From positions 14,716 to 78,715 of the IMG/VR virus record IMGVR_UViG_3300035698_012898: a stretch of DNA of 64,000 nucleotides; one strand, given 5' to 3'. The notes beneath the pieces are model-generated. The model was not told the DNA's origin and searched no databases. It saw nothing but the letters and a program-made list of their open reading frames with translations. Made by a program: the position numbers and the translations under genes. The stretch comes from a virus. Shown one piece after another: positions 1 through 64,000 of the stretch (positions are counted from its first letter, which is position 1; each line of letters opens with the position of its first letter).

Positions 1-363
1 AAGACGCATACCACTTTCTAATGGACGATGATCATCTACCCATAGCTTAGCATACTGTCCTTGTCCAGATACTAACTCTGACGCACGTTTAATAGCATCG
101 TCTCTCGTAAGCTGTTCCAAGTCCATCAGCAAGCCGACAAGATTCCTCGCATATCCGCAACTGAAACAGTGCACCACTGCTTTCCGCACATTAAAGTATA
201 AATGCCCAAGCGTCCCGCAAGAAGGGCAATCCGAAATCATTTCATCAGGATTCCCGGATGATACTGCACCAAGTGTCTCCTCACCAAAGTCTATCATGCA
301 ATCTGTAGCAACCCCCATAGGCGTTCCACCAATATACATATCCGCATCGCCTACAAAGCTCAT
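1..363 (-). CDS. DNA primase, N-terminal Zn-binding domain (truncated by window edge)
   Basis: Not in ORF track. Manual translation from ATG at 363 (ATGA overlap with helicase stop): MSFVGDAD...DCPSCGTLGHLYFNVRKAVVHCFSCGYARNLVGLLMDLEQLTRDDAIKR, a primase-type Zn ribbon directly after the helicase. Confidence 0.8.
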   Translation of the reverse strand, partial: MSFVGDADMYIGGTPMGVATDCMIDFGEETLGAVSSGNPDEMISDCPSCGTLGHLYFNVRKAVVHCFSCGYARNLVGLLMDLEQLTRDDAIKRASELVSGQGQYAKLWVDDHRPLESGMRL

Positions 364-1757
364 GGTATGTAACCTCCCTTCGACCACCCTTGCGTTGGGC
401 ACTGTCGGATAGTCATCGTACTTGGGTCAACAAAGCAATCCACCACAGTTGTGTCCCCACCTCCGAGCCTGTTACCAAGCATAGCCATTCGCATCCTACC
501 CTTTTCCTTTTCAGCGTCCGTCTGACAGATACCAATTATTACATCAGCAATCATTACCTTCTGAAGATCCGCAGACACATCACTCAGACGAATGGTTTGC
601 TTTGTGTAACTCGCACGATTTGTTTGGGAGGCTGTCCAGACAGCGCAGTTGAAGTCTGAAGCAAGTTGACGTAGCTCCGTAACAGTGTGGCCTATATCTG
701 GTGAATCCCATTTCTGCTTCTTGCACACGAGCAAGTCTGCATAATCTACCAGCACCACGTCCATTTTAAACCCCGACTCTGCTTCTATTGCTCGTAGCCA
801 AACGTACAAATCCCCCATCGTTGCACAATTCGATCCCCACTGCTTGATAAACACTTGACCTTTAAGAGCTATTGTTGCTCCAGCTACCGCTGCCCTATGC
901 GCCAATGGTTCTGCCGCCAAGGCATTAACGGCTATACCCGTATGATGTCCATCCAACCGCATAGCGTAATCTTTTTGACTAAGCTCAAAGGTAGCTATTG
1001 CAACATTATTTCCAAGAGCAGCCGCAGAAGCAGCAGCTTGTGCTAGAAACAAACTCTTGCCCTTTTTAGTTGGCCCCATGATAAGACCAAGTGTGCCTAT
1101 TTCCAAACCACCACGCATTAGTTCATCAAGGATTGGTATGCCTATTGGTGCGTGTTTAGCCATCTTCTTATGCTCTGCATATAAGCGCAACTTACTTACA
1201 GGGTCATTATAATTTATACCAAGATCCTTACTAACATCCTGACCGCGTACTGCTGCCTCAACCTTGCTTAGTATGCCTGTAAAGTCATCTTGATCCCATA
1301 ACTTTACACTTGCTAACAAGGCATCACGAACACGGCTCTTAGTCAAAAAGGTTCCTACGGTTTTCTTAACGTGTTCGGCAGTTGTACCGTTCAACGTAGG
1401 CCGTTGCACCAGGTCCCGACAAACACGTATAGCGTCTTCGTATTGTCCGTGTCTTGCAGACTTGGCAGGCATCACGTTGTACATGCGGACTAACTCAGAA
1501 AGGACCCCCACGACTCCGACAGGCTTGTTACTGGATGTACCATACAATGTTCGTGCTGCATGATAAATAATTGCATGCGTAGAAATTGTAAATACATCTG
1601 CTCCTACTACTGGCAATAAGAGTCCTGCAAACTGCAAATCAAACAAGACAAGCCATACTACTGCCTGTTCAAACTCTTTGCCGTACTCACGTTCAAATTG
1701 AATAGGCACTGGGGAAGTACCTACATCAACAGGGATATTCAAATCAACCTTTGTCAT
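360..1757 (-). CDS. Replicative SF4 DNA helicase (DnaB/T4 gp41-like)
   Basis: Walker A GPTKKGKS, TFEL motif, VLVDYADLL, VWTASQTNR, ADVIIGI. Confidence 0.93.
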   Translation of the reverse strand: MTKVDLNIPVDVGTSPVPIQFEREYGKEFEQAVVWLVLFDLQFAGLLLPVVGADVFTISTHAIIYHAARTLYGTSSNKPVGVVGVLSELVRMYNVMPAKSARHGQYEDAIRVCRDLVQRPTLNGTTAEHVKKTVGTFLTKSRVRDALLASVKLWDQDDFTGILSKVEAAVRGQDVSKDLGINYNDPVSKLRLYAEHKKMAKHAPIGIPILDELMRGGLEIGTLGLIMGPTKKGKSLFLAQAAASAAALGNNVAIATFELSQKDYAMRLDGHHTGIAVNALAAEPLAHRAAVAGATIALKGQVFIKQWGSNCATMGDLYVWLRAIEAESGFKMDVVLVDYADLLVCKKQKWDSPDIGHTVTELRQLASDFNCAVWTASQTNRASYTKQTIRLSDVSADLQKVMIADVIIGICQTDAEKEKGRMRMAMLGNRLGGGDTTVVDCFVDPSTMTIRQCPTQGWSKGGYIP

Positions 1758-2010
1758 ACGCCATTAGCTCCCATCGCTTTTGCTACTTACTATCTCCAAA
1801 GTTTCGTAGCCCGCACTATATACCCCCTCATACTTTATCTCTTATATGATCTCCTTTATTGTATACCGTATACACCATGTATACTTCTTTTTTTCTTAAC
1901 AACTTTACCAAAAAGACTCTACCTATAATAAGCGTTTTGGAAGGGAAAGTTGAACAAGTATTTTTGACTAAGCATAGCTAACGTGTTGCGGCGTATAGAG
2001 TTAGCGTCGG

Positions 2011-2035
2011 AAAAATATAAAGCGGCCTTTATATT
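2011..2035 (-). terminator. Putative intrinsic terminator after the lysis genes
   Basis: Minus strand AATATAAAG-GCCG-CTTTATATT followed by T run, immediately after the 2037 stop; the stem is AT-rich and weak. Confidence 0.4.
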
Positions 2036-2036
2036 A

Positions 2037-2309
2037 TTACATTTTTCCCTTTGAAAACAAGACTTCCCAAGGCCAGTGCCATAAGTAAACGCCACCACCC
2101 CGGTAGTTCTTTCTCAGGTTGTCAATAGCTTTGTACACAGCAGGTACAATAGCCACAAGCAATACCTGCCAATTGGCTGCGAAGGTATCCCATGCAGCAG
2201 GCAAGTCTTCCGAAGCGACAACGACGGCAGAGCCCACACCAAACGTGGCGACTGCCCACACCCAAACGGCTTTCCATAAGGTTACTGCTAAGCTGTACTT
2301 CATTCCCAT
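2037..2309 (-). CDS. Putative holin
   Basis: 90 aa, two hydrophobic segments, basic C-terminus, adjacent to endolysin. Confidence 0.55.
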   Translation of the reverse strand: MGMKYSLAVTLWKAVWVWAVATFGVGSAVVVASEDLPAAWDTFAANWQVLLVAIVPAVYKAIDNLRKNYRGGGVYLWHWPWEVLFSKGKM

Positions 2310-2334
2310 GTCTCACGCTCCTTTTGTTAGTTAC

Positions 2335-3111
2335 TTACTCGTACGTATCACCAAAAGGATCACCAACCAAAGGTGACCCATAGACGCTGTTAAAGGCAAA
2401 GCTTGTATGCGGCCCAAGATGACCATCCACAAGAAGAACTATCCCTGGAAATGTATTGAGATGTTCTTGCACCAGCATGCTTTGTACTTTATCCATTGAC
2501 GCATATGTTACAAGCGGCGAAAACTGATTACGTGTTATAGACACGATACCCAATTCTGCCAGCCTACGCAAAATTACACCGGCCCCACATTGTCTTGATC
2601 GTGCTGTCGCTGCGAACTTTCCATCAGCAACGTACTTGCCTTTATCATAATGATTTGACCCAGCCCACAGGTACGGGGACAACACGTTAGGATGGTGCAG
2701 GCGATAGCCCCAACCATTGTATCGCTCCAGAATGTACAGCACATCTGCAATGCCCCAATGTGTCCGACAATGCATCCTGGTCATCCTGATAGCATCCAAG
2801 GCACTTTCTTCCCACGTGTACGGAGGGTCATGTGTCTTAGGTCTACCAGCAGGTACACGAGTTGTCTTGCCGGTCAAGGGATCGCCATTGTGCAGGTGCG
2901 CCGTAAAAGATGACGCACTTTCCATGTGGTGAAGCAAGCCAACGATATACCAAGGAATTCCCAGGATGTTCCCTACTGCGTTGTACACCTTTTGATGACC
3001 GAGAACCTTAGCCAACACTATGTTGGCACCGCTACGGCGATCCTCACGTATACGACAAGTCTTGAAGAGTATGTCATATTCCGTGCGCAAACGTTTGGTT
3101 AGGTGAATCAT
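2335..3111 (-). CDS. Endolysin (lysozyme-like, COG5526-type) with C-terminal peptidoglycan-binding-like segment
   Basis: IPWYIVGLLHHMES, LHNGDPL, ERYNGWGY, SPYLWAGSNHY.KGKYVADG motifs; C-terminal VQEHLN...LLVDGHLGPHT. Confidence 0.85.
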   Translation of the reverse strand: MIHLTKRLRTEYDILFKTCRIREDRRSGANIVLAKVLGHQKVYNAVGNILGIPWYIVGLLHHMESASSFTAHLHNGDPLTGKTTRVPAGRPKTHDPPYTWEESALDAIRMTRMHCRTHWGIADVLYILERYNGWGYRLHHPNVLSPYLWAGSNHYDKGKYVADGKFAATARSRQCGAGVILRRLAELGIVSITRNQFSPLVTYASMDKVQSMLVQEHLNTFPGIVLLVDGHLGPHTSFAFNSVYGSPLVGDPFGDTYE

Positions 3112-3155
3112 CTTATCATCTTTCTCTCGTGCTGCCCAGGATTGATATGGAATTG

Positions 3156-3500
3156 TTATTCCCCCGATGAAGATGTCTCTTGTTCGACCTCCTCAGCAAG
3201 GGCAGCTTGTGCAGCAAGTGCTTTGGCCGTTACTTGCTGCTGCTGTTGTTCAGCAACAAGGGCAATGAATGTCCGAAGCGTACGGCCTGCTAACTGGATA
3301 GTAGCATGTTCATCCAAATAGCCTCTGTACCCTCCGTCAAGACCACTAGCTGAGGCTGTCTCCAGGATAAGCACAGCATCCGTTACCGTCATGTTTGGAA
3401 CTGGTAGGATACGATCTTCCTTAGCCATGTTCCAACAGATGACACCTGCAATCGTAGCCGCAAGAAACGCCACTAACACCATACCTAGAATCTGTTTCAT
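3156..3500 (-). CDS. Hypothetical protein with N-terminal membrane anchor
   Basis: Likely start MKQILG at 3500 after AGGAG; N-terminal hydrophobic helix, Gln/Ala-rich helical C-terminus. Confidence 0.6.
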   Translation of the reverse strand: MKQILGMVLVAFLAATIAGVICWNMAKEDRILPVPNMTVTDAVLILETASASGLDGGYRGYLDEHATIQLAGRTLRTFIALVAEQQQQQVTAKALAAQAALAEEVEQETSSSGE

Positions 3501-3574
3501 CTTTCGTCTCCTTATCTTATCCTCATTGTACACAACACCTCAGCCACAATGGCAAAGGTAACATCTCCATATGA

Positions 3575-3982
3575 TTATTCTTCCAGCGCAAAAGGGTCTT
3601 TTGGTATTGTCTCTTCGACTGATATAAGCCATTTGGTTATCTCGGTTATAGTATCCGCACTTCCTGTACCCAATCTGAGTAATGCTTCACGTGCAGCAGC
3701 TATACTTTTTGCCTTGTCTATTGCTGCTGGTTCTGGAAATACGTAGGCAACCCATGCTGCCTTTTGTTCATTTGTTAATGTGGCATCCAGGAATGCCCAC
3801 ATGATGCGCCATTCCTGATTACATTTGATTTGCATGCTGTCCTCATTCCATAGTGCAGGTACAGCAAGTTGTGCGTTTGCACGACAACATCCAAGCGCAA
3901 TTGCCAGTACCACTGCTATACCAAGCACTACAGAAAGTACGCCCTTTCCACCTCGTGTTGCTATCAAAAATCCTCGTATCAT
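3575..3982 (-). CDS. Hypothetical exported protein
   Basis: Likely start MIRGF at 3982 after AAGGAG; signal-peptide-like segment ending ANA|Q. Confidence 0.6.
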   Translation of the reverse strand: MIRGFLIATRGGKGVLSVVLGIAVVLAIALGCCRANAQLAVPALWNEDSMQIKCNQEWRIMWAFLDATLTNEQKAAWVAYVFPEPAAIDKAKSIAAAREALLRLGTGSADTITEITKWLISVEETIPKDPFALEE

Positions 3983-4114
3983 TTTGTCGTCTCCTTTGGT
4001 CGCGTTATCCTCAATCATACATACTGCCTTGCCAAAAGCCAACAAGCGTTTGTAAGCACACTTACAAGCACCACTGCATACCAATGCCAACCCGTTTGTC
4101 TCCGTTGCGTTTCA

Positions 4115-6622
4115 CTACACATGCTTCGCGTGGCTCGCATCGAACCAGCTTGTCCCGTCACATACCAGATTCCATCCGCCGTATTCTGCCGTCAATGTCT
4201 CGTCGCCCGCGCCAGCATGGAGATAAATGTCCTGACTGCCACCGCCTTCCGCATGTTCAAGTATTGCAGCATTCGCTGCCGTTGCATCGGTTTTGACAAC
4301 GGTTAGCTTTTGGCCAGCTACGCCGCCCGCGAACCCGCCGATGGTGACAGAGCCGCCCGTCGTGTCAATGAATAGCGTGTTGACGCCGGACACGTCTACG
4401 TTGTCAGTGGGCCCAACCGTTGAGAATGAAGACGAGCCGGAAGCAATTGCATTTGTCACCTGAACAAGACCAGCGGCAGAAATCTTGAGGTTGGTCACCG
4501 GCACACTTGAGCCATTTAGCGTGGTCATAAATAACAACTCGCCGGGCATGTCCGAAGTATCGTCTCCGGGCGTCCCGTCCACCCTGCATTCGATGTAGGC
4601 CGCGTCGTTATATTGACCCGCTGTGTGATCGTTGTAGCCACGGAACCTAAAGCGCCCAAGAATGTCCCCGTCTACACTGACGGTTGGGCTTGCAGCCGTG
4701 CCCCTGCTTGCCCGCAGAATGACCTGTGCTGGCGAAATGCCATCGTTATAATGGGCTTGGACTTGCATCACGGTTCCATATTGGGTATCAGCCGAGATGT
4801 CCAGCGATAGGGCAGGCGTAATCCCGATGCCTATCCGGTTGGCAAAAATCGCGTAACCGTCCGTGTCGAACGTGATGATGTTCGCAACCTCATCGTTGCC
4901 GATCTGGTCGCCGCCGACCACGAGGTCATCTATCAAGGTAAGGCCACCGGCAGCAAGGAAAGTACCTCGTTTTGTGCTGTTAGTCCAGAAGTTGATCTCA
5001 TAAGCGCCTGCAGCCGATAACGAAAGGCCACCCGATGCATCAATAGCTTCAAGCAACACACTATCAGCAACATATTGATTGCTCGTAGTATACGCACTAC
5101 TCAGTGCCCACATGCTAATGTGTGCGGCGTTAGCTTCGGCTCGTACCCGTGATGACGCTGCCGTGCCAGACGTGTTGTTGTCCAACAAGATCTCGGTCAC
5201 ACCATTCCAGTCTTTTTCAACCTCTAACTCTGCGCTTGGCGTAGATGTCCCAATACCCAAATTTCCACCGTAGGTCAGACGCATTTCCTCTTCGACAGCC
5301 CCATTCTTGCCCGTCGCAAACACCAATTCCGTCTTGTTAATTGCCGCAGTAAATTCCGCATCTGCCTCTGCCCAGATGGATGCGGCAACAAGCCTGGAAT
5401 CACCTTCATCGGTCTCCAACGGAGCCTGGAAATTTATCTGACCCAACACGTTGCCAGCTACTACGTCAACGTCAGAGGTGCTAAGCGTCAGGATACCGCC
5501 AGTATTCGCGTCCCCCCGCACGTCAACCTGTGTCTGTGGCGCCGCCGTGTTGAAGCCAGTGAAGCCATCACTGCCCTGGACAAACAGTGCGTTGACTTGA
5601 CCGACGCCCTCAACACGGAAGTCAAGGTCTGCCCCCGCCTCGTTAAGGATAACCGCACCCATTGTCACTGTTGCCGCAACGCCGAAACTGATTGCCGTCG
5701 GGGTCGTATTGAACAGCGCTACGCTCGCTTCATCGTTTGTAATGGTTGTGGAGTTGATTGCCGTGGTTGCGCCGTTCACGGTCAGGCCAACGAGGGTCGC
5801 AAGGCCGGTGCTGTGGTCCATCAAAATAATGTTATCAATCAGTGCCGCACCATCTTCATCGACCGAAGCAAACTTTGTCGTTCCCCCGTCGGTGCGTAGT
5901 AATATGGTTTTTTCGTCTGCACCAGCGCCAGAATCGACCAACACCAGGCCAGCAGTGGCGGTCCCCTGTATCAACACAGATGGATTCGCGCCATCGGCCA
6001 CTATGATGCCAGCGCCCACTAAATCAGTGTCTACCGATGATGCCCCTACGTGTAATCCTACTTGCGGCGTGTTCGTGTCGATGCCTATGTTACCGTCCGT
6101 GAAGATGTCACCATCGGCTTCATGATCTGCACCGGTATCTCCGAACCCGCCACCAACCTCCAAAGAATCTATGGCTACCGTAGAAGTTGCGTTGAACGTA
6201 GAAGGTGAAATGATAACACAATTAGCCGTGTCTCCTGCACTTGCTGCCGTCGAGGTGGCAATGGCAAACACTCCCGTAAATTCCCCAGCACCAGCAGGTG
6301 TTGCCCTGCCTTTTACAGCAGACGTGGTAAGGTAGTCCCCAATAGCTGTCGTAGCGTTCATCGTAACGGTAGCATAACTACTAGGTAAGCGCACTGCTCC
6401 GGTCTCACCGTTACCTGTATCTTCCCAGAGAACACCAAGTACATATCCATTGGCGGGTGTGTCCGTGGTTTCAAATGCATTGGCTGTACCCGTGTCTATA
6501 ATAACCACATCATACTTGGATGCTGCGTCACCTCCATTTTCAAAGCGGTAAGCTACTTGTGCTCTCGCAGGTAGGCTGAAAAAGATTAACAACGCCAAAG
6601 CAAGTAGGCTCTTGTATCGCAT
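4115..6622 (-). CDS. Tail-fibre/adhesin-like beta-rich protein with N-terminal signal peptide
   Basis: Repeated GNxGIxTxTPxxxLxV-type motifs (GNIGIDTNTPQVGLHV, GNLGIGTSTPSAELEV, NRIGIGITPALSLDI); N-terminus MRYKSLLALALLIFFSLPARA|Q. Confidence 0.65.
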   Translation of the reverse strand: MRYKSLLALALLIFFSLPARAQVAYRFENGGDAASKYDVVIIDTGTANAFETTDTPANGYVLGVLWEDTGNGETGAVRLPSSYATVTMNATTAIGDYLTTSAVKGRATPAGAGEFTGVFAIATSTAASAGDTANCVIISPSTFNATSTVAIDSLEVGGGFGDTGADHEADGDIFTDGNIGIDTNTPQVGLHVGASSVDTDLVGAGIIVADGANPSVLIQGTATAGLVLVDSGAGADEKTILLRTDGGTTKFASVDEDGAALIDNIILMDHSTGLATLVGLTVNGATTAINSTTITNDEASVALFNTTPTAISFGVAATVTMGAVILNEAGADLDFRVEGVGQVNALFVQGSDGFTGFNTAAPQTQVDVRGDANTGGILTLSTSDVDVVAGNVLGQINFQAPLETDEGDSRLVAASIWAEADAEFTAAINKTELVFATGKNGAVEEEMRLTYGGNLGIGTSTPSAELEVEKDWNGVTEILLDNNTSGTAASSRVRAEANAAHISMWALSSAYTTSNQYVADSVLLEAIDASGGLSLSAAGAYEINFWTNSTKRGTFLAAGGLTLIDDLVVGGDQIGNDEVANIITFDTDGYAIFANRIGIGITPALSLDISADTQYGTVMQVQAHYNDGISPAQVILRASRGTAASPTVSVDGDILGRFRFRGYNDHTAGQYNDAAYIECRVDGTPGDDTSDMPGELLFMTTLNGSSVPVTNLKISAAGLVQVTNAIASGSSSFSTVGPTDNVDVSGVNTLFIDTTGGSVTIGGFAGGVAGQKLTVVKTDATAANAAILEHAEGGGSQDIYLHAGAGDETLTAEYGGWNLVCDGTSWFDASHAKHV

Positions 6623-6634
6623 GAGACTATCTCC

Positions 6635-6970
6635 TTATCGTCCTGGAAAAAAGGATATTATTACAGTTCGCAAGACTTGGACAAGAAGTGCTGCGCCAAG
6701 ACCTATGCCGCCCATAATAAACCCCAGTCGTGTCTTTTGTATTGCCTGGTTTGTCTTGACCGTATTAAGTCCGTTTGTGAGTAGAAGACACTGTGCTGTA
6801 CAATGTTCTTGCTGCTTGCTAACTATAGCATTAATCCGACTAAATAGCTTCTCCGTGTTTTCACGGTGGCTTGTTTCTAGTGTGGTAAATCCTGTCTTTA
6901 ACCAACCGATATCGGTTTGAATCTGCCCCAATTCACGTCCACCGTTAGTTTGCTTAGGTGTATCGGCCAT
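6635..6970 (-). CDS. Small membrane protein (coiled coil plus C-terminal TM; holin-like)
   Basis: Heptad-like N-terminal half, C-terminal hydrophobic helix LGFIMGGIGLGAALLVQVL. Confidence 0.5.
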   Translation of the reverse strand: MADTPKQTNGGRELGQIQTDIGWLKTGFTTLETSHRENTEKLFSRINAIVSKQQEHCTAQCLLLTNGLNTVKTNQAIQKTRLGFIMGGIGLGAALLVQVLRTVIISFFPGR

Positions 6971-6992
6971 TATTTATAAGTCCTTCTAGCCG

Positions 6993-7424
6993 CTATGGCG
7001 TGTCCGCTGCTTCTAACGTTTTAATACACTCCTCAATTTCACCAAGGTCAATATCGTACAACCAATCGTTGGCTCCTGTCAAGGCCGCTTCATTCCTAGT
7101 CCAGTCATACGCCGCGCCACCAGTGGCGCCATACTTAGTCCTGTCACCCAACGCAACATAGTACAAGTTGTTTGCATCACTGTCTGTCCAATTGTACACA
7201 ACGCTGGTCGCCGGATTGATGTAATAGCCGTAATCAAGAAGCCTCTCAATAGCAATACGCATGTCAGCAAGTGGCGCAGTTATATTGTAATCTACACCAA
7301 CACCCCCAAAGGCAGAATCCAATGCATCAGCATCAGGTACAGCAACACCGCCATCAGGTGTTCCAAGAGACTCAAATACTGCCTGGGTATACCCTTTGAA
7401 TTCTGTATAACTATATTGTGTCAC
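6993..7424 (-). CDS. Hypothetical virion-associated protein
   Basis: Tightly packed in the tail operon; no motif recognised. Confidence 0.5.
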   Translation of the reverse strand: MTQYSYTEFKGYTQAVFESLGTPDGGVAVPDADALDSAFGGVGVDYNITAPLADMRIAIERLLDYGYYINPATSVVYNWTDSDANNLYYVALGDRTKYGATGGAAYDWTRNEAALTGANDWLYDIDLGEIEECIKTLEAADTP

Positions 7425-7427
7425 ATC

Positions 7428-8483
7428 TTAGCTCCCTGCCGCCTGAGTTACAACAACATCTACCGGACTGTATAATGCACCATCTGCTGTAACCCGAATA
7501 GTCGCTTGCCGAGATCCACCAGTATTTGTAAGCCAATAAAACACAACCCCAAATTGGGTTGTCTCTCCTGGCCCAAGCGTTCCGTAAAGCACAAGATCTG
7601 CGCCGTCATAATAATAATCAAAGGCACTTGCGCTTAAAAAAAGCCAAGAACTTGAAGGCGTAACCCGCACCGTAAAGTACATTGATCCAATGCCGCTATT
7701 CTTAATGAAGAAATACTTATATGGCGAAAGGTCGTAAGAAGACCCTCTAGGTGCTGGAGCAGCGAAGCTGGTAGGCCAAACAACCAGGACGGAAGAACTG
7801 GCTAACTGTTGTACAGTTACCTCTGTCGGTGTGCCGACAGCCCCTGCGGCAACTACGCGGAGCGTTCCTACTCTTGTAGCCCCTGTATTCTCCGTAAAGT
7901 CTAAAGTAACTGTACCACTATCTGTTCCGCTTCCTCCAGAGGCGACAGTCAACCACGATCCGCCATCCGTTACGGATGCGGTCCACGGCATAGATCCACC
8001 ACCAGTATTCGTCACATCAAAAGTAGTTGAACTCGCACCAGCTGCTACCTCTCGGCTACTCGGCGCAACATTTAGAACAGGTTGATCAGACGCAGCTTGA
8101 ACTACGCTTACATCTATAGGACTTCCGGTAGCACCAGACGCTGTTACACGAACAGTCCCCGTACGTTCTACGCCGGCATTTTCTGTATATGATAGAGAGA
8201 TCGTACCCGCATTAGTACCGCTTGAACCATCTGTGATCGTTAGCCAGGCACCCCCTGAGATAACGGTAGCTGTCCATCCCATTGAACCATCACCGCTATT
8301 TGATACAGAAAACGAAGTTGATCCTGCTGCGTTACTTGCTTCCCTGCTACTTGGTGACACAGCAAGAATGGAAGTCCCGTTGTCACGTATTCCTTTCTCT
8401 AGAGCATTGATCCGTCGCATCAGCCCACAGTACTGCGCAGAAGTCCGACTAGTGTCCGCAAAGTCGTTTGTGTTCTGCGGCAT
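7428..8483 (-). CDS. Protein with three tandem BACON/Ig-like domains
   Basis: Three ~95-aa repeats: L.V.PSS...F.V.N.G.GSM.WTA.V...WLT...N.G..R.GT.RV.A.GA..SP.DV.V.Q.A. Confidence 0.8.
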   Translation of the reverse strand: MPQNTNDFADTSRTSAQYCGLMRRINALEKGIRDNGTSILAVSPSSREASNAAGSTSFSVSNSGDGSMGWTATVISGGAWLTITDGSSGTNAGTISLSYTENAGVERTGTVRVTASGATGSPIDVSVVQAASDQPVLNVAPSSREVAAGASSTTFDVTNTGGGSMPWTASVTDGGSWLTVASGGSGTDSGTVTLDFTENTGATRVGTLRVVAAGAVGTPTEVTVQQLASSSVLVVWPTSFAAPAPRGSSYDLSPYKYFFIKNSGIGSMYFTVRVTPSSSWLFLSASAFDYYYDGADLVLYGTLGPGETTQFGVVFYWLTNTGGSRQATIRVTADGALYSPVDVVVTQAAGS

Positions 8484-8486
8484 ACC

Positions 8487-10808
8487 TTATGCTCCCGTAT
8501 ACGACGACCAGCCGCTAACGCGCTTCCACTCTACGGCTACGTCTTGTGCATCCGAGTCATACCCGACGTACTCATAACGAGCACCCGTACTTGTTATCAC
8601 AGCAAGATCCCCTACACGATATTTCAACCCTTCCACGTAGGTTGCATGTGCGTCATCAATAAGGTCATGAAGTGCATCCAAAGAAGCCACTTGGAATATC
8701 CTGGGCATGTGTGTCAGCCTGGACCCGTCTGTCGTTTGCAGCTTGTCCAAGGCAGCGGAGCTTATAGCGTGTTCATGATCCAAAGAAGCGGCTGCCCTGG
8801 ACGTGCCTAAAGAAGACCGTCCAAACGTAGTCGCTCGTGTTCGTTGTTCACGTGCATTCAATTTGCCTGCTTGTACAGATGCCCGCATTTCGCCCATCAT
8901 TGCATTTCCAATACCAGGCATTAAGTACGGGGATGAATCAGATGAAGCCAGCCGACGTAAGACACGTGCATCATTCTTCTTGGCTAAACCAAACAAGTCT
9001 ACTTCGCCGCAAGTCAACGTAGCTACCACGTCATCCCCAAACGAAATACTAACCGCCAGAATTTTCATGTAATACGTGTCCCCTTTGCGAGCCCGCACTG
9101 CTACCAAAGATTCTCCTGGCCAGTAGTCTAAAGCAACGCGAGTAACCTTTACTTGCCACTGCCCTCCTGTGGATTGTGTCATGTCCATGACGTTCGTGGC
9201 AGCCCTGGACATATCTTTGTGACTACTAATCCCGTCCAGCACGAGCAATGGCCCCCTACGGCGTGGTCCGTTATTCACGTATCTACCAATAAGCCGTGGT
9301 TGCATCCTATCCCGTATAGTTGTCAGTACCTCGCCTACCCTTGTGTCCCCAAGAGCAGTACGATCCCGATATAACCAACCCAAGCCTGGATGGGCAGCTT
9401 CAATTTCTTGAACGTCAGCATATGAAGCAAAAAACGCTGTCGGGTCTACGCTAATCGGCGTCGTTTCAGATGTTGCTTCCCTACGACGTAACGGATGGTT
9501 CCACTGACTCATTGGGCCGTACCCAAGATTCCATCGAGCGCTTGCTTGCATTGCGGAAGTTTCACGATACATAAATTCCATGTCACGGTTTGCAGTAACC
9601 CTTGCTTTTGTCCGTTGCTCTGGTACTACTGTTACGTCTGTTGCGCCGTCTCTGGTAACTCCCCGTGTTGCATCTTCAAGAACATCCGAAACTATTTCTA
9701 CAGCACCATGCATCGTTTCTAAATCGTATTGCTGGCCAATACGGAACAGCTTAATCGTGTCAGTATCAAGTTGGCTTTGTGTACTTGTAGTCACCACGGC
9801 CGGTTTGAAAAAGACTTCACCTGCTGCGTCTACGCCAAACGTCACATCACCGACAAGAAGTGCAAGGGTTTCTAACACCTCGATTAACGTGGCATCCGTA
9901 TCATCTAAATTGAGAACATCCACATCCACACTGCCACCAGCCGTAATCTTAGCTGCGTCATAACCACCAGAATAATATGTGCTGACAAGATCCTTCACAA
10001 TATTTTGAATGTCCGTATCAGCAATAGATTGTTCCCTGGAAGTAGCCGTGGCCGTAAACGATTCCACGTACTCGTAGTCGGCTTCCCAATCGACTGTCCC
10101 GTCATCAACAAATTCAGGTACAGCAACATCCACGTAGTAATACTTTGTCGGACTTCCGCCAAGTCCCGTATCGTGGCCGCCACCAACACGCCTACCAGTA
10201 CCAGCATACATATCGGCATAGAATGCTTTGAACACTCTGTACCTGGTTGCATTAGCTTCATCATCCCACGTTAGACTTGCTGCCTTTGGTTCTAATGCCG
10301 GTGGGTCTGACCCGACAAGCGTCATCGTTGTAGTACATTTAGACCCGGCATCCGGTGTGCTGCCTGTCCATTTCCAACCAACCTCATCTCCGGCAAACAC
10401 GTAGTATTCATGAAGCCCTTTGCCAAGGTACCCGTCAGCAACTTGTGCTGCCGCTAAGTTGCTTGGAGCACTTATCTCCACATCGCCATACAACCCCATC
10501 GGATCAATCTCTGCCAGTTCGGTCTGCGCGTATCCTGTGCCGGAGATAGTCAGCCCTTGTGTTAAGGACGTTTGTAAGTTTGCAACAATGCCTTTCCACC
10601 ATACAGTAACCGCATCAAACTTAATCTCAATAACAGAGCCAAGGTTGATGCCAAGAAAATCGTCAAACTCTGCCGTTGAAATCTGCAAGGTGGCAGAACC
10701 ACAACCTACACCGCGTTCTCGCGTAAACGTACAAGAGTCCGCACGGCTAGTAAAGTCCACGCCGTCTATTTCAATGACTCTTGTGTACCCATATTCAGGC
10801 GCTGCCAT
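8487..10808 (-). CDS. Tail tip / hub protein
   Basis: Position after TMP and Dit-like genes; N-terminal IEIDGVD...FTRERGVGCGSATL...WWKGIV hub-like pattern. Confidence 0.6.
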   Translation of the reverse strand: MAAPEYGYTRVIEIDGVDFTSRADSCTFTRERGVGCGSATLQISTAEFDDFLGINLGSVIEIKFDAVTVWWKGIVANLQTSLTQGLTISGTGYAQTELAEIDPMGLYGDVEISAPSNLAAAQVADGYLGKGLHEYYVFAGDEVGWKWTGSTPDAGSKCTTTMTLVGSDPPALEPKAASLTWDDEANATRYRVFKAFYADMYAGTGRRVGGGHDTGLGGSPTKYYYVDVAVPEFVDDGTVDWEADYEYVESFTATATSREQSIADTDIQNIVKDLVSTYYSGGYDAAKITAGGSVDVDVLNLDDTDATLIEVLETLALLVGDVTFGVDAAGEVFFKPAVVTTSTQSQLDTDTIKLFRIGQQYDLETMHGAVEIVSDVLEDATRGVTRDGATDVTVVPEQRTKARVTANRDMEFMYRETSAMQASARWNLGYGPMSQWNHPLRRREATSETTPISVDPTAFFASYADVQEIEAAHPGLGWLYRDRTALGDTRVGEVLTTIRDRMQPRLIGRYVNNGPRRRGPLLVLDGISSHKDMSRAATNVMDMTQSTGGQWQVKVTRVALDYWPGESLVAVRARKGDTYYMKILAVSISFGDDVVATLTCGEVDLFGLAKKNDARVLRRLASSDSSPYLMPGIGNAMMGEMRASVQAGKLNAREQRTRATTFGRSSLGTSRAAASLDHEHAISSAALDKLQTTDGSRLTHMPRIFQVASLDALHDLIDDAHATYVEGLKYRVGDLAVITSTGARYEYVGYDSDAQDVAVEWKRVSGWSSYTGA

Positions 10809-11443
10809 TAGTAACTTCCCCGAACCATAGACCCAAATTGTGTCAACCCAACTTGCACGCCACCAACAGTTATAATCGTTCCATCTTGCTTTACCTTAAT
10901 TACGCAATCCCCAGACAAGTTAAGCACTTGCAAAATTGGAATCGAAGCTCCTGCCTCAGACCCAAGAGCAAATACAATCTGTGGGAACACCCCAAAGGTT
11001 AGTACCGTTGACCTATATGGAAAGTCGCCTATAGTTTCCGGCAATTCTTCCAGCGTGATCGATGGTGCACCAACAACCATCTTGTCTTCTAACAACAACA
11101 GGTCTCCGTCCGTGTTGATTGCAACTACTGCGTCACCATCTGCGTCCTCAAAGTAAGCACCGATTGCTGTTGCAGCCAACGGTGCCGAATAACCACCGAT
11201 CAATGTACCCGCCAGCATTATCCTGCCGTCAGACAAAAACTGTGCAACTGAATTGCCATCTAGCCCGCATACTACTAAGCCGCTTTCTCCTACATCGTCA
11301 GAGCACTTTAAATAGGTAGGCCCATGAATCGTGTACTTGTTTTGTGCACTGTTCCCAGCATAGTCAGTTACGGCTGCAACCTTTGCATATACAGTACCGA
11401 ACAGCAAGAGTTCCAGCTTTGGTAGTGTCGCTGCTTCTGCCAT
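10808..11443 (-). CDS. Hypothetical tail protein
   Basis: Coupled to the tail-tip gene; short beta repeats (VAQFLSDGRI, VVAINTDGDL, VIKVKQDGTI). Confidence 0.5.
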   Translation of the reverse strand: MAEAATLPKLELLLFGTVYAKVAAVTDYAGNSAQNKYTIHGPTYLKCSDDVGESGLVVCGLDGNSVAQFLSDGRIMLAGTLIGGYSAPLAATAIGAYFEDADGDAVVAINTDGDLLLLEDKMVVGAPSITLEELPETIGDFPYRSTVLTFGVFPQIVFALGSEAGASIPILQVLNLSGDCVIKVKQDGTIITVGGVQVGLTQFGSMVRGSY

Positions 11444-11468
11444 TGAATACCACTCTTACCCTTCAAGA

Positions 11469-11945
11469 CTACCTCTTATGCCAGACCACGCCGTCAGGAA
11501 CTAACAAGGTGAATGCATACGGCAAGTACAATACGGTCTGATTGGAATAATCAAAACTCAGGTCCGTACAGTAACAGTCTTTATAGAACACCGTACCTGC
11601 TGCTGCATTATATTCGCGGTTGCCAATCTTAACACCAGAGACAAACCGATAGAAGACAAATGGATCATTCGCCTCCATCAGGTGCTCGGTCATAATCTCA
11701 CTTTCAAGAATGATATTCGTAACCATCCCTAAGGACCTAGCTGCGTCTTGCGGATTACCAATAACGATTTGTCCTTGGAATGATACTATAAGTTCACCAC
11801 GTGTGCTCTCCGTTGCAAACACACCATCCTGAAGAGGCACAACCGTACTGCGTACACGCCGAGAATGTCGCACATTGATCTGCTGTAACGGCAACGGCAA
11901 GTCATACGTGGTTCCTCCGCGCTTTACCCTTGGCCGGTATCCCAT
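11469..11945 (-). CDS. Distal tail (Dit)-like protein
   Basis: Immediately after TMP, size and beta-rich pattern consistent. Confidence 0.5.
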   Translation of the reverse strand: MGYRPRVKRGGTTYDLPLPLQQINVRHSRRVRSTVVPLQDGVFATESTRGELIVSFQGQIVIGNPQDAARSLGMVTNIILESEIMTEHLMEANDPFVFYRFVSGVKIGNREYNAAAGTVFYKDCYCTDLSFDYSNQTVLYLPYAFTLLVPDGVVWHKR

Positions 11946-11950
11946 GGTTG

Positions 11951-14900
11951 TTACCTCTCCGTTCGCCAGTTCAGCTGTTCCAATTCACGAATCGCTTCCG
12001 CTGCTAACGTCCGTATCTGTGTATCGTTCCTTACCTCAGCTACGTTAAGATTTACTTCCTGGTAAATAGTAGTCGGCGAACCTGTTCCACCTCCCCCACC
12101 GATACCGCCACCTATAGGAGAAACAAGCCCTTGCGCTACAGCTTCCTCATGCGTGAGCGTTGTAGTGCCTTGCATAGCAGACAACACGGTTGACTGCCCT
12201 GGCTGCGGATTTAAGGCTGCCCTAAACGCAGACTCCCATACATCGCTTACAGCATCCCATGCCGCTTCGTGTTCTGCTTCTTGTCTTGCTGCCTGCGCCG
12301 CTGCCTCAGATACCCGTAATGCTTCTTGTTCCGGACTACCTAAAGCCGCGAGTTCTCGTGATTCAGATACCCATTCTCTATATGCTGTTGCCGCTTCCCT
12401 TGCTGCATCTATCGCTACTTGTTGTGCAGCTTCTTCCCCAGGACCACCCATAGCGGCTGCTTGTGCTTGTCTTGCTTCTGCCGCTAAAGCTGCAGTAGTA
12501 GTCATTTCTTCTTCAAGATCTGTTACACGTTTTTTTGCGTCTTCTCTTGATTCCCATGCGCCTCGTGCTGTATCTTCTAACTCTTCACGTTTTGCCCTAC
12601 TAGCAGCCGCCCTGCGTTGAGCGCGTTCTTGTTGTGCTCTCACTGACACATTTATATCTTCCACAGCGTCCGTAATTGTAGACACTGCATCCTGCGCAGT
12701 ATCGATCACTGTCTCGGAAGCTCGGATCTCCTCACGTACTAAGGCACCTTCAAGCTCCATTCTTTGTGTTGCCAAGTTCTCTCGTGATAAAGCAAGTTCA
12801 AGCTTAAGGCGTTCTAAGTCCCCTTCACTTTCCGCCATTGCCATCTCAAATTCAATTCTCTTGATCGTATCCAGGCTACGGTCTACTACCTGTTGGAGTC
12901 GAAGTACACCAGCCGCAGCTTCCTTTTGCGCTAAGTCTTCTTCAAGCGCAAGTATTATTTCCGCAATTTCGCCAGAAGCAATAGCCTGCGTAAGTTTAAG
13001 CTCCGCAGCTTCTAGTTCTTTTGCCGCAACCGCCTGAGCAAGACTAAGTATCAACTCAGACATTTCTTTTGCAGCGGCAGCTTCTTCTTTAGCCCTAACC
13101 TTTGCTTCTTCAAGAGCTGCTTCAGCCCTAGCTTCCGCAGCGGCTTTCATCTCTTCAGCAACACGTACATCCTCAGATATTTTAACCTGTTCAAGAACTA
13201 TCCGATCTGCCGCCATCAGAGACAACACTTTAGCCCGCTCAAGTTTAAGCAGCTCAAGTTCCTGTTCATCTGTTGTCATTGCAACTTCAAGGTCGATCCT
13301 CTCAAGCTGTATAGCTCCTAGAGCAATTACACGTTCAAGGGCAAGCTCTGTGGCTTCAACACGCCTCTCAGCAATGTCTTGCTCAAGAGCCTGTATCTTT
13401 TTCTCGGAAGCGCCAGCTACTATCGCCTGGTCAAGCCTAAGTTCCGCCGCCTCAATCGTCTCATTTAGCTTGGCTTGTTCAAGTTCAATTCGTCTTGCTG
13501 CAATCTCCGCTTCTGTAATCTCCTGTTCATGCTGAAGTCGTAATGCCTCTTCAGCAGCCTTAGCGATTTCTTCTGCCAGCTTTTTCGCAGCAGCTATCCT
13601 TTCCTCTTCAATCCGAAGTTCTTCGGCTATAAGTTCTTCACGAATCTTTTGCGCTTTCTCTGCAGCAGCAGCTACTTCTTCCGCCGCCTTTATCGCAGCT
13701 TCGGCAGCAGCAAGGTCACGTTGAATCTTAGCAGTGGCGATCTGCTCTTGTAAGATTGCCAAGTCCAGAAGAAGAAGTTCCTTCTCTTTTTCATCGGTTG
13801 ATAAGGCAATCTCCAGTTCAATACGCCTCTCCTGTAATTCCTTGGTTGCAATAGCGTGGTCATATTGTAGCTGGATTGCTTCTGCTTCTTTCGCCAACAC
13901 CACTAAAGTTAATTTATGAATGGTAGTAGCAGAAGCCTCCGCAGCAATAGCCTGCGCAAGTTTAAGCTGTGCTGCCTCTAGTTCTGTATCGACAGTAGCT
14001 TGGACCAACTCTATTTGCTTAGCAGCTAACGCAGACTCCTCAATCGCTTGGTCATACTTGGTTGTGTCTATAACCGTTGCCGTAGCCGCCGCAGCATCTT
14101 CGGCTGCAAGAGCAATAGCATCTAGAGCAGCAACGCCGTCTGCTTGAAGCTGGCCAAACTTACCGGATAGGTCTGGCGGCACTATCATCTTCATATTCTC
14201 ACCAGTGCCTTCAAGCGTTGCATTGATGCTATCCAACATCTGAAGCATGCCAAGCAGTGATGTTTCAGATAACCCTTCTGGCCCACTCATAATGCTTAGC
14301 GATTGCGTGCCTCCAATGCTCGTTTGCATTTCTGTTGAAAGTACGCCTCCGGCCGCATAGTATTCTTTAAGCATCTGAATTTGGCTAGCATACATCTTCT
14401 GGTACAACGCATACATAGTGTCGGCAAAGTCCACGTTGATCTTGGTCATGTAATCCACACCAGACTGTACCTCAGATACAAGTGCGGGTGAATGCGTTGC
14501 CCACGGGTTAATATACTGCATCGCATCGTAAATGCCTGAGAAGATACCAGTTACCGTAGCAGAGAATCCTTGCCACAGGCTAGCCATGTAGTTCGTGGCT
14601 GACGCAAGACTTGCACCCGCTTGTACATACATAGCATCCATGGTTGTAAAGTCAATGCCAAGCTGTTCAAGGACAGAAGCACTATGCTGTGCGCTGGGCA
14701 AGAAGTCTTTTAAAGCCTCGGCAGCCCGTGGTGTAATCTCTTCTACCTTGGCAGCACCAGCAGCAATAGTATCAACCATATCTTGTACGTCAGAAGCTAA
14801 CACCTCTGGATGTGTCTCTACCAGCCTTTCAAGCATGACAGGAAAGTCTTGTGTAAGATCGTCTACTGTTCTTCCGTGCGCTAAGAGGTTGCCGATGTTA

Positions 14901-17515
14901 GTGTCAAGTTGCATGCGCGCTTCTTGTGTCAAGTTCTTCCAGGAATCTACAAGATTCTGATTCCCTATAAGAATACTCGTACGCGCTTGCTCACCAACCT
15001 TGGCGTATTCTGCGTCTGCGGCAGCCATCATATCCATAGCGGTCAACTTCGCAAGGGCCACCTCTTCTTCAAGGTCCGCCTGCTTAGCCAGTTTCGCTAT
15101 CATGCTATCAATGACCTTCTCTTCAACCTCGCTAAGCTTTAGCTTTAGCCCATGTGCAAGGCGTCGGATAGCCATAAATGCTTCTTGTGTACCGCGCTCA
15201 ACTTCTCCCGTCTCTGCAATCTGCTTCTTTGCCAGTTCCGTTAGCTCAGTACGCTTGGCCATTAGTTCATCGTATTGATCACGAAGAGCATCCGCATACT
15301 TGTTCCAGGTAGCCAGCTCTGCTTGTAAATCTTCCTCCTGTCCTGAAAGATCTTCCTTACGTGCTTGTGCTCGGGCGTCAATGAATTCCTTTTCTGCGCC
15401 GTAACGAACACGGAATAACCGCTGTGCTTCGTCAGACAAAAATTCGTACGCTCTTATCTCTTCCTTCGTTGCACCGTTTATTGTTGCAAGTGCAGCTAAC
15501 CGCACGTCATTCTCAAGCATCTTAATGCTTTGCCACGCCATGCTGATTTGTTCACGTGTTGCCTGCTGGCCAAGCTCCGCAGCAAGTGCTTCTTTAATCT
15601 CTGCTAAATGCTGCTTACCAAGTTTCTTCCGGTTCTCGTTTTCAATCTTAACAAGTTCAGTATATTTTTCTTGTATATCTGTCAGCTTAGAAAGACTGGC
15701 GAACTGCTCATCAGTAATTTCATTCTCTTCTTTGAGCAACGCAATCCGCGCCGTCGTTGCTTCGTTAAGCGAAAGTTCTGTCCCTTCCAATTCATCGTAC
15801 GCATCACGATTTTCTTTTGCTTTCTTTATCAGGATACCAAGAAAACCAACGATAACGGCAAACGCGGCAACAGGTAGGGCACTCGCGCCAGCAATAGCAG
15901 CCATCCCTTTAAGCGCCAACGAAACAAAGCCGCTGAAAGCCACTGAGAGCATACCTGTTATTGAAAGTGCAGCACCGTTTGCTGCAAGCGTCATCCCAGT
16001 AAGTGCGATGGTGATACTATGCAAACCTTGGATTAGTACAGTAAAGGAAATTGCACCCATAGCTATAAAGGCCGCACTGATACCGCGGATACCAACAAGT
16101 ATAAGCGGAAACGCCTTTGGAATTAGAAGGAGGCTTGTATAGATTAGCTTAAGCGCAGCCGGAATATTTCCAAGAAATGTAAGGAACACAGGCCCAACTA
16201 TTACAAGGCTTGAAAGAAGGCCAAAGAACTGACCAAGGACAATATTTACCGAACCGAAAATAAGAAGGCTACCAGCCGCTGTGGCAATCCGATTAATTAA
16301 CTGCTCAAACTCTTCCGGATTCTTCTCAATCCAGGCAGACCACTCATCTAGCTTCTCACGTACCTTACCGATAGCTTCAACGATCTTAGGCATCAGTACT
16401 TCGCCAATTGGTATAAGTGCCGCAACAGCGGCGTTCTTAAACATTGTAATCTGCGACTGTAAAGTCTTATAGCGTTTCTCTGATTCTATAGTAAGTGCTA
16501 TGTTCTCCTCAACGCCCCTATTACCACGTGCTATACTTTCATCCATTGCATCTGCGGATAATGCCATGCGTCCAAACACATCAACCATTCGAGCACCCTT
16601 AAACCCAAGAGTCTCAATAGTTCCTGCCAAATCCCCACCACTTGTCCGGATTTTATTGAGCCCCTGAATAAAAGATGTTACCGTGGCAGCCGCGTCATCC
16701 TTGAAGGACTTCTTGAATTGATCACCAGCCATGCCCGCAATTTTGGCGTATGTTTTCAGGTTTTCCCCGCCTGAAATTACAGCGGTATTCATATCTGTAA
16801 TAAATCGAGAAGCAGCAGTACCTCCTAATTGCGCCTCTAACCCGACACTTGAAAGTGCCGTTGCTATTCCAAGAATATCCCCTTGTGTCATACCGGCAAT
16901 AGTACCTGTCGCAGCAATTCTCGTAGCCATCCGCAGAATATCATTCTCAGTTGTAGCCGCATTGTTACCGAGGTCAACAATAGCAGAACCAAGATTACGA
17001 ACGTACTTCTGATCCATCTGAGTAACGTTAATAAACTTAGCTATCATCAACGCGCCTTCTTCACCAGCAATATTAGTGGAGACGCTAAGGTCTGCAATAG
17101 CTCTGGTAAACTCAACTATACTTTCTTTCTGGATACCAAGCTGGCCTGCTATTTCTCCTATCTTGGCTAACTCATTTGCGGAGACAGGGATTTCTTTTGA
17201 AAGGTTAAGGATAGCTTTACGCATTGCCTGAAATTCAGGCTCGGTTGCTTCGACGGTCTTACGGATGCCTGCGAACGCATCCTCATAATCAATAGCCGCT
17301 TTTGTCCCCGCAACAAGTGGCGCAGCTAAAAGGCCCCCTATCTTCATAGCAGCAATGCCGACTTTTGTAAAGCTCTTGCCGACAGATGCTAACTTGTTGG
17401 AAAACTTATCCAACTGACCGGCCATCTTATCAAGGCCGCCCTTGAACTCCTTGTCATCCGCCATAAACCGTACAACAGCAGTTCCAAGTTCTTTTGCGCC
17501 TCCACCAAAAGCCAT
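11951..17515 (-). CDS. Tail tape measure protein (TP901-type core)
   Basis: YEDAFAGIRKTV, ELAKIGEIAGQLGI, LGSAIVDLGNNAATTE; central hydrophobic region; long helical C-terminus; likely start 17515. Confidence 0.95.
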   Translation of the reverse strand: MAFGGGAKELGTAVVRFMADDKEFKGGLDKMAGQLDKFSNKLASVGKSFTKVGIAAMKIGGLLAAPLVAGTKAAIDYEDAFAGIRKTVEATEPEFQAMRKAILNLSKEIPVSANELAKIGEIAGQLGIQKESIVEFTRAIADLSVSTNIAGEEGALMIAKFINVTQMDQKYVRNLGSAIVDLGNNAATTENDILRMATRIAATGTIAGMTQGDILGIATALSSVGLEAQLGGTAASRFITDMNTAVISGGENLKTYAKIAGMAGDQFKKSFKDDAAATVTSFIQGLNKIRTSGGDLAGTIETLGFKGARMVDVFGRMALSADAMDESIARGNRGVEENIALTIESEKRYKTLQSQITMFKNAAVAALIPIGEVLMPKIVEAIGKVREKLDEWSAWIEKNPEEFEQLINRIATAAGSLLIFGSVNIVLGQFFGLLSSLVIVGPVFLTFLGNIPAALKLIYTSLLLIPKAFPLILVGIRGISAAFIAMGAISFTVLIQGLHSITIALTGMTLAANGAALSITGMLSVAFSGFVSLALKGMAAIAGASALPVAAFAVIVGFLGILIKKAKENRDAYDELEGTELSLNEATTARIALLKEENEITDEQFASLSKLTDIQEKYTELVKIENENRKKLGKQHLAEIKEALAAELGQQATREQISMAWQSIKMLENDVRLAALATINGATKEEIRAYEFLSDEAQRLFRVRYGAEKEFIDARAQARKEDLSGQEEDLQAELATWNKYADALRDQYDELMAKRTELTELAKKQIAETGEVERGTQEAFMAIRRLAHGLKLKLSEVEEKVIDSMIAKLAKQADLEEEVALAKLTAMDMMAAADAEYAKVGEQARTSILIGNQNLVDSWKNLTQEARMQLDTNIGNLLAHGRTVDDLTQDFPVMLERLVETHPEVLASDVQDMVDTIAAGAAKVEEITPRAAEALKDFLPSAQHSASVLEQLGIDFTTMDAMYVQAGASLASATNYMASLWQGFSATVTGIFSGIYDAMQYINPWATHSPALVSEVQSGVDYMTKINVDFADTMYALYQKMYASQIQMLKEYYAAGGVLSTEMQTSIGGTQSLSIMSGPEGLSETSLLGMLQMLDSINATLEGTGENMKMIVPPDLSGKFGQLQADGVAALDAIALAAEDAAAATATVIDTTKYDQAIEESALAAKQIELVQATVDTELEAAQLKLAQAIAAEASATTIHKLTLVVLAKEAEAIQLQYDHAIATKELQERRIELEIALSTDEKEKELLLLDLAILQEQIATAKIQRDLAAAEAAIKAAEEVAAAAEKAQKIREELIAEELRIEEERIAAAKKLAEEIAKAAEEALRLQHEQEITEAEIAARRIELEQAKLNETIEAAELRLDQAIVAGASEKKIQALEQDIAERRVEATELALERVIALGAIQLERIDLEVAMTTDEQELELLKLERAKVLSLMAADRIVLEQVKISEDVRVAEEMKAAAEARAEAALEEAKVRAKEEAAAAKEMSELILSLAQAVAAKELEAAELKLTQAIASGEIAEIILALEEDLAQKEAAAGVLRLQQVVDRSLDTIKRIEFEMAMAESEGDLERLKLELALSRENLATQRMELEGALVREEIRASETVIDTAQDAVSTITDAVEDINVSVRAQQERAQRRAAASRAKREELEDTARGAWESREDAKKRVTDLEEEMTTTAALAAEARQAQAAAMGGPGEEAAQQVAIDAAREAATAYREWVSESRELAALGSPEQEALRVSEAAAQAARQEAEHEAAWDAVSDVWESAFRAALNPQPGQSTVLSAMQGTTTLTHEEAVAQGLVSPIGGGIGGGGGTGSPTTIYQEVNLNVAEVRNDTQIRTLAAEAIRELEQLNWRTER

Positions 17516-17543
17516 CGTTAACACCTCCGAACCCGTCTACGCC

Positions 17544-18014
17544 CTACTTCTTTTTACGGCGTATACCACTTGCTTCAAGACTAGCATCCGTCGCATCAAT
17601 CACGGGCACGCATGCACTGTCCATTACGTTGCCTATAACTGATCGCAAAACAATGTCATCGCGATCCTCGTCTACATTGGATCGCAAGGTTGCTATGTCT
17701 CCTAATACTTGGGCGACGCCTTCGCGGGTGAGGTGAGTGCCTCTCGCTACCTCAAGGATACGTCGTAGTCGGCGGACGTTACCCGCCGTCACGAACGCAT
17801 CAGCAGCCTCATTCGACACATACTGTACGTCAGACAACTGCAACGTCGGAAAAGCCTCTGTTAAGCCAAGGATATACTCGGCTGCTATGACTCGGGCGTT
17901 GCGCTGTTCAAAGGCTCTTCTTCTGTCGGCAATTCGTTGCTGATCGGCTTCGGAACGTCTGACTCGGATGTCTTCGAGGTTACGCTGTTGAGCATCTGGG
18001 ACAGGCCGAAAAAA
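17544..18014 (-). CDS. Tail assembly chaperone, -1 frameshift extension (gpT-like)
   Basis: The -1 frame is open from slippery T TTT TTC (18014-18008) into ORF 17544..17843: FRPVPDAQQRNLEDIRVRR...TEAFPTLQLSDVQY. Confidence 0.8.
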   Translation of the reverse strand, partial: FFRPVPDAQQRNLEDIRVRRSEADQQRIADRRRAFEQRNARVIAAEYILGLTEAFPTLQLSDVQYVSNEAADAFVTAGNVRRLRRILEVARGTHLTREGVAQVLGDIATLRSNVDEDRDDIVLRSVIGNVMDSACVPVIDATDASLEASGIRRKKK

Positions 18015-18490
18015 ACCCTATCCACCTGACTGCCCAGCACCGCTTTGTCCATACGACTGAACGCCTCTTCAATGACGGCAAATCCATCCTCTACCGCAAG
18101 ACAACGGATGACAGCAGCATTTGCTCCAACTATTACGTCTAACAGAACTCGTTCCAAAAAGTGCGGCGCTGTACCGATAATGCCAGAGAGTACTGGAAGG
18201 ACTACCCCAAGAAGGCGTGACGCACCTTCCGGGCTAGACAAGATACTCTTCCATCCAGCTTTCCCACGTGCCATGTCTGGAGACAAGGCTTTCAACTCAG
18301 TAACAATAACCCTACGCGCTTCGGCAATCTCTGCCTGGGCACTGGTTGCTACCTCTGCTAAAATATGCGTCACCGTGGTAAACGGTACGCGCCTGCACAC
18401 AAGAGCCATCCCGGCAACGGGACATTGTACCTCGTATGTGTTGCGTAGTAACTGCTCAAAGGCGTCATGATTGTCTTCGTTGTTCTTCAT
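17885..18490 (-). CDS. Tail assembly chaperone (gpG-like)
   Basis: Between tail tube and TMP; carries an in-frame slippery heptamer. Confidence 0.75.
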   Translation of the reverse strand: MKNNEDNHDAFEQLLRNTYEVQCPVAGMALVCRRVPFTTVTHILAEVATSAQAEIAEARRVIVTELKALSPDMARGKAGWKSILSSPEGASRLLGVVLPVLSGIIGTAPHFLERVLLDVIVGANAAVIRCLAVEDGFAVIEEAFSRMDKAVLGSQVDRVFFGLSQMLNSVTSKTSESDVPKPISNELPTEEEPLNSATPES

Positions 18491-18878
18491 CTTTATTCCT
18501 CATCTGTTGTTGTCTCGTGTGATCTCTTCGTCTTTGCTCTTTTCGTTCCCGAAGCTTCTCCTGATCTATTAGCGCACGAATCTGCCTACGCTGTACTTCA
18601 AAGGCAATCGGCTCTACTGTGCAAAGCCGATTCGTATACTTGGTAAACAGGTCCGAAAAATACTTGTCAGCAGGTCCACCATCCGCCCGTACAAGGCTAA
18701 AGGAAAACCGAATACCCATACCAGCCCCATCTGTCCGACGAAACGGCTTAATGTCGGCTATGCGAGCAACAGGCTTTCCGTCTTCACCGCGAACAGTCAG
18801 CATGTACGCTGTAAAGTCAAAATCGGTTGTGCTAAAGGCTTCATATAGCCTGTTGTCTGGTTGTAGGTTTTGTTTCAT
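18465..18878 (-). CDS. Hypothetical protein (resembles DUF5659 family)
   Basis: FSTTDFDFTAYML...FSF...Y....VEPIAF pattern recalled from that family. Confidence 0.4.
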   Translation of the reverse strand: MKQNLQPDNRLYEAFSTTDFDFTAYMLTVRGEDGKPVARIADIKPFRRTDGAGMGIRFSFSLVRADGGPADKYFSDLFTKYTNRLCTVEPIAFEVQRRQIRALIDQEKLRERKEQRRRDHTRQQQMRNKDEEQRRQS

Positions 18879-18941
18879 GTCGTTATCCTTTTGCCTTCGT
18901 TTGTAAAATAAAGTCTTTCATCCTCATACTACTTTCTCGCC

Positions 18942-19439
18942 TTACGCTGAATCCTCGTAATACCCAACCGCGTCGTCTTGATTCGAGTCCTTCAAAAGCT
19001 CGAATGTAACAGGCAGGAGTGACACCTCAGTCCGTGAACCAAGATTCGTTTCCAAACCCTCAGACACAACACAGCGATAGAAAATATACGTACGAGTAAC
19101 ATCAGCCGGACCTGGACCAGCAATAGTCAACGTGTGTTCCGTCGCAGGCGGTGACGCCGACCCGAACTCTAGATCGCCAGATCCTGCCGTATTAGCAGGT
19201 GGCTCTGCCATTGCCATAAGTAAGTTCGCCACAGATGCTTCAAGCATTGTAAACACAATGTAAAAGCGTTCCATGACAACACCTTTCTTGACAATCCCGG
19301 CAGCCTGGTCAGCCTCAACGTCTAGCATTGTTCGATCCTTGCGGAGCTGGACACCACCTTGGGTATACCCAACGTCGGTAGCTCCGTCTACGGTAACTGT
19401 ACAGGAACCGTGTAGAATGTTTTCTACTTCAACAGCCAT
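18942..19439 (-). CDS. Major tail tube protein
   Basis: DVGYTQGGV, MLEASVANLLMAM, LPVTFELL; position in tail operon. Confidence 0.85.
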   Translation of the reverse strand: MAVEVENILHGSCTVTVDGATDVGYTQGGVQLRKDRTMLDVEADQAAGIVKKGVVMERFYIVFTMLEASVANLLMAMAEPPANTAGSGDLEFGSASPPATEHTLTIAGPGPADVTRTYIFYRCVVSEGLETNLGSRTEVSLLPVTFELLKDSNQDDAVGYYEDSA

Positions 19440-19463
19440 TCTTCTCACCTCCTCTCACAACAA

Positions 19464-19919
19464 TTAGGACGCCGTATCAATCCAGCGGATCTCTACTTCT
19501 ACCGAAGACACGTACACTTCAACTCGTGAATCCGGCGCAGTCTTCTCGCCTGCTTTACGGACGCCCAACGACCGAATACCTATTGTTCTTATATCGTCTG
19601 ACTCAAACTTGGCATCAACCAAAGTAGCCTGACTCTGTTTCACGTGTTCTTCTATCGCGCCAATCATTTCCAGCGTCACACCTGGCGTAGCAGCAAACGT
19701 CTCGCATAAAGCGCGAGTCACGTATATGCCATCCACGTCTTCTAACAATGGCCCAAGATGTGTCAGTATTGTAGGAGCACTTGGTAGCGCAGGCTTCATG
19801 GTCCCATCCGTGATAAGAATATACTTGCTTGCAGATACCAAGGTTACTAAGTCTTCACACGCACGTAACCACGTTGTGAACGCCTTCTCAAACCGACGAT
19901 ATCGTGTCTTGCTTCCCAC
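19464..19919 (-). CDS. Tail terminator/completion protein (by position)
   Basis: 151 aa directly upstream of the tail tube gene. Confidence 0.55.
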   Translation of the reverse strand: MGSKTRYRRFEKAFTTWLRACEDLVTLVSASKYILITDGTMKPALPSAPTILTHLGPLLEDVDGIYVTRALCETFAATPGVTLEMIGAIEEHVKQSQATLVDAKFESDDIRTIGIRSLGVRKAGEKTAPDSRVEVYVSSVEVEIRWIDTAS

Positions 19920-19923
19920 AAGG

Positions 19924-20445
19924 CTATCCTCGCTGCATCATTGCCTGGCTTTGTTCTGCTGCTATGTCAGACGTTGCGCGCTCTGTTGGATACCCGCTGA
20001 TTGACCGAATATGAAAGCCGTATTGAAATACTTCCATCGCCCTAGCCCATTGAACAGCATCAGTCCTAACAGGACCTATAAGCACTTGCGTCCACGCATT
20101 GTGATACATCTTCTTGATGTTTGCCTTGCCCGGACTGGTAAAGACTGCGTGCGCAATTGCCGTTGCAAGGTCAGCCATCTTCCGAGTGATTGCGCCCGCA
20201 TTCTTTTCAACAGCAGGTACAATGTGCGGACGTGGACGCAGCTTCCAACTTCCATCTGGATTGTGCGTGCCCTCTTCTAAGTACCGGCTATAAAGCATGT
20301 ATGCCCCAAACTCCGGGCGCGTATTACGCATTATCGGTCCTACTTGACCTGCTAGACGAGACAACTTTTCCTTTAACTCCTTAATATCCATCCCATCTAT
20401 AGCAGCAAAGTCGCTACCCCAAGTTGTTGTACTTAATCCGGCCAT
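19924..20445 (-). CDS. HK97 gp10-like neck protein
   Basis: YSRYLEEGT...RPRPHIVPAVE motif. Confidence 0.65.
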   Translation of the reverse strand: MAGLSTTTWGSDFAAIDGMDIKELKEKLSRLAGQVGPIMRNTRPEFGAYMLYSRYLEEGTHNPDGSWKLRPRPHIVPAVEKNAGAITRKMADLATAIAHAVFTSPGKANIKKMYHNAWTQVLIGPVRTDAVQWARAMEVFQYGFHIRSISGYPTERATSDIAAEQSQAMMQRG

Positions 20446-20756
20446 TACGGATGCCCCTGATCAATTGCTGTTCGCTTCAAAATCTCTTCTCGTGTCAGCG
20501 GCGTATCTCCTGGAATCTCTTCTTTAGCTCTCCTGTCCTTCGCGTCGGCATTGCCCAGTGCAAGCGGCATCAAAGCCGTTGCTACAATATGAAGAGAGTG
20601 TAGACCAAAGACAACTGGACACGTTTCAATGTCCTCCCCTCTATGAAGTATTTCTCCGAGCATGTGTGCCGGGAAACAACTATCACATTCCATTTTTGTC
20701 AACGGGCAAATCATGAACTGTCTCCTACACGTAAAGCCAGCATTGCTAACCGCCAA
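20445..20756 (-). CDS. Small Cys-containing hypothetical protein (true start may be MICPLT)
   Basis: Packed between neck genes; CPLT...C..C...CP. Confidence 0.45.
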   Translation of the reverse strand: MAVSNAGFTCRRQFMICPLTKMECDSCFPAHMLGEILHRGEDIETCPVVFGLHSLHIVATALMPLALGNADAKDRRAKEEIPGDTPLTREEILKRTAIDQGHP

Positions 20757-21070
20757 TCCTTTGTCTTGCCCTTCTGTCCTTTAACAACTCGCCTTGACAA
20801 AATCTTCCAGTCTCCCCCATCAATCGTCACGTGACAACCAAGAGCCACAGCAGCAACATACGGCCCTGAGAGGTGCACCATGTCTGCGTTATTCGTAAGA
20901 CCGTACTTGGTTATAACCTGTGCCTGCGTCCACAATGAAGCTGGCCACCACATAAACGTGTAATCACTAGCTACAGTCTCTTCCTCATACGTTAATCTAC
21001 CGTACCCATCGTCAACCTCTTTATCCTTGTTCACAACATCAGAGGTCGTATCGTCTCTGGAGGCTCGCAT
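20711..21070 (-). CDS. Head closure / head-tail joining protein
   Basis: VDDGYG...HVTIDGGDWKILS pattern, position after the adaptor. Confidence 0.6.
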   Translation of the reverse strand: MRASRDDTTSDVVNKDKEVDDGYGRLTYEEETVASDYTFMWWPASLWTQAQVITKYGLTNNADMVHLSGPYVAAVALGCHVTIDGGDWKILSRRVVKGQKGKTKDWRLAMLALRVGDSS

Positions 21071-21073
21071 AAG

Positions 21074-21745
21074 CTATCCCCCCATTGATATAACCAGCGG
21101 AACATTAAACTGGAAAGGCGTTAACAAGTCATCTACAAACGTAATCCCAGTTGTAATGCCGGCACTGGGAACTGCTCTAGTTGACACACCAGATCTTGAA
21201 GATCGCGTATACGTATACGTGTCAGGAAACCGCTCAGAATCAAACTGACCAAGTTGTTGTGTAGTTCCCGGTATAATCTCCTCTTGCACGAGGAGCACAG
21301 TCGCCTGCTTAATCTCCGGAGGCGTCTCCGTGTAACCCCATGAAATGTCTGCCGAGTAATTAAAGAACGCCGCCTTAGTCCAAATACTGTAATGGTTTTC
21401 AATGGCACGCAGAGATGTATGAATGGAATAATTCTCTGCGTCTACTGCCTCCCCATCGTCTGCAAACGTATCGTCATACGCTTCGCGTTTTGTAATGGAA
21501 TGAATGCTATTGATAGCCCAGAACGTTCTTCGTGCTGTAAAAAGAATGTGCGTTCCATCCCCTTTGAGCGTAATAGTTCTGCGCGTCACCTCAAACCGGC
21601 TTCGTGTAAACCTATCAACCTTTTTGGTGGCCCGCGCAATCGCCAGGGTGAGATAGGCGTCATCATCAGCTGTCCAATGGGCAGGGATCGTGAATGACCC
21701 CAAGAGGTTCTGTACATCCGCTTTTGTTATGTACGCCATAATCAC
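21074..21745 (-). CDS. Head-tail adaptor (SPP1 gp15/HK97 gp6-like)
   Basis: MAYITKADV...AIARATKKVDRFT.SRF...WGY..TPPEIKQAT. Confidence 0.8.
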   Translation of the reverse strand: MIMAYITKADVQNLLGSFTIPAHWTADDDAYLTLAIARATKKVDRFTRSRFEVTRRTITLKGDGTHILFTARRTFWAINSIHSITKREAYDDTFADDGEAVDAENYSIHTSLRAIENHYSIWTKAAFFNYSADISWGYTETPPEIKQATVLLVQEEIIPGTTQQLGQFDSERFPDTYTYTRSSRSGVSTRAVPSAGITTGITFVDDLLTPFQFNVPLVISMGG

Positions 21746-21766
21746 AAGTCTCCATTTGGGAGCGTA

Positions 21767-22867
21767 TCACTTGTCGTGGCTCACGTCAACAACTTCCATA
21801 TCCCGCAAAACACATAAGAGATTGCGCACCCTGGCGGAATTAGTATGGTATTCAATGACATGCTTTCGCCCGCAATTCCAAATATGATCTGCCACGTTCG
21901 GATGCTCCAATAATTCACGGATCTTTTCAACGCACTCTTCAGGTGAACGATAAGAAACGTATGACTCCCCGTCTACAAAGCCATTCGGGATTACGATCTT
22001 GAGTTCGTCTGCTACCAAACAAGTAACAGCTGCCGTCTCCCAATATCGACACGTATCATATCCAGCACCCCGCACACTGACACCAACCCTACTACGACCC
22101 AAAAGACACAAGTAGTCATTCCAACTTACCCACGGCTTGTTTTCCGGATGTGGAGACAAATGACATGCAATATACGTTTTGTACTCAGCATCGAGCACCC
22201 GTAAAGCTTCGGCAACCTTTGCGCGACTTGGATGTGTCACGCCAAGGAGCATAGATACATCTACTGCACTATCCCGGTGCTCCGCAAACACAGGGGCAAC
22301 ACAATTTGCCGGAACGCTAAAGGGAAATGGGAGCACAGGAACACCCGCAATCGTATCCAGGTTAGACTCTGTTGGGTACTCCCGTTTCAAAACCACAGTT
22401 GGATGCACATCGTTCTTAATCACGTTCAGAACGTTACCTGCTATTCCCCAAGAGTCTTCACCATCATGCAGGACAACAGGTGCACCAGATATTTCTATGT
22501 CTTTAGCAAGTTGCCTATACGCCGTTACTGGACCAACTCTTGCAGACTCAAGAACCACCAATGAAATATCACCGCGCCGCAACATCGCAGAAACAAGATG
22601 AAACTGATCATTCTCTGTTACTGCGAACGGCGTCTGCCCATAGTTTACACCGCATGCATGATGTGGCATCCAAACATAAGAGGATACGGACATAGGGTCT
22701 CGCATACCCCCTATCGGAACAAGGTCCGTACCACCGTGGTACGCCTTCTTAATCGGGAAGTCATATACGTTTGCAGCGCCAACTACCTGACAGAACCCAT
22801 TGAACAAATACGTCGCACCGTAATCCGCCCCAACGTTGGTCAAGATCAATACGTTAGTTCCGGCCAT
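21767..22867 (-). CDS. GT-B glycosyltransferase (Glyco_trans_1_2/CgeB-like C-terminus)
   Basis: VSVRGAGYDTCRYWE...YVSYRSPEECVEKIRELL...EYHTNSARV. Confidence 0.8.
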   Translation of the reverse strand: MAGTNVLILTNVGADYGATYLFNGFCQVVGAANVYDFPIKKAYHGGTDLVPIGGMRDPMSVSSYVWMPHHACGVNYGQTPFAVTENDQFHLVSAMLRRGDISLVVLESARVGPVTAYRQLAKDIEISGAPVVLHDGEDSWGIAGNVLNVIKNDVHPTVVLKREYPTESNLDTIAGVPVLPFPFSVPANCVAPVFAEHRDSAVDVSMLLGVTHPSRAKVAEALRVLDAEYKTYIACHLSPHPENKPWVSWNDYLCLLGRSRVGVSVRGAGYDTCRYWETAAVTCLVADELKIVIPNGFVDGESYVSYRSPEECVEKIRELLEHPNVADHIWNCGRKHVIEYHTNSARVRNLLCVLRDMEVVDVSHDK

Positions 22868-23580
22868 TATTCCGTCCTCCGTAACACGGCGTTAAAGCTA
22901 AAGTTGTTATCCATCGTATTAAACTCAATCCACTCTGCTTTAATGTGCGTCCAAGTATCCAATACACCAAGCGCCCAATCATAAAACTCCTGGGCGCTAA
23001 ATTCTCTCGTATGCGATGGATCAAGAACTCCACGAGGAAGAAATTCCATGTCTGGAATAACAGCACAGAAGCATCCGCCAATACGTAGCAGCAACATCAG
23101 TGAATGTAATACCTCTACTTGATTCTCAAGATGCTCAAATACGTGATTTGAGATCACACCGTTAAAGGTTCCAGGTCGAAATGGGGAGTCCACTCCTGTG
23201 TCCGGACACCACGTCATATGAGGGACACCTTGTCCTTGTTTATAATCAGGATTCCAATTGGCATACTTGTCCGTACCAAACGTAGCAGGCCCATTCACGC
23301 CAGCCGTACCGACACCAAGACAACAACCGCCACCCTCATACCCAAGCTTGATACCCCAATACATATCAAAGGCACGTTGCTGATGCCCAACAAGATTCCC
23401 TTCCTTCCCATACGACCTGTGTTCGTCTGAGACATCCCAGTAATGCAGATCCGGGATAAGTGTTGGTGTCTCAGCACTCCACGGCTGACATGCCTTTCTA
23501 ATAAGATCTGCTGGCATTTCTAATGCCGGCTCAATTCCTTGCCTCGGAATAACTACCTGCCCTCTGCAATCAACAGTCAT
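22867..23580 (-). CDS. Class I SAM-dependent methyltransferase
   Basis: FNGVISNHVFEHL, LLRIGGCFCAVIPD, DPSHTREF; motif I is divergent (LGVGTAG). Confidence 0.75.
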   Translation of the reverse strand: MTVDCRGQVVIPRQGIEPALEMPADLIRKACQPWSAETPTLIPDLHYWDVSDEHRSYGKEGNLVGHQQRAFDMYWGIKLGYEGGGCCLGVGTAGVNGPATFGTDKYANWNPDYKQGQGVPHMTWCPDTGVDSPFRPGTFNGVISNHVFEHLENQVEVLHSLMLLLRIGGCFCAVIPDMEFLPRGVLDPSHTREFSAQEFYDWALGVLDTWTHIKAEWIEFNTMDNNFSFNAVLRRTE

Positions 23581-24553
23581 AACCTAACTCCCTCATGGTG
23601 TCACCACAAACGTCAGCAAAAATCCTATGTTGTTCACTATCCCACTTCTCATAACGAGGAAAGGCAAAACCTGGTGCATTCTCAGGATCTGTCTCGAATC
23701 GTTTAGCCCGCTCTTCCTCTGGCTGTTTATAAAGAGGACCCGCAATAGCACCCAGGTTAAAGGTGGCTTTCTGCTCATCCGTTGCTTCTGGTAGAAGCAT
23801 CGCTAGAACAAGAGTACTCGTCTCCGGTTTATTATAATCCTCTACGTGTATAACAGGTCGCTTTGCTTGCAAAAAGAACTGGTGAATCTTAGCCCAGTAA
23901 GCACATACACGATAGAACCTACTTTCCCGATACTTCACATTGGCATCCTTGCGCATAGGCCAAACACGGGGATACTTACACTCGACTGTATGCGTATTTT
24001 CAAGCCCGTACGTCCTGCCGCATTCTGGTGCAAACGTTTGCCACCACATCGCCTTCTGTACCCAGCGCTTTGCGTCCTTCGTCAAATGAATTGATCGCGT
24101 TGTAATCCCAAGGTCCTCAACCAATGGCCAAAAATCCGCAATGTAACAAGAGCTGTCAAGGAAAAACCCATCCCCTTGAAGAAAGCGCAACATGGCAGAC
24201 CTTAACGTCTCACGGCATTGCACCCACGTTGTGCTTTCCCCTGAATGAAAGTCAGACCACGAAGGTCTGATATGCACCCACGTATCATGGTACATCCTAG
24301 CCAGCAACCCATCCCCTGTATCCCGCTCTGTGTCATTGGCCGCAACCTCTTCTCTGACATTAGCAGACCGTGCGTACTCTTCAGGGAACACTCGCATGTT
24401 ATGCTTAAGGTGTCTAGGGTTGTCCCGGATAGAACCACTGGCGGACTGCCCAATAATCTCATGCCCACTAGGAACACCAATCCCGCCAAACGCTTGAGCA
24501 AGCGTGCGGGTTCCCTGCGAAAATGTACTAAGAGGATAGAGAAATGTCCGCAT
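23570..24553 (-). CDS. Sulfotransferase-like (P-loop fold) protein
   Basis: Likely start 24553; SQGTRTLA...GHE resembles the 5'-PSB region, DSS...IHLTKD resembles the IHLVRD 3'-PB motif; divergent. Confidence 0.5.
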   Translation of the reverse strand: MRTFLYPLSTFSQGTRTLAQAFGGIGVPSGHEIIGQSASGSIRDNPRHLKHNMRVFPEEYARSANVREEVAANDTERDTGDGLLARMYHDTWVHIRPSWSDFHSGESTTWVQCRETLRSAMLRFLQGDGFFLDSSCYIADFWPLVEDLGITTRSIHLTKDAKRWVQKAMWWQTFAPECGRTYGLENTHTVECKYPRVWPMRKDANVKYRESRFYRVCAYWAKIHQFFLQAKRPVIHVEDYNKPETSTLVLAMLLPEATDEQKATFNLGAIAGPLYKQPEEERAKRFETDPENAPGFAFPRYEKWDSEQHRIFADVCGDTMRELGYDC

Positions 24554-24591
24554 ATGCCCTCCTGCCAATCTGAAAATCCCACTCTGCCGTC

Positions 24592-25350
24592 TTAACCATC
24601 TTTGACAGCCACCCATCCTGCGAAGTTCATCCAACGCCAGAAACAATCAACGCTATGAAAACCCGCACCACGTAAGGCTTCCTCATTCCACTTTGCTGTA
24701 AGAGGCACAAGGACACCTTCAAGAGATAACCGCTTCCGTTCAATCTGCGACTCCGTGTAATCATTATCACGCTTCATTCCGTAATACAGATCAACCATCG
24801 TCTGGTCAAGCAAGGCATCTGCGCCAATCACTTTTTCAACAAGAATAAGTACGCCACCAGGTACAGTAGACTTGTATATGTCTGATAGAATCCGAAGCCT
24901 ATGCTCAATAGGTGTAAACTGCAACACGAGAACCGCCAACGTAACACTAGCTTCTTCTTGCTCTAATGGGTATCCAGTCCGTAAATCAAACTTGGATATC
25001 TTTACTAGCCCCTGCTCAATGCCTGCCTTGAACCGCATATTACATGCTGCAAGCATAGGCTCACTTACATCGACACCAATGAACCTATAATCCCTACCAA
25101 GGTGGTGATCTGCACCAAACCGATCCACTAATGGTGCAAGGGCTTCCCCACGACTACACCCCAGATCAAGCATCGTAGTATTAGGTTGCTGAAATCGCAC
25201 CGCCAAGTTGAAGACGGACTTCCGCATAACGGCATATTGCGGAATAGACCGTTGCAACATGTCATCAAAAACACGCGCAACATCACCGTCAAACTTCCAA
25301 GGCCCGTTCGGGTCTACAGCATCTACGATACTATTCTTGTCTACACTCAT
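24592..25350 (-). CDS. cmoA: Carboxy-S-adenosyl-L-methionine synthase
   Basis: WKFD..VARVFDDMLQRSIPQY, LDLGCSRG, LQF, PGGVLILVEK, IERKRLSLEGV (Arg equivalent to E. coli R199), FWRWMNF. Confidence 0.9.
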   Translation of the reverse strand: MSVDKNSIVDAVDPNGPWKFDGDVARVFDDMLQRSIPQYAVMRKSVFNLAVRFQQPNTTMLDLGCSRGEALAPLVDRFGADHHLGRDYRFIGVDVSEPMLAACNMRFKAGIEQGLVKISKFDLRTGYPLEQEEASVTLAVLVLQFTPIEHRLRILSDIYKSTVPGGVLILVEKVIGADALLDQTMVDLYYGMKRDNDYTESQIERKRLSLEGVLVPLTAKWNEEALRGAGFHSVDCFWRWMNFAGWVAVKDG

Positions 25351-25353
25351 GGC

Positions 25354-26172
25354 TTAGAACTCCTCAGCATCTAGCCAGCCGTACAACGCATTCTCTGTCA
25401 CGTCTTGCGTCATCACGCAGAAAATATCCTGCACCCGCTTGTCCACTTCAGACGGCTTGTAGTTCTTACCAATATACCACCCAAGGTATGAATCCGTAGA
25501 AACGGCCAGCTTCTTAAAATACATCTGCATCATAAAGCGTTCAAACGATTCCTGCTGAAGAAACCCCGGATAAACATGGCTATGTTTCCATGGCCCGTAT
25601 CCCAAGTTAACCTCTGGCTTCGGATAAGATAAGACGAAAAGTCCACCATGCACCAGCATCCGCTTCACGTGCGCTACCATGAAGTACGGATTCGATAGGT
25701 GCTCTATAGTTCCCGTGCAAAACGCAACGTCCACACTGTTGTCTTCCCAAGGAAGGGCATCATGAGATGCATCCAGTACTTCAACCTGGAAGTCTATTTT
25801 ATTCTTCTTAACGTTAGCTGTTACGGGCACAGTCTTAGTGCCCACCCATGGCCGAAGCGGACACACAGCCCGATCACAAAGCTCAGAGGCTCGCATATGG
25901 TCACACAAGCGTTCACGTGACAGCGGAGAAATGTCAACTGCATATATTCGTTGGCAACCAATTTCAAGAAGCCGTAAGAGTAAGTTACCTTGTCCGTAGC
26001 CAACTTCAAGACAACGGGTTTGTTCCGTAAGCTGGTACTTGATCAAGCTCGCTAGCTTTCCAACTCCTTGAGCATCTTGGCCAATGCCGCCTGTCCGCGT
26101 AGAATGTGAAATTACGCCAGTTGGTTGTATCTTATGTATATTATGTGCGCCTTGTGGTGCTATCCTTAACAT
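25354..26172 (-). CDS. Class I SAM-dependent methyltransferase
   Basis: LEVGYGQG, YAVDIS, LPWEDNSVD, IEHLSNP, LVHGG. Confidence 0.85.
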   Translation of the reverse strand: MLRIAPQGAHNIHKIQPTGVISHSTRTGGIGQDAQGVGKLASLIKYQLTEQTRCLEVGYGQGNLLLRLLEIGCQRIYAVDISPLSRERLCDHMRASELCDRAVCPLRPWVGTKTVPVTANVKKNKIDFQVEVLDASHDALPWEDNSVDVAFCTGTIEHLSNPYFMVAHVKRMLVHGGLFVLSYPKPEVNLGYGPWKHSHVYPGFLQQESFERFMMQMYFKKLAVSTDSYLGWYIGKNYKPSEVDKRVQDIFCVMTQDVTENALYGWLDAEEF

Positions 26173-26175
26173 AGT

Positions 26176-27042
26176 CTATACCTTTCTAAAGATTGTTTCA
26201 CCTCGGGCATCTGTATCTTCCAAGACAAACCCGCAGCTCACCACAGCCTTTGTCCACTCCCCAAGATGGTGACTATAATGCTCGTGAATCTGTAAGTGAC
26301 TCGGGTCACGCCCATTATCTGAATTGAAGAACGTACAGATGTGTGCAATCGCACCAGGACGCATTGCCTTCGCTAAAGAGGCTACCTCCGCTACCGGATC
26401 TGGGATATGTTCCATCACATCAAGACTACTCACGTAGTCAAACTTAATGTCTGTCGTCTCCCAAAACGGAGGACCGCCGTTCGGGTCTACAAGATAAAAC
26501 GTAACATCAAACTCTCCGTCACTGTACTTGGCCAACCCCATCTGCAACAACGTAAGAAGCTTTGATTGAAAGTCATATAAGCAAACCTTCGCTTGCGGAT
26601 AGTTATCGGCTACACCTAAACCGATACGGCCTACCCGACATCCGTGATCAAGAAACGTGAACTTCCCTTCAGTCTGACCAGCAATACGTTCCAGTAGTGG
26701 AGAAGTATGTTCTGACCCCGCACTTATCAATGGGGCAAGAAATCCTGGACCGGGAGGCAAACCATTCACAGCGATAACCCTAGCCATAAGGTCACCGCCG
26801 TAAAATTCCGCCATAGTCTTTGGCAATAGATTGCCCCCTTGTTCCGTCAGATCATTAAACAAGTTCCGAAATAGCTCTGGCTGATCTCCCCACGTATACT
26901 TTCTTTCTTCCATGATACAGCGGACAGGTTCCAAAAAGGCAGCGTAAGTTCCACCAGTTACTTCTTTCCAATCCGCATCTGTGATGTCTCCAAGTAAACC
27001 AATCATAAGACTGTACACATCCTCTTTAGTTTGTGAACACAC
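26176..27042 (-). CDS. Class I SAM-dependent methyltransferase-like
   Basis: FLDHGCRVG, FDYVSSLDVMEHIPDP, MRPGA. Confidence 0.8.
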   Translation of the reverse strand: MCSQTKEDVYSLMIGLLGDITDADWKEVTGGTYAAFLEPVRCIMEERKYTWGDQPELFRNLFNDLTEQGGNLLPKTMAEFYGGDLMARVIAVNGLPPGPGFLAPLISAGSEHTSPLLERIAGQTEGKFTFLDHGCRVGRIGLGVADNYPQAKVCLYDFQSKLLTLLQMGLAKYSDGEFDVTFYLVDPNGGPPFWETTDIKFDYVSSLDVMEHIPDPVAEVASLAKAMRPGAIAHICTFFNSDNGRDPSHLQIHEHYSHHLGEWTKAVVSCGFVLEDTDARGETIFRKV

Positions 27043-28001
27043 GTACGATTAAGACGGCTTTCCAGCGGAAAGGCACTTTCTTCATACTCTGTTCCATGTG
27101 GAACAAGTGTATTCACGATAGTCTCTGGTATTGGATTAAGATACAACTCTGCTGTATGATCAAACGGATGTATAAATTCAGGAACACCCCACTTTGCGTC
27201 ATAGTGCTTACGAGAATCATCCATCCGCTTTGTCGTATCAATTAAAGCCGCCTGCTCACTAAACGTCCTAGAACATGCATGGTATGTTCGCGGCCACGGA
27301 ATGCCCAATGAAAACATTCCGGCTTTTCCACACCGCGCACCAAAATCCGACTCTTCAAAGAAGGATATAAACTGTTCATCAAAAGGCCCTACATCCTGAT
27401 ATGTACTTGCAAGCGTAGCAAAACCCGATCCATTTGGGGAGAGAGTACGTAATACCTTTGCTAGTTCCCACCCTGATGAAGAAGAAACAAACTTCCGTGG
27501 TGCTGCTGGCGCAAAACCAAAAGTCCTATCCCAAAGCAAAGGAGCCATCGTCGCCAACAGTTGCTTTATCCCCTCCGCAGGCGGCTGTATCGGATTCCAG
27601 TACACACTTCCTACCTTGCCACTTTTCTGATTACTTAGCAGAGCGTACACAGCGCAAGTAAGCCATTGGGGCGGCACAAGCATATCGTTATTGAGAAAAA
27701 CAAAAACACCGCAATCAGTTTTTTGCCCCACACGAGCAATGGAATTCCAAGCAGCAGCAACACCTTGATTCTTCGGATGTATAATGAGACGCGCTCTATG
27801 AGTAGCACACAAATCAGCTAGCTCCTTAGCCTGCTCCGCATCCCAGGATGACCCGTCATCAACGACAACCACCCTGTAGTGTCTATACAACGTGTAATCC
27901 CGAATGCACTCCAGGAGCAGCCGTACATAATAGGTATCATTAAACACAGGGATACCGATACAAACGCGCACCTCCTGGTCATAAAGTTCTTCGTTTGTCA
28001 T
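27003..28001 (-). CDS. GT2 (GT-A) glycosyltransferase
   Basis: IGIPVFN, VVVVDDGS, NQGVAAAWN, FLNND, FFEESD. Confidence 0.92.
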   Translation of the reverse strand: MTNEELYDQEVRVCIGIPVFNDTYYVRLLLECIRDYTLYRHYRVVVVDDGSSWDAEQAKELADLCATHRARLIIHPKNQGVAAAWNSIARVGQKTDCGVFVFLNNDMLVPPQWLTCAVYALLSNQKSGKVGSVYWNPIQPPAEGIKQLLATMAPLLWDRTFGFAPAAPRKFVSSSSGWELAKVLRTLSPNGSGFATLASTYQDVGPFDEQFISFFEESDFGARCGKAGMFSLGIPWPRTYHACSRTFSEQAALIDTTKRMDDSRKHYDAKWGVPEFIHPFDHTAELYLNPIPETIVNTLVPHGTEYEESAFPLESRLNRTCVHKLKRMCTVL

Positions 28002-29017
28002 AGCTCTACTTCTGCCGGTTCTAAGACATTCAGTTTTGCCAGCTTCTTCGGGTCCATTGGCATCGGAATCTCTTCATAAGACTTACCAGTAACGTTAAGA
28101 ACCTTCACCTTCGTCTTTGGGATCGGATGAAGATACTTCTCCGTAACATACGTGAACGGTAGATGGTTTGCTTGCATAACTTTCGGTACGTTCCACGTCT
28201 CAATGAATCGTTGCTTGGATTCCTTAAACCACTGGGCAACCGGTAAATTAGCCCCCTGCTCTACGAATGTCCGTGACATTGCATGGTACGTCCTGGGAAA
28301 AGGCAAGCCAAGGGAGAACCGGCCTAACGCACCACAGCCTACACCAAAGCTACTCTCCTCATGAAAAGCATGCATCTGCTCATCAAAGCCACCGACCTCT
28401 TCGTACACTTCGGGCAACACGGCAAACGCAGTTCCATTAGGAGCAAGGACACGAGCAGTCCCCCAACAGTATGCCAAAAAGAATTCCGTAGGATATGCCT
28501 CCATTGGAAAGTAACCAGTATGCCCATTCAATGTAATAAATGGAAAAGCCGTATGCCAAAGCTGATGAGCCATGATACCCATCTGCTCTTTAATGCTGTT
28601 AGGCGGAATACAAATAGGCTCCCAGTACACGCTACCTATTCGATTGCTTTCTTTGTTCTCCAATAGAGCGTACACACCACAGGCAAGCCATTGCGGAGGA
28701 ACCATTACGTCACTGTTAAGAAAGACAAGAACGTCAGCACCGTCTTTAATACCCTGCTTCGCCAACGTGTTCCAAGAAGCTGCTACACCACGATTTTCTT
28801 TATGACGAATAAAGTGCGTTTTGGTTACAGCACAAAACCGCTCAACCGCAGCAGACCGTTCCTTGATCGGCGACCCATCGTCAACGACCACAATCTGATA
28901 GTTCTCGTACAAGGTGTACCATCGGATCGTGTTGATCAAGAACTGGAGATAATCCACGTCATTATAGACCGGAATACCTATGCTAACCTTTGCATCGCCT
29001 TTGTAGTAATTACTCAT
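27998..29017 (-). CDS. GT2 (GT-A) glycosyltransferase, paralog of the neighbour
   Basis: IGIPVYN, VVVDDGS, NRGVAASWN, FLNSD, GGFDEQ. Confidence 0.92.
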   Translation of the reverse strand: MSNYYKGDAKVSIGIPVYNDVDYLQFLINTIRWYTLYENYQIVVVDDGSPIKERSAAVERFCAVTKTHFIRHKENRGVAASWNTLAKQGIKDGADVLVFLNSDVMVPPQWLACGVYALLENKESNRIGSVYWEPICIPPNSIKEQMGIMAHQLWHTAFPFITLNGHTGYFPMEAYPTEFFLAYCWGTARVLAPNGTAFAVLPEVYEEVGGFDEQMHAFHEESSFGVGCGALGRFSLGLPFPRTYHAMSRTFVEQGANLPVAQWFKESKQRFIETWNVPKVMQANHLPFTYVTEKYLHPIPKTKVKVLNVTGKSYEEIPMPMDPKKLAKLNVLEPAEVEL

Positions 29018-29032
29018 GCGCTTATGTCTTCC

Positions 29033-33711
<4,679 letters not shown>

Positions 33712-33750
33712 GATCTATATCATCCTCATTATAAGATACAACTGAAACTG

Positions 33751-34767
33751 CTAATCTCCGTACCTGTCTGCAGTCGTATCCGTGTTGACCCCAGACGCTT
33801 TAACGATAGCATCTCCTTCTTCATAAACGAAGTCTGTCCGCATGTGGATAGTACCTTCATCCGTATCACTTCGCGGCACACGCTCCCACTCAACCGTGAG
33901 ATCACGTTGCACCACATAAATGAAGTTGTTCGGATCAGCAAGGTAAACGATTGACCCTGTATCACCAGACGTACCAGTGATGGTCAAATCCTCGGGCATC
34001 AACGGAATCGCAAGCGGCTGAATACCGAGAATCGGCGGCAGCATCCCTGTCTTACGAAGCTGATCACCAAGGTCAGTAGATCGACCACCCCATTCCTCCG
34101 CCAAATCAAGAACAGCATTCGTGTTCATGAACCATCGGAGTTGATTAAGGTTACGCCGCCACTTAGTCGGCATCGTCCGAAGCATATAAACCAGCAACGC
34201 AAACGAAATCCGATGACCAGCGGCATCAACATCATGAACAGCAGAGTCTGCTGCCGTCAAAGTATCAAAGCCATCATTAGTCTTCAACAGGTTAGCTAAA
34301 TCTGTTGCACCTGCGGTCGTGGTATCACCCTCGAAAGCAAGCTGCTCCATGTCATTCGCAACTTGTTTGACGATGGTTCCCATGATCGTATTACGCCCTG
34401 CGGCACCTTCAATGTTATCCTCTTGGACTTCACCTGAGATGTCAATAGCGGATACGGTCTTAACCGTGTTATACGTAACAACAGAATTCGACGGCTTCTT
34501 AGTGTTCGTCGCCGCCGTACTCTCGGTCGCCTTCCCTGTAATTGGCCCTGTAATAGACAGCTTGCTGATATCACCAGCCGGAGCATCAGTACGATGCACC
34601 CGAATGTTTCGCAGCAAAACAGACTCATCTACAACCTGGTCAATAAACCTGTCCGCGTCCTCACGTTTCAGTGATCGCGCATTCAAGTCACTAAGCGTCA
34701 TGGCCGACTTCTGAACAAGGTCTAAACCAAGAGCCTCGGCTAAAAGTTCCATATGTGTTCGCGTCAT
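33751..34767 (-). CDS. Major capsid protein (HK97 fold; PBSX XkdG/P2-like)
   Basis: ADRFIDQVVDESVLL, EVQEDNIEG, ANDMEQLAFEGD, LADPNNFIY; strong SD AAGGAGGTGA. Confidence 0.93.
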   Translation of the reverse strand: MTRTHMELLAEALGLDLVQKSAMTLSDLNARSLKREDADRFIDQVVDESVLLRNIRVHRTDAPAGDISKLSITGPITGKATESTAATNTKKPSNSVVTYNTVKTVSAIDISGEVQEDNIEGAAGRNTIMGTIVKQVANDMEQLAFEGDTTTAGATDLANLLKTNDGFDTLTAADSAVHDVDAAGHRISFALLVYMLRTMPTKWRRNLNQLRWFMNTNAVLDLAEEWGGRSTDLGDQLRKTGMLPPILGIQPLAIPLMPEDLTITGTSGDTGSIVYLADPNNFIYVVQRDLTVEWERVPRSDTDEGTIHMRTDFVYEEGDAIVKASGVNTDTTADRYGD

Positions 34768-34879
34768 TTACATTCACCTCCTTTCCCTTAGATATCAGCA
34801 ACGCCACTTCTTGCTGCTATGCTCAGGTGAGATGAACGTTATAGAACAGCTACACGACCAGCCATCCTATCTCTTAACA

Positions 34880-36310
34880 CTAATGCCCTTTCCGAACATC
34901 ATCGGGAATCATCTGGCGTGATAGCACATCCAAGTGAACTGCTTTCCTTTTCTCCGGAGACAACTCCGCCAAGGCACTCTTTACGGCAGCAACAGCCGTT
35001 ACACTAACGTCAGATTCAAGCGTCGGATCATCAACAAGAATGGCCTTTTTATCGGCAGGGGCCTTCTCCAAAGAACCAACGCGCTTCTCTAACCCACTGA
35101 CGCCTTCACCAAGTGTGTCAACACTGGCTGCAAGCTTAGTGAGTAAATCAACGACCTGCTGATTCTCCGCAGGCACAGCCTCAGCCTGCGTCTTTTCTTC
35201 CGCCAAACGCAAGCCTTCTGCCTCATCGGCAGTAGCCTTTGCAGCCACATCCGCAGCAACCTTTGCCGCTACTTCTGCTTTCTGCTTCTCTTCCTCGGAC
35301 TCAACCGGCTCTTCCAGAACCTTCATACGCCTATCGAGCGCACCAAGGGTTTCTGTAAAAGTACCGAGTTTACCGCCCAGATTCTCCAACTTCGCCAGGA
35401 GTTGTTTTGCCGTCTCGTTTTCCACGTCTACATCACCTCCCTTCGACTCGTTAATCACTACGGGAACCGCAGCAACCAAGGTATCACATAATGCAAGCAT
35501 ATTACGCTCACGGTCTGTAAGCTGATTCACATCTTCATCGGGCTGCTTGATCGTACCAAGCACCCGCGTAAGCTCTTTAATAGCATCCAGGTCCAAGTCA
35601 GCAACGTCACCCGCAATGGATTCTATGCGTAGCTTTTTACCTATCTGAAACAATGCTCGTTGGTTTGCCGGGATGTTGACCAAGCTAACCTCGAACAAGT
35701 CCACTTTGGCAATTGCTCCGTTAGCCCGACGATGCACAAGCCCTTGCCAAGAAAAAGCGTTTAACCGGCCTTCCCTGACGAGCTTAATTATTTCCGGCTC
35801 CATGATTCCACATACAACCCAAAGCCCCCTTGCTCCGTCAGTCACATGGAAACCGTCATCCTTCACGGTATGGAATGGAGCATCAGTTTCTAAGTCAACC
35901 AGAGTGATTACGCCGTTCTCTTTGTCATACAAAACACGAACAGCCGTAGCTTGCTCAGTAACGCCAACGCTAATACCGTTTCCTTGCGGAGTAAGCCAAA
36001 GCTGATGATTAACCCAAACTTGGCGGGTCTCCATGTAGGTCTTCAGATCAAACAAACGAGGATCAAATGCATCACCCTCCCGGTCCTTGTTTGACATGCT
36101 CATAAACCCACTAATGATCACGGATTCTGTCTCAGCTTTTTCCGTCGCCTTTAGAACAGTCGAGACAAACCGGCTGCTAAACATAACACGTTCTTGCGTA
36201 ACTACATCTGAAGGATCAACCTCTAACAGCACGTTAGGAGTGCCGTCAGGAAAAGCACTTGCAGGCCCGGCATCCCCTTTTGTCTTCACGCTTTCTACAG
36301 TAACTGTCAT
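34880..36310 (-). CDS. Prohead protease with C-terminal scaffold-like coiled coil
   Basis: IISGFMS...DREGD, NHQ, LNAFSWQG, LFEVSLVNIPANQRA; likely start 36310. Confidence 0.85.
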   Translation of the reverse strand: MTVTVESVKTKGDAGPASAFPDGTPNVLLEVDPSDVVTQERVMFSSRFVSTVLKATEKAETESVIISGFMSMSNKDREGDAFDPRLFDLKTYMETRQVWVNHQLWLTPQGNGISVGVTEQATAVRVLYDKENGVITLVDLETDAPFHTVKDDGFHVTDGARGLWVVCGIMEPEIIKLVREGRLNAFSWQGLVHRRANGAIAKVDLFEVSLVNIPANQRALFQIGKKLRIESIAGDVADLDLDAIKELTRVLGTIKQPDEDVNQLTDRERNMLALCDTLVAAVPVVINESKGGDVDVENETAKQLLAKLENLGGKLGTFTETLGALDRRMKVLEEPVESEEEKQKAEVAAKVAADVAAKATADEAEGLRLAEEKTQAEAVPAENQQVVDLLTKLAASVDTLGEGVSGLEKRVGSLEKAPADKKAILVDDPTLESDVSVTAVAAVKSALAELSPEKRKAVHLDVLSRQMIPDDVRKGH

Positions 36311-36367
36311 GGCGCAAATCCTCCTACCAATAGCAGCAAAAATGCACAACGCATTACTTCATAGCCA

Positions 36368-36397
36368 GTTCTACACCAGATGCGAGGTCCGTGTCAA
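36368..36397 (-). promoter_or_regulatory. Sigma70-like promoter upstream of the protease/capsid genes
   Basis: TTGACA-N14-GGTG-TAGAAC in the intergenic gap; same layout as the promoters at 59932 and 60487. Confidence 0.5.
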
Positions 36398-36411
36398 GTG
36401 GAATCTGTTGA

Positions 36412-36621
36412 CTACTTCTTTGGTGCCTTCTCAAACCGAATACCATTGTCTCCTGAAAAGGGCTTCAGATGCTTGTTACGCCCGTACGCAATCTCGTCAG
36501 GAATGCCGTCCGGAAATGCAGCGCACCAAACGAACTCAGTTGCCTCCTTGTCCTCGTCTTTTCGCTTGACCCCACCGAAATGATGACACCGCCTACCATA
36601 ACATTTAGGCTCACTAATCAT
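36412..36621 (-). CDS. Small Cys/His protein coupled to MuF (candidate immunity/inhibitor)
   Basis: C....C.HF...CAAFPDGIPDEI...H..PF.GDNGIRFE; ATGA overlap with the MuF stop. Confidence 0.6.
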   Translation of the reverse strand: MISEPKCYGRRCHHFGGVKRKDEDKEATEFVWCAAFPDGIPDEIAYGRNKHLKPFSGDNGIRFEKAPKK

Positions 36622-38537
36622 AGCCCCTCCGTTATCTTTCGAACATCTCCCAAGGCAGCAGTCATATAATCATGCAGCTCCTTAGTCAATGTGTTCTTTG
36701 GGCTCGTCCCATACAGAGGCGACGTAAAGGCTGAAACAGCCTCTGACCATGCTTCTTTTGGCGACGAGGCACTGTACTCTGATAGGTTCTTTCTCCACCA
36801 ATGTGCTGGCTTAGATTTTACAAACTCTCGCCAGGATTGCAACCCACGCGCCGGAAGCATCTCTGTGGTTGCCCAATGCCCGAGCTCATGCCGTAAGGAA
36901 CCTACGGCGTCCCTCCCAGTCACGGTAAATGATCCAATATTCAGCACAGGCACTTTACTACGTTGACCGGCAGCAAGCTGTATGTATGCGTCTATCAGGC
37001 TCCCATCCGGATCGAGAAGACTGACATAACGCCCCGCCTGACCAAGACTACCCCCCTTAAACTTAGGCAACTGCCAATCTCGGAATAGTTCAAGCCTAGA
37101 TATAGGAACGCCATCTCCAAAGCCGCTTGCCAACATTCGGTCTAGCCTTGGATGCTGTAGTAGCATTCGCTCCATATCGGCCCCCAACTCGCTCACAAGC
37201 GCATTAAACTTATCTACAGGCATCCCACGATTGACTACGTTCTGAATATACAACTGCTCTTCAAAACGTGTAGCGCGTTCTTCTGCCGTCAATGATCGCC
37301 ACGTATTCAGCAGGTCATCTACTTCCGGCGCGGCTGGTACATCAGGAGCAACATCAACAGGTTTGGGCTTTGGCTTGGGTTTCACAAGCGGCGGTGTCAC
37401 ACGTGAAGGAACAGGCTTCGCCCCCACGGCACCTACACGCCCTCTAAGTAGCACCGGCCCCGAAGTGCAACGACAATTAAATGGATCTTCGTTACCGCTT
37501 CCAGCATCCGTTGACCCGTCGCCGGAGAACTGTTGGTCCATAGGAATCGGACCATCTGCGTCATTATCCCCGTGCGTCAACCTAGCAGGTGGCGCAGGGC
37601 CATTCATCCAGAACCACTGCTTCCCGTCCATACCCGCCGACTTGCCTATCGACATCAGAGCGTCATTCTGGACAACAACGGCTTCTGTTCGTGACCAGAG
37701 CATCAGCTTGCTTTTCGATAGCTCTGGTAACGTACCAGAATACTTGGCTGCCAAGTCTACGCCTATCTTCTTAGCAAGTGCCTCTGCCCCAAGTGCACCA
37801 CCCGCACGTTCGTACATTTCCTTGCGGATTGTATCACGCAAAGTCTCAAACATTGCATCATCGAAACCGCCTATCGTAATCAGGTTCATCCGTGCTGCAA
37901 TGGTGTTCGCCAACTCCGGCATAGCTTCAAGACCAATACGTATCAGCAACCAGTCTTCTAAGTTGAAAGCGTCACCAACCTGCTTTGATACCCAGACGAT
38001 AGCCTTCTCCGCGAAAGCATCTTGAAATTTGACTACTCCTGAAATAGCCCGTGCTGCTGACTCCCACAAAAGGAAGTACGCCCCCATAACAATATCAGGA
38101 AGTGCCTCGAATTCCGCCCCGGATGCATCTGCTGCTTCTCGTAAGGCTTGCCCAATAACACGCTCATCTCTAGTTGTTCTACGAAGGTGCTCACGTATTC
38201 GTCTTTGCACCTGTCTATCCGTATCGCCTTTCTTACGGAGAGAATGATACAGGTTTGCACTATCTACGGCTAGACGATCCATTGCACCTGACGTTTGCAT
38301 ACGCTGTAACGTCTTAGCAAACTGGTCTTGCGCAAGAGTGCCTAGTTCCCCCATAAACTTATGGCCAATACGATCACGTTCTACGCGAGCAAGGGCGTAT
38401 GCTACACCAAGACGACGGTTCATCTTGCGTGCGTCTAAAGCAGACTGTTTCTTGACAAAACCTGACACAGCAGACAAGGCTAGGAAGGATGCTCCTAGCC
38501 GTTGTCGTACTGCTCGTTCTCTTGCAGGTTCTACCAT
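36618..38537 (-). CDS. MuF/SPP1 gp7-like minor head protein with C-terminal zincin metallopeptidase domain
   Basis: MuF: WSRTE, K.W, H...D...PMDQQF, DPFNCRC; Pro-rich linker; LRHELGH and SEYSASSPKEAWSEAV. Confidence 0.85.
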   Translation of the reverse strand: MVEPARERAVRQRLGASFLALSAVSGFVKKQSALDARKMNRRLGVAYALARVERDRIGHKFMGELGTLAQDQFAKTLQRMQTSGAMDRLAVDSANLYHSLRKKGDTDRQVQRRIREHLRRTTRDERVIGQALREAADASGAEFEALPDIVMGAYFLLWESAARAISGVVKFQDAFAEKAIVWVSKQVGDAFNLEDWLLIRIGLEAMPELANTIAARMNLITIGGFDDAMFETLRDTIRKEMYERAGGALGAEALAKKIGVDLAAKYSGTLPELSKSKLMLWSRTEAVVVQNDALMSIGKSAGMDGKQWFWMNGPAPPARLTHGDNDADGPIPMDQQFSGDGSTDAGSGNEDPFNCRCTSGPVLLRGRVGAVGAKPVPSRVTPPLVKPKPKPKPVDVAPDVPAAPEVDDLLNTWRSLTAEERATRFEEQLYIQNVVNRGMPVDKFNALVSELGADMERMLLQHPRLDRMLASGFGDGVPISRLELFRDWQLPKFKGGSLGQAGRYVSLLDPDGSLIDAYIQLAAGQRSKVPVLNIGSFTVTGRDAVGSLRHELGHWATTEMLPARGLQSWREFVKSKPAHWWRKNLSEYSASSPKEAWSEAVSAFTSPLYGTSPKNTLTKELHDYMTAALGDVRKITEGL

Positions 38538-38639
38538 TCAGACCTACTTCGTTATTGCCTTCTTCTCAGACATTGCACCTTCCCTAACAACGGCATTAAC
38601 TTTATCATCCTTCATCACATATTCTCCTTTTCATCCTTC

Positions 38640-38963
38640 TTACTTCCCTTTTTTCTTCGGCATCGGTGGAACTTTAGGTATATGCGGAATGTAGCCTTCT
38701 TTCTTTGGCTTGCTGCGCCACAACGTTCGCACCCATGCCCACAACGGTCCCGTTACAAATGCAGCAAACGCTACGAGCACAGCGTCCTGCTCAATACCCC
38801 AAGGTAACGTACCTGGCCAAGCGTTACGAATGAACACCAGTATCCCGGCAACACCACCGCCACCTGCAGCTGTAACCACAGCCGTACTGCGTACTGTCGC
38901 CATAGCAGGCGACTTCGGTTCCTTCTTCAGTTTCTTCCGCTCATACCGCATAGACGTACGCAT
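38640..38963 (-). CDS. Small two-TM membrane protein
   Basis: Likely start MRTSMR at 38963; two hydrophobic segments, basic termini. Confidence 0.5.
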   Translation of the reverse strand: MRTSMRYERKKLKKEPKSPAMATVRSTAVVTAAGGGGVAGILVFIRNAWPGTLPWGIEQDAVLVAFAAFVTGPLWAWVRTLWRSKPKKEGYIPHIPKVPPMPKKKGK

Positions 38964-39063
38964 GTTCTTCCCACGATCCTTTTTCGGTGACGACCCAAGA
39001 TAAGCACGCCACCCTTTCCAACCTGCTCGTATTAGTCGCAAAGGTTTCATGGTGTTACACCTG

Positions 39064-39402
39064 CTACGCTGGCGGAACGACCAACCCAAGATTGACGATC
39101 TGCGTGGCAACCGTTTCAAGCAACGCTCGTAACGCTGCCTGTTCAGCCGCATCCTGTGCCGCTTCAATCTGCCCAGTCAAAACCGTATACTGTCCAAACA
39201 ACGCAGCCGCTATCGGCGCAATGTCTGCTACGGCCTGCAAGGCTTCCGTATCCACGCTTACCGTCGTCGTTGCACCATCAGGACTGAGCGAACTCGTTGC
39301 ACAACCAGGAAGCACGTATACACCAAATGCCAGCAACGCAATCACAACCACCGAAGGTAACGACGCAAAAGCCCAATTCCGTAACGTCTTCTTCATAACC
39401 AT
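39064..39402 (-). CDS. Putative lipoprotein
   Basis: Start MVMKK after AAGGAG; hydrophobic stretch ending VLPG|C. Confidence 0.5.
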   Translation of the reverse strand: MVMKKTLRNWAFASLPSVVVIALLAFGVYVLPGCATSSLSPDGATTTVSVDTEALQAVADIAPIAAALFGQYTVLTGQIEAAQDAAEQAALRALLETVATQIVNLGLVVPPA

Positions 39403-39452
39403 TCTCCTTTGTTGGACACCAGCCAATTCCAGTATCCACCAGATTCCACATA

Positions 39453-39884
39453 TCACCCAGCCGGGACAATACCCGGCAATAGGTCCAAAATAGGCGTCAC
39501 GACGCCTGCTGCTACTGGTACACCTAAAGCTACGTTGACAGCCGTCAAAGCTGCGAGCGCCTGTCCTACGAGTTCAATCATCTTGGCCATATCCGTTTCG
39601 ACGCCTGTAGCCGTAGAACCCGAAGACATCTCCCATGTCCCATCCTCCTTGATGGTCGAGCGCGTATTCGGTTGGGCTTGTTCTGCCTTGGCGGTACCTG
39701 CCACTATCGTGATAGTCGTCAGCGTGTTCTCCTCGGTAACCCCAGTCACAGGGTCCGTCGTCTTTGTTTCGTTTACGGTGCGTAACGTCACACACCCGCT
39801 GGTCATCAGGACCAGGCACAGCCAGGCTGCTACATATCTCTTTCGCATTTGCTTATCCTCTGTTACCTTGTCCCTACGTTCCAT
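39453..39884 (-). CDS. Putative lipoprotein
   Basis: RKRYVAAWLCLVLMTSG|C lipobox-like. Confidence 0.55.
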   Translation of the reverse strand: MERRDKVTEDKQMRKRYVAAWLCLVLMTSGCVTLRTVNETKTTDPVTGVTEENTLTTITIVAGTAKAEQAQPNTRSTIKEDGTWEMSSGSTATGVETDMAKMIELVGQALAALTAVNVALGVPVAAGVVTPILDLLPGIVPAG

Positions 39885-39910
39885 CGATTAGTGCCCGTGC
39901 TTGCGAAACG

Positions 39911-40759
39911 TCAGACACCAAGAGGTTCCTCTTCTAATTGCTCCGGCATAATTATACCGTAATTGTTATCGCCTTCAGGTATCGTAACACCTGGCTTAAG
40001 TCGTAAACGATTTTTCTTGAATGCGAGGTAATCCACCACGTGCTGCCAACGCCCCCAACGGCGCCGGATCTTTACAATGTCCGGATGCTGTAGTTGCAGT
40101 GACCGCGCCATATCATAGCGTCCACTCCCCTGATAGAGTTCGTCAGTATTACCGCCCTTCATTTTCATTGTTGTTATCTTTTCTACCAAAAACGCATTGA
40201 AAAGGACTGTACACCACCCGTCTTTCAAGGCCCGTATTGATAGATCAGTATCCTCATTGTACCGACCGCGCCATTGATAGGGTATGCTGTTATTGATCAA
40301 AATGCAAGAATAAATCCGAGTATTCAAAGACAACGGCGCTCTTTTTTGTTTTCTTGGTAAAAATAGTGCGTACTGCATTCCAGCTATCGCGATATTCTCA
40401 TACCGATCAACGAAGCTCTCAATAATCCTAAAGGTGGTACCTGTTGTGGTATACCACTTTTTGTTTCGATTAAACAGGTAGAAGTACATTAGATTATCAT
40501 CAAGAATCCAGTGAAACTTGGCGCCCGATTCTACTGAGTGCTTCCATACCCAGTTCCGCGCCGGAATAGAACCCTGCCCAAGATTGCTGAATGGAAGTAC
40601 TAAGATACGAGCAGCGTCAACCACCTTAGCGTATTCATCAAACTCTTGCGGTTCAATTACCAAACTATACGGGATGGTCCGTTTTTCAAGGGCCTTGGCG
40701 GTTAGTCGAGATTCCCAGCGCCCCTTTGAAATAATATAAACTGGATATTTAGGATTCAT
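39911..40759 (-). CDS. TET/JBP-associated-type (TAGT/GREB1-like) glycosyltransferase
   Basis: YPVYIISKGR, VIEPQE...Y, GSIPARNW, HWILDDN, RIYSCILI, WRGRYNEDTDL, MKGGNT; likely start 40759. Confidence 0.8.
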   Translation of the reverse strand: MNPKYPVYIISKGRWESRLTAKALEKRTIPYSLVIEPQEFDEYAKVVDAARILVLPFSNLGQGSIPARNWVWKHSVESGAKFHWILDDNLMYFYLFNRNKKWYTTTGTTFRIIESFVDRYENIAIAGMQYALFLPRKQKRAPLSLNTRIYSCILINNSIPYQWRGRYNEDTDLSIRALKDGWCTVLFNAFLVEKITTMKMKGGNTDELYQGSGRYDMARSLQLQHPDIVKIRRRWGRWQHVVDYLAFKKNRLRLKPGVTIPEGDNNYGIIMPEQLEEEPLGV

Positions 40760-41447
40760 CTTTTCCAGATTCTTCTTGCAGTATTGGGCGCGGACCTGGC
40801 TTGGCATATGGATACCATATTGCTCTTGTCTTCTTGGTTATCTTCTGGTTGATTCGCACTGCAAATGCCTCGATATCTTCAGCGCAGAGAAAATGCACAA
40901 GCAGAGATTTGTAAGACAGCTTCTCACTCACACATTCTGGCATACCTTTCCAGACATCATCAGCCGTTTGGAGTGGTACTCCTTGAATATCCCCCAGCTC
41001 GTCAGCCGACCAAAACTGATCAAGCTCTAATCCGTCTTCCATGTCTGTTGTCAACTGCTCCAGATCCCAGTTGAGCCCTACCTCGTTGCACCTGTTATCT
41101 GCAATGGCCAGTTCCCGCGCCGCCTTACTGTCAGATGTCAAGTCCATTCGCCGCACAACTACAAGTTCGCTACCGTCTGTCTCAACAATGCGGATAGGTA
41201 GACCAATCTCGGCAGCCCGATCGACAGTCTTGTTCCCCGCGATTACACTACCGTCTTTGGCTACGAGTACTGATCGGCCAGCACCAAATTCATGCAGGCT
41301 ATGATCTAACATCGTGGCACCACGGTCTGTGCCACGATTTGCATTATGGGGATCAGAAGTCAAGTCAGCAATAGTCTCAAGGGGCTTGTGTCCCCCAGAA
41401 ACCTCGGCCCTATTAGACGGCAGCAAGTCTTCTTCTTCTTCAGGCAT
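40749..41447 (-). CDS. ParB/Srx-like N-terminal domain fused to a small C-terminal domain
   Basis: DPHNAN...SLHEFGAGRSV...IAGN...LAIADNR; C-terminal WKGMPE...VHF...D.EAF..RINQKITKKTRAIWYP. Confidence 0.75.
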   Translation of the reverse strand: MPEEEEDLLPSNRAEVSGGHKPLETIADLTSDPHNANRGTDRGATMLDHSLHEFGAGRSVLVAKDGSVIAGNKTVDRAAEIGLPIRIVETDGSELVVVRRMDLTSDSKAARELAIADNRCNEVGLNWDLEQLTTDMEDGLELDQFWSADELGDIQGVPLQTADDVWKGMPECVSEKLSYKSLLVHFLCAEDIEAFAVRINQKITKKTRAIWYPYAKPGPRPILQEESGKDES

Positions 41448-41491
41448 ACCATTACTCCTCACGTTTTCATCCGCATACACAAGCCTTAGCG

Positions 41492-43399
41492 TCACTCACT
41501 AGGCGCAGTAACACCTTCTTCAACCCCGACATTCGTTGAAGGTTCTTCCAAGTACGCCAACGCCTCGTCCACTTGATCAGCATCACGTACTAAGTGCATC
41601 CCTGAAAGCGTATCACGAAACCCCTTCTCACGAGCCATAGATAGCTCTAGCTGCGTAGCTAAACCTTTCTCATCATCGTAAAAAGGTGTTAGCTGTGTCG
41701 TACGGAAGAACCGTACCTGACCCCTGCCATCCGGCAATGGCTCACGACCACGAATCTCTAGATAGTCATCCAAGAGAGACGCCCCAGCGATAAACTCCTT
41801 GAGCGCAAACTCACGAATAAGATCTGCATGCTCAACGTCCATCGGCTCAAACTTAAACTGGAAATATCCTATAAGCAATCCACATCGAATAATCTGGTTG
41901 ATTACGTCTTCAAATACATGTTGGCCAGGCACTACGATATGATCCCTATACCTGCGAAGTGCTGACGTGTCTCTGACACCAGCGCCACCAAGACCGGCAG
42001 GCCGATAGATACCCATAGCCGGGCCCGGAACCCTATGCGCGAGGCGGACGTTCTCCGTGTTCCTATCCTCGTAGCTTGCAAACGAGGCTTCCATAGTCTC
42101 AGAGCTTAGACGTTCAAACCTTACCTTGGCGTCACCTGTCAAGGTCAGTATGAGAATGCTCCTGTCACCCACAGAAAGCTGCTTCTCAAAGAACAGGCGC
42201 AACGTGTCCTCCAAGGCCGCTACCTCTGAAGTGGTCATATCAGGCGACGTGTCCGTATCCGTTGAATCTTCAAGCACACCTTCCCCACCAGCAGGCATAG
42301 ACATACCTTCAAAGATTACAGCGTACTGAGGAACCCCCTTGGATGAAAAGAACTGTAGATTATACGCTTCAATCTTCAGTTGTGCCAACATGCTATTAGC
42401 AGCCGTGATGCCTGCCGGTGTCCCATAGATGCTCGACTTCGTAAACGGCGGACGCGCCAGCATAAAGAACTCGTTGGCTGCCCTGTCTTCGTTTGCAGTA
42501 CGTGCAGACGAAGCAACATCAACAAACTCATTACCAACCTGGATATGCTCGCGTCGTGTCTCGTATGAAGGAAAATCTTCAACAGGAGCAACAATCGGAT
42601 TAAACGCCTGACGAGTTGCATTGAGGAAGGTCACGTTATAATTCTTGTCCGTAAAGTACGCTTTACTCTGATACCTTTTCTGGAGAAACCTTGCATTCGT
42701 CTCTGCACGAACCCCTTGCTTAAGCACACGCATCGTACCAAACGGAATATGATTCAATGCAGCAATAAACCCTAAAGCATTCCTGCGTATCTCAAAACCA
42801 CCATTCCCCAAAGCCTCATAATCTAAGGCAACGTCACGGCACAGATCCCCTATCGGTTTCCCATCTACAACAGTTCTCAAAAACGAAGAGACTTCTTCCT
42901 TCGCAGCAGCTATCGTCTCCTCCGCAACATTCTCTTTAGCCCACGGTAAGACATCCAACCTAAAAGCATTGAATGCATAATCAGCAGCCTTGGTTTCAAT
43001 GGCAGCCGCATGAACCGTGTTGGATGTAAAGAGTGTATTCAGGACTTCAAAGTCCCAAGGAGGGGCAACAACATTGTCAATGCTGTAATTGAATGGGTCC
43101 ATATCCTCGGTAATCTCACGAGACTCCCGAGGCATAAGATCCTCTTCTTCCCCCATCGCCTTTTCTGTACGTACAGTGTACAACTCAGACCCTGATGCTG
43201 TCCGGCGTACAGCAAACCCCTGCCGACGTAGCGACTTCGTAGACACAAATTCACCACGGCTGTTTATCGTGCCTGCAATACACGATGCCGTAGCAGTACC
43301 TCGTGTTGCGGTGCCACGTCGATTAACCCTGCGGACGTATCCGCCAAGGGCTTCCCGCAGCGCAGCAACTTCATTTGCATCTTTTGTGTCTGTCGCCAT
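41492..43399 (-). CDS. Portal protein (PBSX/XkdE-like)
   Basis: PPWDFEVL, HAAAIETKA, DYEALGNGGFE, YGTP, YNLQFF...GVPQY, EASF..Y, AHRVP. Confidence 0.9.
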   Translation of the reverse strand: MATDTKDANEVAALREALGGYVRRVNRRGTATRGTATASCIAGTINSRGEFVSTKSLRRQGFAVRRTASGSELYTVRTEKAMGEEEDLMPRESREITEDMDPFNYSIDNVVAPPWDFEVLNTLFTSNTVHAAAIETKAADYAFNAFRLDVLPWAKENVAEETIAAAKEEVSSFLRTVVDGKPIGDLCRDVALDYEALGNGGFEIRRNALGFIAALNHIPFGTMRVLKQGVRAETNARFLQKRYQSKAYFTDKNYNVTFLNATRQAFNPIVAPVEDFPSYETRREHIQVGNEFVDVASSARTANEDRAANEFFMLARPPFTKSSIYGTPAGITAANSMLAQLKIEAYNLQFFSSKGVPQYAVIFEGMSMPAGGEGVLEDSTDTDTSPDMTTSEVAALEDTLRLFFEKQLSVGDRSILILTLTGDAKVRFERLSSETMEASFASYEDRNTENVRLAHRVPGPAMGIYRPAGLGGAGVRDTSALRRYRDHIVVPGQHVFEDVINQIIRCGLLIGYFQFKFEPMDVEHADLIREFALKEFIAGASLLDDYLEIRGREPLPDGRGQVRFFRTTQLTPFYDDEKGLATQLELSMAREKGFRDTLSGMHLVRDADQVDEALAYLEEPSTNVGVEEGVTAPSE

Positions 43400-43585
43400 A
43401 CAATCTCCGTATACAAACCATTAGCTACAAGAGCACCATCCCCCATAGACTAACAGGATTATAGTCGCGGCCAGGTAAGGGACCATCGGTGCGGTGCGGT
43501 CGACCCCTTACCTGGCACACAGTGCGCTGCTCCGTGACAAGCAGCGTCACCTGTGCATAGCGCGAGCAATGGCGTTGCAATCGGA

Positions 43586-43614
43586 AGCGTACCAGATTAT
43601 TCAGCCGGTGTCAA
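43586..43614 (-). promoter_or_regulatory. Sigma70-like promoter for the portal operon
   Basis: TTGACA-N17-TACGCT with TGG immediately before the -10 box. Confidence 0.6.
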
Positions 43615-44588
43615 GTAGGATTTTTAACCTTCCGCTTATAGTCCTTACAAAAAATAGAAGGACACGGACAATCCGCAGAATCCTGGCCACTACATTCTGT
43701 ATACTCACAGTCACTAATGCAAGTCGGACATTTACATGGCCGCCCTTTATATCTTCCTTCAGGCGGACATACCGACTCCGAAACCCGCACTTTTTCCATA
43801 GCTTCCTTGCAATCTCTTAATACCGCTAAGCCATCCCGAAGGTCAATAGGCCCGACCTCAAGCTCGATAATGCGGGCCTCTGCTTTGTCTAGCCTTGACC
43901 GCACTACTGGGGCCGTGTGAGTCTCTTCCCATTCCAACTCCTCAATACGGGCCTCCGCCTTCTCGGCGGGGGCCAGGGCCTCGTCGCGCTTGGCCTTCAT
44001 CTTCCAGTAGCCATCGCGCCACTCGTCACGCTTGGCCCCCGCCACGGTCAGCTTCGCCTGTAGTTCGTCGCGCTCAGTCTCCATCGCTTTCCGGGCTTCA
44101 TGATATGCAGCCCACCATCTGAAACACGCGGCCCCCGCCTTATTACACCCGGCCTTTGACACAGCCAACTTCTTGCGTGTATCCTCATACTTCCTGTACG
44201 ATGCAACACGAGCATCCACTAACGCACGCACCGCATCCGGCACAGACCTACCAGGTACAACCGCAAGAATATCACGCACCTCGGCTGTGATACTAGCAGC
44301 AGTCTGTTGCTCTTCGGCAAGCAGTGTTGCACACTGGTCAGGCTCAGTTTGTATATCATCTATACACCGCAAGCACATCCCACCACATGGAGTAGTGGTA
44401 AGGCAACCGCAGGCACGGCACACGGATACTACTTGTGGCACACCTGTGTATCCAGCACGTTCCTCACCCTCAATGCGATGCACATACAAGTCACCGGGCA
44501 TAATAAGACCACTAGGTAGGTTGCTTGACGTACCCGTAACCTTGTCTGACTCTCTTCTTAACTGCACCAGCATCCTTCTCCTTTTCAT
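43611..44588 (-). CDS. Hypothetical coiled-coil protein with Cys-rich ends
   Basis: CxxC clusters at both ends, heptad core. Confidence 0.6.
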   Translation of the reverse strand: MKRRRMLVQLRRESDKVTGTSSNLPSGLIMPGDLYVHRIEGEERAGYTGVPQVVSVCRACGCLTTTPCGGMCLRCIDDIQTEPDQCATLLAEEQQTAASITAEVRDILAVVPGRSVPDAVRALVDARVASYRKYEDTRKKLAVSKAGCNKAGAACFRWWAAYHEARKAMETERDELQAKLTVAGAKRDEWRDGYWKMKAKRDEALAPAEKAEARIEELEWEETHTAPVVRSRLDKAEARIIELEVGPIDLRDGLAVLRDCKEAMEKVRVSESVCPPEGRYKGRPCKCPTCISDCEYTECSGQDSADCPCPSIFCKDYKRKVKNPT

Positions 44589-44839
44589 TTTGCAAGCGGC
44601 TTATGCCACCTGCCATTTGCGTCCTGCTTGTATAGAAACGGCAATCCAATTATTTTATCGCAATGAACGCACTGCGCAGTCTCTTCTACCTCGCCGATAA
44701 CACAAGCGTCATATGCCGTACCCTGACCCGTTGCGGACTTTCCACTACCACGAAGTAAAGCTGCACCAAGGTTATCAATAATAACCTTCACAGGAGTACC
44801 TTCTGCCTCTACTGCAAGGACAAACATACGCCTTTTCAT
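44585..44839 (-). CDS. Hypothetical protein
   Basis: Overlap-coupled to both neighbours; CxxC. Confidence 0.55.
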   Translation of the reverse strand: MKRRMFVLAVEAEGTPVKVIIDNLGAALLRGSGKSATGQGTAYDACVIGEVEETAQCVHCDKIIGLPFLYKQDANGRWHKPLAK

Positions 44840-45432
44840 CCTAGTACCTCCTCTATACCTTCTTGTGCGAGCTGCGGAAATATCCGATTACTTGCTACCT
44901 CTTTGCCCCAAGCATCCCAACCTACTACCCGTTCCCTTGCAAACAACTCAATGCGTGGTACGTCTCCCATCAACTGCACAATACGGTCCCTAACCTCTGG
45001 AGGCTTAGCACCATGTGCTCCTAATGGCGCTTCCACCACCTGATGAACACTTGCGCTTACCCGCTTTGGGTGGCCATGTATTCCTAGCAAACAGTCTTCA
45101 GAATTTGCACGTGACCAGTTGCCCATACCCCAAGACAGCTTACCTGATACTGAGTTCTTCTTGACCCAATTAAACGCCTTCGTCTTGTACATGAACCCCC
45201 ACGCTTTCATAACCTCCAGACCAACCGGCAACATAGGCGGTGTAACCCACAAGAACAACACACAATCCTTTGCTGCAATCTCTCCTACGGGCAAAGCCTT
45301 TATGTCAGCCAACGGCATCGTCTCATACTTATACCCTACACCACGCTTTCCCGCATGACACTTGTCCCTGTAAATCCACGGAGGATCTGCATAGATGGCC
45401 TGGTATAACATATCAGGCACACCTCCTTTCAT
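44836..45432 (-). CDS. MT-A70 family N6-adenine methyltransferase
   Basis: IYADPPW, LFLWVT, WGF.YKT.AF.WVK, GMGNWSRANSE, H..KP, RIELFAR. Confidence 0.92.
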   Translation of the reverse strand: MKGGVPDMLYQAIYADPPWIYRDKCHAGKRGVGYKYETMPLADIKALPVGEIAAKDCVLFLWVTPPMLPVGLEVMKAWGFMYKTKAFNWVKKNSVSGKLSWGMGNWSRANSEDCLLGIHGHPKRVSASVHQVVEAPLGAHGAKPPEVRDRIVQLMGDVPRIELFARERVVGWDAWGKEVASNRIFPQLAQEGIEEVLG

Positions 45433-45556
45433 CTAATGTTTATCTGCTATTGACGCCCCAGTTATCCGTACCGTATCGATTATACGAACAGTATGATCGA
45501 TATTCCAATGAAATTCAAGAACCTCATACGAAAGACTAACCTTCTCAGCCACCAGC

Positions 45557-45907
45557 TTATCCTCCTCTTGCCTTCTTCCTTTTTCCTTGTATTTGATCAC
45601 CAATATCACTACGATAGAATGAGCGTTCTTTCTTGCTACTAGGCAACACCTGCTTCTCTTCCAGTACCTCACGACCATCTCGTAATGCCGTCAAGTAGGC
45701 CAAGGCATCTACTCTACCCATGCTCTGCACTTTTGTTGCGTCCCATTGAATACCGGCAGCACGTAACGCTGCATAGAGTTCCAAGAACACTGCGTCTGAG
45801 CCATCTTCTCTTACAACTATAGGAACCCACAAAGGCAGCAGCAGTATGACTGCTACAACTACCGCAAGAATAAGTCGAAAGATAGAACTTTTCATACTGT
45901 TACTCAC
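45557..45907 (-). CDS. Hypothetical membrane-anchored protein
   Basis: N-terminal TM helix, GGAGGTGA SD. Confidence 0.55.
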   Translation of the reverse strand: MSNSMKSSIFRLILAVVVAVILLLPLWVPIVVREDGSDAVFLELYAALRAAGIQWDATKVQSMGRVDALAYLTALRDGREVLEEKQVLPSSKKERSFYRSDIGDQIQGKRKKARGG

Positions 45908-45910
45908 CTC

Positions 45911-47810
45911 CTAACCGTCTTCATCTCTGACCACAGCCTGCGTATGCCGCCTGTACAAAACGTCTGGCTTCTCCGGTGGTCCCTCTACGACCATGACTTC
46001 CGTAACAGCCTTACCACCACAAGGATGCTTCGCGTACTTACCACTTAATCGGTCTATAGCATCTATGAACATTCGTCTTACAGCAGCCTTAGAAGATCCA
46101 GGTACAGAGTCAACCATTTCCACATGCACACCAAACGTAAGTGTATTCATCCGTCAGCTCCTCTTTGTGTAGCAGCAAGCGCCGCGATTCCTTTTGCAGA
46201 CAACACATAACCTGCAAGCCCTTCTGGGATACCACGTAAAGCGTAACACCGATCAAGATACCCTCGTTTCTCTGCTCGCACCACTATCCCTGGCGCTATA
46301 CTGTTCACTACGTTTTTGCCATTCCACAATACCGTTTCACCGAACGTACGTAAGGAGACGCGGCCAGTGCTATAGAAATACCAGGACGACCGGTTCCTGT
46401 GTCCCTTCTTCTTACGAAAAGGAATCTTTTTCTGTACAGCATGCTTCAACGGAATGTACAACAATATCTTGTGCTCACTCGCCTGGAGCATAGATAAAAA
46501 CCCGAACATTGTTTGGCTCAACACGTTATTGTACTCCTTCCTCTTTGACAACTACTGACACTTGTTCATGCACCTCGTTTACAAGACAAAGCATACCGGC
46601 TAACACGTCTTGCAACTCGTAAACCTTCCCGTCTTCTCCACACAACAATATACCACTCTGTTGCGCATCACTCCGATCCCAAGGCGCGACTTTAGTCCCC
46701 TCTATAAAAGCAGTGGGAACCTGCGTCTCAAACAGATACCAGATAGGCCCAGACGAAACAACCTGGGCATCCTGCACCTGTTGCTCTTGAACTGGGTGTG
46801 CGTGAAGCGAAAGACCACACAGCCGCTCTGCGTTACCTTGCCCAAGGAACCACCCTACGATAAAAGCAATTCCTGCAACAGGTATTATAAGCCAAGGGAT
46901 TCTCATACGTCACCTCCGTTCACTTGTTCGGAACGCCAATGCACGTCCCGTTGTCCTTGTGCTTCTCCAAGTATCCAGCATGACACTCCACAACCCCAGT
47001 CGTGCAATCATAGACCACAACGCCTGCACCACCATAGCTGATAAGCTCCCACCCGCCATCCTCTTTATGATGAGAAGGCGGCAAATCTGTCTCAATATTA
47101 ACAACGTTAAGTCCCTTATTGCCACCAACTATATCGTGACACGTCCCAATCAAACGTGCCATACTAGACCACGCCTCTCCAAAATGCATCCTAGGAACAG
47201 CTGAGTCTATCACGTCTAAAACAGCCGCCCCCATATATGCCATGAAGCAACCTACCTTGCAATATGCATCCCCGTTCTTCACTAACAGCAACACTGGATC
47301 TGGCATAACTCGTACCTCCTTCTTATTACTTGCTCATAGTCAATCATCCTCTTTGCTGCAACACCCATTCAAACGTAACCCACCCCCGCTAGATACTACA
47401 AGCCCCTCATAAGTTTCAGGCGTAACCCACTTCGTGTAGCCGCACATCGAACAGAAGTGCAAGCACTTTCCAAGGTAACAAATTCGCCGGATTAACCCAA
47501 AGGTTACTTCAATGAACGTACAAGGAAGTGTGTACCTTACTCGCACTAGCCCACCTTTACACCCATCTACTGGACACGATATTAAGCCACTCATCATCAT
47601 GTCTCCTTTTGTCCATTAGTTTTTCCCTTCATAGACATAATGCCACGTCCTGACTTCAGGTTCAAGTGCCCAAGCACGATGACTATGTGCTTCAGCATGC
47701 GCCTTTGCCTTTTCCCTTGAATAGAAGCCATCATGCTTCCAAGCACAATCATGACAGCCAGCTTCCCCACGGCCATTCCTCTCGCTTGTTTTTTTGACCT
47801 TAGCTCTCAT
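45911..47810 (-). other. Run of small hypothetical ORFs (45911-46150, 46147-46551, 46526-46906, 46920-47306, 47340-47600, 47616-47810)
   Basis: Tightly packed minus-strand ORFs, most with GGAG-type SDs; two have CxxC motifs. Confidence 0.55.
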
Positions 47811-47825
47811 TGTCCATCACCTCCC

Positions 47826-48842
47826 CTACTTACTCTCCCCACCCAACAACCCGTCAAACTTCGCCCACACCTTGGCGTTCACCTTTTCCGCGTACCTGAG
47901 CAATACACTTCCCTTGATAGAACGCACATGACACCCCGTCTTCTCCTGCTTAAACCGCAGTATACTAAGCCTGCACATCCGGTCAACGTTACTCGCACTG
48001 CATCCAAGAAGCACACCCGCCTCCCGCAGACTGTATCGCTTCTCCTTGTCAATGGATTCAATAGTGATGCTGCCTTTCAGCAGGTCAACTTCAATAGACT
48101 CGTCTGGAAAGTTCAAGTAGCATCCCTTGTCATACACCTTACGAGCAACCGCGTCATACACCAACGCAGCTTCCCTTTCTGTATCATGGTATCCAAACGA
48201 ATACAGGATACCCTTCACATGCAATATTGCACCCCATCTACTTGTAGGTGCATGCCACCTAATACCCTTGTAGCAACTCCGTGCGCCCTTCTCCGGATAC
48301 ATTGCACCTTCCTTGAGCACTCTCCTGTTCGCTTCGATGTATACTACGTCCGTCTTTCCAGGAAGATTCTGTGGAGCAAACTTACCCCACCGTTCCAGAG
48401 CAGCTACATCATATGCCATAGCTGCTGCACGTTCACTATTAAACGTTCCAAAACTCACCTGGGCCACATAAGCAGAGAACGTCCCAGCAGTGCACGCTTT
48501 ACGTACGCCACGATACTTGGAAGTCTTGTTCCTAACGTTTCCAATATGCTTGGCCCGAGCACAGCACTCAGCCTGCGTGCATGCCTGAAGATTCGCCCTA
48601 CGGTTGTTCAGAGTATCCCTGTCGCGATAAACAACAACCTTTCCTTTTGTGCAGCGCGCACCCAAAATAAGCCGCCCCATCCTTATAGTATGCCCATTCT
48701 CTTCCGTACAAGCATACGGCCTGTCCCGGTGCTTACCTTGTATCGCTACGTGCCAAGTGTACCCCGATAACCACAAGTAGTCAGCATCATCAACGTACGC
48801 GCAAAAACCTTTAGTCAACTTGATTTGCTTTGCCCTTACCAT
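47826..48842 (-). CDS. HNH-AP2-AP2-HTH protein with degenerate HNH
   Basis: HNH-like VVYRDRDTLNNRRANL; two AP2 repeats (SKYRGV...ERAAAMAYD; YKGIRW...EREAALVYD); C-terminal YSLREAGVLLG HTH. Confidence 0.8.
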   Translation of the reverse strand: MVRAKQIKLTKGFCAYVDDADYLWLSGYTWHVAIQGKHRDRPYACTEENGHTIRMGRLILGARCTKGKVVVYRDRDTLNNRRANLQACTQAECCARAKHIGNVRNKTSKYRGVRKACTAGTFSAYVAQVSFGTFNSERAAAMAYDVAALERWGKFAPQNLPGKTDVVYIEANRRVLKEGAMYPEKGARSCYKGIRWHAPTSRWGAILHVKGILYSFGYHDTEREAALVYDAVARKVYDKGCYLNFPDESIEVDLLKGSITIESIDKEKRYSLREAGVLLGCSASNVDRMCRLSILRFKQEKTGCHVRSIKGSVLLRYAEKVNAKVWAKFDGLLGGESK

Positions 48843-48857
48843 TGATCGTACTCCTCT

Positions 48858-49271
48858 TTAATTGCCTCGGATATCATTCCAAAGCGCCTCAAACTCTTCA
48901 TCCTCTAAACCTTCCTCATCGTCAACGCCCCACAAGCTATCTACCTGGTCATTTGATAGGACTGTATAGCCATTCTTACGATGATGCTCCAGATGGCAGT
49001 GATAACAAAGGAGAGAACACTTTGCAACCTCTGCCCTGAATACCCGCCAATTCCATTGCGTTGCATCTGAAATCCCCCTATACCGTGAATCTTTAGTCTT
49101 CTCATCTATGTGATGAAACTGGAGCTTCTTTGGATCGCTTTCACCACAGTTAATGCACTCCCCCCCGAGAGACTGAAGAGCCCACACTTTTCTTTCACGT
49201 CGGCGGGACCTTCTCTTTTCCAAGCCGTGTCTCTTAGCCGCTATGCTTCTCTCAGGCATTATTCCTCCCAC
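48858..49271 (-). CDS. HNH endonuclease
   Basis: GGECINCG...LQFHHID...KCSLLCYHCH. Confidence 0.8.
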   Translation of the reverse strand: MGGIMPERSIAAKRHGLEKRRSRRRERKVWALQSLGGECINCGESDPKKLQFHHIDEKTKDSRYRGISDATQWNWRVFRAEVAKCSLLCYHCHLEHHRKNGYTVLSNDQVDSLWGVDDEEGLEDEEFEALWNDIRGN

Positions 49272-49275
49272 AATG

Positions 49276-49542
49276 TTAATCGGTTGCTAAGACATAAATG
49301 TCCGTACACACAGGATCACTATGCAGTACTAGCCTACCTTTCTTAATAAGACTACACGCAGTATCTTTTGCTACTTCATAAAATGCGTCTGAAGCAAAGT
49401 CACTACACCCTGATACGTGCATAAAGGTCTCACGCGGCCCACCTCGGGCATCACGAAGACACCGTGAGATATGCCCACCCCTGACTGCAAGACGTTTCAA
49501 CAACGCCTTCTCACGTTTTGTCAATGCTTCTTCCTGCATCAC
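49276..49542 (-). CDS. Hypothetical protein
   Basis: Coupled ORF. Confidence 0.45.
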   Translation of the reverse strand: MMQEEALTKREKALLKRLAVRGGHISRCLRDARGGPRETFMHVSGCSDFASDAFYEVAKDTACSLIKKGRLVLHSDPVCTDIYVLATD

Positions 49543-50003
49543 CCCTCCCCTCTCTTCTTCCTTCCTTTAGAGATAGCATCACCATATCCAAGACGAGCCA
49601 ATAATTCATCTTCATCTACACACAATGTATCCAGCAGACTATACATAAGCCCACACTTATACTCACCTGCCAGCAAAGCTATCACAGGCTTCCCAAGGCC
49701 GGCGATGTATCCTGCTTCTAAGTGCGCGTCGTTTCCACAAGGCAATAACAAAACCAAGGCATCACACCACTGCAAGGCATCGAAGTTATGACTAAAGGCA
49801 GCTACCACCTTTGGGTGCTTTAACATACTACGGAAACGGGTCATCGTCCAACCACGCCAAGCATAGTCAACTTGATCCCAATCAAAAGCCGCTGCTTGCT
49901 CTCGGTAGGCGTACACCTCATGACCAGCCATCTTAAGTAAGTCAACGATACCCAAATACCCCTTACGGCTCTCCCACGATGATGATGCTACATAAATCTT
50001 CAT
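49539..50003 (-). CDS. Nucleoside 2-deoxyribosyltransferase-like protein
   Basis: MKIYVASS, DALQWCDALVLLLPCG..AHLEAGY..G.GKPV. Confidence 0.75.
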   Translation of the reverse strand: MKIYVASSSWESRKGYLGIVDLLKMAGHEVYAYREQAAAFDWDQVDYAWRGWTMTRFRSMLKHPKVVAAFSHNFDALQWCDALVLLLPCGNDAHLEAGYIAGLGKPVIALLAGEYKCGLMYSLLDTLCVDEDELLARLGYGDAISKGRKKRGEG

Positions 50004-50223
50004 AGCGCATCCTTTCCTACAACCAAGGTAACACGTATTCCGACACAAGACCACACAAAAAGCCGATGAGAAGCAACAGTACTGCTTGCTGCCCTCCACT
50101 CTTCCTCAGAATACAATACCCACCCTTATCAAAGCTATACGTCTTCATACAACGTACCTCCCAGAATCGTTTGTGTGCACCTGCAGTTTAACCGTGTCTC
50201 CGATTGTATGTCAGACGCGGATG

Positions 50224-50730
50224 CTACCCTTCCTCTTGCACACCATCCTTCTTTGCCTGATATCCACCAACAGGACCCGAAGAACGGAGTGAACAATGAG
50301 ATACCACGTAAGGCGTCTCCTCTTGTGCTTCTACCAACCAAGCAGACATACGTGCGATAGCCACACACAAACGGCCTATCAAGATAAGACCATCAATGTC
50401 TGGGAATGCCACTTCTACAGACTCTTGTAACAACTGGCCACGCATAGCCAACAACTTGCTAAGATGTTCTTCCGCATACCCGATAGAAACAATCTCCGGA
50501 CGCTTATCGTCAGAAGCCTCATTGTTAATCTCATCAACAACGTACTCCTCCTCCATGTACGCAATTCCATCCGTTCCTGGAATCGCTGCCCTTAAGTTTG
50601 GCGGGCTAAATGGGAACCGCACGAATACGTTACGCATCAAACTTCTCCTTCTCGGCTTCACGGAGCCCTGACCACACAACAACACACAACCCAACGATGA
50701 CGACAAAAGCCACAGCAGTTCTGCTTGCAC
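50224..50730 (-). CDS. Hypothetical protein, paralog of 50844..51341
   Basis: Shares EIVS...AEEHL..L.....QL and L.G.L..AIAR...WL. Confidence 0.55.
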   Translation of the reverse strand: MQAELLWLLSSSLGCVLLCGQGSVKPRRRSLMRNVFVRFPFSPPNLRAAIPGTDGIAYMEEEYVVDEINNEASDDKRPEIVSIGYAEEHLSKLLAMRGQLLQESVEVAFPDIDGLILIGRLCVAIARMSAWLVEAQEETPYVVSHCSLRSSGPVGGYQAKKDGVQEEG

Positions 50731-50843
50731 CTTCTACGTAATGCCACCATACTTCCAAGCGCAGCACTGCCGTCTTTGCCAAACTTACTTCCAATGCATT
50801 GTCCGCACAATGCTCTACAACACGCCCGATAACGTCCAACGCC

Positions 50844-51341
50844 TCATTCATCAGACTTCTCCTTCTGTGCATCAGATGCTAACCACATCTCCGTCCGCGC
50901 AATGGCTATAGACAACCAGCCCAGCAGAACCACATCAGCATATACTGGGATCGTCCCGTCCTCGAAGGCATCGCTATCAACGACATCTGCTAGTGTGCCT
51001 TCCATAGCGCTCTTTGCCAATTGGCTGTGTATAGTCACTAAGGCATCAAGATGCTCTTCTGCACGGGCAGAAGAAACAATCTCAGCACCGTGGAAAGTTA
51101 TAGCCACATTCTCATCGAGGTAATCGAATGGTGGCATGCCTGAAAACATTCCCTCACGATCTGGATACACTACAAACACTTTCTTCATATCAGGTCTCCT
51201 TCTTTTCTTTCCTAGTGTGTGCTCTTCGGCTATTAGGTGCTGCCATCGTGGACAACGTTTGCCGTCACGGCCCAATGAAATCCATAACCCTTTCTTCTGT
51301 AGATCCCTTAATCGCCTTGGGCATAGCACGAAGCATCTCAC
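50844..51341 (-). CDS. Hypothetical protein, paralog of 50224..50730
   Basis: Same shared motifs; true start probably MKKVFV. Confidence 0.55.
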   Translation of the reverse strand: MRCFVLCPRRLRDLQKKGLWISLGRDGKRCPRWQHLIAEEHTLGKKRRRPDMKKVFVVYPDREGMFSGMPPFDYLDENVAITFHGAEIVSSARAEEHLDALVTIHSQLAKSAMEGTLADVVDSDAFEDGTIPVYADVVLLGWLSIAIARTEMWLASDAQKEKSDE

Positions 51342-52113
51342 GGGCTTTCTCAGGCTGCTGCATTACAGGTGCAACAACCTCTCCCGTCTTTACCACAAGC
51401 ACGTTCTCATTCTCCAACGTAATCCGTAACGTCGTCTCGTCCTTTGTCGTCGCTTGTGCAACCGCCTGCACAAAGACAGGTATTGTTTCCCGTTCAAGTT
51501 TCGCCTCCACATGCTTTGCACGTATCGTAATCTTCATAGTTGTGATAGGTCCTTTATCCTCCCAGGCTATAATCCCGTTACTAAGGCCATCACCTACAAA
51601 AAACTTCTTTAAGTTGGACTCCCGTATCTGCTCATCAGATGCCTTTAGCTTTGCCACCTCTTCTTGCAGCGCCTTAATGTGCTTTATCAAAGCCCTACGT
51701 ACAGCTACGTGTTTTGCTTTCAAATCTGCAAATGCTTGATCATTCATTGCTGCCCTATCTTGCGCTGCCATGCTCTTGGTAACCCCTTGCTCCTTTATGC
51801 CGGCTTCTTGTTGTTCATCCAAAACATAGTGAGCACAGTTAGTAACTGGGCCTAAACCACTACACTGGCGAATCCCATCAACAAGCGTCTCGCCATGGCA
51901 AACAACACAATTAAAAGGTGGCGCACATGTCGCGCACTGACACTTCTTACCAGGGTGCTTACCTTCAGACGGACACACGCTATACCAAACTGGATCGTTT
52001 ACAATGCCCATAACAGCATCTACGTCTTTAGTAGCCTGCACAGCCGCCTTACCGATAGTAAGGACCGCATCCGTTGCTTTTTGTACCTTCTTAAGCTTAC
52101 CCCGAATAGTCAT
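51265..52113 (-). CDS. Hypothetical protein with Cys-rich region and coiled coil
   Basis: Long ORF preceded by AGGAG. Confidence 0.6.
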   Translation of the reverse strand: MTIRGKLKKVQKATDAVLTIGKAAVQATKDVDAVMGIVNDPVWYSVCPSEGKHPGKKCQCATCAPPFNCVVCHGETLVDGIRQCSGLGPVTNCAHYVLDEQQEAGIKEQGVTKSMAAQDRAAMNDQAFADLKAKHVAVRRALIKHIKALQEEVAKLKASDEQIRESNLKKFFVGDGLSNGIIAWEDKGPITTMKITIRAKHVEAKLERETIPVFVQAVAQATTKDETTLRITLENENVLVVKTGEVVAPVMQQPEKAREMLRAMPKAIKGSTEERVMDFIGP

Positions 52114-52707
52114 AACTCATGTCTCCTCAACATCTTCTATCTCTTGTGCTCCTGTATATCAGATCATGATGCCTCGATGTACACAAAAAGACACCGGTCT
52201 GAGGACCTAAACCTACGTCTTCTACAGGAATCTGGTGAACGCTACCGTATTTCCTCATAAGCAATCCTCTCCTTCAAATTATCTACCTCTAACAGCTAAA
52301 GCACAAATGATACCGAAGCATATGAACGTGCCCGCTAAATGACTTCCCATAAAAGCAAACACATTAATAATCATCCCTATCACTTCCCAGTTCGTCGGTA
52401 CCATAAGGCTTTCTCCTCATCTTCCTTTGATCATAACCGCTCAACTCCAGACTAAGTGCAGTGAGTAAAGCAACTATCAAACATAGAAATTCTATTCCAA
52501 ACGCGCAGATACAAAAGACCCACCAAAAGACACTAAGTAGCATCTGCCACCTCCTTATCTCTTTGTTACCCGCACAAGTATCCGCCGAAGCCACAAAGGT
52601 AACGCCTTTATCATAGCATTCCACAACCTTCGTATGCTTAAACCAAACTCACGCCATTCGTATAAGAACGTTCCTTTTGGATAGGAGTTCATATTCCTTT
52701 CCCCCTT

Positions 52708-52992
52708 CTAAAATTGGCCATAATACAGCGTACCACCTTCACGAAGCATCTCGCGGGCTTTCTTCTGTTGCTGCCATGTAAGCAGTGAAGCATCCCAAGA
52801 ATACTTGTACACCATTGCTGCCGCCTTTAATGCCCCTTCATAAGCATCTTGGCAAGACTTTGCACTACAAACAGCAGCAGAAAGGTGTAGCCGAGCATAC
52901 TTGCTATGCCCATGGCAGTCTGATATCTGATGCCATCGTAACGTCGTCTCGTCCTTTGTCATCCTTTTACCGCACACAACACATGGATTCAT
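52708..52992 (-). CDS. Small Cys-rich hypothetical protein
   Basis: CVVCG...CSAKSC; ATGA coupling to dnaN. Confidence 0.5.
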   Translation of the reverse strand: MNPCVVCGKRMTKDETTLRWHQISDCHGHSKYARLHLSAAVCSAKSCQDAYEGALKAAAMVYKYSWDASLLTWQQQKKAREMLREGGTLYYGQF

Positions 52993-54293
52993 AAGTCTTC
53001 CTCCTCTCCCCTGTTAAGGGCAGCGTAATCCTCACTTGCCTGCGCCTGCATACTCTGTACCCTCGCCGACTGCCACTGCTGAGATTCAAGAGTCGTTATA
53101 GGCATGATGCTGCTTACGTGCTCCTGTGTATCCTCCTCATAACAAGCACGCAAGCTGGCTGGCTTATCAGGGGCTTGTATAAGCATCAACACCTTAGCCG
53201 TCTCAGTATGCTTCAAGGCATCTAGTAAGTTCCCTGGAAAAACCGACGCAAACATATCCGCGTCTAATACGCCACTTTCAACAGGGATGGAGTCACTATA
53301 AACAGCGCTATCCTCTCCTGCCACCAAAAACAAGACGCCATCTTTCATTGAGCAGCGTACACCTAGACGTTCTTCTTTTGCCAACTTGGCCGCACGAGTT
53401 ACCGTCTCCTTAAACAAGGCAACGTCCAAAACTATACCCTCCTTACTATCAGGAATCTGCGCCATAGCATCATCCATCGGGAATTCCGCGTCTGTCAGCC
53501 TCCCAACTAGACGCCCTACACCAAAGGACACAGTGACGGCATTTGGCAAGCCTTCATTCGGCATACCTTTATCAATACGATGCACGTAAACCGTTACGTC
53601 ACCCTTTTCCTTGAGCACTCTAATAAGATCATGAACCATCTTGGGAGGGAGCAACATCCTAACTGTACCGTCATCTTTGCCTGGAGGAGCAACAACGTGC
53701 GTCTCCGACATGACGCTCAAAACCTTCCCAGTAGTTGCAGCTACAGTAATCCCCTCGTTCCGGACTTCTAACAATGAACCCCGAAACTTTTCAGGTCGAG
53801 TATCGTCCGCACACATAGCCCACACCGTTTGCTTCAGCAACCTCTTAAGCACGCTTTGTGGCATAGTAACCAACGGCAGGGCAGGGATAGCAGGGATTAT
53901 AGGAAAGTCTCTAACGTCAATAGTAGGCAGCATCACCTGCACACGCCCGCACGTTACGTCCAACGCCTTGTCATCCACTTCCTCCAGAACAAGATGAAAA
54001 TCTTTCGGCATAAGAGAAACAACTTCAAGCAACCTCTTTACCGGCACCAGCACAGATCCTTGCCGATCACAATTACACGCCGCCTGTTGAACACTAGTAA
54101 CCCGTAAGTCTGTAGTCGTCATGCTAACTACTGCCCAACCCTCCTCATCAGCCTTACCTTCAAGCAAGACACATTCGAGCACTGGTAAAGACCAATTTGT
54201 CTTTCTTTGTATTCCCCGTACCACCTCTTTCAACGCAGCTAAGACAGCTTTCCTTTGCTCTGGCGTTACGACTAACTTCATTCCATTCTTCAT
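52989..54293 (-). CDS. dnaN: DNA polymerase III beta sliding clamp homolog
   Basis: LPVLECVLLE, TTDLRV, GSVLVPVKRL, DFP.IP, AM..DDTRP, AATTGKVL, GRL.DAEFP, IMPI. Confidence 0.85.
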   Translation of the reverse strand: MKNGMKLVVTPEQRKAVLAALKEVVRGIQRKTNWSLPVLECVLLEGKADEEGWAVVSMTTTDLRVTSVQQAACNCDRQGSVLVPVKRLLEVVSLMPKDFHLVLEEVDDKALDVTCGRVQVMLPTIDVRDFPIIPAIPALPLVTMPQSVLKRLLKQTVWAMCADDTRPEKFRGSLLEVRNEGITVAATTGKVLSVMSETHVVAPPGKDDGTVRMLLPPKMVHDLIRVLKEKGDVTVYVHRIDKGMPNEGLPNAVTVSFGVGRLVGRLTDAEFPMDDAMAQIPDSKEGIVLDVALFKETVTRAAKLAKEERLGVRCSMKDGVLFLVAGEDSAVYSDSIPVESGVLDADMFASVFPGNLLDALKHTETAKVLMLIQAPDKPASLRACYEEDTQEHVSSIMPITTLESQQWQSARVQSMQAQASEDYAALNRGEEEDL

Positions 54294-54331
54294 GGTGTTC
54301 TATCTCCTATTCCATCGTTTACATCTTCATC

Positions 54332-54850
54332 CTACTTAGGCTTAATTACAGTCCAAGATGGTGTCCTAATAAGTCGCAATGCGCTAGCAGGGTAGAAATA
54401 CCACCCGCCAAGCTCATACGTCATATTGACAATTACAAACAAGTCTACATCTCCAGCTATTTGCCCGCGCCTAGCAGTCTGAAACTTTATTCCACTGAGC
54501 ATGACCATCATACGCCGTTGATTCGGCAATGGCCCTTTACGTACCTTACAAACACTATACATGTCAAAAGAATACTGGCCTAAGAAGGACTGTAGCTTGG
54601 CCTCTATGACATCGTGCAGCCACAAACCCCCAGTACTACCAGCTTTCACCATACCTGCCTGAACTAAACACCAAGACGGCTGTACATACAAGGCAAGGCT
54701 ATCAAACTTGCGGTCCTTCCACAAGTCCATTACCCGACGAAGTGCCTTCATTGGAGACGTGACCTTCGGCAAATCTGGATGCCACGGTTCTAACATCCCA
54801 ACATCGGACAATAGCGCCCTACGACCGAAGCGTTTTCGTTTTGCTCTCAT
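54332..54850 (-). CDS. Hypothetical protein
   Basis: AGGAGG SD, no motif recognised. Confidence 0.5.
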   Translation of the reverse strand: MRAKRKRFGRRALLSDVGMLEPWHPDLPKVTSPMKALRRVMDLWKDRKFDSLALYVQPSWCLVQAGMVKAGSTGGLWLHDVIEAKLQSFLGQYSFDMYSVCKVRKGPLPNQRRMMVMLSGIKFQTARRGQIAGDVDLFVIVNMTYELGGWYFYPASALRLIRTPSWTVIKPK

Positions 54851-55148
54851 AAATCCTCCTGTCTTTTGCTAACCTTTGCCCTAATTGAATACGCTCCGCA
54901 TGCCGGAACAGGTCTGACACAGATATGCACATTACTTGACTCAAACAGGTATAAACGTCTAACGTGCTTACTATCTTACCGCACTCGATTGCAGACAACG
55001 TGGCGACACTAATGCCTGCCCGACCAGCCAACTCAACTTGGCGCATATAGCAAGGCTGCTGTTGATTACGCCAGGCTCGAACATACTGCCCGAGCGCCTT
55101 TGCAAGATTCGTCGCCTGTCGTTGGAGCATAAGATACCTCCACGTCAC
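54819..55148 (-). CDS. XRE-family HTH regulator
   Basis: LGQYVRAWR...MRQVELAGRAGISVATLSAIECG. Confidence 0.85.
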   Translation of the reverse strand: MTWRYLMLQRQATNLAKALGQYVRAWRNQQQPCYMRQVELAGRAGISVATLSAIECGKIVSTLDVYTCLSQVMCISVSDLFRHAERIQLGQRLAKDRRIYESKTKTLRS

Positions 55149-56899
55149 TAAGTTATTGAAGCAAACGCCCTGCTACCACGTCGTGATAACCTAATCAACT
55201 CATTCTGCGTCCAGTTTGCCATCTCCAAAGCATCAGCACCGTCAATATAGTCCGTATCGTACAGGCCAATAAGCTGATCTATAATTACAGCATGCGACTG
55301 GTGTTTCAGAAACCGTATTGTCCCGGATACTATAGGACCATACAGCCCGCTAATGCGCAGAAACTTATCACCTGTCTGATTGATCTCCATCGTACGCAAG
55401 TCTGTGCCTTCCTTGAGAGACTGTGTATCCACTAGATCCTTCAACGCTATTTGGAACTGGTTTGTCTCAATCCCAACACCATTAGCCTTCCACCGCAGAG
55501 CCTCCGTAAATATTGCCTCAACCTTTCCCGCTGTATTCAGCCGCTTAATAATAGCAGGCAACACGTACCTGATGTTCGTCTTTCGTATACGGGCCATCGG
55601 CACAATAGCCGTAAAGCAATTTCTCTTCTTCGTACGACAAGCAGGGTCTACACCCAACGTAATAATTACTTCGTTCGTACCAAGCAAAGGAGCAATGTCA
55701 TCAAAGGCGTAGAACGTAAAGTCCTCATAACTAATATCCGGATTCCCACTTTGTGGACGCATTAAGAACTCTTGCTCAAATGCCGGCATACCAATCTCAG
55801 CAATCTTTTTCTCTGCCCAAGCTGGCCCAAACTCTTCTAGCCACAAATACTCTCGCCCTTCCGGCGTGTCCTCATAAATGGGCAACTTAAGAACCGGCCA
55901 TTCTTGTTGATGCCCCCGCTCTATAAGCTGTGCTAACATATCCTTTGCATGAAGCAATGTTCCATTCAGCAAAAGATTCCCGCGAGAACTATCCAACAAG
56001 TTTTCAACTACGTTTCGCATCCAGTCTACGTCATACCCCCGAAGTGTAGCACTACGAGCCCCCTTATCATCTACCAGGTCATCACCTACAATTAAGTCTG
56101 GGCGATATTGATATGCCTTCATCCCACGAACCCGACTCTTGCGCCCCTTTGCCATAAGTATCTTACCATTAGACAACTCTGCATGCGTCTGATTCCAAGC
56201 CCGCCTTCTCGGAAGCCCCCCGTTCGCATCTAAATAATGATTCCCAAACATACTTATCAGAGATTCATTAAACTCCAACTCATGCTCTAACGTGACTATG
56301 TTACGTGCAGCTTCTGCTACGATCCCCCCTATGAAAAGAATAAACCGCTTTGATATATCCACAGTCCGGCCATCCGGCAAGGATACCAAGGCTGGGCAAA
56401 CCAATGCATGCAAAGGCATCAGCACACAAGATGACGTTGACTTACCAATCTCACGTGGACCAACAACAATCGCGGGCAAGTGTGTTAGGTGATACTCAAC
56501 TTCAAGCAGTAATGGAAACAACGTATCATCATGATACCCCCTAGATATCGGCTTGGTGAAATGGTGCGGGAGAAACCGCTCAGCAAAATGACGATAACTA
56601 AAGTTAGCGAACATGTAATCAATTTGTTGAACGGGCAGCCCCCCAAATGTGCTGTCAAATAAAGCAAGCCTGTCAGGACTCTTGTCTAGCTGCCCGGCAA
56701 ATGCCTTAGCCTCATCACCACGCAAAGGCGTAAGAAGCTCTACGGCCTTGTCAAGACTCCCGAACGTCGTTACCGCCGAGATCTTCTTCCTGGGCTTGGC
56801 CCAACGGCTCCTCCTCGGAGTCTCCTCCTCGGACGCCCGTTTGCGCAGCGAATGCTGCAACCATGCTGTCCCTTGCTGCTGCTCTGGTGTCTGGGTCAT
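55148..56899 (-). CDS. terL: Terminase large subunit
   Basis: Walker A GPREIGKS, RPDLIVGDD, NGTLLH..D, FEQEF, nuclease GVDPA, DGADAL. Confidence 0.93.
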   Translation of the reverse strand: MTQTPEQQQGTAWLQHSLRKRASEEETPRRSRWAKPRKKISAVTTFGSLDKAVELLTPLRGDEAKAFAGQLDKSPDRLALFDSTFGGLPVQQIDYMFANFSYRHFAERFLPHHFTKPISRGYHDDTLFPLLLEVEYHLTHLPAIVVGPREIGKSTSSCVLMPLHALVCPALVSLPDGRTVDISKRFILFIGGIVAEAARNIVTLEHELEFNESLISMFGNHYLDANGGLPRRRAWNQTHAELSNGKILMAKGRKSRVRGMKAYQYRPDLIVGDDLVDDKGARSATLRGYDVDWMRNVVENLLDSSRGNLLLNGTLLHAKDMLAQLIERGHQQEWPVLKLPIYEDTPEGREYLWLEEFGPAWAEKKIAEIGMPAFEQEFLMRPQSGNPDISYEDFTFYAFDDIAPLLGTNEVIITLGVDPACRTKKRNCFTAIVPMARIRKTNIRYVLPAIIKRLNTAGKVEAIFTEALRWKANGVGIETNQFQIALKDLVDTQSLKEGTDLRTMEINQTGDKFLRISGLYGPIVSGTIRFLKHQSHAVIIDQLIGLYDTDYIDGADALEMANWTQNELIRLSRRGSRAFASIT

Positions 56900-57473
56900 G
56901 ACTAATTACCTCTGGGAATTTCCTCACGAATTCAATCAAGCCTTCACGAAGTTCTTGTGGTGACAACTCACCACCAGACACACTAGCCTGCTGCACATTA
57001 ACGTTCACGGACTGCGTAACCCTACTTCCGTCCTCACCGATAAGGCCCAAGGCAGACAACCTAACATCATTTTGATAAATAAACAACTGCCGCGATGAAT
57101 TCAACAGACGTGCCTCAGTAACGTCATCAATGATGATCTTACCGTCCTTCTGTACATCCCCATGCGGCACTACTTCTTTTACCTTAGCAAGAGCCCCTAC
57201 ATGCCGCGCCATATGATGCGCCATGATCTGCTTATGTGCAGGCAACACCTGATCACGAAACGTCTCATCAATTGCATCCATCCTAGACATATGCTCACGC
57301 TTCACACGTTCACGAATAGCTTCCATGCTACGACTAGCGTCACCACGCTCAACGTACTTAGCAACGGTCGCTACCTGATGCCCCGTTTCTTTTGCAGTAG
57401 CAGTGACGCTACCGTTGTTGCTTATGAATGCCATGTATATACGTTCATACTCCTCATAGGATAATGGAATCAT
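56751..57473 (-). CDS. Putative terminase small subunit
   Basis: N-terminal HTH (GSVTATAKETGHQVATVAKY), directly upstream of TerL; overlaps TerL by 149 nt. Confidence 0.6.
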   Translation of the reverse strand: MIPLSYEEYERIYMAFISNNGSVTATAKETGHQVATVAKYVERGDASRSMEAIRERVKREHMSRMDAIDETFRDQVLPAHKQIMAHHMARHVGALAKVKEVVPHGDVQKDGKIIIDDVTEARLLNSSRQLFIYQNDVRLSALGLIGEDGSRVTQSVNVNVQQASVSGGELSPQELREGLIEFVRKFPEVISHDPDTRAAARDSMVAAFAAQTGVRGGDSEEEPLGQAQEEDLGGNDVRES

Positions 57474-57479
57474 CGTGCG

Positions 57480-57770
57480 TTAGCCCTCCTTGTGTAACCG
57501 CGCCGTCACGTCAAGACGCACAACACGAAGGCCCCGCCGATAAAGATGACGCCTGTGGCGCGTTCTTACTCTTGCATTTGTAATGTTGCCAAGTCTGTTG
57601 ACACCCGATGAATCTCCCCCACAGACATTCCATACCAAGCGAGACCAACAATCTTGTCTTGTTGATCTCGCATCCGACAGAATAATATCCCCATCGCAAT
57701 CCTGCGCTCCCCATATCGGCCAGCCTGAGCGTGTAACAAAGTGGTCATTTTCATTCCATAGAACTAGCAT
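57480..57770 (-). CDS. Hypothetical protein
   Basis: AAGGAGG SD, packed ORF. Confidence 0.45.
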   Translation of the reverse strand: MLVLWNENDHFVTRSGWPIWGAQDCDGDIILSDARSTRQDCWSRLVWNVCGGDSSGVNRLGNITNARVRTRHRRHLYRRGLRVVRLDVTARLHKEG

Positions 57771-57773
57771 ACC

Positions 57774-57983
57774 CTATCCCTCCTTTTCCCTAACCAACTC
57801 TTTGCCCCTCACATACTGCATAATACGCTTAACCTCCGCCTCTGACAGCGGCTCCGCGTCCTCTGGCGCAACAGCATCAAGCGCTGCTTGTGCCTCTTCC
57901 ATTGTCACCGAACCAAGACCCAAATATTGCCGCAGTCCAGGCACAACGCGATCCCAGAATTCATCTGGCGTTTCCTTGCACAT
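57774..57983 (-). CDS. Hypothetical protein
   Basis: Packed ORF after the tRNA-like element. Confidence 0.45.
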   Translation of the reverse strand: MCKETPDEFWDRVVPGLRQYLGLGSVTMEEAQAALDAVAPEDAEPLSEAEVKRIMQYVRGKELVREKEG

Positions 57984-58003
57984 GCCCGTACCCTTTCTTG
58001 TAA

Positions 58004-58140
58004 TGGCCGCCCCGTGACCGGGCTTGATACCGGCTCCTCGCTTCCGTCTTAACGCATACGCGACTACCTGAGCGACGAGGGGATGGCGCTCCAGGACGGC
58101 AACCTATCCATCCGCGTGTCCATCCACGCCGCACGGGGCG
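58004..58140 (-). ncRNA. Enlarged tRNA-like RNA ending in GCCA
   Basis: Acceptor-like CGCCCCGTG/CACGGGGCG followed by GCCA; D-like arm GCGT-GGATGGAC-ACGC; T-like arm GCCGG-TATCAAGC-CCGGT; two long central arms. Confidence 0.65.
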
Positions 58141-58156
58141 GTCAAAAGAGAATCAT

Positions 58157-58297
58157 CTACTTAGGCTTACACGGTCCTTTTCCGCCACCTGTACGCGGCC
58201 CCTTTCCAGGACCCGATTGGTTACCCTGACCTCCGCCACGTCCGTCACGTGGGCCGGTCGAACCCTTTGGCGGCCCCGTTCCATTTCCCTTTGGCAT
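58157..58297 (-). CDS. 46-aa Gly/Pro/Lys-rich protein (DUF5320-like N-terminus)
   Basis: Below the ORF-track cutoff; SD GGGAGGTGA; MPKGNGTGPPKGSTGPRDGRGGGQGNQSGPGKGPRTGGGKGPCKPK. Confidence 0.7.
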   Translation of the reverse strand: MPKGNGTGPPKGSTGPRDGRGGGQGNQSGPGKGPRTGGGKGPCKPK

Positions 58298-58312
58298 ATG
58301 TCTCACCTCCCT

Positions 58313-58897
58313 TCATAAGTTGAACACCCCATTGCAATGCGGACACGTTACCTGGCGCACACCGCGCTCAACCTTTGCTTTCTTGTCATCCCCTTCATCC
58401 TTACCACCCACGGCTGAAAGGGGCTCCTCGGCAGCCACCAGGTCCACGTTCAATGCCGCCAACAACCTGTCTACTTCAGCCGGCTCATAAGGCAAAGTCA
58501 TGTCCACGTCCGGCAACTCAGCTAACACATCACGCAGGCACTCTGCTAATGGCACTGTCTCCTCAACAAACCACTTTGCATTGTACCGTAGACCAATCTC
58601 TTTACGCTCTGCTAAAGACAACCTCCCGTGGTTGTAAACCAGCACACGCTTAACGCCAAGAGACTTAAGCACCTTAAACCTGTTGTTGCCATCACACACC
58701 TCAAGAGTCCCGTGCTCGTCATCCTCTGGCAACTCAGAGCAACTGGCTACGTGCAACGGAGACACCCCACGACGTAAGGACTCCGTAAACCGTTCAAGCA
58801 ACCACTTATCCGGAGCAGCCTTATAGTTCCACAGTGCCAACTGTAGCCGGTTTATCGGAACGAATACCGGCTTGTTTACAAAGATTACTTTACCCAT
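58313..58897 (-). CDS. ParB/Srx-like protein with C-terminal Zn ribbon
   Basis: VPINRL..ALWNYK, ESLRRG, EVCDGNNR; C-terminal VTCPHCNGVF. Confidence 0.75.
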   Translation of the reverse strand: MGKVIFVNKPVFVPINRLQLALWNYKAAPDKWLLERFTESLRRGVSPLHVASCSELPEDDEHGTLEVCDGNNRFKVLKSLGVKRVLVYNHGRLSLAERKEIGLRYNAKWFVEETVPLAECLRDVLAELPDVDMTLPYEPAEVDRLLAALNVDLVAAEEPLSAVGGKDEGDDKKAKVERGVRQVTCPHCNGVFNL

Positions 58898-58898
58898 T

Positions 58899-59378
58899 CT
58901 ACAGCGCCTCCTTCTTTGTCCCTATTTTTAGCTTGCACAGTATATGCGTCTGCTCAAAACCAATCGCCCTATAGAAAGCCTGCGCCCCTTCATTAAGCAT
59001 TGCTACGCCTAGCTGGACATGAGTACATTTCTTTTGCTTCGCTTTGCAGACAACGGCCGCCAGCAACGCCTTAGCTATGCCTTGCCGACGATGCTTAGCA
59101 ACTACGTATAGTAACGTTACCCACGCTTGCGCGCTGTTGGTCTTATACCAAACGGCAACGCCAGCAACAGAACCACCTTGTATGGTGGCATACGTGACAT
59201 GATAGGAATCAGCGACGAGCACGCTTCCCCCTGTCTTTCCTTGATTTATCATGTCTACTACACCCGCCACTGCACAACCAAGTGCGGGTGAATACTCAAG
59301 ACGATCCGCATAATGAATCGTAAACTTCCTTGCTGTGCTTTTCTTACCCTTTGGTTTCGTGTTACTTGTCTTCTTCAT
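58899..59378 (-). CDS. GNAT acetyltransferase
   Basis: LYV..KHRRQGIAKALL, N.GAQAFYRAIGF. Confidence 0.88.
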   Translation of the reverse strand: MKKTSNTKPKGKKSTARKFTIHYADRLEYSPALGCAVAGVVDMINQGKTGGSVLVADSYHVTYATIQGGSVAGVAVWYKTNSAQAWVTLLYVVAKHRRQGIAKALLAAVVCKAKQKKCTHVQLGVAMLNEGAQAFYRAIGFEQTHILCKLKIGTKKEAL

Positions 59379-59379
59379 C

Positions 59380-59877
59380 CTAAAGTACCTCCTCTAATGC
59401 GCCACTCGACACCGCATGCAACAAACAAACAGCATCGGCCAAGTCCTGCGACGGCGGAACATACCCAAGAATGCCTTCCGCATGCGCTAAAGCACGCCGA
59501 TGCCACTCCTCGCGCTTGATACCCGTCACCTTCTCCGGAGACTTCCTCAATACCGCCACACGCCACTGCGTAGGAGACACCTCCATGACAGTAACCCATG
59601 CCCGCTTTGCACGGAATGCCTCCAAGACAAGCTCCTTTACGTGAAACAACTGCGCATACGTCTTTGCGTTCCGTGATAAGTAACACCCTTCCACGGCAAC
59701 TACAGCTAGATCCTCATACTCAAACGTATCAGCAAGCGCCTGTATACTGCCTGGAACAGAAGAAACCTCAAAGCAAAAGGGGGAAGGAATAACACCAAAC
59801 GCATCCGGCCAATCGATAGCACGAAATGCGCATGATAGCCGCTTTGTACTCACGTCAATTGCCAAGATACTTTTCAT
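59380..59877 (-). CDS. RuvC-like resolvase, copy 1
   Basis: ILAIDVST, VVAVEG, VSPTQWR, DLADAV. Confidence 0.8.
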   Translation of the reverse strand: MKSILAIDVSTKRLSCAFRAIDWPDAFGVIPSPFCFEVSSVPGSIQALADTFEYEDLAVVAVEGCYLSRNAKTYAQLFHVKELVLEAFRAKRAWVTVMEVSPTQWRVAVLRKSPEKVTGIKREEWHRRALAHAEGILGYVPPSQDLADAVCLLHAVSSGALEEVL

Positions 59878-59902
59878 GTTACCATCCTCATTGTTTGTAC
59901 AA

Positions 59903-59932
59903 ACCTTACACCAAGCCACTCCATCCTGTCAA
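59903..59932 (-). promoter_or_regulatory. Sigma70-like promoter
   Basis: TTGACA-N14-GGTG-TAAGGT. Confidence 0.55.
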
Positions 59933-59956
59933 GCAGAACAAATATGAACACCTGAC

Positions 59957-60433
59957 CTAAAGTACCTCCTCTAACATCCCGTTATAAATCACGAGCAACA
60001 AACAAACGGCATCAGCAAAATCCTGAGACGACGGATCGTACCCTAGCACTTCAGCCGCACGTGCCGTGGCACGCCGATGCCACTCATCACGCTTAATCCC
60101 CGTCACCTTCTCTGGCGACTTATGCAGCAAGGCCACACGCCATTGTGTTGGAGCAACCTCTATGATCCTAGCACAAGAGCAGTTACTACGAAACGTCTCC
60201 AGGATAGACTTCTTCACGTGAAACAGTTTTGCATACGTCTTGGCGTTCCGTGACAGGTAGCACCCTTCAACGGCGACCACATCCAGTTTCATGTGAGACA
60301 TCACCGTAGCCAAAGCTCGCATACAACCAGGCACAGATGGGACCTCGAAGCATAAGGGAGGTTGAAAACCATAGAGCTGCAACGCGCACGACAGGCGCTT
60401 CGTGCTCACGTCAATCGCCAGGATACTCGGCAT
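59957..60433 (-). CDS. RuvC-like resolvase, copy 2
   Basis: ILAIDVST, VVAVEG, VAPTQWR, DFADAV. Confidence 0.8.
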   Translation of the reverse strand: MPSILAIDVSTKRLSCALQLYGFQPPLCFEVPSVPGCMRALATVMSHMKLDVVAVEGCYLSRNAKTYAKLFHVKKSILETFRSNCSCARIIEVAPTQWRVALLHKSPEKVTGIKRDEWHRRATARAAEVLGYDPSSQDFADAVCLLLVIYNGMLEEVL

Positions 60434-60457
60434 GTTACCATCCTCATCGTTGCGTAA

Positions 60458-60487
60458 ACCATACACCGTTACCACTCAAGCTGTCAA
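60458..60487 (-). promoter_or_regulatory. Sigma70-like promoter
   Basis: TTGACA-N14-GGTG-TATGGT. Confidence 0.55.
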
Positions 60488-62357
60488 GCGGTTTGAATGC
60501 TAACGCTCGACTTGTTTCCTTGCCGCGCCACCGTTATCGTATTGTCAAACATGGAACACAACTCATCATCGTGCTCCACAATCCAGATCGTCTCCTTGCC
60601 TAGACTCGCCCTGTCACGCAGGATATCCATGACTGACCGTATGCCCGCTGCATCCAAGGTGCGGAACACCTCATCAGCTATAAGCAGCCTGACCGTACGC
60701 TTCCCCAACCGTTCCGCAAGCGCCACCATACTGAACAGATGCACGATGTCCCGGCGCATCGCCTGACCCGCGCTGAGCGCAATCCTGATTCGCACAGGCT
60801 TCTTTGATCCTGCTGTCGCGTACAAGGCCGTCTCGAATCGTTCACGGATACCACCGGCCTTCGTCGTGGTCTGCGTGCTGTACCTCAAGGCCGTGCCGTC
60901 ACCAAACAACAGGTCTGAATACTTCTTGGCTACAGCATTCAACCACGGAGTAATCTTATCCAGCCGGAACGCTCGTATACCCCGTGGCCCAAACCCTTCC
61001 TTCCAAAAAGCAACGCGGCCCAACTCCTCTTTGATTACGCGGATCTCTTCCTGTGTACAAGCGGACAGCTTATCAAGACGAGTCCTCTCTTGCTGTACTG
61101 TTGCCTTCCAAGCTGCTACTTCCTTATCAGCCTGCGCATGAATAGCAGACAGCTTTACCAAACTCTCTTTTGCGTAACGCACCTCTGTCTCAAGCATAGT
61201 CACAACGCTTGTCACGTTTATTAGTTGCACGTTAGCTGCATTGACACCAGCCTGAAGAGCCTCTTCTGCCGTAGACAAATCTCCTTGGTACTGCAAGTTA
61301 TCTAGCTGTTGCCTATGCAGTATGCCCTCCTTGTTCTTTCCTTTCCGCAGCAAGTCTTGCACACGTTCCACGGAAATCTTCTGCACACAAGTAGGACACG
61401 TCCCCCCTAACGGCACAGCTTGAAGAGCTATCTTAGCCAACTTCGCCGCATACAGCATACCCTCTATCGCACTCTTATTGGCATCTAAATGCTTATGATC
61501 CAACCACCAAGATTCCCCCTGCTGCTTTGCATGCTCTGTAACTAACAGCATAGAATGCTTAGCGGCAGAAAGACCTTCTTGCGCTTTCATCAACGCCGCT
61601 TCTTTCTGAAACACCAAATTACGCTGCCCGGCCATTTGTTCATACGCAGCCTGAACTGTAGCATGTCTACCGTCTTCACCAGACACGCCAGCAAGACTCC
61701 CAAGCGCAGCCGTAGTCTCCCAAAGCACCCTCTCCTTCTCGGCTAACAAGGTAGTCAGCCGTACGTGCTCATCCTTCGCCCGACCAAAAGCCTCGTCTAA
61801 GTCCGCCGAGTCTACCAACAAGTCAAACAACCGCTTCTGCTCAGCATCACTAGAGATTGCAAACGGCGTTGCGGTCTCATCATACCCAAAGATGTGCGCT
61901 GCTAAGAACAACTGCACCGGACCGAATGTCCGGTTGATGAAATCCTGGGCACGATCACCTGTATACTCCTTCTCATCACCCACCCGCACGGTCAACTGCG
62001 TCACTGAATCGCCCGCCGCAACCTCGCGAGTCAACAAACGAGCACGGCCAATCTGAATGCGCGCGTCTCGTGCATCCGATATAAATTCAAGCACCACGTC
62101 GCACTTACCCGCGCGTTTCCCCCCGTAATAGATACAACGTCAGTACTGATCTTCTTCCCGGTAACGTCGGTCTCATAAAGCCCATACATAATTGCATTCA
62201 CTAAGGTGCTCTTCCCGGCCATGTTGCTCGATGCGTTCGGCACGTCCTTGTTCTCGCCACCAACAAAGTACAGACCGGCAGGCACAATCAGGTCGACGGC
62301 GCGACCAACGAAAAGGCGGAAGTTAGTCACACGAAGCCTATCCAGAGTCCACATCAT
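60484..62357 (-). CDS. SbcC/Rad50 (T4 gp46-like) ATPase split over two frames
   Basis: N-part 62031..62357: LRVTNF, SNMAGKST Walker A; C-part 60484..62097: CPTC hook, LSAGQ signature, LIADE Walker B, IVEH; joined by a -1 shift near 62120. Confidence 0.88.
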
Positions 62358-62358
62358 A

Positions 62359-62709
62359 TCATCCTTCTCCCGTCGTTATAACCACACTGTCATATACTCT
62401 GGTTATCCCATCACGAATTATTGTGTGCGGCCCTTGGTTGTGGGCACCAAGCACGCAATAGCCACCCGCGCATTCTATTCTTTTTCCGCATTGTTCTTCA
62501 AATACCAGGCCATTTGCATCAGTGCAGCACAACCTGACATCAAAGAACTCCATTACGGCGCCATGTCCAGGCATCGTGTCCATAAAGGCATCATAGATCT
62601 CCCGCGTCATCCACAGGCGCATTCTCTCACGGCAAATACCTTCCGCCTGCATGGAAAAGACGCTACCCTGTAACCTCCTGAAGAAGTCTTGCGCGTCATC
62701 AAACGTCAT
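62359..62709 (-). CDS. Hypothetical protein
   Basis: Packed ORF. Confidence 0.5.
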   Translation of the reverse strand: MTFDDAQDFFRRLQGSVFSMQAEGICRERMRLWMTREIYDAFMDTMPGHGAVMEFFDVRLCCTDANGLVFEEQCGKRIECAGGYCVLGAHNQGPHTIIRDGITRVYDSVVITTGEG

Positions 62710-63100
62710 CGTCTTCCTCCTTCAACGCCCAAAGCACAGTACCCTCTGGAGAATCCCATGTGGCACCGCACTGACCGCATACCTGTGTAATGTCTGCACA
62801 CGCAATCCTATTACCAATGATCTCCTTACACCGCTCACAGCTTGGAATAAACAGCACAGGCTCTTTACCTGAATCATCCCTCACAGGCCGCGTAAACCCA
62901 ATGCACTCGGAGATCACGCCGCAATACATGTCACCCTCATACATAATATCACCTAGACCCCAAGTCTCCAAGATGGCACACGCTGCCGTCTCTCCTTGTT
63001 CCATTGCAGCATCAATTGCTCGTACAACATCCCCTAGTGGGGCCGGCTCCGGCACGGCCACCTCGATTGTAAACCTACGTCGTATTTTTGGCATCGTCAT
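62699..63100 (-). CDS. Hypothetical Zn-ribbon protein
   Basis: CERC...CGQC. Confidence 0.55.
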   Translation of the reverse strand: MTMPKIRRRFTIEVAVPEPAPLGDVVRAIDAAMEQGETAACAILETWGLGDIMYEGDMYCGVISECIGFTRPVRDDSGKEPVLFIPSCERCKEIIGNRIACADITQVCGQCGATWDSPEGTVLWALKEEDDDV

Positions 63101-63972
63101 TGCCCTCCCGTTTGTGTCTCACGCGGTAACGTCGACAGCTCACACACAACGTCTGATGGATCTGAATACCCTTCTTGCACAACACGTGGCGCTACAAGCA
63201 AACCAATCTCCGCACGCAAAACATCCCTTTCCTCAGAATTACCCGCAGTACTAAAGACAAGCTGGAATGCTCGCGCAGCAGGACCTTGACCAACGAACCA
63301 CTGAATTAAACCACAACCATCCAGCAAGGATAAAAAATCACCGGCGCTTTCAATGCTAGCCCCTGTTGCCTGGACTACACTATCAATGAACGTGCCTGTA
63401 ACAGCCATCCCGGAGTCCAATACCGTAGCCATCTCCTTATCAATCGCTCGTAAGTTTTTGCCCATACACCCGCGCCACAAGTCGTCAGTCGGATCTGTAT
63501 CAAATAACCTAGACCACAAAGCCTCAGCACTATCAGAAAGGTCATCAGGCATATGTCCTTCATCTTGCAGCCGCGCTACGACAGAAGGAATCTGTAGTAA
63601 CAAACGATCCGCCTCCCCAAAATGCTCAATGAAAGGTTCCCGATACACTTTCCCCAATCGACTAAGCTCATCCATAACATACCCACTATCCGCAGGCTGC
63701 CCGTGAAGCGTCACGTCAGAAAACAAACGACACATAGCCAAGAACCCACTATGATCATACAACACAAGCCCTGGAAATGCTCGTGCAAGCAATAACGAAA
63801 TCACTACTGAAGAGAGTACCGAATACACACGAAACAAAGCAACGTCTTCCGGAACGCTATGCAGTAAGCCTGCCATAACATTAGTACCCCCTGTCGTGTT
63901 ACCAAGAAGACCCTGAACAAGCTTCTCCATCTTTGGCCGCGACAAACTTGGACGCCCGTATAGAGACAACAA
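63097..63972 (-). CDS. Hypothetical protein (may extend beyond the window)
   Basis: Long ORF coupled by ATGA overlap to the next gene. Confidence 0.55.
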   Translation of the reverse strand: MLSLYGRPSLSRPKMEKLVQGLLGNTTGGTNVMAGLLHSVPEDVALFRVYSVLSSVVISLLLARAFPGLVLYDHSGFLAMCRLFSDVTLHGQPADSGYVMDELSRLGKVYREPFIEHFGEADRLLLQIPSVVARLQDEGHMPDDLSDSAEALWSRLFDTDPTDDLWRGCMGKNLRAIDKEMATVLDSGMAVTGTFIDSVVQATGASIESAGDFLSLLDGCGLIQWFVGQGPAARAFQLVFSTAGNSEERDVLRAEIGLLVAPRVVQEGYSDPSDVVCELSTLPRETQTGGQ

Positions 63973-64000
63973 CTTATCAGCAGACTGCTTCTCCCATTGA

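What the first reader, a model, noticed from the sequence alone, without database searches (positions are those of the whole stretch)
24592..27042. Phage CmoA (carboxy-SAM synthase) among orphan methyltransferases: possible glycan carboxymethylation
Seen: an intact CmoA (RSIPQY, LGCSRG, KR..LE.V) inside the glycan cluster beside three class I methyltransferases, with no CmoB-like or C5-cytosine methyltransferase recognisable in the window. Known: CmoA makes carboxy-SAM from SAM and prephenate, which CmoB uses for tRNA cmo5U. Inference: a neighbouring 'methyltransferase' uses carboxy-SAM to put carboxymethyl groups on a sugar, a use I do not know to be described. The 26176..27042 protein has Arg in its Gly-rich SAM motif (LDHGCRVGR), which could accommodate the extra carboxylate; that part is speculative.
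Basis: partly seen in the sequence, partly recalled or inferred. Interest (0 to 1): 0.88.

Follow-up and report, generated by a model that had tools for sequence, protein, structure and literature searches.

The report
Carboxy-SAM synthase inside phage glycan operon
A salt-lake phage carries the gene for the enzyme that makes the rare cofactor carboxy-SAM in the middle of its capsid-adjacent sugar-building operon, and two other phages do the same, so phages may put carboxymethyl groups on glycans; no chemistry has been measured.

Summary
Window 24592-25350 (-) encodes an intact CmoA-family protein: TIGR00740 E 1.8e-50, 33% identity to E. coli CmoA, carboxylate-binding Arg199 and the SAM contacts kept. 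It lies in a tightly packed 11-gene glycan cassette between the major capsid and head-tail adaptor genes. The 78.7-kb contig is about 75% complete. It has no C5-cytosine methyltransferase (CmoX), no ParB-methyltransferase fusion and no CmoB. Its only Methyltransf_11-type (class I) methyltransferase genes are CmoA and its three neighbours; an MT-A70 adenine methylase lies elsewhere.

The cassette recurs in about 15-20 uncultured phage contigs. The three methyltransferase families are core genes there; CmoA is accessory, seen in this phage and in L095. An unrelated, complete 50-kb phage (L049) with no CmoX also nests CmoA among three sugar-type methyltransferases and glycosyltransferases.

The "unknown" gene next to CmoA is a sulfotransferase-like protein.

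It is a singleton, though: 12 homologues, including the other CmoA-linked one, keep Gly.

Best reading (about 0.5): Cx-SAM feeds a glycan carboxymethyltransferase that I could not identify. Earlier AI notes of this scan report CmoA in bacterial glycan operons on other DNA.

The parts
24592..25350 (-). CmoA-family carboxy-SAM synthase homologue (252 aa)
   Evidence: TIGR00740 E 1.8e-50; 1IM8 and 4GEK hits; 33% identity to E. coli CmoA. Y39, D62, G64, S66, A70, D89, E164 and R199 equivalents are kept. V at the N90 and N132 positions is the norm in its clade, 119 of 120 sequences.
25354..26172 (-). Class I methyltransferase 'MT272', immediately upstream of CmoA with a 3-nt spacer; candidate Cx-SAM user
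   Evidence: Methyltransf_11 E 2.7e-14. The family has about 50 members, all from uncultured sources. This copy alone has Gly for the 47/48-conserved Glu in CTETIEH. It has Trp for a Gly that is invariant in 48/48 others; L095 has Asp there.
26176..27042 (-). Class I methyltransferase 'MT288'; the likely true start is Met13 at 27006, an ATGA overlap with the upstream stop. Motif I reads LDHGCRVGR.
   Evidence: Methyltransf_23/12. Only one homologue turned up in the 5.8-billion-protein search; more were found in sister cassettes. Arg136 replaces a Gly kept in 12 homologues. The codon is confirmed in three runs.
23570..24553 (-). Sulfotransferase-like protein (327 aa; start revised from 24646)
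   Evidence: An AGGAGG site lies 5 nt before the ATG at 24553, and homologues align from residue 32. The protein atlas scores 0.97 to Sulfotransfer_3 clusters. Four of 28 family members hit PF13469. The AF2 model has pLDDT 88. Top Foldseek hits are all sulfotransferases: TPST1/2, CurM ST, Stf0; prob 1.0, E 1.5e-4.
22867..23580 (-). Class I methyltransferase 'MT237', a core cassette gene
   Evidence: Weak Methyltransf_11 hit, E 1.2e-4. Orthologues of 30-46% identity occur in sister cassettes.
21767..22867 (-). GT1-like glycosyltransferase
   Evidence: Glyco_trans_1_2 E 1.1e-14; conserved in sister cassettes.
27003..28001 (-). GT2 glycosyltransferase; paralogue of the next gene, 44% identity
   Evidence: PF00535 E 9e-15.
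27998..29017 (-). GT2 glycosyltransferase
   Evidence: PF00535 E 5e-17.
29033..30040 (-). GDP-mannose 4,6-dehydratase
   Evidence: TIGR01472 439.5 bits, above the cut-off of 415.
30037..33711 (-). 1224-aa multi-glycosyltransferase (GT9-like, GT1/GT4 and GT4 regions), always directly after the capsid gene
   Evidence: Pfam hits; 29-35% identical orthologues in all long sister loci.
33751..34767 (-). Major capsid protein (HK97-type); upstream boundary of the cassette
   Evidence: phrog_1623 E 4.7e-62; PF05065.
21074..21745 (-). Head-tail adaptor; downstream boundary of the cassette
   Evidence: phrog_442 E 6e-9.

Best explanation
The phage makes its own carboxy-SAM late in infection, with CmoA using SAM and host prephenate. 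That cofactor serves the capsid-adjacent glycan cassette: one of the methyltransferase-fold enzymes beside CmoA transfers a carboxymethyl group, instead of a methyl group, to a sugar (or to the glycosylated acceptor) built by the cassette's glycosyltransferases. With the adjacent sulfotransferase-like enzyme, this would make the glycan anionic. What is shown: the gene identities, the conserved CmoA residues, the operon layout, the recurrence of CmoA in glycan clusters, and the absence of known Cx-SAM users in the contig. What is inferred: Cx-SAM production, its use on a glycan, the identity of the transferase, and that the glycan decorates the virion. For the transferase, MT272 is favoured slightly because it is coupled to cmoA and is the most deviant member of its family; MT288 comes second.
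For: (1) CmoA is intact and keeps the Cx-SAM carboxylate-binding Arg and the SAM contacts. (2) It lies in a same-strand array with spacers or overlaps of -11 to +38 nt, and promoter-like and terminator-like sites are no more frequent than in shuffles. (3) A six-frame Methyltransf_11 search of the 78.7-kb contig finds only CmoA and its three neighbours. There is no PF00145, CmoB, N6_N4 MTase, ParB_N or ParB-MT fusion. (4) In 33 of 44 CmoA-bearing IMG/VR contigs a C5-MTase is present, usually next to cmoA, so this phage breaks the rule. (5) A sister cassette, L095, carries Methyltransf_24 + CmoA inserted between its MT272 and MT288 orthologues. (6) L049 is an unrelated, 100%-complete 50-kb phage with terminal repeats. 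It has no PF00145 and no ParB_N match, and its one weak Methyltransf_23 match falls inside the cluster. Its order is GT2 ... MT24, MT24, CmoA, MT24, GT2+GT1 fusion. (7) Cellular Cx-SAM is about 0.5 uM against about 200 uM SAM in E. coli (PMC4482062), which gives a reason for a bulk user to bring its own synthase.
Against: No chemistry was measured, and I know of no natural carboxymethylated glycan. MT272, MT288 and MT237 are core genes of cassettes that lack CmoA, so they normally work without a phage CmoA. No cationic residue is shared by the two CmoA-linked orthologues. The only shared deviations are Gly to Trp or Asp in MT272 and PGG to PGA in MT288, with n = 2. About 25% of the genome is missing and could hold a CmoX or ParB-MT. 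The phage also has a TET-associated glycosyltransferase and a ParB-like gene, so it probably hypermodifies its DNA. Phage genes are densely packed anyway, so adjacency is weaker evidence than in bacteria.
Confidence: 0.5

Rival explanations
1. CmoA supplies Cx-SAM to a DNA carboxymethyltransferase (CmoX-type C5-MTase or ParB-methyltransferase fusion) encoded in the unseen quarter of the genome. Its place in the glycan operon is an accident of insertion.
For: CmoA+CmoX is the only proven phage use (PMC12783734). 33 of 44 CmoA viral contigs have a C5-MTase, and most of the rest have a ParB-MT fusion beside cmoA. The contig is about 75% complete. The phage has other DNA-modification genes: TAGT, a ParB-like protein and MT-A70.
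Against: In the known systems the transferase lies within a few kb of cmoA; here 78.7 kb hold none. TAGT is absent from all 44 CmoA-bearing viral records searched (and from the three sister-cassette records), so it is not part of that system. This reading explains neither L095 nor the complete CmoX-less genome L049.
Confidence: 0.17
2. CmoA is an auxiliary metabolic gene that raises host Cx-SAM for the host's own CmoB (tRNA cmo5U34), tuning translation of phage late genes.
For: CmoA's canonical role is tRNA modification. No phage-encoded consumer has been identified with certainty.
Against: This gives no reason for repeated placement inside glycan clusters in three phages. The closest CmoA relatives in MAGs are not next to an E. 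coli-type cmoB. The host is unknown.
Confidence: 0.1
3. The CmoA homologue does something other than feed a transferase. It might drain SAM or make Cx-SAM as an inhibitor of SAM-dependent host defences, catalyse a different reaction, or be a recently acquired passenger gene.
For: Its score is below the TIGR00740 equivalog cut-off. CmoA is accessory within the cassette lineage.
Against: All cofactor-binding residues are conserved as in the CmoX-linked clade. The ORF is intact and identical in contigs from runs of several years. A stoichiometric need for prephenate makes a SAM drain inefficient (inference).
Confidence: 0.1

Closest known systems
CmoA-CmoX(-CmoY) DNA 5-carboxymethylcytosine system of Synechococcus phage S-B43 (Yang et al., Nat Commun 2025, PMC12783734)
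   Same: A phage-encoded CmoA homologue makes Cx-SAM for a phage-encoded transferase. The CmoA here belongs to the same broad clade as the CmoX-linked viral CmoAs.
   Different: The contig has no C5-MTase, no asparagine-synthetase-like ligase next to cmoA and no ParB-MT. The neighbours are glycosyltransferases, sugar-nucleotide enzymes, small-molecule-type class I MTases and a sulfotransferase-like protein.
E. coli CmoA/CmoB tRNA cmo5U34 pathway (PDB 4GEK, 4QNV; PMC3663124, PMC4482062)
   Same: The synthase fold and the Arg199/Glu164/Asp62/Ser66 residue set.
   Different: Only 33% identity, and below the equivalog cut-off. No CmoB: the neighbours lack the CmoB N-terminal domain and score at most 20 bits against TIGR00452.
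TglE/TglF (3-thiaglutamate) and MccS/MccB-CTD (microcin C-like) carboxymethylation pairs (reviewed in PMC10491745)
   Same: CmoA homologues recruited outside tRNA metabolism and paired with a dedicated methyltransferase-fold carboxymethyltransferase in one gene cluster.
   Different: The acceptors there are a peptide thiol and a peptidyl-cytidylate. Here the context points to a glycan, and the transferase is not identified.
Mycobacteriophage virion glycosylation (Che8, Rita; Freeman et al. 2023, as cited in PMC11256854)
   Same: Phage-encoded glycosyltransferases thought to decorate capsid proteins with a glycan shield.
   Different: This cassette is much larger (11 genes, 12.9 kb) and sits between the capsid and adaptor genes. 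It adds three methyltransferases, Gmd, a sulfotransferase-like gene and CmoA. No isolate phage in INPHARED carries its multi-GT or MT272 genes.

Membership tests
CmoA (carboxy-SAM synthase) | Full-length sequence homology to biochemically or structurally defined CmoA | tested here: met
   1IM8 E 3.6e-35 and 4GEK E 3e-32 over residues 15-250. E. coli K-12 CmoA: 33% identity, E 3e-40.
CmoA (carboxy-SAM synthase) | Score above the curated NCBIfam equivalog cut-off (TIGR00740, 193.3 bits) | tested here: not met
   171.9 bits. The model is an equivalog for the tRNA pathway enzyme. The whole clade that holds the CmoX-linked phage CmoAs is similarly distant from E. coli, so this argues against 'tRNA-pathway orthologue', not against the fold or chemistry.
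CmoA (carboxy-SAM synthase) | Arg199, which salt-bridges the S-carboxymethyl carboxylate (PMC3663124) | tested here: met
   Arg207 aligns with Arg199. Arg is present in 110 of 120 clade members.
CmoA (carboxy-SAM synthase) | SAM-contact residues Tyr39, Asp62, Gly64, Ser66, Asp89, Asn90, Asn132 and conserved Glu164 | tested here: met
   All are kept except Asn90 and Asn132, both Val. Val or Ile stands at those two positions in 119 of 120 relatives, including 23 of 24 CmoX-linked ones.
CmoA (carboxy-SAM synthase) | Makes Cx-SAM from SAM and prephenate | not testable with these tools
   Needs an enzyme assay with LC-MS.
CmoB (tRNA carboxymethyltransferase) | CmoB-specific N-terminal domain with Lys91, plus Tyr200 and Arg315; TIGR00452 above 275 bits | tested here: not met
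   The best match in the contig is MT272 at 15.8-20 bits, over the generic Rossmann segment only.
CmoX (DNA C5-cytosine carboxymethyltransferase) | C5-MTase fold (PF00145) with the SPPC motif and Arg350 | tested here: not met
   The six-frame search found no PF00145 match in 78,715 bp. The control search hit 9 of 14 genomes. About 25% of the genome is unseen.
ParB-methyltransferase fusion next to cmoA (proposed, uncharacterised) | A protein of about 500 aa with a ParB_N domain and a class I MTase domain beside cmoA | tested here: not met
   The fusion is present in L074, L079, L037, L053, L014 and L082 and in 12 MAG loci. tblastn against this contig gives nothing below E 0.1, and ParB_N finds no hit.
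Sulfotransferase (for 23570-24553) | Sulfotransferase fold | tested here: met
   The AF2 model has pLDDT 88. The top Foldseek PDB hits are all sulfotransferases, prob 1.0, though TM is only 0.37-0.53.
Sulfotransferase (for 23570-24553) | PAPS-binding 5'-PSB (xGTTxL) and 3'-PB (RDxxD/xxxS) motifs | tested here: inconclusive
   The N-terminal SQGTRTL and the IHLTKDAKRWVQK segment align with GRSGS.FL and HLVRDGR.VVRS of distant members that hit PF13469. This protein itself has Lys for the Arg and gets no Pfam hit.
Phage virion-glycosylation cassette | GT genes within the structural module, conserved across related phages | tested here: met
   The order MCP, multi-GT, GT2, MTs, GT1-like, adaptor recurs in L085-L087, L096, L099 and others.
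Phage virion-glycosylation cassette | Glycans attached to virion proteins | not testable with these tools
   Needs virions, with glycoprotein staining or mass spectrometry.

The most novel reading that the evidence does not exclude
Phages use carboxy-SAM to O-carboxymethylate, and in this phage also to sulfate, the glycans they build on their virions. That would be a fifth acceptor class for Cx-SAM after tRNA, peptide, peptidyl-nucleotide and DNA. It would also be the first natural carboxymethyl sugar made this way, evolved at least twice in phages from ordinary sugar methyltransferases.
Probability: 0.4. Interest if true: 0.85.

Novelty: new variant of a known kind. Interest (0 to 1): 0.68.

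Why it matters
Cx-SAM is a rare cofactor with four known natural acceptors. A glycan acceptor would extend SAM-analogue chemistry to carbohydrates and predict a new class of carboxymethyltransferases hidden among genes annotated as methyltransferases. It would also show that phages can tune the charge of a virion glycan coat, which bears on adsorption, on stability in brine and on immune or defence evasion. The comparative set makes the idea directly testable. It holds cassettes with and without CmoA, and a complete CmoX-less phage with three paralogous sugar MTases around cmoA. The test is to express CmoA with each neighbour and look for +58 Da.

Tried and rejected
- **The look-up of encoding contigs closed.** I used the search for related loci instead.
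- **Wasted fold.** The single-sequence fold of the 358-aa ORF failed (pLDDT 33). The structure quota was then spent on the sulfotransferase-like protein, so MT272 and MT288 could not be modelled. The position of Arg136, Gly154 and Trp195 relative to the SAM methyl is untested.
- **Single-protein scans.** IMG/VR pattern scans for MT272, MT288 and the sulfotransferase-like protein found nothing. The alignment-based scan did.
- **PDB profile search.** The profile search for the sulfotransferase-like family gave only noise.
- **Independent acquisition of CmoA.** The quick tree separates the CmoAs of this phage and L095. The AU test does not reject their monophyly; the constrained tree was even better, p-AU 0.97. 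I make no claim either way.
- **Arg136 as an assembly error.** Rejected, because contigs of three runs agree.
- **TAGT as part of a CmoA system.** Rejected: TAGT is in 0 of the 44 CmoA-bearing viral records searched, and in none of the three sister-cassette records.
- **Metagenome records.** The genome search could not reach them.
- **Isolated phages.** None carries the multi-GT or MT272 genes. megablast of the cassette against phages found no match.
- **RNA.** No RNA holder was listed for the stretch.
- **Literature.** Searches linking Cx-SAM to glycosyltransferases or to natural O-carboxymethyl polysaccharides found nothing relevant.
Full report
**The thing itself.** The window is bases 14716-78715 of a 78,715-bp linear IMG/VR viral contig that CheckV rates about 75% complete. 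Almost all genes lie on the minus strand. ORF 24592-25350 (-) is a 252-aa CmoA-family protein. It scores 171.9 bits on TIGR00740 (E 1.8e-50; equivalog cut-off 193.3) and E 3.7e-35 on PRK15451. It matches the solved structures 1IM8 (E 3.6e-35) and 4GEK (E 3e-32). It is 33% identical to E. coli K-12 CmoA over residues 16-250 (E 3e-40).

Byrne et al. (PMC3663124) name the residues that contact S-carboxymethyl-SAH in E. coli CmoA. Tyr39, Asp62, Gly64, Ser66, Ala70, Asp89, Glu164 and the carboxylate-binding Arg199 are all kept here. Asn90 and Asn132 are both Val. Val or Ile stands at these two positions in 119 of 120 relatives, including CmoAs that sit next to a CmoX gene. Arg199 is kept in 110 of 120. 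I therefore read the gene as a bona fide Cx-SAM synthase homologue of a divergent, largely non-proteobacterial clade. Its best database relatives are 62-66% identical. Activity was not tested.

**Its surroundings.** The gene sits in an 11-gene, 12.9-kb cassette between the HK97-type major capsid gene and the head-tail adaptor. The capsid gene is 33751-34767 (phrog_1623 E 4.7e-62, PF05065); the adaptor is 21074-21745 (phrog_442). In order of transcription the cassette holds:

| Coordinates (-) | Gene | Evidence |
|---|---|---|
| 30037-33711 | 1224-aa protein with GT9-like, GT1/GT4 and GT4 regions | |
| 29033-30040 | GDP-mannose 4,6-dehydratase | TIGR01472 439.5 bits, above cut-off |
| 27998-29017, 27003-28001 | two GT2 paralogues | |
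| 26176-27042 | MT288 | |
| 25354-26172 | MT272 | |
| 24592-25350 | CmoA | |
| 23570-24553 | 327-aa protein (see below) | |
| 22867-23580 | MT237 | |
| 21767-22867 | GT1-like glycosyltransferase | |

Spacers run from an 11-nt overlap to 38 nt. MT272 and CmoA are 3 nt apart. Promoter-like and terminator-like sites are no more frequent than in shuffled sequence.

The ORF listed as 23570-24646 really starts at the ATG at 24553. An AGGAGG lies 5 nt upstream, and all 29 homologues found among 1.8 billion representatives align from residue 32. A language-model search points to sulfotransferase clusters (0.97). Four of 28 family members hit Pfam Sulfotransfer_3 (best E 1.8e-6). An alignment-based AlphaFold2 model has pLDDT 88. 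Its top PDB matches are all sulfotransferases: TPST1/2, CurM and OLS sulfotransferase domains, Stf0; prob 1.0, E from 1.5e-4, TM about 0.4-0.5. So CmoA's downstream neighbour is sulfotransferase-like and is not a candidate Cx-SAM user. The PAPS-loop motifs are only partly canonical.

**Known partners are absent.** The only proven phage use of CmoA is to feed CmoX, a C5-cytosine MTase homologue with a carboxylate-binding Arg, which makes 5-carboxymethylcytosine in DNA (PMC12783734). A six-frame search finds no PF00145 in the contig. The best CmoB hit is 15.8 bits against a cut-off of 275. There is no TET, no N6_N4 MTase and no ParB_N. There is also no homologue of the ParB-methyltransferase fusions that flank cmoA in other phages. 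A Methyltransf_11 six-frame search finds exactly four genes: CmoA and its three neighbours. The contig's other methyltransferase gene, an MT-A70 adenine methylase at 44836-45432, belongs to another family.

By contrast, 33 of 44 CmoA-bearing IMG/VR contigs carry a C5-MTase, 6 of the 7 that are at least 90% complete. Most of the rest carry a ParB-MT fusion beside cmoA, and the same fusion lies in 12 of 70 MAG loci. This phage breaks both patterns, with the caveat that a quarter of its genome is unseen.

**Comparative genomics of the cassette.** An alignment of MT272 with its 24 database homologues retrieved three IMG/VR loci and about 25 metagenome loci with sister cassettes. tblastn shows a shared plan: MCP, multi-GT, GT2, MT237, GT1-like, MT272, MT288, SDR epimerase/dehydratase, adaptor. 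So the three methyltransferase families are core genes of a lineage of uncultured siphoviruses. They normally occur without any CmoA in the cassette, and the three IMG/VR contigs have none anywhere in the sequence held. This weakens the idea that they are intrinsically Cx-SAM enzymes.

The accessory genes vary:
- The sulfotransferase-like gene is in L093 and L108.
- Gmd is in L093 and L101.
- A Methyltransf_24 sugar-type MTase is in L093 and L095.
- CmoA is in this phage and in L095.

In L095 an overlapping Methyltransf_24-CmoA pair (CmoA 55% identical to ours) is inserted between the MT272 and MT288 orthologues.

**An independent case.** L049 lies in G024, a 50,241-bp genome with direct terminal repeats that is rated 100% complete. 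It has no PF00145, no ParB_N, and only one weak Methyltransf_23 match outside Pfam's cut-off, which falls inside the cluster. There cmoA sits in the order GT2 ... MT24, MT24, CmoA, MT24, GT2+GT1 fusion. Its proteins show no BLAST similarity to those of this cassette.

So three phage gene clusters, two of them unrelated, place cmoA among sugar-type methyltransferases and glycosyltransferases. One of them lies in a complete genome without any known Cx-SAM consumer. Whether this phage and L095 acquired cmoA once or twice cannot be told. The quick tree separates them, but an AU test does not reject a clade (p 0.97).

Motif I of MT288 reads LDHGCRVGR, with codon CGG at 26635-26637. Contigs of three runs from three salt-lake studies cover it without a difference. 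But the middle Gly of GxGxG is kept in all 12 homologues, including the CmoA-linked L095 orthologue, which reads LDHGCGNGR. The equivalent residue of CmoA, Ser66, hydrogen-bonds the ribose and not the carboxymethyl group (PMC3663124). The Arg is thus a singleton of uncertain meaning, one nucleotide away from Gly. It cannot be called a Cx-SAM signature. It cannot be dismissed either, because in CmoB the discriminating Lys91 packs against the first Gly of motif I (PMC4482062).

MT272 of this phage is the most deviant member of its family:
- Gly replaces the Glu conserved in 47 of 48 others, in CTETIEH.
- Trp replaces a Gly invariant in 48 of 48 others. This is the one conserved column where the L095 orthologue also deviates non-conservatively, to Asp (both also have Tyr for a 42/48 Phe).

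In MT288 both CmoA-linked copies read PGA instead of PGG. In L095 and L049 the gene next to cmoA is a Methyltransf_24 enzyme, a family absent from this cassette. The transferase may therefore differ between lineages.

**Mechanism and rivals.** My best reading, at about 0.5, has three steps:
1. CmoA raises Cx-SAM, which is scarce in cells: about 0.5 uM against about 200 uM SAM in E. coli (PMC4482062).
2. A neighbouring methyltransferase-fold enzyme then carboxymethylates the cassette's glycan.
3. The sulfotransferase-like enzyme adds further negative charge.

That the glycan decorates the virion is inferred from the position in the head module and from the mycobacteriophage precedent (PMC11256854, citing Freeman et al. 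2023).

The rivals are:
- A CmoX or ParB-MT gene in the missing quarter of the genome (about 0.17). The phage does carry a TET-associated glycosyltransferase (PF20691, E 1.4e-47) and a ParB-like gene next to the portal. That family is absent from all 44 CmoA-bearing viral records searched.
- Support of host tRNA cmo5U (about 0.1).
- A non-donor or passenger role (about 0.1).

**Novelty.** Natural Cx-SAM acceptors described so far are tRNA (CmoB), a peptide thiol (TglF), a peptidyl-cytidylate (MccB-CTD) and DNA (CmoX) (PMC10491745, PMC12783734). Full-text searches found nothing that links Cx-SAM to glycans. Earlier AI notes of this scan report cmoA next to sugar-methyltransferase-like genes in bacterial glycan operons on other DNA. 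I did not test those claims; here the pattern is shown for phages. I rate this a new variant of a known kind. It is interesting but unproven.

Noticed in passing
window 39911-41495 (-): A TET-associated glycosyltransferase (PF20691 E 1.4e-47; phrog_842, beta-glucosyl-HMC-alpha-glucosyltransferase) is followed by a 248-aa ParB-like protein (phrog_620), directly beside the portal gene (41492-43399). The contig has no TET, C5-MTase or hydroxymethylase. The phage probably glycosylates a hydroxymethyl base whose source is not seen.
   Followed up: partly
window 23570-24553 (-); L093:531-1517; L108:702-1688: A sulfotransferase-like family with about 29 members in 1.8 billion representatives, and no Pfam hit for this copy. 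It recurs as an accessory gene of the phage glycan cassette. Phage-encoded glycan sulfation would itself be unusual.
   Followed up: partly
L049:3294-11027: A complete 50-kb phage genome (direct terminal repeats, no C5-MTase, no ParB) carries cmoA flanked by three Methyltransf_24 paralogues, a GT2 and a GT2+GT1 fusion. It is the cleanest test bed for a Cx-SAM-dependent sugar transferase.
   Followed up: partly
L074:6222-7799, L079, L037, L053, L014, L082; MAG loci L140, L143, L148, L159, L164, L169, L174, L191, L202, L204, L205: A protein of about 500-540 aa that fuses a ParB_N domain to a class I methyltransferase lies next to cmoA in many CmoX-less phage contigs and MAG loci. It may be a second, uncharacterised DNA carboxymethyltransferase type, as earlier notes of this scan also say.
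   Followed up: partly
window 30037-33711 (-): A 1224-aa protein with three glycosyltransferase regions (GT9-like, GT1/GT4, GT4) is conserved directly after the major capsid gene in every long sister contig (29-35% identity). It is absent from all isolated phages in INPHARED.
   Followed up: partly
contig bases 7846-11053 (outside the window; L088): A MoxR-type AAA+ ATPase (bpMoxR, AAA_5) is paired with a VWA-domain protein. A DUF6744 protein and an SNF2-type helicase lie nearby.
   Followed up: no
window 44836-45432 (-): An MT-A70 family (N6-adenine) methyltransferase, the only methyltransferase gene found outside the glycan cassette.
   Followed up: no
window 24613-24648: A 36-nt stretch at the 3' end of cmoA (coding FWRWMNFAGW) is matched at about 85% by contigs of other organisms in the same salt-lake runs. 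This reflects the strongly conserved CmoA C-terminus.
   Followed up: no
L001 (Erwinia phage Y3, record 12641-15232): In Erwinia jumbo phages cmoA is followed by an asparagine-synthase-like gene and an oxygenase, with no C5-MTase within 6 kb. This is another context that may differ from the S-B43 system.
   Followed up: no
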